NCBI GenBank assembly: GCA_964580365.1
Contig: CAZOLL010000002.1
Location: 1 to 44,006 of the forward strand
DNA: 44,006 bases
Direction of reading: 5' to 3'
Origin: an uncultured Phycisphaeraceae bacterium
Lineage (GTDB): Bacteria > Planctomycetota > B15-G4 > JADJEK01
Made by a program: the position numbers and the translations under genes
Shown: positions 1 through 44,006 of the stretch, piece after piece
Layout: every line of letters starts with the position of its first letter
Numbering within the stretch: position 1 is the stretch's first letter
Notes under the pieces: model-generated
Database searches by the model: none
What the model was told of the DNA's origin: nothing
Seen by the model: the letters and a program-made list of their open reading frames with translations, nothing else

Positions 1-843
1 GAGCAGCTTCAGGTTGACGAGGATCAGGTCCATCGCCGCGTTGCCGGAGCGCTCGCCGATGCCGAGCGCGCAGCCGTGCACTCGGTCGGCGCCGGCCTCG
101 ATCGCGGCGATCACGTTCGCGACGCCGAGTCCGCGGTCCTGGTGGCCGTGCCAGTCGATCTTCACCGAGTCGAGCTTGCCCTTCCGCTTCAGCAGGTTCT
201 TGCCGAAGCGGATCAAGGACTTCACGCCGTCGGGCGTCGCGTGACCGCACGTGTCGCAGAAGCAGAGGCGCGCCGCGCCGAGGTCGACCGCCATGCCGTA
301 GAGCTTCTCGAGGATCTCGGGATGCGCGCGGGTCGTGTCCTCGGTGACGTACATCACCGGCAGCGAGTGCTTCTGGCAGAACGAGAGGCACTCCTCGGTG
401 CTCTTCAGCATCCGGTCGAGGTCCCAGTCCTCCGTGTAACTGCGGATGCGCGACGAGCCGATGAACGTGCACACCTCGATGGGGATGCCGACGCGCTGCG
501 TCAGCTCGACGATCGGCTGCACGTCGGACACGACGGTGCGGCACGCGACGTTCGCGCCGATCTTCAGCTTCGCAGTGGAGATCTCCTTCGCAAGCGCCTC
601 GATGTGGCTGACGTGGAAGGGGCCGGCGCCCGGAAGGCCGAGGTTGGCCGAGTCGATGCCGAGGCGGTCCATCAGATGCAGGATGCGGATCTTCGCGTCG
701 ATCGACGGGTTCGTGACCGCGGGCGACTGCAGACCGTCGCGCAGCGTCTCGTCGTCGAACTCGATGCGCCGCGGCGGGCGAGGCGCGTGCACGTCGGAGA
801 GGTTCCAGTCGAAGATCAGCGAGTCGAGCGCGCTGCCGTGCAT
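1..843 (-). CDS. HMGL-like (DRE-TIM metallolyase) enzyme of the 2-isopropylmalate synthase / homocitrate synthase family; N-terminal 281 codons, 3' end lies beyond the window
   Basis: Manual reverse translation from ATG at 843-841 gives MHGSALDSLIFDWNLSDVHAPRPPRRIEFDDETLRDGLQSP...DWHGHQDRGLGVANVIAAIEAGADRVHGCALGIGERSGNAAMDL. This contains the family motifs TLRDG.Q, H.H.D.G and G.GER.GN. The frame stays open to base 1. GGAG lies 9 nt upstream of the ATG. The ORF is absent from the supplied track because it runs off the edge. Confidence 0.8.
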   Translation of the reverse strand, partial: MHGSALDSLIFDWNLSDVHAPRPPRRIEFDDETLRDGLQSPAVTNPSIDAKIRILHLMDRLGIDSANLGLPGAGPFHVSHIEALAKEISTAKLKIGANVACRTVVSDVQPIVELTQRVGIPIEVCTFIGSSRIRSYTEDWDLDRMLKSTEECLSFCQKHSLPVMYVTEDTTRAHPEILEKLYGMAVDLGAARLCFCDTCGHATPDGVKSLIRFGKNLLKRKGKLDSVKIDWHGHQDRGLGVANVIAAIEAGADRVHGCALGIGERSGNAAMDLILVNLKLL

Positions 844-912
844 GAGGTCGCTCCGTTCCGGATCGAACGGTGCATGTTCACGGCGCGGGGGACGACTGTC
901 AACGCGGCGCGG

Positions 913-2055
913 TCAGGTGTCCTCGAGCTCGTTGAAGAAGTCGTCGGACGAGCCGAGGTTCTTCAGGTAGTCGTGGAATTCGATCCGCGCGTCCGCATCG
1001 ATCTTGCCGGTCGTCTCCTTGCCGAGCATGCGCTCGGTGACCCAGTTGGGCAGGTAGACCTCGGCCGTCAGCTCCTTGTCGTTCACCATCTCCTCGAGCG
1101 CGACGAGGTTGTGCCGCACCAGGACCGCGCGCTTGCCGAAGAAGCGGCGCTTGCGCACCAGATCTTCCTCGGACGACGACACGAGCTTGAGCAGGTCGAC
1201 GGCATCGAGGAAAGCGCCGCCTTCGAGCAGCTCCTGGAACAGGAGAGTCACGAGCACGACCATCTCTTCCTCGCCGAGCGCGAACTCCTTCACCATCGTC
1301 GCGATCGGGAACTCGTCGAGCTTCCGCGTGAGCTTCAAGGACTGCTCGATCCGTTCGCGGAAGCGCGCGAGCTGCTGGTTCAACGTCGCGACCGACTCGG
1401 CGGCGCCGAGGCCGACGTCTTCCCAGGTCTCGACCTCGAACACGCGCGCCGCGCGCTTGCGATACAGGAGCGAGAGCCGGCGCAGGTCGATGAGGTAGGC
1501 GACGTTCGACTTGTAGGGCTGCGCCTTCGCGCGCGCGGGCGGCAGCCGCAGCTTCTTGCCCGCGAAGAACGAGTTGCGCACCAGGCGGAACACGCGGTCG
1601 CTGATCTTGAACGACGTCTCGAGCAGGTCCTCTTCGTCGTCGTCGTCCTTCACTTCGGGCACGACGAGACCGGCGGACTGGAGCATCGCGTTCGGCTCGA
1701 GGAACGAGCAGCCGCGCAGGAAGTCGAACGACGAATCGAAGAGCAGGGCGAGGAGCTGGCGCCCCTTCAGGTAAGGATTGTCCGATTCGAGGCGCCGCCG
1801 GAGCAGCGCGAGCAGCACGATGAGCTGGTACTTGTTGACCTTGTATCGCGCGAGCAGCTGCCCGAGCGCCGAGCGGTCCGACAGCTCCGAGAGGTCCTTC
1901 CCGATGAGGTCGATCTTCTTCCGGGTCTCGACGCGCAGCCGCTTGGTCTCGGCGAGGTCCGGCGTCTGCACCTGGATGCGCTCGCGAAGCGCGCCGAGCT
2001 GGTCATAGTGATCGAGCAGTCGCTTCAGAACGGCCCGTTCACTCGGCTGGCTCAT
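913..2055 (-). CDS. hypothetical cytoplasmic protein with an internal duplication and an acidic linker (KDDDDEEDLLE)
   Basis: Track ORF 913..2094. I prefer the ATG at 2055 (MSQPSERAV...), which is preceded by AAGG/AGG; the GTG at 2094 is also possible. GC3 is high. No catalytic motif recognised. Two related helical segments are visible: LLARYKVNKYQLIVLLALLRRRL... and MVKEFALGEEEMVVLVTLLFQELL... Confidence 0.6.
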   Translation of the reverse strand: MSQPSERAVLKRLLDHYDQLGALRERIQVQTPDLAETKRLRVETRKKIDLIGKDLSELSDRSALGQLLARYKVNKYQLIVLLALLRRRLESDNPYLKGRQLLALLFDSSFDFLRGCSFLEPNAMLQSAGLVVPEVKDDDDEEDLLETSFKISDRVFRLVRNSFFAGKKLRLPPARAKAQPYKSNVAYLIDLRRLSLLYRKRAARVFEVETWEDVGLGAAESVATLNQQLARFRERIEQSLKLTRKLDEFPIATMVKEFALGEEEMVVLVTLLFQELLEGGAFLDAVDLLKLVSSSEEDLVRKRRFFGKRAVLVRHNLVALEEMVNDKELTAEVYLPNWVTERMLGKETTGKIDADARIEFHDYLKNLGSSDDFFNELEDT

Positions 2056-2159
2056 CTCGGCCCTGCCTTTCCGGCGCGCACGCCGTCGGTTCACTCCCCG
2101 TTTCCCGCGCGGCTCGGGATTCTAGTTCCGCTCCGAAAGGGTCTTCGACGTTCCGGACC

Positions 2160-3170
2160 TTGGATCCTGAGCCCTTCTCGACCCGGTCGCACAAGTCGCT
2201 TTCCAGCAGAGGTTTTCGAGTGAGGTCGAGCCGCAGAACACCCCGAGAAACCTCCGCCCGGACGGTTGCCGCCGTCGACCTCGGCAGCAACATGCTCCGA
2301 CTCGTGGTCGGCCGCCTCGGGCGGAGCGGCGCGGTCGAACGGGTCGAGAAGCGGGTGATCGTCACGAGGGTCGCGGACGGCGTGGAGAGGACGAAGAACC
2401 TCTCGAAATCGGCGCTCGACCGGACGGCGCGCGCGCTGCGGCGGTTTCGGTCGCGGGCCGCGGCGCTCGGAGCGCGAGTTCCGCGCGTCGTCGCGACGGG
2501 CGCGTTTCGCCATGCGAAGAACCGCGAAGCCGCGCGCCGCTTCCTTCGGCAAGAGAGCGGGCTTTCGATCGAGGTGATCGCCGGCGCGCGTGAGGCACGC
2601 CTCGCGCTGCTCGGGGTCCGCGGTGCCGCGCCCGAGGCACGCCGACTCGCGCTGATCGACGTCGGGGGCGCGAGCACGGAGATCGTCGTGGCGGACGGAG
2701 AGCGCGTGCGCGCGGTGTCGCGGCCGATCGGCGTGATCTCGCTGTTCGAGCGCGGCGAGGGCGCGAGGGCGTTTACGGCGCAGGCCGCGCGCGCGTTCCG
2801 CGGCGTCCGGCTGCGCGCCGGGCGCGGCGTTCCCTGCCTTGCCGCCGGCGGCGCCGCGCTCGCCTTCGCCGCGTGGCGCGCAAGCGCGCGGTACTTGAAA
2901 TTCGGAGGCGGCGGGACGACGCTGTCGGTCGCCGCGCTCGAGCGGTTGCGCCGCCAGTTCGCGTCGGCACCGCCGTCGGTCGCGGCGCGTCGCCTCGGCA
3001 TCACGGCCGCGCACGCGCGGCTGATCGAACCGGGCCACGCGATCCTGGTCGCGGCGATGCGCGTTCTCGGCGTCGATCGCGTGCAGCCAACCGACCGCGG
3101 CGTGGCGGAAGGACTGGTGCACGAGATGTTGGCCCGGACGACGAAGACCGCGCGAAAGGCGGCGAAGTGA
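2160..3170 (+). CDS. Ppx/GppA family phosphatase (exopolyphosphatase / pppGpp phosphohydrolase-like), short form with the N-terminal ASKHA domains only
   Basis: AAVDLGSNMLRLVV is the typical Ppx-GppA phosphate-1 motif. LIDVGGASTEIV is the second ASKHA motif. The start is uncertain: TTG at 2160 or in-frame GTG at 2220. Confidence 0.75.
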   Translation: MDPEPFSTRSHKSLSSRGFRVRSSRRTPRETSARTVAAVDLGSNMLRLVVGRLGRSGAVERVEKRVIVTRVADGVERTKNLSKSALDRTARALRRFRSRAAALGARVPRVVATGAFRHAKNREAARRFLRQESGLSIEVIAGAREARLALLGVRGAAPEARRLALIDVGGASTEIVVADGERVRAVSRPIGVISLFERGEGARAFTAQAARAFRGVRLRAGRGVPCLAAGGAALAFAAWRASARYLKFGGGGTTLSVAALERLRRQFASAPPSVAARRLGITAAHARLIEPGHAILVAAMRVLGVDRVQPTDRGVAEGLVHEMLARTTKTARKAAK

Positions 3171-4357
3171 GCGAGACGCGCCGAGTTCGCTGGCCGACGG
3201 TGTTGTGGCGCGTCGCTGCGTGCACTCTCGCGCTCGCGTTGCTCCTCAAGTGGAGCGTCGTCGACGGATACGAAGTCCGCGGCAACTCCATGCATCCCCT
3301 GCTCGTGGACCGCGTCGACGGGCCGGATCGCGTGATCGTGATCAAGCCGTGGTACCGCTGGTTCGAGCCGGAGCGCTTCGACCTCGTCGTGTTCGAGCGG
3401 CCGGAGTCCGAGGCCGGCGCCGGCGCCGGCGACGCGCACGCATCTCCATCGGAGGAGCCGCCCGGCGACCGTTTCGTGAAGCGCGTGATCGGGATGTCGG
3501 GCGAGACGATCCGAATCGAAGGCGGCGACGCGTTCATCGACGGCGCCGCCGCACCGCTGCGCAAGCCGATCGAGAAGCTGCTCGAAATGCTCGAGCCGGT
3601 CACGACGCTCGACGCGAACGCTTCCGAGTCCGCGGACTGGCAAGCGCCGGCCGGCGCGAAGAAAGACGGCGCGTTCGTGCTCGACGCGAACGCTGCGGGC
3701 GGCGCGGCGGAGCTGCGCTACCTGCAGACGATCCGCGATTCGTGGGTCGACGAGCGCGGCGCGCTGCGCCCGGGCGGCGACGCGGTGAACGACGTCGCGA
3801 TGTTCGTGCGGCTCGAGACGAGCGGAGGAGAAGCGCGCGTCGAGTTCGAGCTGCGCGACGCGGGCGACACGTTCGTCCTCGAATGGACCTCCGCCGGAGT
3901 CGCGCGCCTGCACCGGCGTGTGCCGGCCGAATCGATCGTCGCCGAGGTGACGCGCACCGACCTCGCGCCGGCGCCCGGCCGCGTGCTCGACGTGATGTTC
4001 TCCAACGTCGACAACGAGGTGTTGTTCCGCGTCGCGGGCGAGACGGTCCTCGAGTACCGCTACGACAAGAACACCCCGGTCGAAGGCGTGCCGATCTCCG
4101 CCGAGCCGGCGCTGCGCGCCGCGCAGGGAATCGTGGTGGCGACGCGCGTCGAGTTGCGCCGCGACGTCGCGTACCCGGACGTCGCCGGAGTCGCGCCGGG
4201 GACCCCGACGAAGATCCCCGACGGCTGCTACTTCCTGCTCGGCGACAATGGCGCGAACAGCCGCGACAGCCGATACTTCGGGCCGATCCCCCGCGACCGA
4301 TTCCGCGGTCGACCGTGGTGCATCGTGAGCCCGTGGAGACGGTTCCGCTGGTTGTGA
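3167..4357 (+). CDS. lepB: signal peptidase I (S26 family) with long insertions
   Basis: GTG at 3167 overlaps the Ppx stop (GTGA). An N-terminal TM segment (WRVAACTLALALLL) is followed by the catalytic Ser box RGNSMHPLL, the Lys box FVKRVIGMSGETIRI, and box E GCYFLLGDNGANSRDSRYFGPIP. Confidence 0.85.
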   Translation: MSETRRVRWPTVLWRVAACTLALALLLKWSVVDGYEVRGNSMHPLLVDRVDGPDRVIVIKPWYRWFEPERFDLVVFERPESEAGAGAGDAHASPSEEPPGDRFVKRVIGMSGETIRIEGGDAFIDGAAAPLRKPIEKLLEMLEPVTTLDANASESADWQAPAGAKKDGAFVLDANAAGGAAELRYLQTIRDSWVDERGALRPGGDAVNDVAMFVRLETSGGEARVEFELRDAGDTFVLEWTSAGVARLHRRVPAESIVAEVTRTDLAPAPGRVLDVMFSNVDNEVLFRVAGETVLEYRYDKNTPVEGVPISAEPALRAAQGIVVATRVELRRDVAYPDVAGVAPGTPTKIPDGCYFLLGDNGANSRDSRYFGPIPRDRFRGRPWCIVSPWRRFRWL

Positions 4358-4430
4358 CCCGCCGCGCCGCCTCGCCCGCGGAGCGAAACCGGCCGAATCC
4401 GTCCACAACCTCCTGCGAGAGGCCTGGTTG

Positions 4431-5075
4431 ATGTCGCCGTTGGCTCAGCCCCCGACACCAGAGCCCGAGGACGAGGGCGCCCGCCTCATGCTCGCGGCGC
4501 GCGCTGGCGACCCCGCGGCGTTCGCGGAGCTCGTGCGCCGCTACCACCGCATCGTGCTCAACACGGTGTTCAGGTTCTGCGGCAATCGGGCGACGGCGGA
4601 GGAGCTGACGCAGGATGTGTTCGTCCGGATGTACCGCGCGCGCGACGGGTACGAGGTGAAGGCGAAGTTCGACACATGGCTGCACCGGATCATCTTCAAC
4701 CTGTGCGCAAACGCGGCCGAGTCCGGCAAGCGTCGCCGCGCGGTCTCTCTCGAGCGCGACGGGCGCGGCCCGGACGGCGAGCGGGGCGGTGTGGAGGTCG
4801 ACGACCCGAGCGCGGCGAGCCCGCTCGCGCGGCTCGAGCAGGATGAACTCACGATGAAGCTGCACGAGTGCATCAAGAAGCTCCCCGACCAGCAGCGCGC
4901 CGCGCTCGTGATGAGCCGCTTCGGCGGCATTCGATACACGTCGATCGCGGAAGCGCTCGACACGTCGGTGGAAGCCGTGAAGTCGCTCCTGTTCCGCGCG
5001 CGCGAGAACCTGCGCGAGATGTTGACCCCCTACCTGCGCGAGGAAGTCCGCGAGGAGGCCCACGATGGACGTTGA
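4431..5075 (+). CDS. ECF (sigma-70 family, group 4) RNA polymerase sigma factor
   Basis: Region 2 is LTQDVFVRMYRA...FDTWLHRIIFNLCAN. Region 4 is LPDQQRAALVMSRFGGIRYTSIAEALDTSVEAVKSLLFRAR. ATG at 4431, with TTG at 4428 immediately before it. Confidence 0.88.
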   Translation: MSPLAQPPTPEPEDEGARLMLAARAGDPAAFAELVRRYHRIVLNTVFRFCGNRATAEELTQDVFVRMYRARDGYEVKAKFDTWLHRIIFNLCANAAESGKRRRAVSLERDGRGPDGERGGVEVDDPSAASPLARLEQDELTMKLHECIKKLPDQQRAALVMSRFGGIRYTSIAEALDTSVEAVKSLLFRARENLREMLTPYLREEVREEAHDGR

Positions 5076-5580
5076 TCGGTTCAAGGAACGGCTCGCGCTC
5101 GAGCCGGTGGTGCGCGACGTGCTCGACCTGCCGCTCGAACTGCGGCGCGAGGTCGCGGGCGACATCGCGCTGCGCCGGCTCGTCGACGAACGCATCCGCA
5201 TCGACCGCGCGCTCGATCGACTGCCCGAGCTCCCGTCGTCGGACGAAGCGATCGCGCGCGTCCTCGCGGCGGTCAGCGCCGACTCCGATCCTCGTCGCGG
5301 TCGCCGTCCGTTCCGCCCCGCGTGGTGGCTCGCCGCCGCCGCGCTCGTGGCCGTCGCGATCGGCGTCGGTCGCGCGCGTCTGTCCGGCACTGGCTCGACC
5401 GGCGGCGACGGCGCAGCGAACGACGAGCTGCTCGCGCAGATGGACCTGCTGATGGATTGGGACGTCCTCGACTCCCACGCGGAAGAGCTCGACGCCATCG
5501 CGTTCGCCGATCTCGCCGCCGCGATCGCCGAGTTCGACGGTGTCGCGCCGCTCGCCGATGACAAGGAGATCCCGCGATGA
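5065..5580 (+). CDS. putative anti-sigma factor (single-pass membrane protein)
   Basis: Overlaps the sigma gene end by 11 nt. One TM segment (PAWWLAAAALVAVAIGVG). The call rests on position directly after the ECF sigma gene. No zinc-finger motif. Confidence 0.5.
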   Translation: MDVDRFKERLALEPVVRDVLDLPLELRREVAGDIALRRLVDERIRIDRALDRLPELPSSDEAIARVLAAVSADSDPRRGRRPFRPAWWLAAAALVAVAIGVGRARLSGTGSTGGDGAANDELLAQMDLLMDWDVLDSHAEELDAIAFADLAAAIAEFDGVAPLADDKEIPR

Positions 5581-6761
5581 TGCGTCGCGCTCACGCGCTG
5601 CTCTCGATCGTGTTCGTCGCCGCGACGTGCGGCGTCGCGATCGCGCAGGAAGGCGTCCCGCAGCCGCCGCCGCCCGGCGCTCGCCCGCCGATCGACCCGA
5701 AGGAGCGTTGGGAGAGGATGACGCCCGAAGAGCGCGCGCGACTCGCGGAGCGCTTCGACCGCTGGAAGCACCTCCCGCCGGAACAGCAGCGCGAGATGCA
5801 GGAGCGCCACCACGCCCTGCGCCGCACGCGCGAGGAGGCGATTCGCCGCCTGCCGCCGCCCGAGCGCGAGCGCCTGAAGCAGATGTCGCCCGAAGAGCGC
5901 CGGCGCTTTCTCGAAGGCCAGGTCGAGCGCGTCCTCCCCGAAGTGCGCGACGACATGCGGCGCCCGCCGGCGGGCGGGACGCCGGAGAGCGGCTCGTTCC
6001 GCGACCTGCGCGCAGCCGTCCGCGGCTACGCGACGGAGCGGCTGCGCGAGTTCGAGCGCCAGGGCGTGCTGCGTCCGGGCGAAGCGGAGCACCTGCTCTC
6101 GCTCGCGCCGTGGCAGCTGCCCGACGAGATCCGCGGTCTGAAGAAGCGCGACGTGCTCGCGAATCCGCCGCCCGCGTTCCAGATGCTGCCGCCCGATGAG
6201 CGAGCGCGCATCGCCGAGCTTCCGCCCGAGGCGTTCCTCGACGAGATGCACCGACTCTCGGACGGGAAGCGCGACCGCGGACCGCGCGGCCGCGCGCGCG
6301 ACGTGTTCGATCGCATGCGCCAGCACGGCGGCCCGGATCGCGATGGGCGCGACGGTCGCGGCGGCCCGCGCCCGATCTTGCCGCGGCAGCTCGCCGATCA
6401 CCTCACGCCCGAGCAGCGCGCGCAGATCGAGGCGGCGCACGGCCGCGATCGCATCCGGCTGATCGGCGAGTTCCTGATGGAGCGCGCGCGCGCGGCGCTG
6501 ATGCAACGCGGCGAAGATCCGAAGGCGGTCGACGCGCTGTCCGGGCTCGACGGCTACGAGCGCGATCGCCGCCTCCTGAAGTTGATCGACCCGAACGCGG
6601 AGCTCCCGCCGCCGCCGATGCAGGGCCGCGGCGAAGGTGGCCCGCCGGGTCCCGGTGGTCCGCCCGACGGACACGGGTCGGAAGACGACGATCGCGATGG
6701 GCGTGACTGGCGCGACGGGCGCGACGGGCGCGATCGCCATCCGGATCAGCGCTGGGATTGA
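5577..6761 (+). CDS. secreted Arg/Glu-rich repeat protein (DUF3106-like) with C-terminal RDG repeats
   Basis: ATGA overlap with the upstream gene. Signal peptide MMRRAHALLSIVFVAATCGVAIAQ. Reiterated P-x-E-(E/Q)-R motifs: TPEERARL, PPEQQREM, PPPERERL, SPEERRRF, PPDERARI, TPEQRAQI. The DUF3106 assignment is from memory of that family's W..L.PE.R repeats. Confidence 0.6.
   Translation: MMRRAHALLSIVFVAATCGVAIAQEGVPQPPPPGARPPIDPKERWERMTPEERARLAERFDRWKHLPPEQQREMQERHHALRRTREEAIRRLPPPERERLKQMSPEERRRFLEGQVERVLPEVRDDMRRPPAGGTPESGSFRDLRAAVRGYATERLREFERQGVLRPGEAEHLLSLAPWQLPDEIRGLKKRDVLANPPPAFQMLPPDERARIAELPPEAFLDEMHRLSDGKRDRGPRGRARDVFDRMRQHGGPDRDGRDGRGGPRPILPRQLADHLTPEQRAQIEAAHGRDRIRLIGEFLMERARAALMQRGEDPKAVDALSGLDGYERDRRLLKLIDPNAELPPPPMQGRGEGGPPGPGGPPDGHGSEDDDRDGRDWRDGRDGRDRHPDQRWD
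6693..6737 (+). repeat. imperfect 9-nt tandem repeat x5 inside the CDS, encoding RDG-RDW-RDG-RDG-RDR
   Basis: Read directly from the sequence: cgcgatggg cgtgactgg cgcgacggg cgcgacggg cgcgatcgc. Confidence 0.8.
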
Positions 6762-6785
6762 GCGGCGGTCCGTAAGATCCCCCGC

Positions 6786-7103
6786 GTGGGGCTCATCGAC
6801 TTCCTCGCCATCGCGGTCGTCTTCTGCGCGCTCGCGCTCGTCGTCTCCGGCGGCGGCGGCAAGGGCGACAAGGTCGTGCCGAGCATCCTCATCGTCGGCG
6901 AGGTGTACGTCCTGCTCCTGCAGCACGGCATCCTCGGCGCGCCGATCGGCGACAAGTCGAGCGTGACGACCGCGGTCTCGGTTCTCGTCGCGATCAGCGC
7001 GCTGATCGGACTCCTGCGCACCGGCGAGAAGTCGTTCTCGCTGCTCGCGATGTTCGCGGCGCTCGAGCAAATGCTCGTCGCACTGCACGTGATCCGGGCC
7101 TGA
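6786..7103 (+). CDS. small hypothetical membrane protein (about 3 TM)
   Basis: GTG start. Hydrophobic segments LIDFLAIAVVFCALALVV, ILIVGEVYVLLL and AVSVLVAISALIGLL. GC3 is high. No family recognised. Confidence 0.45.
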   Translation: MGLIDFLAIAVVFCALALVVSGGGGKGDKVVPSILIVGEVYVLLLQHGILGAPIGDKSSVTTAVSVLVAISALIGLLRTGEKSFSLLAMFAALEQMLVALHVIRA

Positions 7104-7133
7104 CGCCCGGCGGCGTGCTATTGCGCGGGCCTC

Positions 7134-7391
7134 ATGAAGCGCGCTGCGGTCAAGATCGCTCGCAACACCGCCGCACTGATCCTCGTCGCGCTCGGGATCG
7201 TGGGCATCTTCGTGCCGATCATGCCGCAGGTCCTGTTCTTCGTCGCCGCGGTGTTCATCGCCGATCTCGAGCGCAAGACCGCGTTCGTGCGTTGGGTCCT
7301 TTCGCGCCGCTGGGTGAGAAAGATCGGGGGCGAGAAGCTCCACCGGATGATCAACCGCCGGCTGCGAAAGCCCGCGAGGAAGGCCGGGTAA
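7134..7391 (+). CDS. small membrane protein, DUF454/YbaN-like
   Basis: ALILVALGIVGIFVPIMPQVLFFVAAVFIA resembles the YbaN-type LGiiGi.LP.LPttpF.LLAa segment. The tail is basic. Confidence 0.4.
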   Translation: MKRAAVKIARNTAALILVALGIVGIFVPIMPQVLFFVAAVFIADLERKTAFVRWVLSRRWVRKIGGEKLHRMINRRLRKPARKAG

Positions 7392-7425
7392 GCTCTTCCG
7401 TCCCGGATCGTCCGGCGGAGGCCGC

Positions 7426-8337
7426 GTGAAGCGCAAGATCGACCTGTTCGGAGTCCCGATGGACCTGGGCGCCGCGCGCCGAGGCGTCGACATGGGGCCG
7501 TCCGCACTGCGGATCGCCGGCGTCGTCGAGAAGATCCGCGCGCTCGGCCACGAGGTCGAGGACAAGGGCAACGTCGACGTCGCGGAGATGGCGACCACCG
7601 CGGTCGGCGACGGCACGGCGAAATACCGCGCCCAGATCCTCGACTGCGTCGCGCGACTCGCGGCGGCCGTGGAGAAGTCGGTCGCGGCCGGCCGCTTCCC
7701 CGTCGTGCTCGGCGGCGACCACTCGATCGCGATCGGCACGATCACGGGCATCTCCGCCGTGCACCGCCGCCAGGGCAAGAAGATCGGCCTCATCTGGTTC
7801 GACGCGCACGGAGACATGAACACGCCGGACACGAGCCCGTCCGGCAACGTGCACGGAATGCCGCTCGCGATGCTGCTCGGCTACGGGCCGAAGGAGTTCG
7901 CGGAACTCGGCGGCTTCCACCCGAAGGTCGAGCCGAGGAACGTCGTGCTGATGGGCGTGCGCTCGCTCGATCCGTGGGAGCGCGAGATCGTGAAGAAGTC
8001 CGGCATCCACGTCATCACGATGAAGGAGATCGACCGGCTCGGCATGGCGGAGGCCACCGACCGCGCGATCGAATTCGTGAGCGACGGCACCGCGGGCTTC
8101 CACCTCTCGTTCGACCTCGACGGGCTCGACCCGGACATCGCGCCGGGCGTCGGCACGCCGGAGCCGGGCGGCATCAACTTCCGCGAGGCGCACCTGTTGA
8201 TGGAGCTGGTCGCCGACAGCGACCGCCTGCTCGGCCTCGAGCTCGTCGAGCTGAACGCCGTGCTCGACGACCGAAACCGCACCGCGGAGCTGACGGCGCA
8301 CCTGATCCAGAGCGCGCTCGGCCGACGCATCCTGTGA
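7426..8337 (+). CDS. rocF: arginase
   Basis: Ureohydrolase motifs GGDHSIAIG, WFDAHGDMNTPDTSPSGNVHGMPLAMLLG and SFDLDGLDPDIAPGVGTPEPGG. The SGN.HGMP signature favours arginase over agmatinase. Confidence 0.9.
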   Translation: MKRKIDLFGVPMDLGAARRGVDMGPSALRIAGVVEKIRALGHEVEDKGNVDVAEMATTAVGDGTAKYRAQILDCVARLAAAVEKSVAAGRFPVVLGGDHSIAIGTITGISAVHRRQGKKIGLIWFDAHGDMNTPDTSPSGNVHGMPLAMLLGYGPKEFAELGGFHPKVEPRNVVLMGVRSLDPWEREIVKKSGIHVITMKEIDRLGMAEATDRAIEFVSDGTAGFHLSFDLDGLDPDIAPGVGTPEPGGINFREAHLLMELVADSDRLLGLELVELNAVLDDRNRTAELTAHLIQSALGRRIL

Positions 8338-9578
8338 CGAACGCGCCGCGTCCGGTCGAAGAACCCGTCCCCGCGGGGCCCGTCGCCACCCCCGTCGCGA
8401 CGAGGGGCTCGCTCGTCGTCGTCTTCCTCACGGTGCTGATCGACCTGCTCGGCTTCGGCATGGTCGTGCCGCTGTTGCAGGTCTACGCGCGCGAATACAA
8501 CGCGAGCGGCGTGACGATCGGCTGGCTGATGGCGATCTTCTCGCTGATGCAGTTCCTGTTCGCGCCGCTGTGGGGGCGCGTGTCGGACCGCATCGGCAGG
8601 AAGCCGGTCCTCTTGATCGGGCTGTTCGGCTCGTTCGGCTCCTACCTCTTGTTCGGGCTCGCGCACTCGCTGCCGCTCTTGTTCGCGTCGCGGATGTTCG
8701 CCGGGTTCTTCGGAGCAAACATCTCGACGGCGCAGGCCTACGTCGCCGACGTCACGACTCCTGAGAACCGTGCGAAGGGGATGGGGATGATCGGCGCGGC
8801 GTTCGGGATCGGCTTCGTCTTCGGCCCGCCGGTCGGCGGGATGCTCGCGCACTGGCACCCGTCCGCGCCGGGCTTCTTCGCGGCCGGGTTGTCGCTCGCC
8901 GCGTTCTCGTTCGGGTGGTTCCGCCTGCGCGAGTCGCACCGTCCTGGCGAGCCGTCGGCGCGACGGCGCTACTCGTTCGCGGACGTCGGCGCCGCGGTGG
9001 CGGATCCGCGGCTCGCGACCTTGCTCGTCGGATACCTGTTCGTGACGTTCGCATTCGCCGGGTTCGAGACCACGTTCATGAACCTCGGCACGATCGTGCT
9101 GCACTACGACACGCGCACGATGGGCTTCTTGCTCGGCGGCGCGGGGCTCGCGTCGGCGCTGGTGCAGGGGCGACTGATCCACTCGCTGGTGCGCAAGTAC
9201 GGCGAGCGCCGGTTGCTCGTGGCCGGCTCGCTCGCGCTCGGCGTGGGGTTCATCGGCGTCGCGTTCGCCAACGGCGCACTCGTGTTCCTCGGTTCGGCGT
9301 TCGTGGTCGGGATCGCCTACGGCTTCTGCAATCCGTCGATGGGTGCGCTGATCTCGAAGAACACGACGCAGGCCCGCCAGGGCGCGACGCTCGGCGTCGC
9401 GCAATCGTTCGCGAGCCTCGGCCGCGTGCTCGGGCCGCTCGCGGCCGGCGTCGCGTGGGATCGGTCGATTCGCGCGCCGTACCTCCTCGGCGGCGGCGTG
9501 GTCCTCGTGCTCGCGTGCGTGTTCGAGTTCTATCGCCGGCGCTTCCCGTCCGACCTCGTCACGGTCGCGCGCGGTTGA
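8334..9578 (+). CDS. MFS transporter (drug/H+ antiporter, TetA/TCR-like, 12 TM)
   Basis: GTG at 8334 overlaps the rocF stop (GTGA). MFS motif A is LWGRVSDRIGRKPVLL. Multiple TM segments. The longer track ORF from 7974 is Arg/Pro-rich read-through of the rocF region in another frame. Confidence 0.85.
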   Translation: MTNAPRPVEEPVPAGPVATPVATRGSLVVVFLTVLIDLLGFGMVVPLLQVYAREYNASGVTIGWLMAIFSLMQFLFAPLWGRVSDRIGRKPVLLIGLFGSFGSYLLFGLAHSLPLLFASRMFAGFFGANISTAQAYVADVTTPENRAKGMGMIGAAFGIGFVFGPPVGGMLAHWHPSAPGFFAAGLSLAAFSFGWFRLRESHRPGEPSARRRYSFADVGAAVADPRLATLLVGYLFVTFAFAGFETTFMNLGTIVLHYDTRTMGFLLGGAGLASALVQGRLIHSLVRKYGERRLLVAGSLALGVGFIGVAFANGALVFLGSAFVVGIAYGFCNPSMGALISKNTTQARQGATLGVAQSFASLGRVLGPLAAGVAWDRSIRAPYLLGGGVVLVLACVFEFYRRRFPSDLVTVARG

Positions 9579-9661
9579 TCGTGCTGTTCGACCCCGTCCG
9601 CGACCGATAGTCTTTTCGCGAATCGAGGGCCCGACGCGCGGGCTCGCATCGGGAGGAACCC

Positions 9662-10225
9662 ATGGTTCCGTTGCTCATCGTCCTTGGCGTCATCGTCCTG
9701 CTCTTCCTCGTCTTCATGGGGATGTACAACGGCCTCGTCCGCCTGCGCAATCAATGCCGCAACGCGTGGTCGCAGATCGACGTGCAGTTGAAGCGCCGCC
9801 ACGATCTCATCCCGAATCTCGTCGAGACGGCGAAGGGTTACATGAAGCACGAGCGCGAGCTGCTCGAGGGCATCGCGAAGGCGCGCTCGGGCGCGGTGGC
9901 CGCGTCGGCAGCGCACGACATCAAGGGTCAGATCGGCGCCGAGAACCAGCTCTCCGCGCTCCTCACGCGCTTCATGGCCGTGCAGGAGAACTACCCCGAG
10001 CTGAAGGCGAACACGAACATGATGTCGCTGCAGGAAGAGCTGTCGTCGACCGAGAACAAGATCGCGTTCGCGCGGCAGTTCTACAACGACTCCGTGATGC
10101 GCTACAACAACCAGATCGAGACCGTGCCGTCGAACATCGTGGCGGGGATGTTCTCGTTCTCGGCGATGGAGTTCTTCGAGGTCGAGAACAAGGAAGAGCG
10201 CGAGGTCGTGAAGGTCCAGTTCTGA
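9662..10225 (+). CDS. lemA: LemA family protein
   Basis: An N-terminal TM segment is followed by YNGLVRLRNQCRNAWSQIDVQLKRRHDLIPNLVETAKGY...QENYPELKAN...LSSTENKIAFARQFYNDSVMRYNNQIETVPSNIVA, which is typical of LemA. GGGAGGA lies upstream. Confidence 0.9.
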   Translation: MVPLLIVLGVIVLLFLVFMGMYNGLVRLRNQCRNAWSQIDVQLKRRHDLIPNLVETAKGYMKHERELLEGIAKARSGAVAASAAHDIKGQIGAENQLSALLTRFMAVQENYPELKANTNMMSLQEELSSTENKIAFARQFYNDSVMRYNNQIETVPSNIVAGMFSFSAMEFFEVENKEEREVVKVQF

Positions 10226-10250
10226 CCGCGCTCGCGCGCGCGGACTCGAG

Positions 10251-11180
10251 ATGGCGAACCTCTTCGACGAGATCGCCCGCAACAAGCGGCGCTCGACGAT
10301 CCTCATCTTCCTGATGTTCCTGCTGACCGCGCTGCTCGGCGGCGTGTTCGGAGCCTACTTCGAGGCGCCGGTCGGCGGGCTCGTCGTCGCCGGCGGTGCC
10401 GCGATCGTGGCGACGCTCATCGCGTGGTTCGGCGGCTCGGCGATGATCCTCACGATCTCCGGCGCGAAGCCGATCGAGAAGGCCGACCACCCGCAGTTGT
10501 GGAACGTCGTCGAGGAGCTGTGCATCGCTGCCGGTCTCGCGAAGATGCCGCGCATCTTCATCATCCAGGACTCGGCGCCGAACGCGTTCGCCACGGGGCG
10601 CAACCCGCAGAACGCGAGCGTCGCGATCACCACGGGCCTGCTCGAGAAGCTCGATCGCGACGAACTGCAGGGCGTGATGGCGCACGAGCTCTCGCACGTT
10701 CGCAACTTCGACATCCGCTACGCGATGCTCGTCGGCGTCATGGTCGGCGCGATCGCGCTGTTCTGCGACATGTTCCTCCGCTCGGTGCGTTTCGGCGGGC
10801 GACGCAGCTCGAAGAACGCGGGCGGCGCGCAGGCCGTGATCCTCGTGCTCGCGCTGGTCCTCGCGATCCTCGCGCCGATCTCCGCGCTCGCGCTGCAGAT
10901 GGCGATCTCGCGCCAGCGCGAGTACCTCGCCGACGCGTCGGGCGCCGAGCTGACGCGCCTGCCCGAAGCGCTGGCGCGCGCGTTGAAGAAGATCGCCGGG
11001 GACACCGAGGTGCTCGAAGCGGCGAATCGTGCGACGCAGCACCTCTACATCGTGAACCCGATCAAGCCGTTCGAGGCGCGTGCGTCGAGGCTGTTCGCGA
11101 CCCATCCGCCGATCGAGGAGCGCGTGAAGCGCCTCGAGGCGATGGGGTACGTGAGGTCTTCGGCGGGAGCGGCCGGGTGA
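10251..11180 (+). CDS. htpX: M48 family zinc metalloprotease, HtpX-like
   Basis: HELSHVRNFD (HEXXH), four TM segments, AFATG motif, and C-terminal LFATHPPIEERVKRL. Confidence 0.88.
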   Translation: MANLFDEIARNKRRSTILIFLMFLLTALLGGVFGAYFEAPVGGLVVAGGAAIVATLIAWFGGSAMILTISGAKPIEKADHPQLWNVVEELCIAAGLAKMPRIFIIQDSAPNAFATGRNPQNASVAITTGLLEKLDRDELQGVMAHELSHVRNFDIRYAMLVGVMVGAIALFCDMFLRSVRFGGRRSSKNAGGAQAVILVLALVLAILAPISALALQMAISRQREYLADASGAELTRLPEALARALKKIAGDTEVLEAANRATQHLYIVNPIKPFEARASRLFATHPPIEERVKRLEAMGYVRSSAGAAG

Positions 11181-11944
11181 CGATCGAGGTCGAGAACCTC
11201 GCGCACTCGTTCGGCGAGCTGCGCGCGCTCGACGGTGTGTCGTTCCGCGCCGCCGCGGGAGAAGTGTTCGGACTGCTCGGTCCGAACGGCGCCGGCAAGT
11301 CGACCACCGTGCGCGCGCTGCTCGGCGTGCTGCGCCCCGACTCCGGGACCGTGCGCGTCGCCGGCATCGATGTCGCGACCGACGGCGTCGGGGCGCGCGC
11401 GCGCATCGGCTACCTGCCGGAAGTGCACTCGCTCTACGAAGCCCTCACGCCGCGCGAACATCTGTCGTTCGTCGGAAGGCTCCGCGGGCTCGACGACGCG
11501 ACGATCGACCGGCGCGGCGGCGCGTTCCTCTCCGCGTTCGAGATCGAAGACCGCGCCGATGAACCGATCCGCACCTTTTCGAAGGGCATGCGCCAGAAGG
11601 TGGCGCTCGCGCTCGCGTTCATTCACCAACCGAAGGTGCTCCTGCTCGACGAGCCGTTGTCGGGTCTCGACGCGACGGCAGCGCTCTTGCTGAAAGAGCT
11701 GGTGAAAGGCGTCGCCAAGGCCGGAACGACCGTCCTGTATTGCTCGCACGTGCTCGACGTCGTCGAGAAGGTCTGCGATCGCGCGCTGATCCTCGCGCGC
11801 GGCAAGCCGGTCGCGCAGGGCACGATCGCCGAGCTGCGCGAGAGGACGCGCGGCACGACGCTCGACGAAGTGTTCCGCAGCGTCGCGACGGACGTCGACC
11901 CGATCGCGCGCGCGCGCGAGCTGCTCGAGGCGCTCGCGTCGTGA
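11177..11944 (+). CDS. ABC transporter ATP-binding protein (ABC-2/DrrA-like)
   Basis: GTGA overlap with htpX. Walker A GPNGAGKST, Q-loop, signature FSKGMRQKV, Walker B LLLDEPLSGLD, H-loop CSHVL. Confidence 0.9.
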   Translation: MTIEVENLAHSFGELRALDGVSFRAAAGEVFGLLGPNGAGKSTTVRALLGVLRPDSGTVRVAGIDVATDGVGARARIGYLPEVHSLYEALTPREHLSFVGRLRGLDDATIDRRGGAFLSAFEIEDRADEPIRTFSKGMRQKVALALAFIHQPKVLLLDEPLSGLDATAALLLKELVKGVAKAGTTVLYCSHVLDVVEKVCDRALILARGKPVAQGTIAELRERTRGTTLDEVFRSVATDVDPIARARELLEALAS

Positions 11945-13437
11945 ACGCGACGTCGCTCGTGTTCCGCCGGTTGCTCGAGCGCCGGCTCGTCGGCGACGAC
12001 GCGGGCTTCTCGTCCTCGATCCCCGGCGCGACGACGACGCTCGGCATCTCGCTCGTCGTGTTCGGCGTCGCCATGCAGGAGCGTCCGCTCGACGACGTGC
12101 TGCTCCTGCTCGTCAGCGTCACTCTCGTGTGGTCGTTCGTCCGCGCGTTGTTCGACGAGAACGGAGCCGCGGACCCGCTCGATCGCGCCGTGCTCGAGCC
12201 GCTTCCGGTAAGGCCCGCGGCGATCGCGTTCGCGCGCGTTCTCGCCATCGGCGTGTCGCTCTTGGTCGCGACGGCGAACCTCGCCGTGCCGCCGATCGCG
12301 ATGGCCGCGGCGCGCCACGGACCGCTCGCGGCGCTTTCGATGTTCGGAGCCGCGCTCGCCGCGTCGTTCGTCGGGATGAGCGCCGCCGAACTGGCGCGCT
12401 CCACGCTCGAGCGCTCTTTCGGACGCGCACGGCTCGCGGAGTGGGAGGGGCCGTTCCGTCTCGTGATCGGCGTTCTTCTGTTCGCCGTGATGTTCATCGC
12501 GCCGAGCCCGGCGCAGCTCCTGTCGGAACGCCCGTGGCTCGCGCGCTTGCCGCCGTTCTCGCTCGCGTCGCTCGGCGGAGACGGCGCCGCGCTGCCGGCC
12601 GCGCTCGCCGTGATCGGATTGGCCGCGCTTGCACTGTGGGTCTCGATCCGGCTGTCCGTGTCGGGCACGGACGGCGCCTCGCACCGCACGCGCCGCGCTC
12701 CCGCGGCGGAGCCGGCGCGCTGGCGGCACGCGCTCGTGCGGCCGACGGAGCGCGCGGGCTTCGCGTTCGGTTGGGCGCAGATCGGCCGCGACCGCGCGTT
12801 CCGTTCGCGGGTGCATCCGTTGTTCGCGTTCCCCTTCGCCGTGATCGTGCTGGTCGCGATGCGGCCGGCCGAGCCGATGCTCGCGTTGATGGCGCTGTAC
12901 GGTGCCGGCGTGTACGCCGTGGTCGCCGAGAGCTTCGTCACGTTCAGCGAGTCGGAAGGTGGCCCGCGGCTGCTCGAATCGCTGCCCGTCGCGGACGTCG
13001 CGGGCTTTCGCGTCGGCGTCGAGAAGGCGTTCGTCGTGCGCGTCGTGCTGCCGGTGTTCCTGACCTTGTGGTTCGGCCTCGTCGTGCTCGCCGCGTTCTC
13101 GCGCGGGCCGGGCGTCGTCGCAAGCACCGAGTTCGCGCTGCTCGCCTTCTCGAGTGCGACGCTCCTGTGCCTGATCGGGTTCGATCGGCTGCCCGCGCTG
13201 CCGTTCTCGGCGAAGGACCGCGGCGTCTATCCCGGGGACGCGGCGTCGGTCGCGTTCTCGGCCCTACTCGCGATGACGCTGCTCGCGCTCGCCGCGGCGT
13301 GGGCGCGCGAGCGGCCGCTCTTCCTCGCCGTGGAGTTGATTGCGCTGTGGACTATGATCCGGCTCGTTCTGGTCAAGAAACGCGACCGATGGAACCGAAT
13401 GAACGCGTCGGACGGAGCGAGCGGACCGTCGGCCTGA
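11941..13437 (+). CDS. polytopic membrane protein, putative permease partner of the ABC ATPase (putative-ABC-exporter-like)
   Basis: GTGA overlap with the ATPase gene. About 10-12 hydrophobic segments over 498 aa. No enzymatic motif. The role is inferred from coupling to the ATPase. Confidence 0.6.
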   Translation: MNATSLVFRRLLERRLVGDDAGFSSSIPGATTTLGISLVVFGVAMQERPLDDVLLLLVSVTLVWSFVRALFDENGAADPLDRAVLEPLPVRPAAIAFARVLAIGVSLLVATANLAVPPIAMAAARHGPLAALSMFGAALAASFVGMSAAELARSTLERSFGRARLAEWEGPFRLVIGVLLFAVMFIAPSPAQLLSERPWLARLPPFSLASLGGDGAALPAALAVIGLAALALWVSIRLSVSGTDGASHRTRRAPAAEPARWRHALVRPTERAGFAFGWAQIGRDRAFRSRVHPLFAFPFAVIVLVAMRPAEPMLALMALYGAGVYAVVAESFVTFSESEGGPRLLESLPVADVAGFRVGVEKAFVVRVVLPVFLTLWFGLVVLAAFSRGPGVVASTEFALLAFSSATLLCLIGFDRLPALPFSAKDRGVYPGDAASVAFSALLAMTLLALAAAWARERPLFLAVELIALWTMIRLVLVKKRDRWNRMNASDGASGPSA

Positions 13438-13532
13438 AGCGGGAGCTGAAGGGCCTCGTCATCCTCTACGTCGCGTTCGCGGTGGTCTCGCTCGTCGTCG
13501 CGGTCACGTGCTCGGGGCCTGCGCCGCGCTGA
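13389..13532 (+). CDS. possible 47-aa single-TM micro-protein
   Basis: ATG at 13389 gives MEPNERVGRSERTVGLKRELKGLVILYVAFAVVSLVVAVTCSGPAPR. GC3 is strongly biased. It fills the gap before the M48 gene but overlaps the 3' end of the permease gene by 49 nt. Confidence 0.3.
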   Translation: MEPNERVGRSERTVGLKRELKGLVILYVAFAVVSLVVAVTCSGPAPR

Positions 13533-13574
13533 TCGTTGCTTCGGTCGCGGCGTGTGGTCGATCGGCGGTATTCG

Positions 13575-15467
13575 ATGTTCGCGGTCTTTCCGACCATCCT
13601 TGCGGTGCTCCTGGCCCTGTCGTTCCAGGGCTACTACGCCGAGACCGCGATGCCCGAGGGGCGCCCGCTCTGGCTGCTCCTGACCTTGCCGCTGATGTTC
13701 GTCCCCGCCGCGCTCGCCGAGGCGCTCCTGTATCACGCGCGCCGCCGCTTCTCGATGGGCCGGCCGTTCGACTTCCAGCGCTATGCGCGCTTCATCGCCG
13801 CGCTGCCCTTGCCGCTCTACGCGGTCGCGCTGTTCGAATTCGGCTGGCCGAAGATCGTCGTCCCGCTCGGCATCGAGAACGTCGTCCTCGTCGATCACAT
13901 CGTCGTGCTGTTGCCCTACCTGATCGGGCTCGTCGTCGCGCTGGTCGAGTCGACGCGCTTGAAGCGACCGCTGCGGCTCACGGAGCGCGGCGCGCGGCCG
14001 GCGACGATCTCGGAAGTGCGCGGCTCGGTGTCCGACGCGCTGCGCCAGGTCGGGATCATGCTGCTGCCCCCGTTCGGGCTGATCCTTGTTCTCGATCTGT
14101 GCCGCGACACGTGGCTGCGCATCTACTTCGAGAACCTGCCGATCCTCGCGAGCGCCGTCCTGCTCGTCACGCTGTTCGCGATGGCGCTCGTGTATCCGAT
14201 CCTCTTCCGCATCGGATTCGGGCTGAAGCCGCTGCTCGCCGGGGCGCCGCTGCGCGCGCGACTGGAAGAGGTGGCGCGGCGCCTGTCGTTCCGCTGCCGG
14301 GACATCCTCTACTGGTCGACGCGCCGCCCGCAGTTGAACGCGGCGATCATCGGCGTCCTCCCGCGCTTCCGCTACGTGATCCTCACCGAGGAGCTGTGCA
14401 AGCGGCTCACGCTCGAAGAGATCGCCGCGGTGTTCGCGCACGAGGTCGGGCACGGCAAGCGCCACCACGCGCTCTTCTATCTCTTGTTCGCGGTCGCGTT
14501 CCTCACGGCGCTCGTCCCGCTCGCGGGCTTCGCGGGCGGGCTCGCCGAGCGCTGGAGCGACGGTCAGCTCGATGCGTCGATCGGCGAGCTCGCGTTCGTG
14601 TACCTGCCCGCGTTCGCGGTGTTCTGGCTGATCCTGTTCTCGTGGCTGTCACGCCGCTTCGAGCTGGAGGCGGACGTCTACGGCGTCGAGGCGATCGGCG
14701 ACGCGCCGCTGTTCGTCGACACGCTCGAGAAGGTCGCGCGCATCAGCCGCATCGAGCGGAAGACGACGGCGCACCGCCACTTCAGCATCGCGGGACGCAG
14801 CGACTTCCTGCGCTCCGCGTTCGTCGCGGGCGACCGTGGCCTGCTCGACGCTTTCCGCCTGAAGATCCAGCGCGTCCGTCGCGCGATCCTCGTCGGCTCG
14901 GCGATCGTGCTCGGCTGCGCGGGCCTCGTCCTGATCGTCGCGTCGTTTCGCGGCGCGGGCGCGATCTTCCTCGAGAAGGGCGACCCCGCGAGCGCGCAGC
15001 CCGTGCTCGAGTTCGTGCGCTTCCTCGACCGCGGCGATCCAGAGACGCTCGCACTCCTCTCCGAGGCGGCTGAGATGCGCCACCCCGAGCTCGCGGGCGA
15101 CGACGAGCACTGGCGCGAAGTGCTGAAAGCGAACGACGAACTCTCCGACGCCGAGCGCAGCGCGCTCGTCGACGTGCTCTTGTCGGGATGGGCACGCGCG
15201 ACCGCGGCGCGACGCAACGATCTCGCGCTCAAGCTCGTCGGCCGCGCGGCGATCGTCTCGCACCCCGGCGCCGTGCTCGACCGCGATCGTCTCGACACGA
15301 ATCTCACCGCCGAACTCGTCTCGCGCTCCGACGTCTCGCACGCCGTGCTGGCCGGCGATCGGCGCTTCTTGCAGCACCTCGTCGACGCTCCGCCGCGCTG
15401 GCTCCGGCGTTCCGACCACACGCCGGCGCTCGACTTTCTCCGTTCTCTCGCCGACGAACAGAACTAA
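13575..15467 (+). CDS. M48 family membrane metalloprotease (Ste24/HtpX-like) with a C-terminal helical extension
   Basis: FAHEVGHGKRHH (HEXXH) with a downstream ELEAD glutamate. About 7 TM segments. I prefer the ATG at 13575 (MFAVFPTILAVLL) over the TTG at 13536. Confidence 0.8.
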   Translation: MFAVFPTILAVLLALSFQGYYAETAMPEGRPLWLLLTLPLMFVPAALAEALLYHARRRFSMGRPFDFQRYARFIAALPLPLYAVALFEFGWPKIVVPLGIENVVLVDHIVVLLPYLIGLVVALVESTRLKRPLRLTERGARPATISEVRGSVSDALRQVGIMLLPPFGLILVLDLCRDTWLRIYFENLPILASAVLLVTLFAMALVYPILFRIGFGLKPLLAGAPLRARLEEVARRLSFRCRDILYWSTRRPQLNAAIIGVLPRFRYVILTEELCKRLTLEEIAAVFAHEVGHGKRHHALFYLLFAVAFLTALVPLAGFAGGLAERWSDGQLDASIGELAFVYLPAFAVFWLILFSWLSRRFELEADVYGVEAIGDAPLFVDTLEKVARISRIERKTTAHRHFSIAGRSDFLRSAFVAGDRGLLDAFRLKIQRVRRAILVGSAIVLGCAGLVLIVASFRGAGAIFLEKGDPASAQPVLEFVRFLDRGDPETLALLSEAAEMRHPELAGDDEHWREVLKANDELSDAERSALVDVLLSGWARATAARRNDLALKLVGRAAIVSHPGAVLDRDRLDTNLTAELVSRSDVSHAVLAGDRRFLQHLVDAPPRWLRRSDHTPALDFLRSLADEQN

Positions 15468-15645
15468 GCCTCCATTAAGGCTTTCCGCGCGCAACGATTC
15501 TTCGCCGGACCCGCTTTCCGGGTGGTGTCCGGGCGCGCGAACCCGGAGAATGGCGACCCTTCGTCCCGCGCCTCGGAAGTTCGACCGAACTCGGTGCGGG
15601 CACAGTTTTTAAGCGAACGACGACGAGTCGCGGAGCGCTCTCCGA

Positions 15646-18222
15646 ATGGCGGAGCCGAACGATCGCATCGAGGACCTGCTGATCGAGGAGGAGATGCGCG
15701 TCTCCTACCTCGATTACGCGATGTCGGTGATCATCAGCCGCGCGCTGCCGGACGTGCGCGACGGCCTGAAGCCATCGCAGCGCCGCGTGCTCGTCGCGAT
15801 GCACGACCTCAATCTGGGACCGCGCGCGAAGAAGAAGAAGTGCGCCAAGATCGCGGGCGACGCATCGGGCAACTACCACCCGCACGGTGAAGCGGTCGTC
15901 TACCCGACGCTCGTGCGCATGGCGCAGAACTTCGTGATGCGGTACCCGCTCGTCGACGGCCAGGGGAACTTCGGCTCGGTCGACGGCGACCCGCCGGCCG
16001 CGATGCGTTACACGGAAGCCTCGCTCACCGCTGCGTCGATGGACCTGATGGAGGACCTCGACAACAAGGCGACCGTCGACTTCGTGCCGAACTATGACGG
16101 CACGCGCGAAGAGCCGGTCATCCTCCCGAGCAAGTTCCCAAACCTGCTCTGCAACGGAGCGAGCGGCATCGCGGTCGGCATGGCGACGTCGATGCCGCCG
16201 CACAACCTCACGGAAGTGAGCGCGGCTCTACTCAAGCTGCTCGACTCGCCCGACGTCACCATCGACGAGCTGTGCGAGATCGTGCGCGGCCCCGACTTCC
16301 CGACCGGCGGCATGATCTGCGGTCGCGCCGGCATCCTGAACGCCTACCGCGTCGGCCGCGGTCAGATCGTCGTGCGCGGCCGCGCCGAGATCGAGGAGAC
16401 CGGCAAGGACCGCCGTCAGATCGTCCTCACCGAGATCCCCTACCAGGTCAACAAGACCGCGCTGATCGAGACGATCGCGAACCTAGTGAAGGAAGACCGC
16501 ATCCCGTCCATCTCCGACCTGCGCGACGAGTCGGACAAGGAAGGCATGCGCGTCGTCATCGAGCTGAAGAAGGGCGAAGACGCGAACGTCACGCTCAACC
16601 AGCTCTACAAGTTCACTGAGCTCCAAACGACGTTCTCGATCATCAACATCGCGCTGGTCGGCAATCGCCCGCGCACGCTCAACCTGAAGCAGCTGCTCGA
16701 GGCGTACGTCATCCACCGCCGCGACGTCATCCGGCGCCGCACGCGCTGGCAGCTGAAGAAGGCGGAAGACCGCCTGCACATCGTCGAAGGCCTGAAGATC
16801 GCGGTCGACCACATCGACGAGGTGGTCCGCATCATCCGCCAGGCCGCGGACGTCGAGTCCGCGAAGATCACGCTGATGAGCACGTTCTCGCTCAGCGAGA
16901 TCCAGGCGGTCGAGATCCTCCGCATGCAGCTGCAGCGACTGACCGGTCTCGAGCGCGACAAGCTCGAGGAGGAGCGCAAGAAGCTGATCGAGGAGATCGC
17001 TCGCCTGAAGGCGATTCTCGCCGACCCGAAGCTCGTCGACGACCTGATCCGCACCGACGTGAAAGAGCTGCGCGACCGCTACGGCGACGAGCGCAAGACC
17101 GAGATCACGGGCGAGGAACTCGAGACCTACGTCGACGAGGACCTGATCCCCGACGACACGATGGCGGTCACGGTCAGTCACCAGGGCTACGTGAAGCGCC
17201 TCCCGCTCGATTCGTACCGCCGCCAGGGGCGCGGTGGCGTCGGCGTCACCGGCGGCGACTCGAAGGACGAGGACTTCCTCGAGCACCTCTTCGTCGCGCA
17301 GAACCACGACTACATCCTGTTCTTCACCGACCGCGGCCGCGTGCACTGGCTCAAGGTGCACCAGCTCCCGCAGCTCTCGCGCTACAGCAAGGGCCGCGCG
17401 GTGCAGAATCTCCTGCAGCTCCAGCCGGGCGAGACCGTCTCGTCGATGATCCCGGTGCGCGACTTCACGCGCGGGTATCTGTTCCTCACGACGAGCACCG
17501 GCACCGTGAAGCGCACCGCGCTCTCCGCGTTCTCGCGGCCGAAGCGCGGCGGCATCATCGCGATCGGACTGCTGCCGGAGGATCGCCTCGTCGGCGTCGC
17601 GGTCGTCGGCCAGGACGACGAGGTCATGCTCGCCACGGCGAAGGGCCAGGCGATCCGCTTCCCGATCTCGAAGGTGCGGCCGATGGGGCGCACTGCGCGC
17701 GGCGTGTGGGGCATCAAGCCGCACGACGGCGACGCGGTGATCGGCTCGATCGTCGTCGACGCGACGGCGCACGTCCTCACCGTCGGCGCGAAGGGCCTCG
17801 GCAAGCGCACGCCGTTCGAGGAGTACCGCGTCACGAACCGCGGTGGCGTCGGCATCATCAACATGAAGCTCACCGACCGCACCGGCGACGTCGTCGCGGT
17901 GAAGGCGGTGCGCGACGGCGACGACCTGATGATCATGACGCAGGACAGCATGGTCGTTCGCATCGCGGTGTCCGGCATCTCGGTGATCGGCCGCAGCACG
18001 CAGGGCGTGAAGCTGATCTCCCTGCGCGAGAACGACAAAGTCGTGTCGGTCGCCCCGGTCGTGAAGGAGGACACCGAGGGCGAATCGCCGAAGGCCCTCT
18101 CGGGCGAGCCGATCGCGCCGGAATCTCCGGACGACGACGGCGGCGACTCGGGTGACAATGGCGCCCCGGACGACGCGCCCGACGGCCCCGACTCGGCGCC
18201 GGACGCCCCCGACGCGGAGTGA
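15646..18222 (+). CDS. gyrA: DNA gyrase subunit A
   Basis: [29 protein letters not shown], the [21 protein letters not shown], the active-site AAMRYTEA, C-terminal beta-pinwheel repeats, and an acidic tail. Confidence 0.97.
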
Positions 18223-19535
18223 GCGCGATGGACGACGAGAACAATCCGAGCGGTCCGTTCTGCTCGATCGAAGAGGCCCTGGACGATCTGCGTCAGGGCA
18301 GGCTGATCGTTCTCGTCGACGACGAGGACCGCGAGAACGAAGGCGACCTCTGCTGCGCGGCCGAGTTCGTCACGCCCGAGACCATCAACTTCATGTCGCG
18401 CGAGGCGCGCGGCCTGATCTGCCTCGCGCTCGACGCGAAGATCGTCGACCAGCTCGAGCTGCCGATGCAGGTCGCCGACAACTCGTCGCGCTTCGGCACC
18501 GCGTTCACGGTGTCGATCGAGGCGAAGCACGGCGTCACGACCGGCATCTCCGCCGCCGACCGTGCGCGCACGATCCGCACGGCCGTCAACGCGAATGCGA
18601 AGGCGTCTGACCTCGTGCGTCCCGGCCACGTGTTCCCGCTGCGCGCGAAAGAAGGCGGCGTCCTGGTGCGCGCCGGCCAGACCGAAGGCATCGTCGACCT
18701 CGCCCGTCTCGCGGGGCTGCGTCCCGCCGGCGTGATCTGCGAGATCATGAACGACGACGGCACGATGGCGCGCGTCGGCGACCTCGAGAAGTTCTGTGCC
18801 AAGCACTCGATCCGCATGTGCTCGGTCGCCGACCTCATCGCGTGGCGCCGCCGCAACGAGAAGCTCGTCGAGCGCACCGTGACCGTCGACCTGCCGACGC
18901 GCTTCGGCCCGAAGTTCGACCTCCACGTCTACCGCTCGAAGGTCGACGGCATGGCGCACCTCGCGCTGTGCCTCGGTATTCCGCGCCCGGTCGACGACTC
19001 CGGCGCTCCGCCGTTGAAGGACCCCGTCCTCGTCCGCGTCCACTCCGAGTGCTTGACGGGCGACCTGCTCGGCTCACTCCTCTGCGACTGCGGCGCGCAG
19101 CTCCACATGGCGCTCGATGCCATCGCGAACGCCGGGCAGGGCATCCTGCTGTACATGCGGCAGGAAGGGCGCGGCATCGGCCTCGAGAACAAGCTGAAGG
19201 CCTACCACCTGCAGCAGACGAAGGGGCTCGACACCGTCGAAGCGAACCAGGCGCTCGGCTTCCCCGCCGATATCCGCGACTACGGCCACGGCGCGCAGAT
19301 CCTCCGCGACCTCGGCGTGCGGCGGATCCACCTGCTGACGAACAACCCCCGCAAGTACCACGCGCTCAAGGGTTACGGCCTCACGATCGACGGCCGCGTC
19401 CCGATCCAGGCCTCTCCGAACCCAAGCAACGCGAAGTACTTGTGGACGAAGGCCGCGAAGCTCGGGCACCTGCTCGACCCGCAGCCGGCACCGACGGATC
19501 GTCCTGCGGCGCCTCCTGCGTCCGACCCGGGGTGA
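18219..19535 (+). CDS. ribBA: bifunctional 3,4-dihydroxy-2-butanone-4-phosphate synthase / GTP cyclohydrolase II
   Basis: DHBP synthase motifs [11 protein letters not shown] and [13 protein letters not shown] motifs [19 protein letters not shown] and [16 protein letters not shown] at 18219 overlaps the gyrA stop; ATG at 18228 is an alternative start. Confidence 0.95.
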
Positions 19536-19603
19536 CCCCAATTCTTCGGAGGGCCGGGAAGAAAGGCGGGGCCGCGGCCGTTCACGTGCCCCGCTCGACG
19601 CAT

Positions 19604-19629
19604 GGAAACGGCCGGCCCGGCCGCGCGTC
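19604..19629 (+). promoter_or_regulatory. candidate ECF-type promoter (GGAAAC-N16-CGTC) upstream of the second ECF sigma gene
   Basis: ggaaac at 19604-19609, a 16-nt spacer, then cgtc at 19626-19629, about 85 nt upstream of ATG 19714. It matches the generic GGAAC-N16/17-CGT architecture of autoregulated ECF promoters. This is a motif match only. Confidence 0.25.
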
Positions 19630-19713
19630 GCGCGAGGTCCTCCAATGCACGGCTCGCATGCGATCGACGTCGCCGTCTCCGCCGGCCCCGCGCCGGCGTG
19701 GTCCTGCGGCGTG

Positions 19714-20271
19714 ATGGACGAGCTCGACGATCGCGCCCTCGTCGATCGGGCGAAGGCCGGCTCGGAGGACGCGTACACCGCTCTCGTGCGCCGCTACCAC
19801 GAGCGCGTCTTCAAGGTCGCCGCACGCATCGTGCGCACCGCGGAGGACGCCGAGGACGTGACGCAGGAAGTCTTCGCGCGCGCGCTGTCTGCGCTCGATC
19901 GCTTCGACTTCCGCGCGACGTTCTACACGTGGCTCGTGTCGATCGCGCGCAACGCCGCGTTCGACGCCTACCGCAGCGGTCGCCGCACGCGGACGACCTA
20001 CAACCTCGAGGGCGGGTTCGAATCGTTCCCGCACGACGGCTCGGCCGACCCGGTCCGCACCAACGCGGAGAAGGAACGCGCCGAGCGGGTTCAACGCGCG
20101 TTGTCGCGGCTGTCGCCGCGCGACCGCACGCTCCTCGTGCTGCGCGAGTACGAGGACATGCAGTACGAAGAGATCGCAGTGGTCCTGGGCTGTCCGGTCG
20201 GCACCGTCGAGTCCGGCATCCATCGCGCGCGCAAGAAGCTGAAAGTCCTGCTCGGAGACGTCGAACCATGA
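19714..20271 (+). CDS. ECF (group 4) RNA polymerase sigma factor
   Basis: Region 2 is DVTQEVFARALSALDRFDFRATFYTWLVSIARNAAFD. Region 4 is LSPRDRTLLVLREYEDMQYEEIAVVLGCPVGTVESGIHRARKKL. I prefer the ATG at 19714 (MDELDD) over the upstream 19645. Confidence 0.88.
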   Translation: MDELDDRALVDRAKAGSEDAYTALVRRYHERVFKVAARIVRTAEDAEDVTQEVFARALSALDRFDFRATFYTWLVSIARNAAFDAYRSGRRTRTTYNLEGGFESFPHDGSADPVRTNAEKERAERVQRALSRLSPRDRTLLVLREYEDMQYEEIAVVLGCPVGTVESGIHRARKKLKVLLGDVEP

Positions 20272-20744
20272 ACCGCGACAACATCGAACGCATGATCGAC
20301 CTGCACCTCGACCGACGTCTCGGCATGGACGACGAACGCCGACTCGCCGAGACCCTTGCGCGTGACGCGGGCGCGCGTGCGATCCTCGCCGAGCGCGAGA
20401 ACCTGCGCGCGATGCTCCGCTCGGTGCCGGAGCCGCGCGTCCCCGCGAAGCTGCTCGACGGCGTGCTCGCGCGCGTCGCGCAGGAACGCGCGGGAGCGGG
20501 ACGGTCGGCGCGCATCCTCCCTTTCGCGCGCCGCGTGCTGCTCGCGGCCACGATCCTCTTCGCCGCGGCCTTCTTCGCCCTGGTGGCGGACTTCACCCTG
20601 AACCGCCCGGCGAAGGTGAACGCGGGCGATCCGATTGGCCAGCCGACGATCGGCGACCGTCTGCCGGGTGACGCCGCCGGCGAGCACTTCGGCGACGCCG
20701 TGAAGGACTACCTCGAGTGGCGCTTCCTGGGTCGCAACCGGTGA
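20268..20744 (+). CDS. putative anti-sigma factor (single-pass membrane protein)
   Basis: ATGA overlap with the sigma gene. An N-terminal helical domain is followed by one TM segment (VLLAATILFAAAFFALVADF). Assignment is by position. Confidence 0.5.
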   Translation: MNRDNIERMIDLHLDRRLGMDDERRLAETLARDAGARAILAERENLRAMLRSVPEPRVPAKLLDGVLARVAQERAGAGRSARILPFARRVLLAATILFAAAFFALVADFTLNRPAKVNAGDPIGQPTIGDRLPGDAAGEHFGDAVKDYLEWRFLGRNR

Positions 20745-21097
20745 CGAGCGTCCGGACGCTCCTCGCGATCGGAGCGGTCTTCCTGTTCGGCGCGGGCGTG
20801 CTCGCGGGGTTCGTCTTCTCGCGGCACGGCGAAGGGACCGCGAACGCCGAGACGAGCGGGAACACCTATCTCCAGCGCCTCGTGAACGACTACCATCTGC
20901 GCCCCGATCAGGTCGAGCGCATCAAGGGTCACCTCGGTCAGGAGCAGGGCAAGGTCGACGCGATCGTCGAAGGCGTCGCGGAGCAGGTGAAGCAGGCGAT
21001 CCGCGCCGCGCGCGCGGAGACGGTGGATTCGATTCGCGGCGAGCTCGACCCCGAGCAGCGCGAGCGCTTCGACCAGGACCGCAAGAGAGGCAGTTAG
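20741..21097 (+). CDS. membrane-anchored periplasmic helical protein, Spy/CpxP/heavy-metal-sensor-like
   Basis: GTGA overlap with the upstream gene. An N-terminal TM segment (LLAIGAVFLFGAGVLAGFVF) is followed by helical repeats with L.PDQ / L.PEQ motifs (YHLRPDQVERIK, ELDPEQRERF). Confidence 0.45.
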   Translation: MTSVRTLLAIGAVFLFGAGVLAGFVFSRHGEGTANAETSGNTYLQRLVNDYHLRPDQVERIKGHLGQEQGKVDAIVEGVAEQVKQAIRAARAETVDSIRGELDPEQRERFDQDRKRGS

Positions 21098-21103
21098 AAC
21101 CGC

Positions 21104-22906
21104 ATGGCCACGTACGTCGGTCTCGAGCTCGGCAGCGCCGAAGCGCGCATCCTGGAAGCCGAAGGCTCCGCCAAGAAACTCAAGGTCACCAACTTCGCTC
21201 GCGTCGAGCTCGAGCCGCCGAAGGAAGGCCCCGTCGCCGCGGTGCTCGACAAGGACGCGGGCGACCGCATCGACAAGGCGATCTCCGCCGCGAAGTTCTC
21301 GCGCGAGCCGGTCGCGATGTCGTGGGACTCGGGGCTGACGATCTTCCGCGAGATGGAGCTGCCGTTCACGGGCGACGAGCAGATCCGCAAGGTCATCAAG
21401 TACGAGGCCGAGTCGCACCTCCTCAACTGCGACATCAACGACGTCGTCGTCTGCCACTACAAGCTCGCCGAAGGCAAGGAGAAGAGCCGCCTGATGGTGA
21501 TGGCGGCGAACAAGGAGCAGCTCCTGAACCGCATCGAGGTCGTGGGGCGCGCGGGCGTCGACCCGCAGCTCGTCGACCTCGACGTCATGGCGGCGTTCAA
21601 CGCGTTGAACGCGCTCGGCTACGTCAACGAGCACAAGACCTTGATGGTGCTCGACTGCGGCCGCCGCCTCACGACGGTGCTCCTCATCGCCGACGGCCGC
21701 CTCGTGTCCGGCCGCGCGATCCGCATCGGCAGCGACCAGATCACCACGCGGCTCGCGCACGACCTCGAGACCGATCCGAAGGTCATCGCCGACCAGGCGA
21801 AGAAGCTGCTCGGCAACCCGGACGCTCAGGACGACCTCATGGTGCCGGCCGCGTCGGTCGCGCCCGTCGCACACGGCGACGCCGAGAAGTCGGAGACCGC
21901 GAAGGCGCCGGTCGAACTCGCGCGCGACCTCGCACTGCAGCGCGTGGGCGACTTCTATGGGAAGCTCACGCGCGAGATCAAGCGCACGCTCGTCTCGCAG
22001 AAGCTCGCCGCGCCGATCGAAGTCATCTACGCCACCGGCCCCGGCAGCCTCCTGCCCGGTTTCGCGGAGCACGTCGCGCAGAAGCTCGGCATCAACGCGC
22101 CGATGAAGCCGCTCGATCTGTTCGCGCGCGTCGAGCACTCGCTGACGCCGGACCAGGCGAAGGCCGTCGAAGTCGAGGCGCTCACCGCGCTCGGCCTCGC
22201 GTTCAAGATGGCCGGGTTCGACTCGACCAGCGTCGACTTCCGCCAGGAAGAGGTGCGCTACACCAAGAAGTTCGACCAGGTGAAGGAGCCGCTCATCTAC
22301 TTCTGCGCGGTCATCCTCATGTTCGTGCTGCTGTGGGACATGATCGAGGTGAAGAAGCTCTCGACCAAGCAGCCGTTCATGATCCGCGCCGACAAGTCGG
22401 ATGTCTGGCGCATCTGGGACACCGCGATGCGGACCTACACGCAGACGCTTGGCGCCGACGCGCCCGTGACTGCGCAGATGAAGGAGCCGAGCGTCACCGG
22501 GATTCGCGCCATCAACTTCCAGATGGAGAAGAAGAAGGACGAGCTAATGGGCGAGCTCGGCCGCGGCGGCCTCATCCCGGAGCTGCCGTCGGCGTTCGTC
22601 ATGTGGCAGCACGTGTTCGAAGCGGTCTCACCGAGCATGGACAAGATCGGCAAGCTCGTCCTCGAGGACATTCGCGTCGTCGTGCGAAAACAGAAGTCGC
22701 CGTACTGCGAGCTGAAGGGGTACACGAGTTCGGCGTCGGCCTACAACGACCTCATCACTGCGCTCGGCACGATCACCGCCCTCGACCAGAACAAGCAGAC
22801 CGTGAAGGTGACGGTGAAGGAAGGCAACACCAAGAACCCAGGCGATCGCTACGAGTTCTCCGGATTGCGCATCGAGTGGCCAGAGCGGAAGAACGGAGAA
22901 TACTGA
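21104..22906 (+). CDS. PilM-like actin-fold domain fused to a TM segment and a PilN-like periplasmic domain (GspL-like architecture)
   Basis: The N-terminus YVGLELGSAEARILE, DLDVMAAFNAL and MVLDCGRRLTTVLLIADGRLVSGRAIRIGSDQIT match the PilM/ASKHA phosphate and adenosine motifs. One TM segment (LIYFCAVILMFVLLW) sits near residue 395, followed by a Lys-rich domain of about 190 aa. Confidence 0.7.
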   Translation: MATYVGLELGSAEARILEAEGSAKKLKVTNFARVELEPPKEGPVAAVLDKDAGDRIDKAISAAKFSREPVAMSWDSGLTIFREMELPFTGDEQIRKVIKYEAESHLLNCDINDVVVCHYKLAEGKEKSRLMVMAANKEQLLNRIEVVGRAGVDPQLVDLDVMAAFNALNALGYVNEHKTLMVLDCGRRLTTVLLIADGRLVSGRAIRIGSDQITTRLAHDLETDPKVIADQAKKLLGNPDAQDDLMVPAASVAPVAHGDAEKSETAKAPVELARDLALQRVGDFYGKLTREIKRTLVSQKLAAPIEVIYATGPGSLLPGFAEHVAQKLGINAPMKPLDLFARVEHSLTPDQAKAVEVEALTALGLAFKMAGFDSTSVDFRQEEVRYTKKFDQVKEPLIYFCAVILMFVLLWDMIEVKKLSTKQPFMIRADKSDVWRIWDTAMRTYTQTLGADAPVTAQMKEPSVTGIRAINFQMEKKKDELMGELGRGGLIPELPSAFVMWQHVFEAVSPSMDKIGKLVLEDIRVVVRKQKSPYCELKGYTSSASAYNDLITALGTITALDQNKQTVKVTVKEGNTKNPGDRYEFSGLRIEWPERKNGEY

Positions 22907-23448
22907 TGGCCGACTTCGCGAAGGGCTTCATCTACACGAGCCTCGCGCTCGCGCTCGCGGGAGGCGGCTTCCACTTCTATCTCGCGAACCGCCTGAAGTC
23001 GGCCGATCCGGACGTCGAACAGGCGCTCAAGTTCTTGAAGGAAGTCAGTGTGAAGAAGGAGGACATCAACGCCCTCCTGCGCGAGAAGGAGAACGACGAC
23101 TACCTGAAGCGCGACAAGTCCGCGCGCCTCGACGAATTCCTCGCCGAACTCTCGAAGAACGCCGGCATGGAGCGCGGTCCGAGCAAAGAGAAGCCGCAGG
23201 ACGACATCGCGAACAGCAGCGCGGGCTGGAAGGACACCTCGAACGAGATCAGCTGGCTCGGCGACCGATCGCGCAAGCTCAAGTTCACCCGCGAGCAGAT
23301 CGCGCACTTCTGCTACTCGCTCGAGAACAAGACCAAGCTGCTCAAGGTGACGTCGATCCAGCTCACGACCGATCGCGACGCGCTCGACGACAGGTGGGAC
23401 GCGCGCTTCACGATCACCGAGCGCGCGCCGAAGACCCTCGGGCAATGA
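22906..23448 (+). CDS. bitopic membrane protein, PilO/GspM-like (architecture only)
   Basis: The ATG at 22906 shares one base with the upstream TGA (TGATG). It has an N-terminal TM segment (FIYTSLALALAGGGFHFYL), a coiled-coil-like Lys/Glu-rich stretch, and a C-terminal alpha/beta-looking domain. There is no sequence motif proof. Confidence 0.4.
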   Translation: MADFAKGFIYTSLALALAGGGFHFYLANRLKSADPDVEQALKFLKEVSVKKEDINALLREKENDDYLKRDKSARLDEFLAELSKNAGMERGPSKEKPQDDIANSSAGWKDTSNEISWLGDRSRKLKFTREQIAHFCYSLENKTKLLKVTSIQLTTDRDALDDRWDARFTITERAPKTLGQ

Positions 23449-23491
23449 TCGCGCGGCACGCCGCCGCGACCTCGCACTCCGTTCCGACCCG

Positions 23492-23935
23492 ATGAGCCGC
23501 GCGTTCGTCAAGGAGACCGACGACCGCGAGCCGCGCTGCCCGGTTTGTACCGGGCGCGGTGTGCCGGTCACGCGCGTGACGATCGCAGCGCTCGCCGGCG
23601 AACCCGCGGCCGCGCGGCTTGGCGCCGAGACGTTCTGCTGCGACGTCCCGTCGTGCGAAATCGCGTGGTTCGACGGCGTCGGCGCACGCGTCCGCGTCGA
23701 CGAACTGCGCGCGCCGCCCTGGCCGAAGGATCCGTCCGCGCCGGTCTGCGCGTGCTTCGGCGTCGGCGCCGATCAGATCGAGGCGTGGGGCGCGCGCGCC
23801 GACACCGCCGCGGTGAAGGCGCTGCTCGAGCGCGTGAAGGGGACGTCCGCGCGCTGCGCGACGAAGGCGTTCGACGGCAGCTCGTGCGAGCCGCACGTGC
23901 GGAAGATCTTCCTTCGAGCGCGCGGACTCGGCTGA
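23492..23935 (+). CDS. cysteine-rich putative metal-binding protein (N-terminal CxxC zinc-ribbon-like plus BFD/CopZ-like CxC module)
   Basis: CPVCTGRG, FCCDVPSCEIAWF, VCACFGVGADQIEAW, and ARCATKAFDGSSCEPHV. It resembles the putative Fe-S/metal chaperone family with a C.CF..t...I motif. Assignment is from memory. Confidence 0.4.
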   Translation: MSRAFVKETDDREPRCPVCTGRGVPVTRVTIAALAGEPAAARLGAETFCCDVPSCEIAWFDGVGARVRVDELRAPPWPKDPSAPVCACFGVGADQIEAWGARADTAAVKALLERVKGTSARCATKAFDGSSCEPHVRKIFLRARGLG

Positions 23936-23958
23936 GTCCGCGCTCGGTCACGCCGCGA

Positions 23959-25143
23959 TCAACCGCGGAAGGCGTCGAGCCCCGTGACCCACTTGCCGAG
24001 GATCAGCGTGTGGACCTCGTAGGTGCCTTCGTAGGTGTGCACCGACTCGAGGTTCGCCGCGTGGCGCAGCGCCTGGTACTCGTCGAGGATTCCGTTCGCG
24101 CCGAGGATCTCGCGGCAGGTGCGCGCGGTGTCGAGCGCCATCTTCACGTTGTTGCGCTTCGCCATCGAGATCTGCTCGGGCGTCACCGCGCCCGCGTCCT
24201 TCAGTTTGCCAAGGCGCCAGCACAACAGCTGCGCCATCGTGATCTCGGTGAGGATGTCCGCGAACTTGCGCTGCGTGAGCTGGAAGCCCGCGATCGGGCG
24301 GCCGAACTGCGTGCGCGACTTCGAATAGCGCACCGCCTCTTCGAGGCAGCCCTGCGCGGCGCCGATGCCGCCCCACGCGATGCCGTAGCGCGCCTGGTTC
24401 AGGCACGAGAGCGGACCGCCGAGGCCCTTCGCGTCCGGCAAGCGGTTCGACTCCGGCACTTCGACGTGATCGAGCACGAGCTCGGAGGTGACCGACGCGC
24501 GCAGCGAGAGCTTGCCCTTCATCTCCGGCGCCGAGAAACCCTTCATGCCCTTCTCGACCAGGAAGCCGCGCACGCCGTCGTCGGTCATCGCCCACACGAC
24601 CGCGACGTCGGCGAGCGTCCCGTTGGTGATCCACATCTTGTTGCCGTGGACGACCCAGGTGTCCTTGTTCTTCTTGGTCGCCTTCGTCGACATCCCGCCC
24701 GGATCGGAGCCGTGGTCCGGTTCGGTGAGGCCGAAACAACCGATCTTCTTGCCCGACGCGAGCTGGGGCAGCCACTTCTTCTTCTGCTCTTCCGAGCCGT
24801 AGCGGAAGATCGGGAACATCACGAGCGCGCCCTGCACCGACGCGAACGAGCGCACGCCCGAGTCGCCGCGCTCGAGCTCCTGCATGATCAACCCGTAGGC
24901 GACGTTGTTGAGGCCCGCGCAGCCGTACTCCTCCGGCAGGTTCGCCCCGAAGACGTTCAGCTCCGCGAGCTGCGGGATCAGGTCGTTGGGGAACGTGCCG
25001 TTCCGCGCGTGCTCCGCGATGATCGGGACGACCTTCTCGGAGGTGAAGTCGCGCACGGTGTCGCGCACCATGCGCTCCTCCTCGGAGAGGAGCTCATCGA
25101 GCTTGTAGAAGTCCACGCCGCGGTAGTCGGGGTTCGTGACCAT
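23959..25143 (-). CDS. gcdH: glutaryl-CoA dehydrogenase (acyl-CoA dehydrogenase family)
   Basis: CFGLTEPDHGSDPGGM, WITNG, and the C-terminal ILGANGILDEYQALRHAANLESVHTYEGTYEVHTLILG are typical of GCDH. Confidence 0.88.
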   Translation of the reverse strand: MVTNPDYRGVDFYKLDELLSEEERMVRDTVRDFTSEKVVPIIAEHARNGTFPNDLIPQLAELNVFGANLPEEYGCAGLNNVAYGLIMQELERGDSGVRSFASVQGALVMFPIFRYGSEEQKKKWLPQLASGKKIGCFGLTEPDHGSDPGGMSTKATKKNKDTWVVHGNKMWITNGTLADVAVVWAMTDDGVRGFLVEKGMKGFSAPEMKGKLSLRASVTSELVLDHVEVPESNRLPDAKGLGGPLSCLNQARYGIAWGGIGAAQGCLEEAVRYSKSRTQFGRPIAGFQLTQRKFADILTEITMAQLLCWRLGKLKDAGAVTPEQISMAKRNNVKMALDTARTCREILGANGILDEYQALRHAANLESVHTYEGTYEVHTLILGKWVTGLDAFRG

Positions 25144-25243
25144 TCGGGTCTCCGGGGAAGCGCGGCAGTTTAGCAGGCGGAATTCCCGTCACGCGCGAGC
25201 GCCTGGGCAACCCGATCGGAAGCCCCACGATCGGAGGATTCCC

Positions 25244-25492
25244 ATGTCGTCCCGAACCGCGCTCGTCGCGTTCCCGATCCTCGCTGCGCTCGCGGCTTCG
25301 TCTTCACGCGCCGCCACCATCACCGTTTCGAAGACCGGCGCGATCCAGACCATCCAGGCCGGCGTCGACGCCGCGGGCCCGGGCGACACCGTCGTCGTCC
25401 TCGACGCATTGCCCGCCGGTGGCGCGACCTACACTGGCAACGTCAGCAGCGACGGCACCGACACGGCGCCCGCGACGCCCGAGATCGACTGA
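25244..25492 (+). CDS. 82-aa secreted mini-paralogue of the adjacent beta-helix protein (signal peptide, N-cap and C-terminal tail only)
   Basis: GGAGGA lies 5 nt upstream of the ATG. MSSRTALVAFPILAALAASSSRA, then ATITVSKTGAIQTIQAGVDAAGPGDTVVVLD...YTGNVSSDGTDTAPATPEID. Both ends are homologous to those of the 25533..27131 product. Confidence 0.6.
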   Translation: MSSRTALVAFPILAALAASSSRAATITVSKTGAIQTIQAGVDAAGPGDTVVVLDALPAGGATYTGNVSSDGTDTAPATPEID

Positions 25493-25532
25493 ATCGAGAG
25501 TCCTTCCCACCCCGAAACGGAGCGAGTACCCA

Positions 25533-27131
25533 ATGTCCCTTCGACCGATGTTCATCAGCCTCGCTGCGCTCGCGCTCGCGACCGCAGTGGCAAACGCCGC
25601 CACGATCACCGTCTCGAAAGGCGGCGCGATCTCGACGATCCAGGCGGGCGTCACCGCCGCGGGCGCCGGCGACACCGTGCTCGTGAAGGCGGGCACCTAC
25701 GAGGAGGCGGTCGACGTTCCGGCCGGCAAGGACGGCCTCACGATCAAGGGCAAGGGCAAGGTCGTGCTCGAGGCGCGCGCGCCGAACGGCGACGGTCTCG
25801 GTCCGGCGCTCGACATCCAGTCGGCGAACGTCACCGTTCAGAGCATCGAGATCAGAAACGCCGACGACGACATGGTGGTGATCGGCGACGCGATCAACTT
25901 CAACGCCGCGAACCTCACGGTGTCGAAGTGCCGCATCGTGAACTGCGCGGGCTTCGCGATGCGCAGCCTGAACGGTCCCGGCGCGCGCATGATCGACTGC
26001 GACGTGCTCGGCTGCGCGACCGGGCTGTTCATCCAGGGCGCCGGAGTGCAGGTCACGAACTCGACGTTCCGAATGACCGACGTGGCGATCAAGATCTTCG
26101 GCGCGAACGCCGTGATCCGCGATTGCGACGTCCGCGCCGTGGGCGACCAGTTCGTGATCCTCGAGGGCGACGATGCCGTGATCGAGCGCAACACGTTTGT
26201 TCGCGCGGGCGGCATCGGCCTCTCGATCGACGGCGCCGGCGCGACCTTGAACAAGAACGTGATCCAGCAAGTCGGCGGCAACGCGCTGGTGCTCGAAGGC
26301 GCGAACGCGGTGCTGAGCAAGAACCGCTTCGAGAACTGCGGCAACACTGCGATCACGTTGATCAACGCCGGCGGCGCGCAGCTGAAGAAGAACACGGTTT
26401 CGACCTGCGCGCAGTTCGGCATCGTGATCGCCGGCGACGGCTGCGAGCTGAGCAAGAACGCGATCACCGACGCGCTCGGCGGCGGCATTGGGCTCACCGG
26501 CCTGAACTCGACCATCGAGAAGAACGAAGTCCGCCGCGGCGGCGGCGTCGGGATCGGCGTCGAGGGCACCGGCCTGGCGATCCGCTCCAACACGATCTCG
26601 GAGCTCACCGGCGCGGCGAACGGCATCCTGGTGCAGAACGCGGGCTCCGGCTCGATCGAGGACAACGAGATCTCGGACGTCGGCGGCGACGGCGTGCGCA
26701 CCGAGGCGACGACTGCCGGCCTGCAGATCCTCGGGAATCGCGTGCGCTCGGTCGGCGACTTCTTCTCGGACGACGGCTTCGACATTTCCGGCGCGGTGCA
26801 CACGGTCTCGCAGAACGTGGCCGAAAACGGCGCGGGCGACGGCTTCCACATGCAGGGCGATTCGATGACCGTGAGCGGAAACCGTGCTTCGGGCCACTTC
26901 CGCGACGGCATTCAGATCGTGAACGGGATGAACGTCACCGTCGACGAGAACACGGTGAAGGACAACAACGGCGAAGGCATCGAGGTGAACGCGAACGGCA
27001 CGAGCGTCACGAACAACAAGGCGAGCGGCAACCGCATCGACTACGCCGACAGCTCGACCGGCTCGACGTTCACGGGCAACTCGAGCAGCGACGGCACGCA
27101 CACCGCGCCGCCGCCGCCCGAGGTCGACTGA
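25533..27131 (+). CDS. secreted right-handed parallel beta-helix repeat protein (PbH1/NosD-like)
   Basis: Signal peptide MSLRPMFISLAALALATAVANA. N-cap ATITVSKGGAISTIQAGVTAAGAGDTVLVKAGTYEE. Many units of about 22 aa of the type N.I...G..GI.L.G.... Tail TGNSSSDGTHTAPPPPEVD. Confidence 0.85.
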   Translation: MSLRPMFISLAALALATAVANAATITVSKGGAISTIQAGVTAAGAGDTVLVKAGTYEEAVDVPAGKDGLTIKGKGKVVLEARAPNGDGLGPALDIQSANVTVQSIEIRNADDDMVVIGDAINFNAANLTVSKCRIVNCAGFAMRSLNGPGARMIDCDVLGCATGLFIQGAGVQVTNSTFRMTDVAIKIFGANAVIRDCDVRAVGDQFVILEGDDAVIERNTFVRAGGIGLSIDGAGATLNKNVIQQVGGNALVLEGANAVLSKNRFENCGNTAITLINAGGAQLKKNTVSTCAQFGIVIAGDGCELSKNAITDALGGGIGLTGLNSTIEKNEVRRGGGVGIGVEGTGLAIRSNTISELTGAANGILVQNAGSGSIEDNEISDVGGDGVRTEATTAGLQILGNRVRSVGDFFSDDGFDISGAVHTVSQNVAENGAGDGFHMQGDSMTVSGNRASGHFRDGIQIVNGMNVTVDENTVKDNNGEGIEVNANGTSVTNNKASGNRIDYADSSTGSTFTGNSSSDGTHTAPPPPEVD

Positions 27132-27168
27132 CGCGGCGCGTTGACGGATCGACCCGGGTCACGAAGAT

Positions 27169-27201
27169 GCGCGCTCCGGTTCCTCGAACCTCGGAGCGCG
27201 C
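27169..27201 (+). promoter_or_regulatory. GC-rich hairpin (perfect 10-bp stem) between the beta-helix gene and the second mini-ORF; its 3' arm contains the GGAG of that ORF
   Basis: gcgcgctccg (27169-27178) pairs with cggagcgcgc (27192-27201). The 13-nt loop gttcctcgaacct can itself pair (gttc/gaac). The ATG at 27206 lies 4 nt after the stem. Confidence 0.5.
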
Positions 27202-27205
27202 ATCG

Positions 27206-27373
27206 ATGTCCTTCCGAGCGCTGTCGGTTTCCGCCGCCATCCTCCTGTTCGTGAGCGGCGCGTCTTCCGCCGCGACGACTACCGTCTCGAAGGGCCGCGC
27301 GATCCCGACGGTCCAGAGCAACACGAGCAGCGACGGCACGGGCAACGCTCCGGTGACGCCCGAGGTCGACTGA
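27206..27373 (+). CDS. 55-aa secreted mini-paralogue of the beta-helix protein (signal peptide, 16-aa N-cap fragment and C-terminal tail)
   Basis: MSFRALSVSAAILLFVSGASSA, then ATTTVSKGRAIPTVQ, then SNTSSDGTGNAPVTPEVD. GGAG lies 9 nt upstream. An alternative ATG exists at 27167. Confidence 0.5.
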   Translation: MSFRALSVSAAILLFVSGASSAATTTVSKGRAIPTVQSNTSSDGTGNAPVTPEVD

Positions 27374-27398
27374 CGACTCGATCACGGCGCACGTCGCG

Positions 27399-28232
27399 AT
27401 GGAGCTCGACCGCTGCCCGATCTGTGCGAACCTGCTGCGCGCGGGCGCCTGCAGCCGCTGCGCAGGGACGATCGCGCGGCCGCAGCTGCTCGCGCCCAAG
27501 AGAGGCGGCGCGGCCAGCGAGCTCTTCGCGGGCACGCGCATCGCGTTTCGCTCGATCTATCTCACGCTGACGCGACCGAGTCTTTTCGCGCTCGCCGCGC
27601 TGCCGCTCGCCCTGAGCGCGATCGCGTTCGTCGTGATGGTGTGGCTCGTGTGGACGCATCGCGAGTCGTTCCGCCCCGACTTCGCGAGCGAGTGGCACTG
27701 GAGCGTCGACTGGCTGCGCGCGACGATCGGATTCGTCGCCGAGTTCGCGTTCGTCCTGGTCGCGATCGGCGTCTCGCTGCTTGCCACGCTCGTGATCCAG
27801 ACCGTCCTGAACGCGCCCTTCAACGAGTGGATCTCGGAAGCCGCGGAGTCGCTCGTGCTCGGCGAGAAGGACAAGACGCCTCTCTCGTTCCACAAGGTCT
27901 GGCACACGTGGATCGTCCCGCTCGCGCAGGCGGCGGTGCTTGCGGTGATCCAGGCCCTACTCTCGATCGCGCTGCTCGTCGCGTCGTTCACCGGCGTGCT
28001 CGCGCCGCTCGTGTTCGTCGCGAGTGTCTGGCTGACGGCGATCACGCTGGTCGACGTCGCGATCGCGCGTAAGCGGCTCCCCGTCGCGGAGCGCTTCGCG
28101 ATCGTGAGGCGTGATTTCGCGCTGTGGTTCGGCGTCGCGTGGCCGTTCGCGTTCGTTCCGTTCCTCCTGCCGCTCGGCGTCGCGGGCGCGACGTTCGCCG
28201 AGATGCGTGGACGCGTCGCCCCGGCGCGTTAG
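27399..28232 (+). CDS. EI24/CysZ-like (DUF540) polytopic membrane protein with an N-terminal CxxC...CxxC zinc ribbon
   Basis: CPICANLLRAGACSRCAG is followed by 4-5 long TM segments with spacing like CysZ/EI24 proteins. It starts 25 nt after the mini-ORF stop. The family call comes from overall pattern only. Confidence 0.5.
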   Translation: MELDRCPICANLLRAGACSRCAGTIARPQLLAPKRGGAASELFAGTRIAFRSIYLTLTRPSLFALAALPLALSAIAFVVMVWLVWTHRESFRPDFASEWHWSVDWLRATIGFVAEFAFVLVAIGVSLLATLVIQTVLNAPFNEWISEAAESLVLGEKDKTPLSFHKVWHTWIVPLAQAAVLAVIQALLSIALLVASFTGVLAPLVFVASVWLTAITLVDVAIARKRLPVAERFAIVRRDFALWFGVAWPFAFVPFLLPLGVAGATFAEMRGRVAPAR

Positions 28233-28858
28233 CCGTTGTGCAGAACCACGTCGGCCGCCTCGCGCGGTCGATCACGCGCGATGTGCAGTTCCTGCGCGGG
28301 GTAGTAGAGCGAGCGGTACGCCGCGCGGGTCGCTTCCGGAGGCAGCCCTTCTTGTGCACGCGTGACGGCGCGCGCGAGCCCGACGTCGAACGGGCACTCG
28401 ATCCAGATCGAGAGGTCGAACCGCGCGCGCAGCTCGCGCTTCAAGAGGAAGATCCCCTCGATCAAGACGACGTCACGGTTGCCGTGCGTCGCGACCTGAC
28501 GGAACAGTCCGTCGAAGTCGAACGCTTCCGCGACGAAGCGCTCCGGCGTCACCGGCGGGTCGAGCGCGTTCGACGGGAATCGCTGCCAATCGTCGACATG
28601 GAGCAGAGCGACTCGGAGGCTCCGCGCCTCGAGCTCGCGGCGGAGCTGCTCCGAGACGAACCCCTTGCCGGAGGCGTCGATACCCGAAACGGCGCACTCG
28701 ATCGCACGCGAAGGCGGCACGCGGCGGCGCACCGCGACGATCGCGTCGACGACGGAGCAGAAGGCGGCGGAGTCCACGACGGGATTTCGATGCGCCGGAA
28801 CCTCGAAGCGTTTCGCATCGAGACCGCGCGCCTGGACGATCCCAGGCCGATGGGGCAT
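28229..28858 (-). CDS. uridine kinase / phosphoribulokinase-family P-loop kinase
   Basis: I prefer the ATG at 28858 (MPHRPGIV). P-loop-like VSGIDASGKGF. VVLIEGIFLLKRELRARFDLSIWIECPFDVGLARAVTR matches the PRK/Udk core. The Walker A motif ends GKG rather than GKS/T. Confidence 0.6.
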   Translation of the reverse strand: MPHRPGIVQARGLDAKRFEVPAHRNPVVDSAAFCSVVDAIVAVRRRVPPSRAIECAVSGIDASGKGFVSEQLRRELEARSLRVALLHVDDWQRFPSNALDPPVTPERFVAEAFDFDGLFRQVATHGNRDVVLIEGIFLLKRELRARFDLSIWIECPFDVGLARAVTRAQEGLPPEATRAAYRSLYYPAQELHIARDRPREAADVVLHNG

Positions 28859-28901
28859 GGTTGCACCCCTCGCGATCCGCCCCACGCTTTCGGAGGTCCG
28901 C

Positions 28902-29336
28902 ATGACCGTTTCCAGCGTCCGCTCCGTGCTCGTCGCCGTGTCCGTCGCGCTCGCACTCGCCCTTGGGCACGATCTGTTCGCGTCACTTCCGACCGTGAAG
29001 GGAAAGGGTCGGCTCGCGTCCACCTTCGAGAAGGCCGTCGCGCTCGGCTCTCCGGCATTCGAGACGCTCTACACCGTGCCGGCAAACCGCACGCTCGTCC
29101 TCACCGACGTCGTCGTCGGTAACACCGCCGCGTCGACGTTCTGCCAGTTCGGCCTCGTGCGGGTCGGGCCCCCGGACGATGCGGAGGTGCTCGCGACGAT
29201 CCGCGTGCCGGTGAACGAGACGTTCGACCACCTCTTCGGTAGCGGCATCGAATTCGGGGCGGGCGCGCAAGTCATCGCGGTCGTCACGAGCGGGAGCGCG
29301 GGCCTGACGCTGCGCGGCTACCTGCGGAAGAACTGA
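28902..29336 (+). CDS. small secreted hypothetical protein (144 aa)
   Basis: GGAGG lies 6-10 nt upstream of the ATG at 28902. Signal-peptide-like MTVSSVRSVLVAVSVALALALG. The remainder is beta-rich. No family recognised. Confidence 0.5.
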   Translation: MTVSSVRSVLVAVSVALALALGHDLFASLPTVKGKGRLASTFEKAVALGSPAFETLYTVPANRTLVLTDVVVGNTAASTFCQFGLVRVGPPDDAEVLATIRVPVNETFDHLFGSGIEFGAGAQVIAVVTSGSAGLTLRGYLRKN

Positions 29337-29378
29337 CCGGCGGAGCGGCGGCGCCCGCGTCGCTACGATCCGGCCCCG

Positions 29379-31212
<1,834 letters not shown>

Positions 31213-31232
<20 letters not shown>

Positions 31233-32154
31233 GAAGGCGGAAGCGAAGAGCCGCGGCCTCGAGCCGAAGGACCTCGCCGACGGCGCGGTCCCGGCGCGCA
31301 TCGACGAGCTGTCGCGCCACGTGGAGGACGACGGCGGCGTCGTGCTTTCGCGGTTCAAGGACCCGCTCGGTGGCAACTGGCAACTGCTCGTCGCGCTTCC
31401 GATCGACGCCGTGCAGCCGACGCCCTATCAGCGCGACCTCTCCGAAGCGCACGTGAAGAACCTCACGAACCGCATCGACCAGCTCGGCCGCTTCCTCGAC
31501 CCGGTGATCTGCTACCGCAAGGGCAATGGCGAGTACTGGACGCCGAACGGCAACCATCGCCGCGCGTCGCTGCTCGCGCTCGGCGCGAAGACGATCACGG
31601 CACTGCTCCTCCCCGACGAGGAGATCGCGTTCAAGATCCTCGCGCTCAACACGGAGAAGGCGCACAACCTCCGCGAGAAGGCGCTCGAGGTGATCCGCAT
31701 GGCGGAGTCGCTCGCCGCGATCGGCGGGCGCGCGGAGGACGAGTTCGCCATGGAGTTCGAGGAGCCGCAATTCCTCACGCTCGGTCTCTGCTACCAGCAG
31801 AACGGTCGCTTCGCGGGGAGCACGTACCAGCCGGTGCTGAAGCGTCTCGAGAAGTTCCACTCCGAGAAGCTGACCAAGACGATCGAGATGCGGAAGAAGC
31901 GCGCCGCGAAGTTGATCGAGCTCGATGAAGCCGTCTCCGCCGCCGTCGCGCAGCTGAAGGAGCGCGGGTTCCAGAGCCCGTACCTGAAGACCTTCGTCGT
32001 CGCGCGCGTGAATCCGATCCGCTTCTCGAAGGGCACGGACCACGACTTCGACGAGGTGATCGACAAGATGATCGCGGGCGCGAAGAAGTTCGACGCCTCG
32101 AAGGTGAAAAGCGATCAGCTCGCGTCGGCGTCCGGTCCGCCGGACGAAGGATGA
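31213..32154 (+). CDS. ParB/Sulfiredoxin (ParB N-terminal domain)-like protein
   Basis: The ATG at 31213 overlaps the metG 3' end by 20 nt. IDAVQPTPYQRDLSEAHVKNLTNRI...YWTPNGNHRRASLLALGAKTITALLLPD follows the ParB-N pattern (...G.HR..A....G). The C-terminal half is helical and Lys-rich. Confidence 0.6.
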
Positions 32155-32489
32155 CCGCGGCGCGCACCTACGACTGCTGCTCGTGCGGCGCGTGTTGCGT
32201 GAACCCGGATCGCAACCGCGCCGAGAACAGCGTCGACTACGTGATGATCGACGATGAAGAGAGCCGGCTGCTCTCGAAGCCGGCCCTCTCCAAGCGGCAC
32301 GTCCGCTTCGACGCGCGCGGCACGGCGTGGCTGCGGCTCGACCCGAGCGGGCGATGCACCGCGTTGGAAGGGAAGCTCGGCAAGCGCGTGAAGTGCGTCG
32401 TGTACGAGAACCGCCCGCGCGGCTGCCGCATCGTCGAGCCGGGCACACCCGAGTGCCTCGCGGCGCGCAAGGAACGCGGGATCGACTAA
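32151..32489 (+). CDS. YkgJ-family cysteine-cluster protein (CxxCxxCC, UPF0153)
   Basis: ATGA overlap with the upstream gene. CCSCGACC lies near the N-terminus, followed by C.AL, RPRGC and PEC cysteines. Confidence 0.7.
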   Translation: MTAARTYDCCSCGACCVNPDRNRAENSVDYVMIDDEESRLLSKPALSKRHVRFDARGTAWLRLDPSGRCTALEGKLGKRVKCVVYENRPRGCRIVEPGTPECLAARKERGID

Positions 32490-32492
32490 CGG

Positions 32493-35400
32493 TCAGCGCG
32501 GCACGCCGCGCGCCAGGTAGTGCGTCGCGGCGCCGACCGGATCGACCGGCCACATGCGGACCGCGCCGTCGAGCGCGCCGCTCAGCACGAACGCGCCGTC
32601 GGGGCTGAACACGGCGTCGAGGATCGCGCCGCCCGCGTGGCGGATGACAAGGTGCTGCTCGCGCCGATTCGCGTCCCAGAGACGGATCGAGCCGTCCTTC
32701 GACGCGATCAGCGCGAATCGTCCGTCGGCACGGAAGCGGACCGTCGTCGTCGAGGTCGCCGGCATCTCGGCCTGCGGCAGCGGCAGCTCGACGAGCGTGT
32801 CGACGTCGAGCAGCCACACGTAGTCGAGCGACCCGTGCGCCGCGATCACGAATCGCCCGAGCGGGTCGATGCCGATCATGCCGCGCGAGTGGGCCGCGAA
32901 CTTCTCGTCGATCACGCGCCGCCACGTTCCGTCGAGCATCCAGTACCCGAACGGGCGGTCCTCGTGCGACGAGTACAGGCGGTTCGTGAGCGGATCGAGT
33001 GCGATGTCGGACACGCCGTGGAAGGTGTTCACGCCGCCGCCACGGTCGCCGGGTGTCGGCTCGAGCAGCCGGATCAGCGCGCCTTCGTGGGTGGGCGAAA
33101 GATCGTGGATCTCCAGAGTCCGATCGCGGCCCCCGACCACGAGCCAACCGCGCGTGTCGTCGACGAGCACGACATCGGCCGCGGCGGCCTGCGCGCGGAA
33201 CGTGGTGCGAAGGGCGCCGGACTCGGCGTCGAACGTGCGCGCGACGCCGGTCTCGTCGACGCTCACGACGGAGCGGCCGTGGTCGAAGTACGCCGCGTCG
33301 ACGAGCGGCGAATCGCCGCCGCGCATCTCGACCTCGGGCCGTTCGGCGGACACGCGCCAAGTGCGGACGGTGGAGTCGTCCGCGACGGTCAGCACGCGCT
33401 CGCCAGCGGGCGCGACGCGCACTTTCCGAACCGGCATCTCGTGCCGAAACACGGCGAGTTCCGCGCCCGTTGCGCGGTCGAACACGCGCGCGGTGTGGTC
33501 GCGCGACGCAGTGAACACGCGGCCGCCATCAGCGGAGAACGCGACTTGTTCGACCGCCTCGCGGTGACCGAAGAACTCCGGCAGGTAGTCGCGGAACCCC
33601 GGCTTCCACGAGCGGAGCGAGTCCGCGTCCTCGGTCACGAGGCGGCTGCCGTCCTTGGACCAGGCGACGTGCGTGACGTTCGTCTCGGTGCGCACTCCGA
33701 CCGCGACTTCGTCCCACGTGTCGGTGGAGTAGAACCGCACGCTCTTGTCGCGGACGAACACGCCGAGTCGCGTGCCGTCCGGGCTGAACGCTCCGAAGTG
33801 CGGCGAGCGATCGTTCAGTGGATGCGTGCGGATGCGCCGGCCGGTCGCCGCATCCGAGACGATCAACCCCTCGCGACTGCCGGTGACGATCGCGTCGCCG
33901 CGCGGCGAGACCGCGATCCACCTCCCGATCTGGCCGAGCGCGATCTTCGTCCACTGCCGGCCGGGCGCCGTGTCGAAGGCCCAAGCCCAGTCGTCGAAGG
34001 CGATCACCGCGAGTCGCGCGCCGGTCTTGTCGAAGTCGAACGCCATGGCCTGATTGCCTTCGAGGTCGAGCCGGAGCGCAACGGTCGCGCGCGCGACGTC
34101 CCAGAGCCAAACCTCGAGCGAGCCTTGGACGTCTTCCCTGCCCTTCGCGCGGACCGCGAGTCGTTTCCCGTCCGGCGAAAACGCGATCTGATCGATGCGG
34201 CCCGTGTGCCGCTCCTTCGGCAGGAGCTCGACGCCGTTCTCCAGGTCGAAAAGGCGCAACAGCGCATCCGTCCCGCACACCGCGCCGAAGCGGCCGTCGT
34301 CGCTGATCTCAGCGTCGAGAACGATCGACGTCTCCGCCTCGCGTGGCGGTTCGGTCGAGGCGATCGTGCGCACGAGGTTCCAACTGGAAGTCTCGCGGAC
34401 CTCGACGTCTCCGCCGCGCCCGAACACGGCGGTCCGATCCGCGTGCTGCGCGACGGCGACGAACGGGTCGTCCATGAGCGTCGCCAGCTCGCGGCGCGTG
34501 CGGCCGGTTGCCGGATCGAGATCGACGACGCGCTTGGCGCCGACGCCGATCAAGAAGCCTCCACCGATCGGATCCGCTCGGATCGCGCCGCGAGGGTAAA
34601 AGCTCTTCTCCTCGAACGGTCGCCACCACTCTTCGCGGCACGAGTTCAGGATTTGAAGGAGGATCGTGTTCGTTTCGGCCTGCGGCTCGCGCCGCGCGGC
34701 GGCGAGCGCGCGCTCGAGCGCGACGCGCGGCGTGGCGTCGCGCGACTCGAGCGCCAGCATCGCGTCCTTCCATGCGCCGAGACGCTCGGCCTGGCTCGAC
34801 ATCCGCCCCAGCAGGATGACGAGGACGACGAGCGCCGCGCACGTCACGCCGGTGGCGATCGACCAGACCGGATGGCGCTGTCCGAAGCGAAAGGCACGCA
34901 ACATCAGCCCCGCGCGGCGCGCCTTCACCGGCTCGAATCTCTGCAGGCGCGCGAGATCGTCCGCGAAGTCGGACATCGTGCGGTAGCGCCGCTCGACGGA
35001 CTTCTCGAGCGCGGTCTCGAGGACGGCGGCGAGCTCGCGCGAGACCCACGACCGTCCGCGGCGTGGGTCTCGCACCTCGCTGTTCAGGATCGCGGCGGAC
35101 AGCTCGTGCTGCGTGGCGCCGGTGAACGGCCGTTCGAGCGTGATCGCCTCGTAGAGCGTGGCACCGAGCGACCAGACGTCGGCGCGGCGGTCGCAGCGCT
35201 GTCCGCGATGCTGCTCGGGCGCCATGTAGGCCGGCGTGCCGAGGACGTCGCCGGTCAGAGTGAGGTCGGAGTTCGCGGACTCGTCGCGCGCGAGGCCGAA
35301 GTCGAGGATCACCGGATCTCCGTCCGGCGTGATCATCAGGTTGCCGGGCTTGATGTCGCGATGGATGATCCCGGCCTCGTGCGCGGCGTGCAGGCTGCGC

Positions 35401-36101
35401 GCCACGCGCTCGAACAAGCGCAGCAGTCGGTGCCGTCGGTCGCGCTGGCTCGGCGCGCTCCCCGAGTTTCCCGCGGCGCCGCTTCGCTCGTGCGACGAGT
35501 CCGTCGCGAGATCGATCAGCTCGCCCGCGCCGTTCCCCGAGCGCGCGCTCGCGATCATGCGCGCGAGCGAGATCCCCGGGACGTACCGCATCGCGATGAA
35601 CGCGTGCTCGCCGTCCTCGCCGACCTCGTACACCGGACAGATCAGCGGGTCGTCGAGCCGCGACGCGGCGCGCGCCTCGACGAGGAATCGCGAGCGCGCC
35701 TCGCTCGACTGCAGCAGCCCCGAGCCGCGCAGCACCTTCAGCGCGACGCGACGCGGGAGCCGCGTGTCTTCCGCGAGCCAGACCACGGCCTGTCCGCCGC
35801 GTCCGATCTCGTCGATCAGCCGGTAGTGGCCGATGACCTGCGGTTCGTCGGCGTGCGCGGCCGAGCCGTCGTGGAGGCGCGCGTGCTCCCGCGCGACGAG
35901 GTTCTCGAACCCCGGGAACATCCGCTGGTACTCGTCGAGCGTCCGTTCCGCTCCGCTCGCGCGATCGCGCAGCAGAGCGCGCAACAACGCGTTCACGATC
36001 CCCGGCGCTTCGCTCGTCCCGCTCATCGAGCGCGCATCATAGATCGAAGAAAAACGCCGCCCCGCCGAGGGGACACTCGGCGGGACGGCGCCCCCGGACA
36101 T
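32493..36101 (-). CDS. Ser/Thr protein kinase with a TM segment and a large extracytoplasmic WD40/beta-propeller region
   Basis: Kinase motifs GRGGQAVVW..VALKVL, HRDIKPGNLMI, DFGLAR and GTPAYMAPE. TM segment VWSIATGVTCAALVVLVILLG. Repeated FSPDG/WSKDG WD-like blades follow (VAFSPDGKRLAV, GAFSPDGTRLGV, VAFSADGGRVFTASRDHTARVFD, AVFSPDGAFVLSGALDGAVRMW). The start may instead be the internal ATG at 36026. Confidence 0.9.
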   Translation of the reverse strand: MSGGAVPPSVPSAGRRFSSIYDARSMSGTSEAPGIVNALLRALLRDRASGAERTLDEYQRMFPGFENLVAREHARLHDGSAAHADEPQVIGHYRLIDEIGRGGQAVVWLAEDTRLPRRVALKVLRGSGLLQSSEARSRFLVEARAASRLDDPLICPVYEVGEDGEHAFIAMRYVPGISLARMIASARSGNGAGELIDLATDSSHERSGAAGNSGSAPSQRDRRHRLLRLFERVARSLHAAHEAGIIHRDIKPGNLMITPDGDPVILDFGLARDESANSDLTLTGDVLGTPAYMAPEQHRGQRCDRRADVWSLGATLYEAITLERPFTGATQHELSAAILNSEVRDPRRGRSWVSRELAAVLETALEKSVERRYRTMSDFADDLARLQRFEPVKARRAGLMLRAFRFGQRHPVWSIATGVTCAALVVLVILLGRMSSQAERLGAWKDAMLALESRDATPRVALERALAAARREPQAETNTILLQILNSCREEWWRPFEEKSFYPRGAIRADPIGGGFLIGVGAKRVVDLDPATGRTRRELATLMDDPFVAVAQHADRTAVFGRGGDVEVRETSSWNLVRTIASTEPPREAETSIVLDAEISDDGRFGAVCGTDALLRLFDLENGVELLPKERHTGRIDQIAFSPDGKRLAVRAKGREDVQGSLEVWLWDVARATVALRLDLEGNQAMAFDFDKTGARLAVIAFDDWAWAFDTAPGRQWTKIALGQIGRWIAVSPRGDAIVTGSREGLIVSDAATGRRIRTHPLNDRSPHFGAFSPDGTRLGVFVRDKSVRFYSTDTWDEVAVGVRTETNVTHVAWSKDGSRLVTEDADSLRSWKPGFRDYLPEFFGHREAVEQVAFSADGGRVFTASRDHTARVFDRATGAELAVFRHEMPVRKVRVAPAGERVLTVADDSTVRTWRVSAERPEVEMRGGDSPLVDAAYFDHGRSVVSVDETGVARTFDAESGALRTTFRAQAAAADVVLVDDTRGWLVVGGRDRTLEIHDLSPTHEGALIRLLEPTPGDRGGGVNTFHGVSDIALDPLTNRLYSSHEDRPFGYWMLDGTWRRVIDEKFAAHSRGMIGIDPLGRFVIAAHGSLDYVWLLDVDTLVELPLPQAEMPATSTTTVRFRADGRFALIASKDGSIRLWDANRREQHLVIRHAGGAILDAVFSPDGAFVLSGALDGAVRMWPVDPVGAATHYLARGVPR

Positions 36102-36137
36102 TCCGCAATCGGACTCACCCCATGCGGATCGATCGGT

Positions 36138-37811
36138 TCACGGATCGAGATCGAGTCGCACCGGATTGCTCGCGAAGCCGGCGTCGGGCAGCACGAACGC
36201 GTGGTGAAGCGTGAGGCCCGCGAGGCTCGGCAATCCGTTCGGCGGCAAGACCAGTTGCGCGCTCGCAGCGCCCGCGGCGTCGAGCCTGCCGACGAAGCCG
36301 TGGAACGGCCCGCCGTTCAAGCCGCCGACCGAGGCGAGGAAGTAGGAGTCGACGTTCAAGGGCAGCGTGAACGACCCGGCGGAGACTCCGGGCACGGTGC
36401 CCGAGAGCGAGCCGAGCAGCAGGTAGTTCGCGCCGGCATTCGAGGATCCCGCGTCGAGTGCGAACGACTGCGTCCCGCCCTGTGCGATGCTGACGCGAGT
36501 CGAGTCGGCGGCGAGCGGCGGCTTCACGAAGGCGACGTTGTCGCAGCCCATCATGTCGATGCGGAACAGCAGGAACTCGCCGTGGTTGAAGCCCGGCTTG
36601 AACGGCGCGGTCGTGCTGATCTGCGCGCCCGAGTCGTACCAGACCCACTGCGCCGTAGTGCTGAGCGGCATCGTGCCCCACGGAAGGAACCACGGACCGC
36701 CGGTCGCGCTTCCGTTCGCGGGGCCGACGGTGGTCGGGAAGTAGCTGCCCGGTGTCGACTTCGCGACGATCGCGTTGCGCACGGTCAGCGCGCTCGGCCC
36801 CGTCGCAGTGTCGAGGTTGTTTCCGCACGGCGCCACCTGCCACTGCGGACTACCGCTCATGATCGGGACGCCGTTCACCGTGATGTCGTGCAGGAGTCCC
36901 TGCGCGACGCCGTCGTCGCTCCACGCGACGATGTAGAGGTACCGGTCCTTCGTGACGTAGTCGAAGCCGAGCACCGTGGGGTACGTGGTGCCGCCGTAGT
37001 AGTGGAGCACGCCGGCGTTCGTCTCCTGATCGATCGTGTAGAGCCCGTAGAAGTTGTCGGCGACCGCGATGCCCGTGAAGTGGTGCCGCGTCGCGCTCGC
37101 CGGGGCGCGGAAGATCAGGTACTCGTCGTGGTCGAAGCCGTCTCGGAACGGGTGGCCCGCGGTCGCGTCGTTGCCGCTCTCGTGCCAGGTCCATCGCGCT
37201 TGAGCGCTGATCGGCCCGCGATATCCCCAGAACGCAGCACTCGTGTTGAACGGCCCCACGGCGGGCGCGTGCCACGTCGGGTTCGTCGTGCCGACGTTCG
37301 CGTTGGCGATCTGGATCTGTGCGGCGATCGACGCCGCGCTCGGCGTGCCGCCGCAACCGGTCGCCGTCTGCCCCGTCGCGAACACCTCCCATCCCGCGGA
37401 TCCGGAGGGCAAGAAGTCGCCGTTGATGGTGAGGTCGTGGAGCAGTCCCTGCGCGTGGTTGTGATCGCTCCAGCAGACCAGGTAGAGGAATTTGTCGGTC
37501 GTGCTGAAGTTGAACTGCGTCGAGACGGCCCAATTGCAGCTGCCGCCGCGGTCGGTGAGGGTCATCGTCGAACCCTCGCAGGTACCCGTGAACAGCCGGA
37601 AGTAGTTGTCGCACGTGACCGAGCCGGACACGCGCAACGCGTCGTCCGGACTGGACGGCACGGCGAGCGGGCCGCCCGGCGGCGGGAGCGCCGGCCCGAC
37701 CTTGGTGGGGCCACCGTGGGGGAACGCGAGCGGGCACAGCCAGAGGACCAACGCGAGACTGCCGGCGAGCGGCCGGCGCGCGAATGACGAGAGGACAGTC
37801 GGACGTTTCAT
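36138..37811 (-). CDS. secreted protein with two tandem copies of an unrecognised domain of about 175 aa plus a C-terminal beta-rich domain
   Basis: The ATG at 37811 (MKRPTVLSS...) is preceded by AGGGAAG; the GTG at 37835 is an alternative. Signal peptide LAGSLALVLWLCPLAFP. Internal repeat pairs: DNYFRLFTG...DKFLYLVCWSDHNHAQGLLHDLTINGDFLPSGSAGWEV...HDEYLIFR versus DNFYGLYTI...DRYLYIVAWSDDGVAQGLLHDITVNGVPIMSGSPQWQV...NHGEFLLFR. Confidence 0.7.
   Translation of the reverse strand: MKRPTVLSSFARRPLAGSLALVLWLCPLAFPHGGPTKVGPALPPPGGPLAVPSSPDDALRVSGSVTCDNYFRLFTGTCEGSTMTLTDRGGSCNWAVSTQFNFSTTDKFLYLVCWSDHNHAQGLLHDLTINGDFLPSGSAGWEVFATGQTATGCGGTPSAASIAAQIQIANANVGTTNPTWHAPAVGPFNTSAAFWGYRGPISAQARWTWHESGNDATAGHPFRDGFDHDEYLIFRAPASATRHHFTGIAVADNFYGLYTIDQETNAGVLHYYGGTTYPTVLGFDYVTKDRYLYIVAWSDDGVAQGLLHDITVNGVPIMSGSPQWQVAPCGNNLDTATGPSALTVRNAIVAKSTPGSYFPTTVGPANGSATGGPWFLPWGTMPLSTTAQWVWYDSGAQISTTAPFKPGFNHGEFLLFRIDMMGCDNVAFVKPPLAADSTRVSIAQGGTQSFALDAGSSNAGANYLLLGSLSGTVPGVSAGSFTLPLNVDSYFLASVGGLNGGPFHGFVGRLDAAGAASAQLVLPPNGLPSLAGLTLHHAFVLPDAGFASNPVRLDLDP
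36558..37076 (-). repeat. domain copy 2 of the intragenic duplication (approximately aa 254-426)
   Basis: See copy 1. The similarity is at protein level only, so the duplication is divergent and not recent. Confidence 0.7.
37104..37628 (-). repeat. domain copy 1 of the intragenic duplication (approximately aa 70-244)
   Basis: Aligned by eye with copy 2. Shared blocks are DN(Y/F)(F/Y), (F/Y)LY(L/I)V.WSD....AQGLLHD(L/I)T(I/V)NG, W.V, W.W, and (D/N)H.E(Y/F)L(I/L)FR. Confidence 0.7.
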
Positions 37812-37928
37812 GGGTCTTCCCTTTTGAAAACTCACCCGGAGACGACCTGTCCATCCGCAGTCGCGCCGACTGATTACGGGGATTTGCCAACTAGGATTCG
37901 CGGCCCGGAATCTGCGAGACCGCTGCGC

Positions 37929-38576
37929 ATGTCGTTCGAGCCCGAATCAATGCCGGATCCACACGCGATCACGACGATGCAGGTGCGACGCGCCGTCGCC
38001 GGCGACGCGGCCGGCCTCGACTGGCTCGTGCGGCATCTCTCGCCGTGGCTGCTTGCGCTCGCGCGCTACCGGCTCGGACCGTCGTTGCGCGCGCTCTACG
38101 ACCCCGAAGATCTCATCGAGGACACGTGGGTCGTCGTGCTGCGGCGGCTCCCCGACCTGCGCGAACGCAACGAACGCCTGACGCCGGTGCTGCTCAAGTT
38201 CATGAGCACGACGCTCGCCCAGCGCGCGAATCGACTGCTCGAGCGCCACGTGCTCGGCAAGCCGAACCGTGCCGATCCGCTGGACACCGCGGGGAGCGCG
38301 AGCCTCGACCGCCTCGACGACACGACGACGGGCATCGTGAGTCGCGCGATCCGCGCCGAGGAACGCGCCCAGTTGCTCGCGGCGATCGACTCGCTCGAAG
38401 AGAAGGACCGCGAAGTCCTGCTCCTGCGCGGCATCGAGCAGTCGCCTGTCGAGCTCGTCGCGACCGAGCTCGGGATCCCCGCGAACAGCGTGAACGTGCG
38501 CTACCACCGCGCGCGAAAGCGGCTCCGCGATCGGTTCCCGACTTCTGTGATGGCGGAACTGCCCGACGACGGCTGA
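37929..38576 (+). CDS. ECF (group 4) RNA polymerase sigma factor with no adjacent anti-sigma gene
   Basis: I prefer the ATG at 37929 (MSFEPES). Region 2 is DPEDLIEDTWVVVLRRLPDL. Region 4 is LEEKDREVLLLRGIEQSPVELVATELGIPANSVNVRYHRARKRL. It is divergent from the 36138..37811 gene. Confidence 0.85.
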   Translation: MSFEPESMPDPHAITTMQVRRAVAGDAAGLDWLVRHLSPWLLALARYRLGPSLRALYDPEDLIEDTWVVVLRRLPDLRERNERLTPVLLKFMSTTLAQRANRLLERHVLGKPNRADPLDTAGSASLDRLDDTTTGIVSRAIRAEERAQLLAAIDSLEEKDREVLLLRGIEQSPVELVATELGIPANSVNVRYHRARKRLRDRFPTSVMAELPDDG

Positions 38577-38583
38577 AACACGC

Positions 38584-40475
<1,892 letters not shown>

Positions 40476-40479
<4 letters not shown>

Positions 40480-41528
40480 TTCTTCGCGGCCGGCATCGCG
40501 AACTCGGCGTCGTCGATGGACGCGCCGTGTTCGACCTTCTGCACGATGCGGCGCCACGTCTGGCCGGGCGTCGACCACTGCACCACGAAGGGCACCTTCA
40601 CGCCGTTGACGTCGCGATAGTCGTCGTAGTCGATCTGTGTCGGCAGCGGGCCGAGGATCGTGCGCTCCTCGCTCGTCTGGCGCACGAGCAGTCCGGAGTC
40701 GACGTCGAAGAACAAGCGCTCGCGCGGCTCGCCGCGCTTGCTCGCCTCGACGACCCACACGTCGGTCTCCTCGTCGCCGATCACGTCCTTCCCGGCGACC
40801 CGCGCGTTCGGGTAGCGCGCCTTCAGATCGCCGAAGTCCTGGAAGCGCGCCTCGCGGCGCAGCGAGTCGGCGAATGCCTTGCCGAGGAGGTCAGTGTGCT
40901 CGCCGTCCGAGAACCACGCCTTCTCGCCGTCGCAACCCATGATGAACTTCGGCGGACCGTCGCGCGTGACGAGCATCTTGCCCGGCGCCTTCAGCTTCAC
41001 GATCTCCGGCTCGCTCACGCCGTTCTCGCCGATGTGGCTCGCGGTGACGACGCGCGTGGTCACGGCTTTCACCGCGTCGGCGCCGCCGATCGCCTTCGCG
41101 AACGCGTCGAACAGGTCGGCGGCCTGCGGAGCGTTCTGCACGCGGCCGCGTCCGCGCTCGCGATGCTCGATCTTGCCGACGGCCGGCACGGTCTCCGGGT
41201 GGTCGTGGCCGCGGTGGCAGGTCCAGCACGTGACCTCCGGCTTGCCCTCGAACGACTCCTTCTGCAGCGCGAACGTCAGCCTCAGCATGTCGCGCGCTTC
41301 GTTTTTCGTGTGGTTCTCCTCGCTCTCCCAGGTGTCGCCGTGGCAGAAGTGGCAATCGACGCCGAGCGAGCCGGACATCACGGCCATCAGCGAGTCGATC
41401 TCGGACGCGGGCACGTCCTTCAGCACCTGGATGTTCTTGTACCGCTCGGCCGCGGTCGGCTCCTTCGCGGGGGACTTGGCGTCTCCGGTGAGGACGAGCA
41501 GCGCGAGCAGGATCGACGACGAGACCAT
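40476..41528 (-). CDS. c-type cytochrome with a photosynthetic-reaction-centre cytochrome-c-subunit-like N-terminal module (2 CxxCH) and a C-terminal LolA-like beta domain
   Basis: ATG at 41528 (MVSSSILLALLVL). YKNIQVLKDVPASEIDSLMAVMSGSLGVDCHFCH matches the PRC cytochrome c signature (YKN.QVL.D....F...M..M...LGV.C.FCH). The second haem site is CWTCH. The C-terminal fold call is a guess. Confidence 0.7.
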
Positions 41529-41621
41529 GTCCACTCCAAGCGGAACGTGCGGCGGAAGGGCGGAGATTCCAACCGTTCGCGCGCGCGCTGGCACTGGCGG
41601 CGCGCGCCGGCGCGCGCGGGT

Positions 41622-42455
41622 TCAGCGCGCCGCGAGCACGAACGTCACTTTCGTGCCACGCGGCGGACAGACCGCCGGATTGACGTCGTAGAGGTAGCTC
41701 TCGACGCCCTCGGCGCTGTTCATGTCGAACAGGCAGTTCCCCGTCCCCGACAGGTAGAGCGAGATGATGTTGCCCTCGACGTCCGCGAGGTAGCGCTCGG
41801 ACTTGTCCTTGCCGATCACGATTCGAGTGAAGCGCGAGCCGACGTACACGAACGCGCGGCGCGGCAGGGAGCGATCGTTCGTCACATAGCGGATCATGTC
41901 CTCGATCGAATGGAGGTGCTCGCCCTGCTCGTCGGTCCACTTCACGCCGACGTCGACGAGCGGACCTTCCGGCGCGAGGACGTCGTACTCGCGCGCCTCG
42001 CCCGACATCAGCTTCTCGACCGGCGGCGGCGGATCCTTCTTGATGAAGCGCACCGTCTTGCCCGGCAGGAGGCCGAGCGCGAGGCACGCGGCGTTCAGCT
42101 TCGACGGTGTGCAGCGCACCATGCCGAGCGCCTCGTGCGTGAAGCCGCCCTGCGTGACGACGAGGTATTCGATCGGGTAGCCGGCGTTCATGCGGTCGAG
42201 GAGGATCACGCCGCGCATCTCGATCGTCTTGTTCGCGAAGTCGACGCGCACGCCTTCGGTCGCGAGGTCCGCGATGAGGTCCTTGATCTCGGCCGGCGCG
42301 CCTTCCGGCACCGGCAGCGCGTCGAACGCGTCCGTGTTCGGCTCGATCTGGTTCTTCGGCGGCGCTTCTTGTCGTGCCACGCGCGCGAGCAGCGGCACCG
42401 CGACCGAAGCGACGACCAGGGCCGCGAGCAGGCTGAGGCGGATCGGACGGGACAT
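41622..42455 (-). CDS. secreted YdjY-domain-like protein
   Basis: ATG at 42455 (MSRPIRLSLLAALVVASVAVPLLA). IEMRGVILLDRMNAGYPIEYLVVTQGGFTHEALGMVRCTPSKLNAACLALGL resembles the YdjY pattern (IEYL....GGK.HES......PS.L..ALL.LG). Assignment is from memory. Confidence 0.5.
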   Translation of the reverse strand: MSRPIRLSLLAALVVASVAVPLLARVARQEAPPKNQIEPNTDAFDALPVPEGAPAEIKDLIADLATEGVRVDFANKTIEMRGVILLDRMNAGYPIEYLVVTQGGFTHEALGMVRCTPSKLNAACLALGLLPGKTVRFIKKDPPPPVEKLMSGEAREYDVLAPEGPLVDVGVKWTDEQGEHLHSIEDMIRYVTNDRSLPRRAFVYVGSRFTRIVIGKDKSERYLADVEGNIISLYLSGTGNCLFDMNSAEGVESYLYDVNPAVCPPRGTKVTFVLAAR

Positions 42456-42595
42456 CGGAACTCCGGCAGACCAGCGCGGCGAAGCGGACGCCGCGCGACG
42501 AACGGCGCCCAACGATAGAGATCGCGCGGCGGTTCGGCCGCTCACGAGTCCGACGGCGACTCGATCCCCGAGGCATCGGGGGGGTCACACAAGCA

Positions 42596-42633
42596 CACCG
42601 GGCCGGCCCGCCTCGCGGCGGACCGGCCCGGTG
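42596..42633 (-). terminator. GC-rich hairpin downstream of clpC (11-bp perfect stem), a candidate intrinsic terminator without a U-tract
   Basis: caccgggccgg (42596-42606) pairs with ccggcccggtg (42623-42633). The loop cccgcctcgcggcgga can extend the stem (ccgcc/ggcgg). It lies 25 nt past the clpC stop on the minus strand. Confidence 0.45.
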
Positions 42634-42658
42634 CGTTCGTCGGGCGTTGCTCTCTTGC

Positions 42659-44006
<1,348 letters not shown>

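Follow-up and report, generated by a model that had tools for sequence, protein, structure and literature searches.

The 44-kb window (the whole stretch of DNA analysed, 44,006 nucleotides) holds, at 19714-23448, a predicted operon of five same-strand genes that is vertically inherited across Planctomycetota. The first three genes are predicted to encode an ECF sigma factor, an anti-sigma factor and a Spy/CpxP-like periplasmic protein, and the last two a 600-aa PilM-type fusion and a 180-aa PilO/GspM-like partner. These assignments, proposed in an initial annotation of the sequence, are all borne out, at differing strengths. The operon could supply a platform under sigma control that serves a machine encoded elsewhere, or else an envelope signalling device complete in itself. 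No description of the cassette turned up in searches of the literature.

Operon structure, promoter and regulatory genes

The genes had been described as chained by stop-start overlaps with one 6-nt gap, and each joint holds when re-read in the sequence. All features lie on the + strand. The sigma and anti-sigma genes share ATGA at 20268-20271, the anti-sigma and Spy-like genes GTGA at 20741-20744, and the 600-aa and 180-aa genes TGATG at 22904-22908; the stop codon of the Spy-like gene (TAG, 21095-21097) is followed by 6 nt and then the ATG of the 600-aa gene at 21104. The coding signature of the genome is present in 5/5 frames, with GC3 of 0.89-0.94. The start of the sigma gene, ATG at 19714 (GTGATGGACGAG), is conserved with the closest relative. 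A longer sigma frame from 19645 was rejected, as it falls in non-conserved sequence. No internal promoter of the sigma-70 type was found in 19400-24100, and terminator-like matches in the operon are weak stems of five or six pairs, at about the level of shuffled sequence. The last two genes had been singled out as unusually Lys-rich, and their K/(K+R) is indeed 0.59 and 0.61, compared with 0.12-0.25 in the first three and with a whole-genome median of 0.28 (95th percentile 0.58). Because GC3 is normal, this richness is a trait of the proteins and not a mark of foreign DNA.

A conserved ECF-type promoter is located at 19556-19585, with a -35 element GGGAAG (19556-19561), a 17-nt spacer and a -10 element CGTTCAC (19579-19585). 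The block containing GGGAAG-N17-CGTTCAC is near-identical in the closest relative, and the sequence 3' of it diverges. The motif GG(G)AA(G/T)-N16-17-CGTC(C/G/T)A(A/C) is found just 5' of the sigma gene in loci from the same order and recurs in 10/18 distant Planctomycetota loci. A promoter previously proposed at 19604-19629 has to be abandoned in favour of this one; not even the closest relative shows conservation over that stretch. The promoter at 19556-19585 probably drives the whole operon and is probably autoregulated by the cassette sigma. No regulon of this sigma could be predicted.

The first gene (19714-20271, 185 aa) is firmly predicted from sequence profiles to encode an ECF sigma factor of group 4, matching Pfam Sigma70_r2 (68.6 bits) and Sigma70_r4_2 (69.5 bits) and NCBIfam TIGR02937 (120 bits, cut-off 42.9). 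Orthologues, 36-85% identical, precede the cassettes examined. Together they group apart from the 22 other ECF sigmas of the genome, and 0/500 label shuffles were as clustered. The second gene (20268-20744, 158 aa) can be read as a single-pass anti-sigma on the strength of its position, topology and weak profile matches (NF052375, E 2.2e-6, below its cut-off), and of a zf-HC2 motif in distant orthologues. It has a cytoplasmic anti-sigma domain, a transmembrane segment at residues 90-108 by hydropathy and a periplasmic tail of ~50 aa. Pfam zf-HC2 is matched by the distant orthologues, which also have an H-x3-C-x2-C motif that is lost in the present family; the protein appears to derive from a zinc-binding type whose zinc ligands were lost in this lineage.

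The third gene (20741-21097, 118 aa) encodes a membrane-anchored helical protein of the LTXXQ type, with an N-terminal transmembrane segment (residues 7-25, hydropathy) and two conserved L-x-P-[DE]-Q motifs of the L-x-x-x-Q type. Its earlier designation as Spy/CpxP-like is supported by the family profile: Spy accounts for each of its top four PDB matches (E 8e-4 to 3e-3), and both motifs are aligned. Of 18 orthologues, 7 match Pfam LTXXQ, none of them above the cut-off (best E 3e-4). A comparable gene occurs in 11/14 of the distant loci that have the sigma.

The PilM fusion and its bitopic partner

The 600-aa protein is laid out like a PilM-PilN fusion or GspL. Its N-terminal cytoplasmic domain (residues 1-375, 21104-22228) is firmly assigned to the PilM-type actin fold. 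Pfam PilM_2 matches it at 69 bits (cut-off 27), and the AlphaFold2 model (pLDDT 80.6) finds as its best Foldseek matches in the PDB the PilM structures 5eou, 3jc8_Ma and 2ych (E 1e-22, TM 0.82-0.83), followed by FtsA (E 1e-17) and then EpsL (E 6e-10). The phosphate-1 (D/E-x-G), phosphate-2 (D-x-G-x-x-x-T) and adenosine (T-G-x-G) positions are kept phylum-wide. The Foldseek search suggested earlier for the product of 21104-22906 returns a PilM-type fold at TM 0.82, where the absence of any PilM/GspL-like fold would have spoken against the annotation. Of the architecture then proposed, the layout stands, and the cytoplasmic domain is nearer to PilM than to GspL by both fold and sequence. Within the family, pilM profiles match 17/17 members, the Amuc_1101 family 16/17 and GspL/T2SSL 4-7/17.

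Between this domain and the single transmembrane helix (residues 396-414, hydropathy) the alignment reveals the motif V-D-F-R-Q-E-E-x-R-Y-x-K-K-F-D-Q-V-K-E-P-L (residues 377-397; with the helix, 22232-22345). Conservation in the family peaks here, with D378, R380, Q381, E382, E383, Y386, F390, D391, Q392, P396 and L397 invariant or nearly so, and the most distant members in the phylum match this stretch only. Its position just before the helix is that of I-D-L-L-P in the canonical PilN of the same genome, and we infer that the two motifs are equivalent.

The periplasmic part (residues 415-600 and the stop codon, 22346-22906) is modelled with pLDDT 83-93 as helices followed by an alpha-beta-beta-alpha-beta-beta domain (DSSP: H497-515, E518-526, E534-541, H544-554, strands 558-577, E583-591). 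By sequence it has no match in the PDB, and hhalign against the partner family and the genome's own PilN gave nothing significant. It belongs to a small family, with 249 clusters at E<=1e-3 among 1.84 billion representatives. The modelled secondary structure is the sole basis of its assignment and weakly suggests a domain of the PilN/GspL type.

The 180-aa protein (22906-23448) is modelled (AlphaFold2, pLDDT 82.7) with a membrane helix and coiled coil at its N terminus (4-62) and an alpha-beta-beta-alpha-beta-beta domain after them; the N-terminal segments of its orthologues score as transmembrane. The PilO/GspM-like layout noted earlier reappears in the Foldseek matches of the model, namely PilO 3jc8_Oa (E 5.7e-4), Amuc_1100 (6lad, 6laf, 6kny), PilO 2rjz and 5uvr, and PulM 8ab1, all with probability 0.99-1.00. 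The protein has no match in Pfam or NCBIfam, and neither periplasmic domain of the pair showed a sequence-level tie to PilN, PilO, GspL or GspM. The predicted model gives moderate support to a PilO/GspM-like fold. By a start-codon and ORF rule an orthologue lies directly 3' of the fusion gene in 17/19 loci; the exceptions are L023, where the frame is truncated, and L029, a short contig left unexamined. Among the distant loci, it likewise comes after the fusion gene in those with a called downstream ORF.

Conservation, genomic context and possible roles

The cassette was present in 42/42 sampled genomes of the order, mostly in single copy, and the C-terminal profile has matches in 143/301 Planctomycetota genomes. 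Uniqueness to one genome would have weakened the earlier proposal, but among close and moderately distant relatives the gene order recurs wherever enough flanking sequence is available, even where identity falls to 29-35% and the neighbouring genes differ. Of 18 distant loci, 14 have a same-strand sigma gene 1-1.5 kb upstream, and 10 have ribBA upstream of the cassette. That an ordinary ECF envelope-stress unit merely happens to lie beside a degenerate, functionless remnant of a pilus cluster is barely credible. The periplasmic domains have diverged past sequence recognition, as such a remnant might, but the frames are intact and under strong purifying conservation, many positions are invariant phylum-wide, the gene occurs throughout the sampled order, the genes are joined by stop-start overlaps and the AlphaFold models are confident.

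The window had been described as devoid of secretin, pilin or pseudopilin, ATPase and platform genes, and scans for profiles and prepilin motifs agree. In whole-genome profile scans, T2SSE, T2SSF and Secretin gave no match on the contig that makes up the window, where PilM_2 matches the 600-aa gene alone, and a six-frame scan found no prepilin motif in the window and 9 elsewhere in the genome. Searches by tblastn with the genome's own GspE, GspF, secretin and pilin found none within ~9 kb in 18 distant loci, and the Pfam-annotated gene lists of the relatives' loci contain no machine genes. The genome survey that had been called for did reveal complete pilus/secretion clusters elsewhere in the genome; these carry their own PilM, and at least one has PilN and a PilO-like gene. 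GspE/PilB-type ATPase genes number at least 5 in the genome, against only 3 for canonical PilM. The usual setting of such fusions is illustrated by a Firmicute-type genome, in which the gene for a 562-aa PilM fusion and, after it, a 230-aa gene sit within a complete PilB-PilC-pilin-PilD cluster.

Starting from the gene identities, folds, conservation and promoter, we tentatively favour the reading that the cassette encodes an inner-membrane platform, raised by an envelope signal under sigma control, for a type IV filament or secretion machine encoded elsewhere. The single-pass anti-sigma would keep the sigma at the membrane until an envelope signal, read via the Spy-like protein and the short periplasmic tail of the anti-sigma, sets it free. 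The freed sigma would then raise the whole operon and with it the amount of platform. The helices and periplasmic domains of the fusion and the 180-aa protein may bring the two together, in the manner of PilN-PilO and GspL-GspM, and the PilM domain would most likely dock onto a GspE/PilB-type ATPase encoded elsewhere, for which the surplus of such ATPases over canonical PilM offers possible partners. If so, an envelope signal would govern some of the type IV filament or secretion capacity of the cell. The lack of machine genes nearby is odd for a true machine part, however, and it counts against this platform that the genome's own clusters are self-sufficient, that cassette copy number stays at one however many pilus or secretion clusters a genome has, and that the pair stands without an adjacent sigma gene in 4/18 distant loci. 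The periplasmic domains, moreover, are weakly assigned, on fold in the 180-aa protein and, in the fusion, on secondary structure only.

The initial annotation had weighed the same two options, a part of a dispersed machine and a repurposed signalling module. As a self-contained envelope signalling device, the pair would serve no pilus or secretion machine and would act as a transmembrane sensing or transducing arm, or a scaffold, of the ECF pathway, working with the anti-sigma and Spy-like protein and made in fixed proportion to them. We consider this rather unlikely. It would account for the sigma gene being linked to the pair far more consistently than machine genes, for which no link was ever seen, and it is consistent with the translational coupling of the five genes, the mostly single-copy presence in every sampled genome of the order, the canonical clusters owning their PilM/N/O, the small, lineage-restricted C-terminal family and the Lys-rich composition common to the last two proteins. 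Yet the nucleotide-binding positions are kept as in true PilM, the loci lacking an adjacent sigma gene weigh against this reading too, and a plain regulon member would equally be expected in a sigma operon. Literature searches found no PilM/GspL-type protein acting in sigma signalling, and we know of no such precedent.

Comparison with known systems

One of the closest counterparts of the pair is the PilM-PilN-PilO alignment subcomplex in the type IVa pili of Thermus, Pseudomonas and Myxococcus (PDB 2ych, 5eou, 3jc8, 2rjz). Shared features are the PilM fold (TM 0.82-0.83) with its nucleotide-binding positions, a short conserved motif just ahead of a single transmembrane helix as in PilN, and a bitopic partner with a coiled coil and an alpha-beta-beta-alpha-beta-beta domain as in PilO. 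In the window, however, PilM and the PilN-like part form one polypeptide that scores 76 bits with TIGR01175 (below its cut-off of 133), PilN and PilO are undetectable by sequence, and the pair has an ECF sigma, anti-sigma and Spy-like triad in its operon instead of pilP, pilQ, pilB, pilC or pilin genes beside it. The GspL-GspM platform in the inner membrane of type II secretion systems (EpsL/EpsM, PulL/PulM; PDB 1yf5, 8ab1) shares the overall layout, in which an actin-like domain in the cytoplasm is joined by one transmembrane helix to a ferredoxin-like domain in the periplasm and a small bitopic partner follows, and Foldseek matches extend to the cytoplasmic domain of EpsL and to PulM. The 600-aa protein nevertheless fails T2SSL (13 bits, cut-off 25.5), its cytoplasmic domain is of the full PilM/FtsA type (TM 0.57 to EpsL, 0.82 to PilM), and no gspC-K genes lie near the pair.

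Planctomycetota and the Akkermansia lineages both belong to the PVC group of phyla. The pair could be the planctomycetal counterpart of MUL2 Amuc_1101/Amuc_1100, forming the inner-membrane base of a fibre apparatus of PVC type that serves attachment or large-polymer uptake and is here controlled by an envelope-stress sigma, which we regard as improbable. Amuc_1101 (MUL2B) and Amuc_1100 resemble the pair in that a PilM-like gene adjoins a gene for a PilO-like fold (PMC13174399, PMC5332112), in the profile match to NF045709 (the Amuc_1101 family; 16/17 members, best E 1.5e-31) and in the match of the 180-aa model to Amuc_1100 crystal structures at probability 1.00. The 600-aa protein, however, scores 69 bits, far below the family cut-off of 650, and only its N-terminal half aligns (positions 73-391 of 608), so that the C-terminal halves are not shown to be related. 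Generic PilM scores equal or better, and the likeness to Amuc_1100 is no better than that to PilO or PulM. In Akkermansia the cluster Amuc_1098-1102, which has been linked to attachment and the use of mucin, also contains a secretin and a pilin-like gene, and the two papers cited mention no sigma or anti-sigma gene in it (PMC13174399, PMC5332112); the cassette has no adjoining pilin-like gene or secretin.

Two further comparisons concern the regulatory genes. ECF-controlled type II secretion is known from VreI/VreR (PUMA3) with the Hxc system of Pseudomonas aeruginosa, which resembles the operon, by linkage alone, in having an ECF sigma/anti-sigma pair genetically tied to genes of a type IV filament machine. 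There the whole machine is clustered or co-regulated, whereas in the window the tie to the sigma extends to an L/M-type pair only. CnrH-CnrY-CnrX, and the Cpx system's CpxP with the chaperone Spy, are envelope-stress units with a periplasmic LTXXQ-type modulator. The likeness lies in the sigma, the single-pass anti-sigma and the small helical periplasmic protein with paired LTXXQ-like motifs; compared with Spy, this protein is membrane-anchored, shorter and below the Pfam LTXXQ cut-off. In contrast to these units, the operon in the window runs on into pilus-platform-like genes.

Operon layout and distribution

The window, 44,006 bp, is the whole of contig C2; its genome is metagenome-assembled, 5.0 Mb in size and 70% G+C, with relatives labelled Phycisphaeraceae or Phycisphaerales. 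Five frames on the same, forward strand (19714–23448; GC3 0.89–0.94, typical for the coding sequence of this genome) encode an ECF sigma factor, an anti-sigma factor, a Spy/CpxP-like small protein, a 600-aa fusion with a PilM domain (21104–22906) and a 180-aa PilO/GspM-like partner (22906–23448). The junctions read in the initial annotation were recovered exactly, with ATGA at 20268, GTGA at 20741, 6 nt between the third stop codon and ATG 21104, and TGATG at 22904–22908, and all five genes are translationally coupled. Inside the cassette region, no sigma-70-like promoter was found, and terminator-like matches are few, with weak stems, at about the level of shuffled sequence. The Lys-richness previously remarked on in the last two proteins also holds (K/(K+R) 0.59 and 0.61, about the 95th percentile of the genome, with normal GC3). 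A Cys-rich 147-aa gene (23492–23935) begins 44 nt past the cassette and has 75% identity in the closest relative; because it is kept only there, other relatives having different genes at this place, it is a neighbour and not a member of the cassette.

Homologues of the fusion came only from Planctomycetota assemblies. The order of sigma, anti-sigma, small gene, fusion and 180-aa gene, the conservation of which had been left as a question, is kept in every locus with enough flanking sequence, down to 29–35% identity and despite differing flanking genes. To follow the distribution, we used a profile of the C-terminal 229 residues of the fusion, which excludes ordinary PilM. The gene was found in 42/42 genomes available for the class, all flagged as the same order (5 families, 28 genera), mostly as one copy. 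A phylum-wide sample of 301 genomes yielded it in 143, for the most part in open frames of ~490–760 aa; the latter count is a lower bound because the profile was built from one order. Among 18 loci fetched from elsewhere in Planctomycetota (hereafter distant loci), 14 have an ECF sigma gene, 36–43% identical, on the same strand 1–1.5 kb upstream of the fusion. As a rule, the anti-sigma gene and the bitopic gene downstream are there as well, and the Spy-like gene occurs in 11 of the 14 sigma-bearing loci. The gene that directly precedes the sigma gene, in the same orientation, is ribBA (DHBP synthase/GTP cyclohydrolase II; 18219–19535), an adjacency shared by the window, most loci of the order and 10/18 distant loci (the ribBA-synteny loci being the window, L051, L054, L056–L059, L062, L063, L065, L068 and L070). 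The presence of ribBA in front of the sigma gene across the phylum points to old vertical inheritance of the cassette.

Two loci of a low-G+C planctomycete lineage have a different arrangement. L052 and L064, from single-contig genomes of 9.3–9.5 Mb with fetched loci of 35–40% G+C, encode the fusion and a 185–188-aa partner followed by a 440–457-aa polytopic membrane protein. No sigma gene was found there within 9 kb, so the pair of fusion and partner can exist unlinked from the sigma triad.

The sigma factor unit and its promoter

The first gene is firmly assigned, by its profile matches, to the ECF sigma factors (sigma-70 group 4): it comprises regions 2 and 4 only (Sigma70_r2 68.6 bits, Sigma70_r4_2 69.5 bits) and scores 120 bits with TIGR02937 against a cut-off of 42.9. 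The anti-sigma gene overlaps its stop codon, such that a cognate pair adjoins, and encodes a protein of single-pass anti-sigma topology with one transmembrane segment (residues 90–108) and a periplasmic tail of ~50 aa; its match to the anti-sigma family NF052375 reaches 27.8 bits (cut-off 100). In distant orthologues, zf-HC2 is matched and H-x3-C-x2-C, the motif of zinc-binding (ZAS) class I anti-sigma factors, is present; its His and Cys ligands are gone from the anti-sigma of the window and its family (anti-sigma alignment A7). At 20268–20744, a zinc-binding anti-sigma domain has apparently turned zinc-free inside a single orthologous group.

The third protein, probably helical, has an N-terminal anchor and two conserved L-x-P-[DE]-Q motifs. 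It scores 16.3 bits with LTXXQ (PF07813; gathering cut-off 24.3), a family matched by 7 of 18 orthologues at E<0.1, likewise below the cut-off. Searched against the PDB, its family profile gives Spy for each of the four best matches (E 8e-4 to 3e-3), and both motifs align. By these comparisons, it is probably Spy/CpxP-like and not a proven member of the Spy/CpxP/LTXXQ family.

The cassette sigma factors form groups of their own, separate from the genome's 22 other ECF sigmas, none of 500 label shuffles being as clustered. They fall into two well-separated groups on a tree with an unresolved backbone, and a single origin is therefore neither shown nor excluded. The closest paralogue (38% identity) is on the minus strand of another contig of the genome (C122:6020–6671), at the head of a different unit, of sigma, anti-sigma and a 403-aa putative lipoprotein; its upstream motif, GGGAAC-N18-CGTCCAA, resembles that of the cassette, and promoter cross-talk between the two sigma factors is conceivable.

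The predicted cassette promoter is GGGAAG-N17-CGTTCAC at 19556–19585. The corresponding motif, GG(G)AA(G/T)-N16-17-CGTC(C/G/T)A(A/C), is found directly 5´ of the sigma gene in most loci examined in the order and in 10/18 distant loci, which suggests an autoregulatory promoter of ECF type, with a GGAAC-like -35 and a CGT-like -10 element, conserved across the phylum. In the closest relative (80–85% protein identity), 19537–19593 is nearly identical, whereas the next ~120 nt (19594–19710), up to the sigma start, do not align. Alignment resumes at GTGATGGACGAG, and because conservation returns there, ATG 19714 is supported as the start of the sigma gene. The promoter originally proposed, GGAAAC-N16-CGTC at 19604–19629, lies inside this unaligned stretch and is ruled out as the conserved promoter, given the near-identity of 19537–19593; it could be a second promoter particular to this lineage, or no more than variable leader. 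A weight matrix from 23 cassette promoters was also run over the 5-Mb genome. The control of reversed and complemented sequence scored as high (22.8 against 21.4), and the true cassette site tied 9th of 842; the scan thus had no power against its control, and no regulon is predicted.

The PilM fusion, its partner and the lack of adjacent machine genes

The N-terminal part of the 600-aa protein matches PilM_2 (PF11104) with 69 bits (cut-off 27) and TIGR01175 with 76 bits, under the stricter cut-off of 133. In its AlphaFold2 model (pLDDT 80.6, 21 homologues in the alignment), this domain shows a PilM fold, actin-like with a 1C subdomain of FtsA type, in agreement with the actin-fold assignment made earlier from sequence: PilM came top in a Foldseek search of the PDB (5eou, 3jc8, 2ych; E ~1e-22, TM 0.82–0.83), ahead of FtsA (E 1e-17) and the EpsL cytoplasmic domain (E 6e-10, TM 0.57). 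The phosphate-1, phosphate-2 and adenosine positions of the actin fold are kept across the phylum. Conservation in the family is highest in V-D-F-R-Q-E-E-x-R-Y-x-K-K-F-D-Q-V-K-E-P-L, a stretch that follows the PilM domain and runs into the single transmembrane segment (396–414). It occupies the position of M-I-K-I-D-L-L-P in the canonical PilN of the same genome, and we infer that it is a tethered PilN-like peptide.

The periplasmic part is modelled as helices followed by an alpha-beta-beta-alpha-beta-beta domain (pLDDT 83–93). Foldseek with the full-length model is dominated by the PilM domain. No Pfam match to PilN (PF05137) was obtained for the fusion, the comparison of its periplasmic part with the genome's own PilN by hhalign was not significant, and a profile search of the PDB with the C-terminal part gave no significant match. 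T2SSL scores 13.2 bits (cut-off 25.5) and GspL profiles are matched by 4–7 of 17 relatives; on these scores, the fusion would not be placed in the GspL family (PF05134 + PF12693/TIGR01709). The family of the C-terminal module is small: at E≤1e-3, it comprises 249 clusters in a set of 1.84 billion protein representatives. A wider search, with an alignment spanning the phylum, added essentially nothing to the homologues already found except one Firmicute-type protein.

The AlphaFold2 model of the 180-aa partner (pLDDT 82.7) begins with a helix of 60 residues and shares its domain type with the periplasmic part of the fusion. As the initial annotation had supposed from its layout, the modelled fold is PilO-like: Foldseek returned PilO (3jc8_Oa, E 5.7e-4; 2rjz, 5uvr), Amuc_1100 (6lad, 6laf, 6kny) and PulM (8ab1), with probabilities of 0.99–1.00, yet E-values of only 6e-4 to 4e-2. 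Searches of Pfam and NCBIfam, including PilO/GspM (PF04350/PF04612), gave no match, and the family profile gave no significant match in the PDB. In hhalign comparisons, the PilO-like gene beside the canonical PilN was not significant (E 0.003, probability 11%), and no significant link was found between the C-terminal family of the fusion and the family of the partner. At the level of sequence, neither periplasmic part could be linked to PilN, PilO, GspL or GspM.

A further reading equates the pair with Amuc_1101/Amuc_1100 of Akkermansia, which belong to a cluster linked to attachment and the use of mucin (PMC13174399, PMC5332112). Real profile and fold matches exist but are no better than those to generic PilM and PilO, and the fusion misses the cut-off of the Amuc_1101 family by far (NF045709, 69 bits against 650, with only positions 73–391 of 608 aligned); we regard this correspondence as improbable.

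Profile scans bore out the absence of machine genes from the window, in which no pilN-O-P-Q, PilB/PilC or gsp operon genes were found, and tblastn with queries from the same genome detected GspE, GspF, secretin or pilin within ~9 kb of the fusion in none of the 18 distant loci. Pilus and secretion clusters do exist on other contigs of the genome, which has 8 matches to T2SSE-family ATPases, at least 5 of them of GspE/PilB size, 3–4 GspF/PilC genes, 3 canonical PilM genes and ~10 secretins. Pilins, a 354-aa PilM, secretin, GspE and GspF make up a full cluster on contig C20. On C283, a secretin and a PilO-like gene accompany PilM and a PilN with the IDLLP motif. C41, C30, C21 and C430 encode ATPases, accompanied or not by platform genes, and their assembled parts lack PilM. 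Since canonical PilM is encoded on other contigs, the cassette fusion is an extra, separately kept paralogue and not the only PilM of the cell. Contig C21 also has two 291-aa ORFs ~1.8 kb apart (7765–8640 and 9588–10463), with identical first 60 residues, lengths and GC and each with the same antisense ORF; either a tandem duplication of recent date or a repeat produced by assembly accounts for them.

Possible roles and relation to known systems

Beyond the demonstrated gene identities, modelled PilM and PilO-like folds, tight gene coupling, phylum-wide linkage and conserved ECF promoter, we propose a scheme for how the cassette might work. The fusion and its partner would pair as an inner-membrane platform, like PilN-PilO or GspL-GspM. 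An envelope signal, received via the Spy-like protein and the tail of the anti-sigma, would release the sigma factor, which would then raise expression of its own operon, and the platform would dock on an ATPase belonging to a type IV filament machine whose genes lie elsewhere in the genome. The complete chain, from platform pairing through sigma release to docking on a remote ATPase, is offered tentatively, as something that falls a little short of an even chance. If the platform serves a remote machine, an envelope signal would control how much capacity for pili, secretion or polymer uptake Planctomycetota have. In Rhodopirellula baltica, salt stress was reported to induce pilB, pilT and pilC along with the ‘pilM’ gene RB2860 (PMC2754498), which may or may not be the orthologue of the cassette fusion.

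Alternatively, the pair has left pilus and secretion machines and serves the sigma pathway itself as its arm for sensing or scaffolding, its cytoplasmic actin-fold ATP-binding domain coupling to an envelope-stress sigma factor. That machine genes are never adjacent, that the cassette stays single-copy and that all five genes are translationally coupled would fit such a role. Against it, no precedent is known, and in four distant lineages, including one of low G+C, the pair occurs without an adjacent sigma gene. We consider it rather unlikely, and equally doubtful in its fuller form, in which the pair, the anti-sigma and the Spy-like protein make up a transmembrane signalling or scaffold device across Planctomycetota. 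It would imply the recruitment of an actin-fold pilus protein into sigma-factor signalling, which we have not met in the literature, and an ECF pathway wired in a novel manner; as every genome of the order has one copy, the device might then be a core envelope function of the phylum. The cell biology of Planctomycetota, with no FtsZ, an unusual envelope and polymer uptake, is poorly understood. With its small size, single copy and defined promoter motif, the cassette makes the choice between a platform for a remote machine and a signalling arm testable in tractable planctomycetes, e.g., Planctopirus limnophila.

Each part of the cassette is of a known kind: sigma and anti-sigma form an ECF unit, the periplasmic protein resembles the LTXXQ type, and the PilM fold comes with a partner similar to PilO/GspM; scores above family cut-offs are reached only by the sigma factor and the PilM domain. 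Our literature search returned no description of a stand-alone sigma and orphan platform cassette, which may have had brief mention in planctomycete papers. The usual context of PilM fusions is a cluster as in a Firmicute-type locus (L069; GCA_965348165.1, 5753–17030), where a 562-aa PilM fusion and then a 230-aa gene lie in a complete PilB-PilC-pilin-PilD-pilins cluster, in surroundings with CodY and flagellar genes. The cassette contrasts with this setting. To our knowledge, PilMNO and GspLM platforms occur only inside complete pilus or secretion machines, and the known role of ECF sigma units is mainly that of a stress switch; in the cassette, a platform pair and an ECF unit are joined in one conserved, phylum-wide operon, apart from every other machine gene.

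Follow-up and report, generated by a model that had tools for sequence, protein, structure and literature searches.

The DNA analysed here is a window of 44,006 nt from an uncultured Phycisphaeraceae bacterium, in which three co-directional ORFs lie between a dehydrogenase gene and a gene for a membrane protein (Table 1). The original prediction had described ORFs of 82, 532 and 55 aa that have a signal peptide, an N-cap and an 18-aa tail in common, and all three are indeed found at their predicted positions. ORF1 retains the signal peptide, the N-cap as far as GDTVVV, the short island LDALPAGGA (9 aa), and the last rung with the tail. In ORF3, the signal peptide is followed by 15 mature residues (ATTTVSKGRAIPTVQ) and then by the 18-aa tail; the retained mature N-cap comprises 30 residues in ORF1 versus 15 in ORF3. 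As predicted, the translations of ORF1 and ORF2 agree at 25 of 30 residues counted from AATITV, the same tail (GNVSSDGTDTAPATPEID in ORF1, GNSSSDGTHTAPPPPEVD in ORF2, and SNTSSDGTGNAPVTPEVD in ORF3) is followed by the same GAC TGA end, and each ORF has a GGAG(G) Shine-Dalgarno sequence of its own. The two short ORFs, referred to below as stubs, are both annotated as genes in the public record.

Table 1. Features of the beta-helix locus and its boundaries (window coordinates)
Feature	Position	Strand	Basis or remark
Glutaryl/acyl-CoA dehydrogenase gene, left array boundary	23959..25143	-	394-aa ORF; Pfam Acyl-CoA_dh on syntenic gene
GGAGG Shine-Dalgarno sequence of ORF1	25233..25237	+	Sequence; upstream region aligns upstream of the L001 539-aa gene
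ORF1, probable 82-aa stub of the position-1 beta-helix paralogue	25244..25492	+	Closest to the full-length genes at position 1 in L001 (539 aa) and L006 (533 aa)
ORF1 junction A (GTCGTCGTC)	25391..25399	+	...GDTVVV joined to LDALPAGGA; probably ~27 codons lost
ORF1 junction B (GGT GGC GCG)	25415..25423	+	PAGGA joined to TYTGNVSS; probably ~430 codons lost
GGAG Shine-Dalgarno sequence of ORF2	25519..25522	+	Sequence
ORF2, intact secreted right-handed beta-helix protein, 532 aa	25533..27131	+	Pfam, AlphaFold2 model
GGAG Shine-Dalgarno sequence of ORF3	27193..27196	+	Sequence; aligns upstream of L001 position 3
ORF3, probable 55-aa stub of the position-3 paralogue	27206..27373	+	Best match is the L001 position-3 gene (530 aa)
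ORF3 junction (CAG|AGC)	27314..27319	+	Probably ~475 codons lost
EI24/CysZ-like membrane protein gene, right array boundary	27399..28232	+	277-aa ORF; PF07264 recorded

A repeat search resolved the shared ends into an N-cap family (75 nt, three copies, 72 to 75% identity) and a tail family (70 nt, three copies, 79 to 83% identity), and the shared motif occurs nowhere else in the window outside the array. In BLASTP, ORF1 aligns with ORF2 in two collinear segments at the extreme ends only (E = 1e-8 and 2e-8), as does ORF3 with lower significance (E = 2e-4 and 7e-5), in agreement with the predicted absence of the body from both flanking copies. The similarity of the ends is thus well beyond chance. 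No beta-helix repeats were detected in ORF1 or ORF3 and no Pfam domain passes the threshold in either; sub-threshold Pfam/NCBIfam hits of the stubs (RXLR, E = 0.11; OmpX, E = 0.011; PsbY, E = 0.13) were dismissed as noise.

ORF2 is the sole complete paralogue remaining in the window genome. It matches the Pfam models Beta_helix (E = 2e-46, 157.9 bits, cut-off 25.9) and NosD (E = 1e-22, 80.9 bits, cut-off 23.6), but with 55.4 bits it stays far under the 300-bit cut-off of the NosD equivalog TIGR04247 (NCBIfam). The AlphaFold2 model (pLDDT 91) predicts continuous three-strand beta-helix rungs from residue 24 to 519, with residues 512 to 519 as the last helix strands and residues 521 to 532 disordered. 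Right-handed parallel beta-helix proteins (Pfam PF13229, PF05048) include PL6 alginate lyases, AlgE epimerases, and tailspikes. Indeed, the closest PDB folds in Foldseek are polysaccharide lyases, epimerases, tailspikes, and adhesins, all of them generic matches with TM-scores of 0.2 to 0.4, and a sequence search of the PDB found no relative of ORF2. Exact-protein look-ups with ORF1 and ORF2 returned no further contig, and a genome scan with a four-sequence alignment recovered L001 (see below) and distant single-copy homologues only.

To place the array, the window lineage was compared with two other lineages of its clade, L001 (Phycisphaeraceae MAG GCA_964493525.1) and L006 (Logan assembly SRR23073234), and with outgroups such as L015; a further Logan assembly, of run SRR22720030 (L007), is taken up below. 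Collinearity between L001 and the window extends over more than 16 kb, with 83 to 90% nucleotide identity, and the flanking proteins are 98% (dehydrogenase) and 83% (EI24) identical to their L001 orthologues. Between these same two genes, L001 carries full-length paralogues of 539, 531, and 530 aa and an older fourth stub. L006 has part of the dehydrogenase gene as well as a full-length gene at position 1 (533 aa) and a gene at position 2. ORF2 is 66% identical to protein P0001 of L001, and the three L001 genes are 37 to 42% identical to ORF2 over their full length. Outgroups whose dehydrogenase is 81 to 82% identical at the amino acid level have no array, and in L015 the dehydrogenase gene directly adjoins EI24; the beta-helix array is specific to one small Phycisphaeraceae clade. 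L001-type contigs from five assemblies are 99.7 to 99.9% identical over the region of position 3 and the fourth stub and are thus too alike to speak for long-term conservation of that stub.

By alignment score, the best match of ORF1 is with the position-1 genes and that of ORF3 with position 3. The markers TVSKTGA, GPGDTV, IDALPTGGA, and GNVSSDGTD are common to ORF1 and its position-1 orthologues, and MSFR.LS and NTSSDGTGNAP to ORF3 and its position-3 orthologue. The Shine-Dalgarno sequences of both stubs are, from the alignment of their upstream regions, inherited as well, that of ORF1 from a full-length position-1 gene. Conservation of the mini-ORFs among relatives, a check proposed with the original prediction, was not observed: as mini-ORFs they are absent, and the positions hold intact genes of 530 to 539 aa.

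Comparison with L001 also located the breakpoints. At the sites of junction A, position 1 of L001 reads GAC ACC GTG ATC GTG ... GAC GGC GTC GTC ATC GAT GCG CTG. At junction B it has GGC GGT GCG (TGGA|PAGPG) and GGC GGC GCG (DSGGA|SYSGN), a 9-nt in-phase direct repeat. Position 3 of L001 has CAG GGC GGC after TIQ and ACG GGC AAC at TFT|GN, that is, an in-phase GGGC microhomology at the site of the ORF3 junction. All three breakpoints therefore coincide with direct repeats, namely, GGC GGY GCG (9 nt), GTCGTC (~6 nt), and GGGC (4 nt), and about 450 to 475 of ~530 codons are missing from the stubs. In the four full-length genes, whose GC3 is 0.93 to 0.95, repeats separated by 60 nt or more are in phase in 61 to 71% of cases for 4-mers and in 89 to 94% for 9-mers. 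Since short repeats mostly share the codon phase at a GC3 of ~0.94, repeat-mediated deletions are usually in-frame, and the in-frame outcome is the default for such deletions.

The N-cap and the C-terminal tail are conserved throughout the full-length family, and the last four residues are PE[ILV]D in 16 of the 19 full-length proteins. Because this C-terminus is native to the full-length proteins, the conservation of the tail in the stubs was inherited from them. The original prediction had taken synonymous differences between the ends as a sign of constraint on the mini-ORFs themselves. However, the paralogues are old (37 to 42% identity) and their ends are conserved family-wide; the differences therefore record constraint on the full-length proteins before the deletions. 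A dN/dS analysis, also proposed at the time, was in line with decay in one stub and showed no relaxation in the other. ORF3 has a whole-ORF dN/dS of 0.76 and carries G->R and I->V substitutions at positions invariant in 15 of 15 full-length members, as well as an I->T substitution. ORF1 retains all family-invariant N-cap residues, and over 58 shared codons its window-specific branch has 12 synonymous to 4 non-synonymous changes, compared to 9:9 and 6:8 in the intact orthologues (binomial test against neutrality, P = 7e-5; Fisher test against the orthologues, p = 0.075). At the sequence level, the absence of relaxation in ORF1 would be explained equally well by very recent deletions or by continuing constraint.

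Our data point toward ordinary gene decay (probability about 0.78), in which two full-length genes for secreted beta-helix proteins were reduced to the mini-ORFs by in-frame internal deletions, and not toward a novel type of mini-protein, because close relatives hold intact genes at the same positions. Synteny, orthology, and breakpoints support in-frame deletion relics, one of the readings considered in the original prediction, and leave its suggestion that the termini are autonomous functional modules unsupported. In our model, a tandem array of paralogues for Sec-exported right-handed beta-helix proteins, descended from at least three full-length copies of about 530 to 540 aa, is in decay at this locus. 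In the window lineage, nearly the whole beta-helix body would have been lost, by two deletions at position 1 and by one at position 3, through replication slippage or microhomology-mediated recombination between short direct repeats. Thereby, the ancestral ribosome-binding site, start, signal peptide, N-cap, last rung, tail, and stop would have been fused into one small ORF. The ends are alike despite their synonymous differences because the paralogues are old and the full-length family is most conserved at its ends, and we infer that neither stub has a function of its own. Two further explanations were rejected: a role of the stubs as silent donor cassettes for ORF2 variation, as they hold the conserved ends and not the variable body, and a recent gene conversion that homogenised the ends, as either stub resembles the orthologue at its own position more closely than it resembles ORF2.

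It is also conceivable that the stubs are maintained as translated ORFs, either as exported mini-proteins with a PE[ILV]D-COOH end or as spacers whose translation sustains the expression of ORF2 and EI24. We consider this unlikely, and give it some weight because the ratio on the ORF1 branch is low and the frame is kept in three stubs of two genomes. In the spacer version, which we likewise regard as improbable, the peptides are functionless and the open frames are selected, in that translation to the native stop guards the downstream gene against polarity or permits translational coupling, and deletions survive only if they are cleanly in frame. The genes of the array are read in one direction across short gaps, with ORF2 starting 40 nt downstream of the ORF1 stop, EI24 25 nt downstream of the ORF3 stop, and a gap of 13 nt between the fourth stub of L001 and EI24, and there is no terminator-like site between the genes. 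Furthermore, EI24 in L015 has its own 276-nt upstream region, which the insertion of the array displaced, and every stub, including the older fourth one of L001, stays open in one frame between the ancestral start and the native stop (three of three stubs in two genomes). However, the in-phase bias of microhomologies (61 to 94%) alone already accounts for in-frame deletions, open frames of 55 to 82 codons persist by chance at 69% G+C, and the fourth stub of L001 has lost its own ribosome-binding site and ATG. A little less probable still are functional small secreted proteins that are exported, display the N-cap and PE[IV]D, and act as decoys or competitors for a partner recognising these ends or have acquired a new role. 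Intact start codons, Shine-Dalgarno sequences, signal-peptide-like N-termini, and frames would fit such proteins, as would the low non-synonymous:synonymous ratio of the ORF1 lineage (4:12) and an extreme C-terminus that is strongly conserved, predicted to be disordered, and in this respect similar to a short linear motif. Contrary to this idea, relatives have full-length genes and no mini-ORF at these positions, and a phmmer search with ORF1 against 1.84 billion representatives found no similar mini-protein: of its 43 hits, the sole one of 82 aa was the window's own protein. ORF1 and ORF3 form singleton clusters. Scans of JGI metagenome contigs with N-cap peptide patterns and with the degenerate tail pattern SSDGT..AP..PE[IV]D* were both empty. 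ORF3 is altered at family-invariant residues, the unequal N-caps argue against a common module, and the structure prediction suggested for the mini-proteins gave no predicted fold for ORF1 alone (AlphaFold2, single sequence, pLDDT 42).

An assembly artefact, in which the metagenome assembler collapsed repeats of the tandem paralogues, is very improbable. The window does come from a metagenome-type assembly, as one contig of 44 kb, and the paralogues have segments of 70 to 113 nt in common at 72 to 85% identity. However, the independent Logan assembly of SRR22720030 matches positions 25999 to 27399, including the ORF3 junction, with one mismatch in 1401 nt (99.93%). Moreover, the junction repeats of 4 to 9 nt are far below assembler k-mers and join non-homologous positions within one gene, and the stub sequences are diverged orthologues and not chimeras of ORF2.

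Under the preferred reading of deletion remnants, the locus is a caution that seemingly designed mini-ORFs with a ribosome-binding site, a signal peptide, and a conserved tail arise by default when genes in high-GC3 genomes undergo deletions between short repeats, a point that matters for the annotation of small proteins in GC-rich genomes. As a by-product, the analysis brought up PE[ILV]D-COOH, strongly conserved in a planctomycete family of secreted beta-helix proteins, as a candidate for a processing or recognition function. Should the stubs be exported mini-proteins after all, P-E-[ILV]-D-COOH would be an unrecognised C-terminal recognition motif of secreted beta-helix proteins in Phycisphaerae. 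The tail does occur outside the window, as the original prediction had thought possible for secreted proteins at large, but always as the native C-terminus of full-length homologues of the same family; it has thus been seen so far on the homologues of one beta-helix family and may be a family-specific C-terminus.

In being short, conserved, and placed at the extreme C-terminus of signal-peptide-bearing proteins, the tail resembles the PEP-CTERM, LPXTG, T9SS CTD, and GlyGly-CTERM tags, but it has no TM segment or basic cluster after the motif and is matched by none of the sorting-domain models of Pfam or NCBIfam. The PEP-CTERM/exosortase signal consists of a PEP motif, a hydrophobic transmembrane helix, and a basic C-terminal cluster; the window proteins stop at ...PE(V/I)D with nothing beyond and have no NCBIfam match. 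The LPXTG/sortase signal combines the LPXTG motif with a hydrophobic segment and a positively charged tail, all of which are missing from the sequences. The T9SS CTD is a C-terminal beta-sandwich domain of ~80 to 100 aa, for which no Pfam or NCBIfam match was obtained, and the ORF2 model shows disorder in the last 12 residues and places residues 512 to 519 within the helix. These results bear out the original exclusion of the three systems. A T1SS signal was rejected too, as N-terminal Sec-type signal peptides are present and RTX repeats are missing. Our literature search found nothing specific on C-terminal sorting signals of planctomycete beta-helix proteins. With regard to the beta-helix superfamily, the N-cap motif of the family (...TIQ.A(V/I).AA..GDT(V/I).V..G.Y) is the usual cap, whereas the ORF2 subfamily has a conserved C-terminus of its own, PE[ILV]D-COOH.

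The closest parallel to the stubs is provided by bacterial pseudogenes and gene remnants that arise from internal deletion between short direct repeats, through replication slippage or illegitimate recombination. In these, as here, most of the body is lost while relatives keep intact syntenic orthologues, the breakpoints lie at direct repeats of 4 to 9 nt, and the gene belongs to a redundant array of tandem paralogues. In contrast to such deletion pseudogenes, both stubs are still complete ORFs with a ribosome-binding site, a start, and the native stop, because of the codon-phase bias of repeats at a GC3 of ~0.94.

Taken together, our analysis favors, with a probability of about 78%, the view that ORF1 and ORF3 are two internally deleted remnants ("stubs") of tandem beta-helix paralogs. 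The three ORFs are co-directional, have GGAG(G) 8 to 12 nt upstream of each ATG, and share a signal-peptide-like N terminus (M-S-x-R, a hydrophobic stretch, and A-x-A), A-T-(I/T)-T-V-S-K directly after it, and a tail that ends in PE(V/I)D, encoded up to GAC TGA. A repeat search recovered a 75-nt family for the mature N-terminal segment (N-cap) and a 70-nt family for the tail, with three copies each at 72 to 83% identity and no further copy of either motif within the 44-kb window. BLASTP of each stub against ORF2 gave two collinear terminal matches (E values of 1e-8 to 2e-4). The original prediction thus described the three ORFs and their common ends correctly, as judged by coordinates, repeats, and BLASTP ends. 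Gene calls for both stubs are found in the public protein collection, from NCBI and, for ORF3, also from Logan.

Features of the beta-helix locus in the window and in L001, a Phycisphaeraceae MAG (GCA_964493525.1)
Feature	Location	Strand	Basis or remark
ORF1, 82 aa	25244-25492	+	sequence
ORF2, 532 aa	25533-27131	+	sequence
ORF3, 55 aa	27206-27373	+	sequence
Conserved C-terminus	window 27078-27131		also L001 positions 1-3, L003, L004, L006, P0002-P0044
Fourth stub, older	L001 13262-13483		same frame as preceding 530-aa gene; alignment to neighbor

The closest homolog of ORF2 (P0001, 66% identity) is encoded on a 31-kb contig of L001, and more than 16 kb of this contig are collinear with the window. 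An acyl-CoA dehydrogenase gene and an EI24 gene (98 and 83% protein identity) flank the array in both, and L001 has three full-length paralogs of 539, 531, and 530 aa between them. The markers of ORF1 (TVSKTGA, GPGDTV, IDALPTGGA, and GNVSSDGTD.AP) are found in the gene at position 1 and those of ORF3 (MSFR.LS and NTSSDGTGNAP) in that at position 3, and by summed BLASTP scores the top match of each stub is its positional ortholog. In a third lineage, L006 (Logan SRR23073234), we found a dehydrogenase fragment, a complete position-1 gene whose 533-aa product ends GGATYSGNTSSDGTGAAPATPEID, and a position-2 gene. The array is absent from outgroups with the dehydrogenase at 81 to 82% identity: in the nearest, L015 (GCA_964649825.1; 82% aa identity), EI24 and the dehydrogenase are encoded divergently side by side at 6961-9182, 276 nt apart and with no beta-helix gene between them, and the others (L016 to L019) have different neighbors and likewise no array. 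Because the outgroups lack it, the array is a lineage-specific expansion or insertion, confined to the clade of the window, L001, and L006, and two of its copies have since been lost in the window's lineage.

Compared with L001, the array (window 25200-27400) has 71 to 79% nucleotide identity and its flanks (17055-25176 and 29348-32492) have 83 to 90%, which suggests fast evolution or relaxed constraint of the whole array relative to the flanking housekeeping genes. About 600 nt of the window (28743-29347), overlapping a 223-aa ORF at 28665-29336, have no counterpart in L001, and 2.6 kb of L001 (18075-20708), including one gene for a TIG-domain protein and one for a protein with collagen repeats, are absent from the window (indel site 32492-32511).

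Breakpoints were placed by codon-level comparison with the L001 orthologs, and each lies at a short direct repeat. The single deletion in ORF3 runs from CAG GGC GGC (after TIQ) to ACG GGC AAC (TFT/GN), with the microhomology GGGC. Of the two in ORF1, one runs from GAC ACC GTx ATC GTG (DTVIV) to GAC GGC GTC GTC (DGVV/IDALPTGGA) and the other from GGC GGT GCG (TGGA/PAGPG) to GGC GGC GCG (DSGGA/SYSGN), at a 9-nt repeat. An independent Logan assembly of SRR22720030 matches window 25999-27399 with 1 mismatch in 1,401 nt, a confirmation that spans the ORF3 junction and not those of ORF1. An assembly artifact is very improbable, as the junction repeats are much shorter than assembler k-mers and the stub sequences are those of diverged orthologs, not ORF2 chimeras.

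L001 carries a further stub that aligns to residues 4 to 86 of the neighboring gene (E = 1e-5); 13 nt separate its ATGPEVD* end from the EI24 start. It reads GTG where the homologous start lies, lacks its own ribosome-binding site, keeps N-terminal remnants, and is found in five near-identical assemblies (L008 to L012). The window, with 25 nt from the ORF3 stop to EI24, has no counterpart. With this older stub, the decay of array copies is therefore recurrent.

All three deletions in the window are in frame. Since GC3 of these beta-helix genes is 0.93 to 0.95, a high share of repeats lies in the same codon phase (61 to 71% of repeated 4-mers and 89 to 94% of repeated 9-mers, with copies at least 60 nt apart), and deletion by slippage or microhomology is therefore in frame by default; the joint expectation for three such events is about one half. 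On these figures, the in-frame state is no evidence of selection, and an open frame of 55 to 82 codons is easily kept at 69% G+C. The same default weighs on a reading that needs no peptide, in which translation through the stubs shields ORF2 and EI24 from polarity: the 40-nt gap between ORF1 and ORF2, the gaps of 25 and 13 nt before EI24, and the lack of a terminator-like site between array genes speak for it, but in-frame deletions are already expected from codon-phase-biased repeats, and we consider it improbable. In the remnant model, ancestral array copies underwent internal deletion at short repeats, leaving ORF1 and ORF3 in frame with ends inherited from the full-length family. Among the readings first offered, deletion relics are the one supported by the intact syntenic genes of L001 and L006 and by the breakpoints at direct repeats.

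Several findings count against present constraint on, or function of, the stubs. Relatives have no mini-ORFs at these positions, and phmmer at full sensitivity, with ORF1 as query and 1.84 billion representatives as targets, gave 43 matches, with no short protein of N-cap plus tail except the window's own. Each stub is a singleton cluster, and the N-cap length retained differs between them. At sites that do not vary among 15/15 full-length members, ORF3 carries G->R and I->V, and its first strand carries I->T (whole-ORF dN/dS of 0.76 against L001 position 3); ORF1 alone gave no confident fold (pLDDT 42, weak evidence from a single-sequence prediction). The ORF1 branch has 12 synonymous and 4 nonsynonymous changes over 58 codons (P = 7e-5 against neutrality; p = 0.075 against its intact orthologs, at 9:9 and 6:8), and every invariant residue is retained. 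Simple decay does not account for this pattern. ORF1 looks unrelaxed, and therefore, from the three lineages compared, either its deletions are recent (roughly the last quarter of the branch at most) or the ORF is still under selection.

The tail does occur elsewhere, as the original prediction asked of constrained mini-ORFs, but on full-length proteins. An exact P-E-[ILV]-D C terminus is present in 16 of 19 full-length subfamily members (430 to 540 aa), including distant ones from other Planctomycetota (25 to 35% identity), and the N-cap T-I-T-V-S-K-G-G-.-I-.-T-I-Q is common to all 19. In this planctomycete secreted beta-helix subfamily, (S/T)F.GN....(D/G)G stands just before PE[ILV]D-COOH. 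TFTGNSSS forms the last helix strands in the ORF2 model, and the final 12 residues lie outside every Pfam and NCBIfam model and are predicted to be disordered. The tail lacks the hallmarks of PEP-CTERM, LPXTG, and T9SS CTD signals, as had been stated. The synonymous codon differences, taken earlier for constraint on the mini-ORF ends, are instead expected of old paralogs; they reflect purifying selection on the termini of full-length proteins and are uninformative on the mini-ORFs themselves.

ORF2 is of the Pfam Beta_helix/NosD type. AlphaFold2 predicts a single long right-handed beta-helix (pLDDT 91, residues 24 to 519), with low confidence at residues 1 to 19 (signal peptide) and 521 to 532. 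Pfam score and predicted fold place it in the right-handed parallel beta-helix superfamily; NosD proper was rejected (55 bits versus 300 required). No sequence relative was found in the PDB, and the nearest solved folds (PL6 alginate lyases, AlgE epimerases, tailspikes, and PfbA) are all generic likenesses with TM-scores of 0.2 to 0.4. By its superfamily alone, ORF2 is likely a secreted carbohydrate-active or carbohydrate-binding protein.

In sum, ORF1 and ORF3 are probably gene remnants that, in a GC-rich genome, came to be annotated as small proteins. In the loss of most of the domain and in having intact orthologs at the syntenic positions of relatives, they agree with gene remnants, and the locus is a new instance of an already known kind of gene decay.
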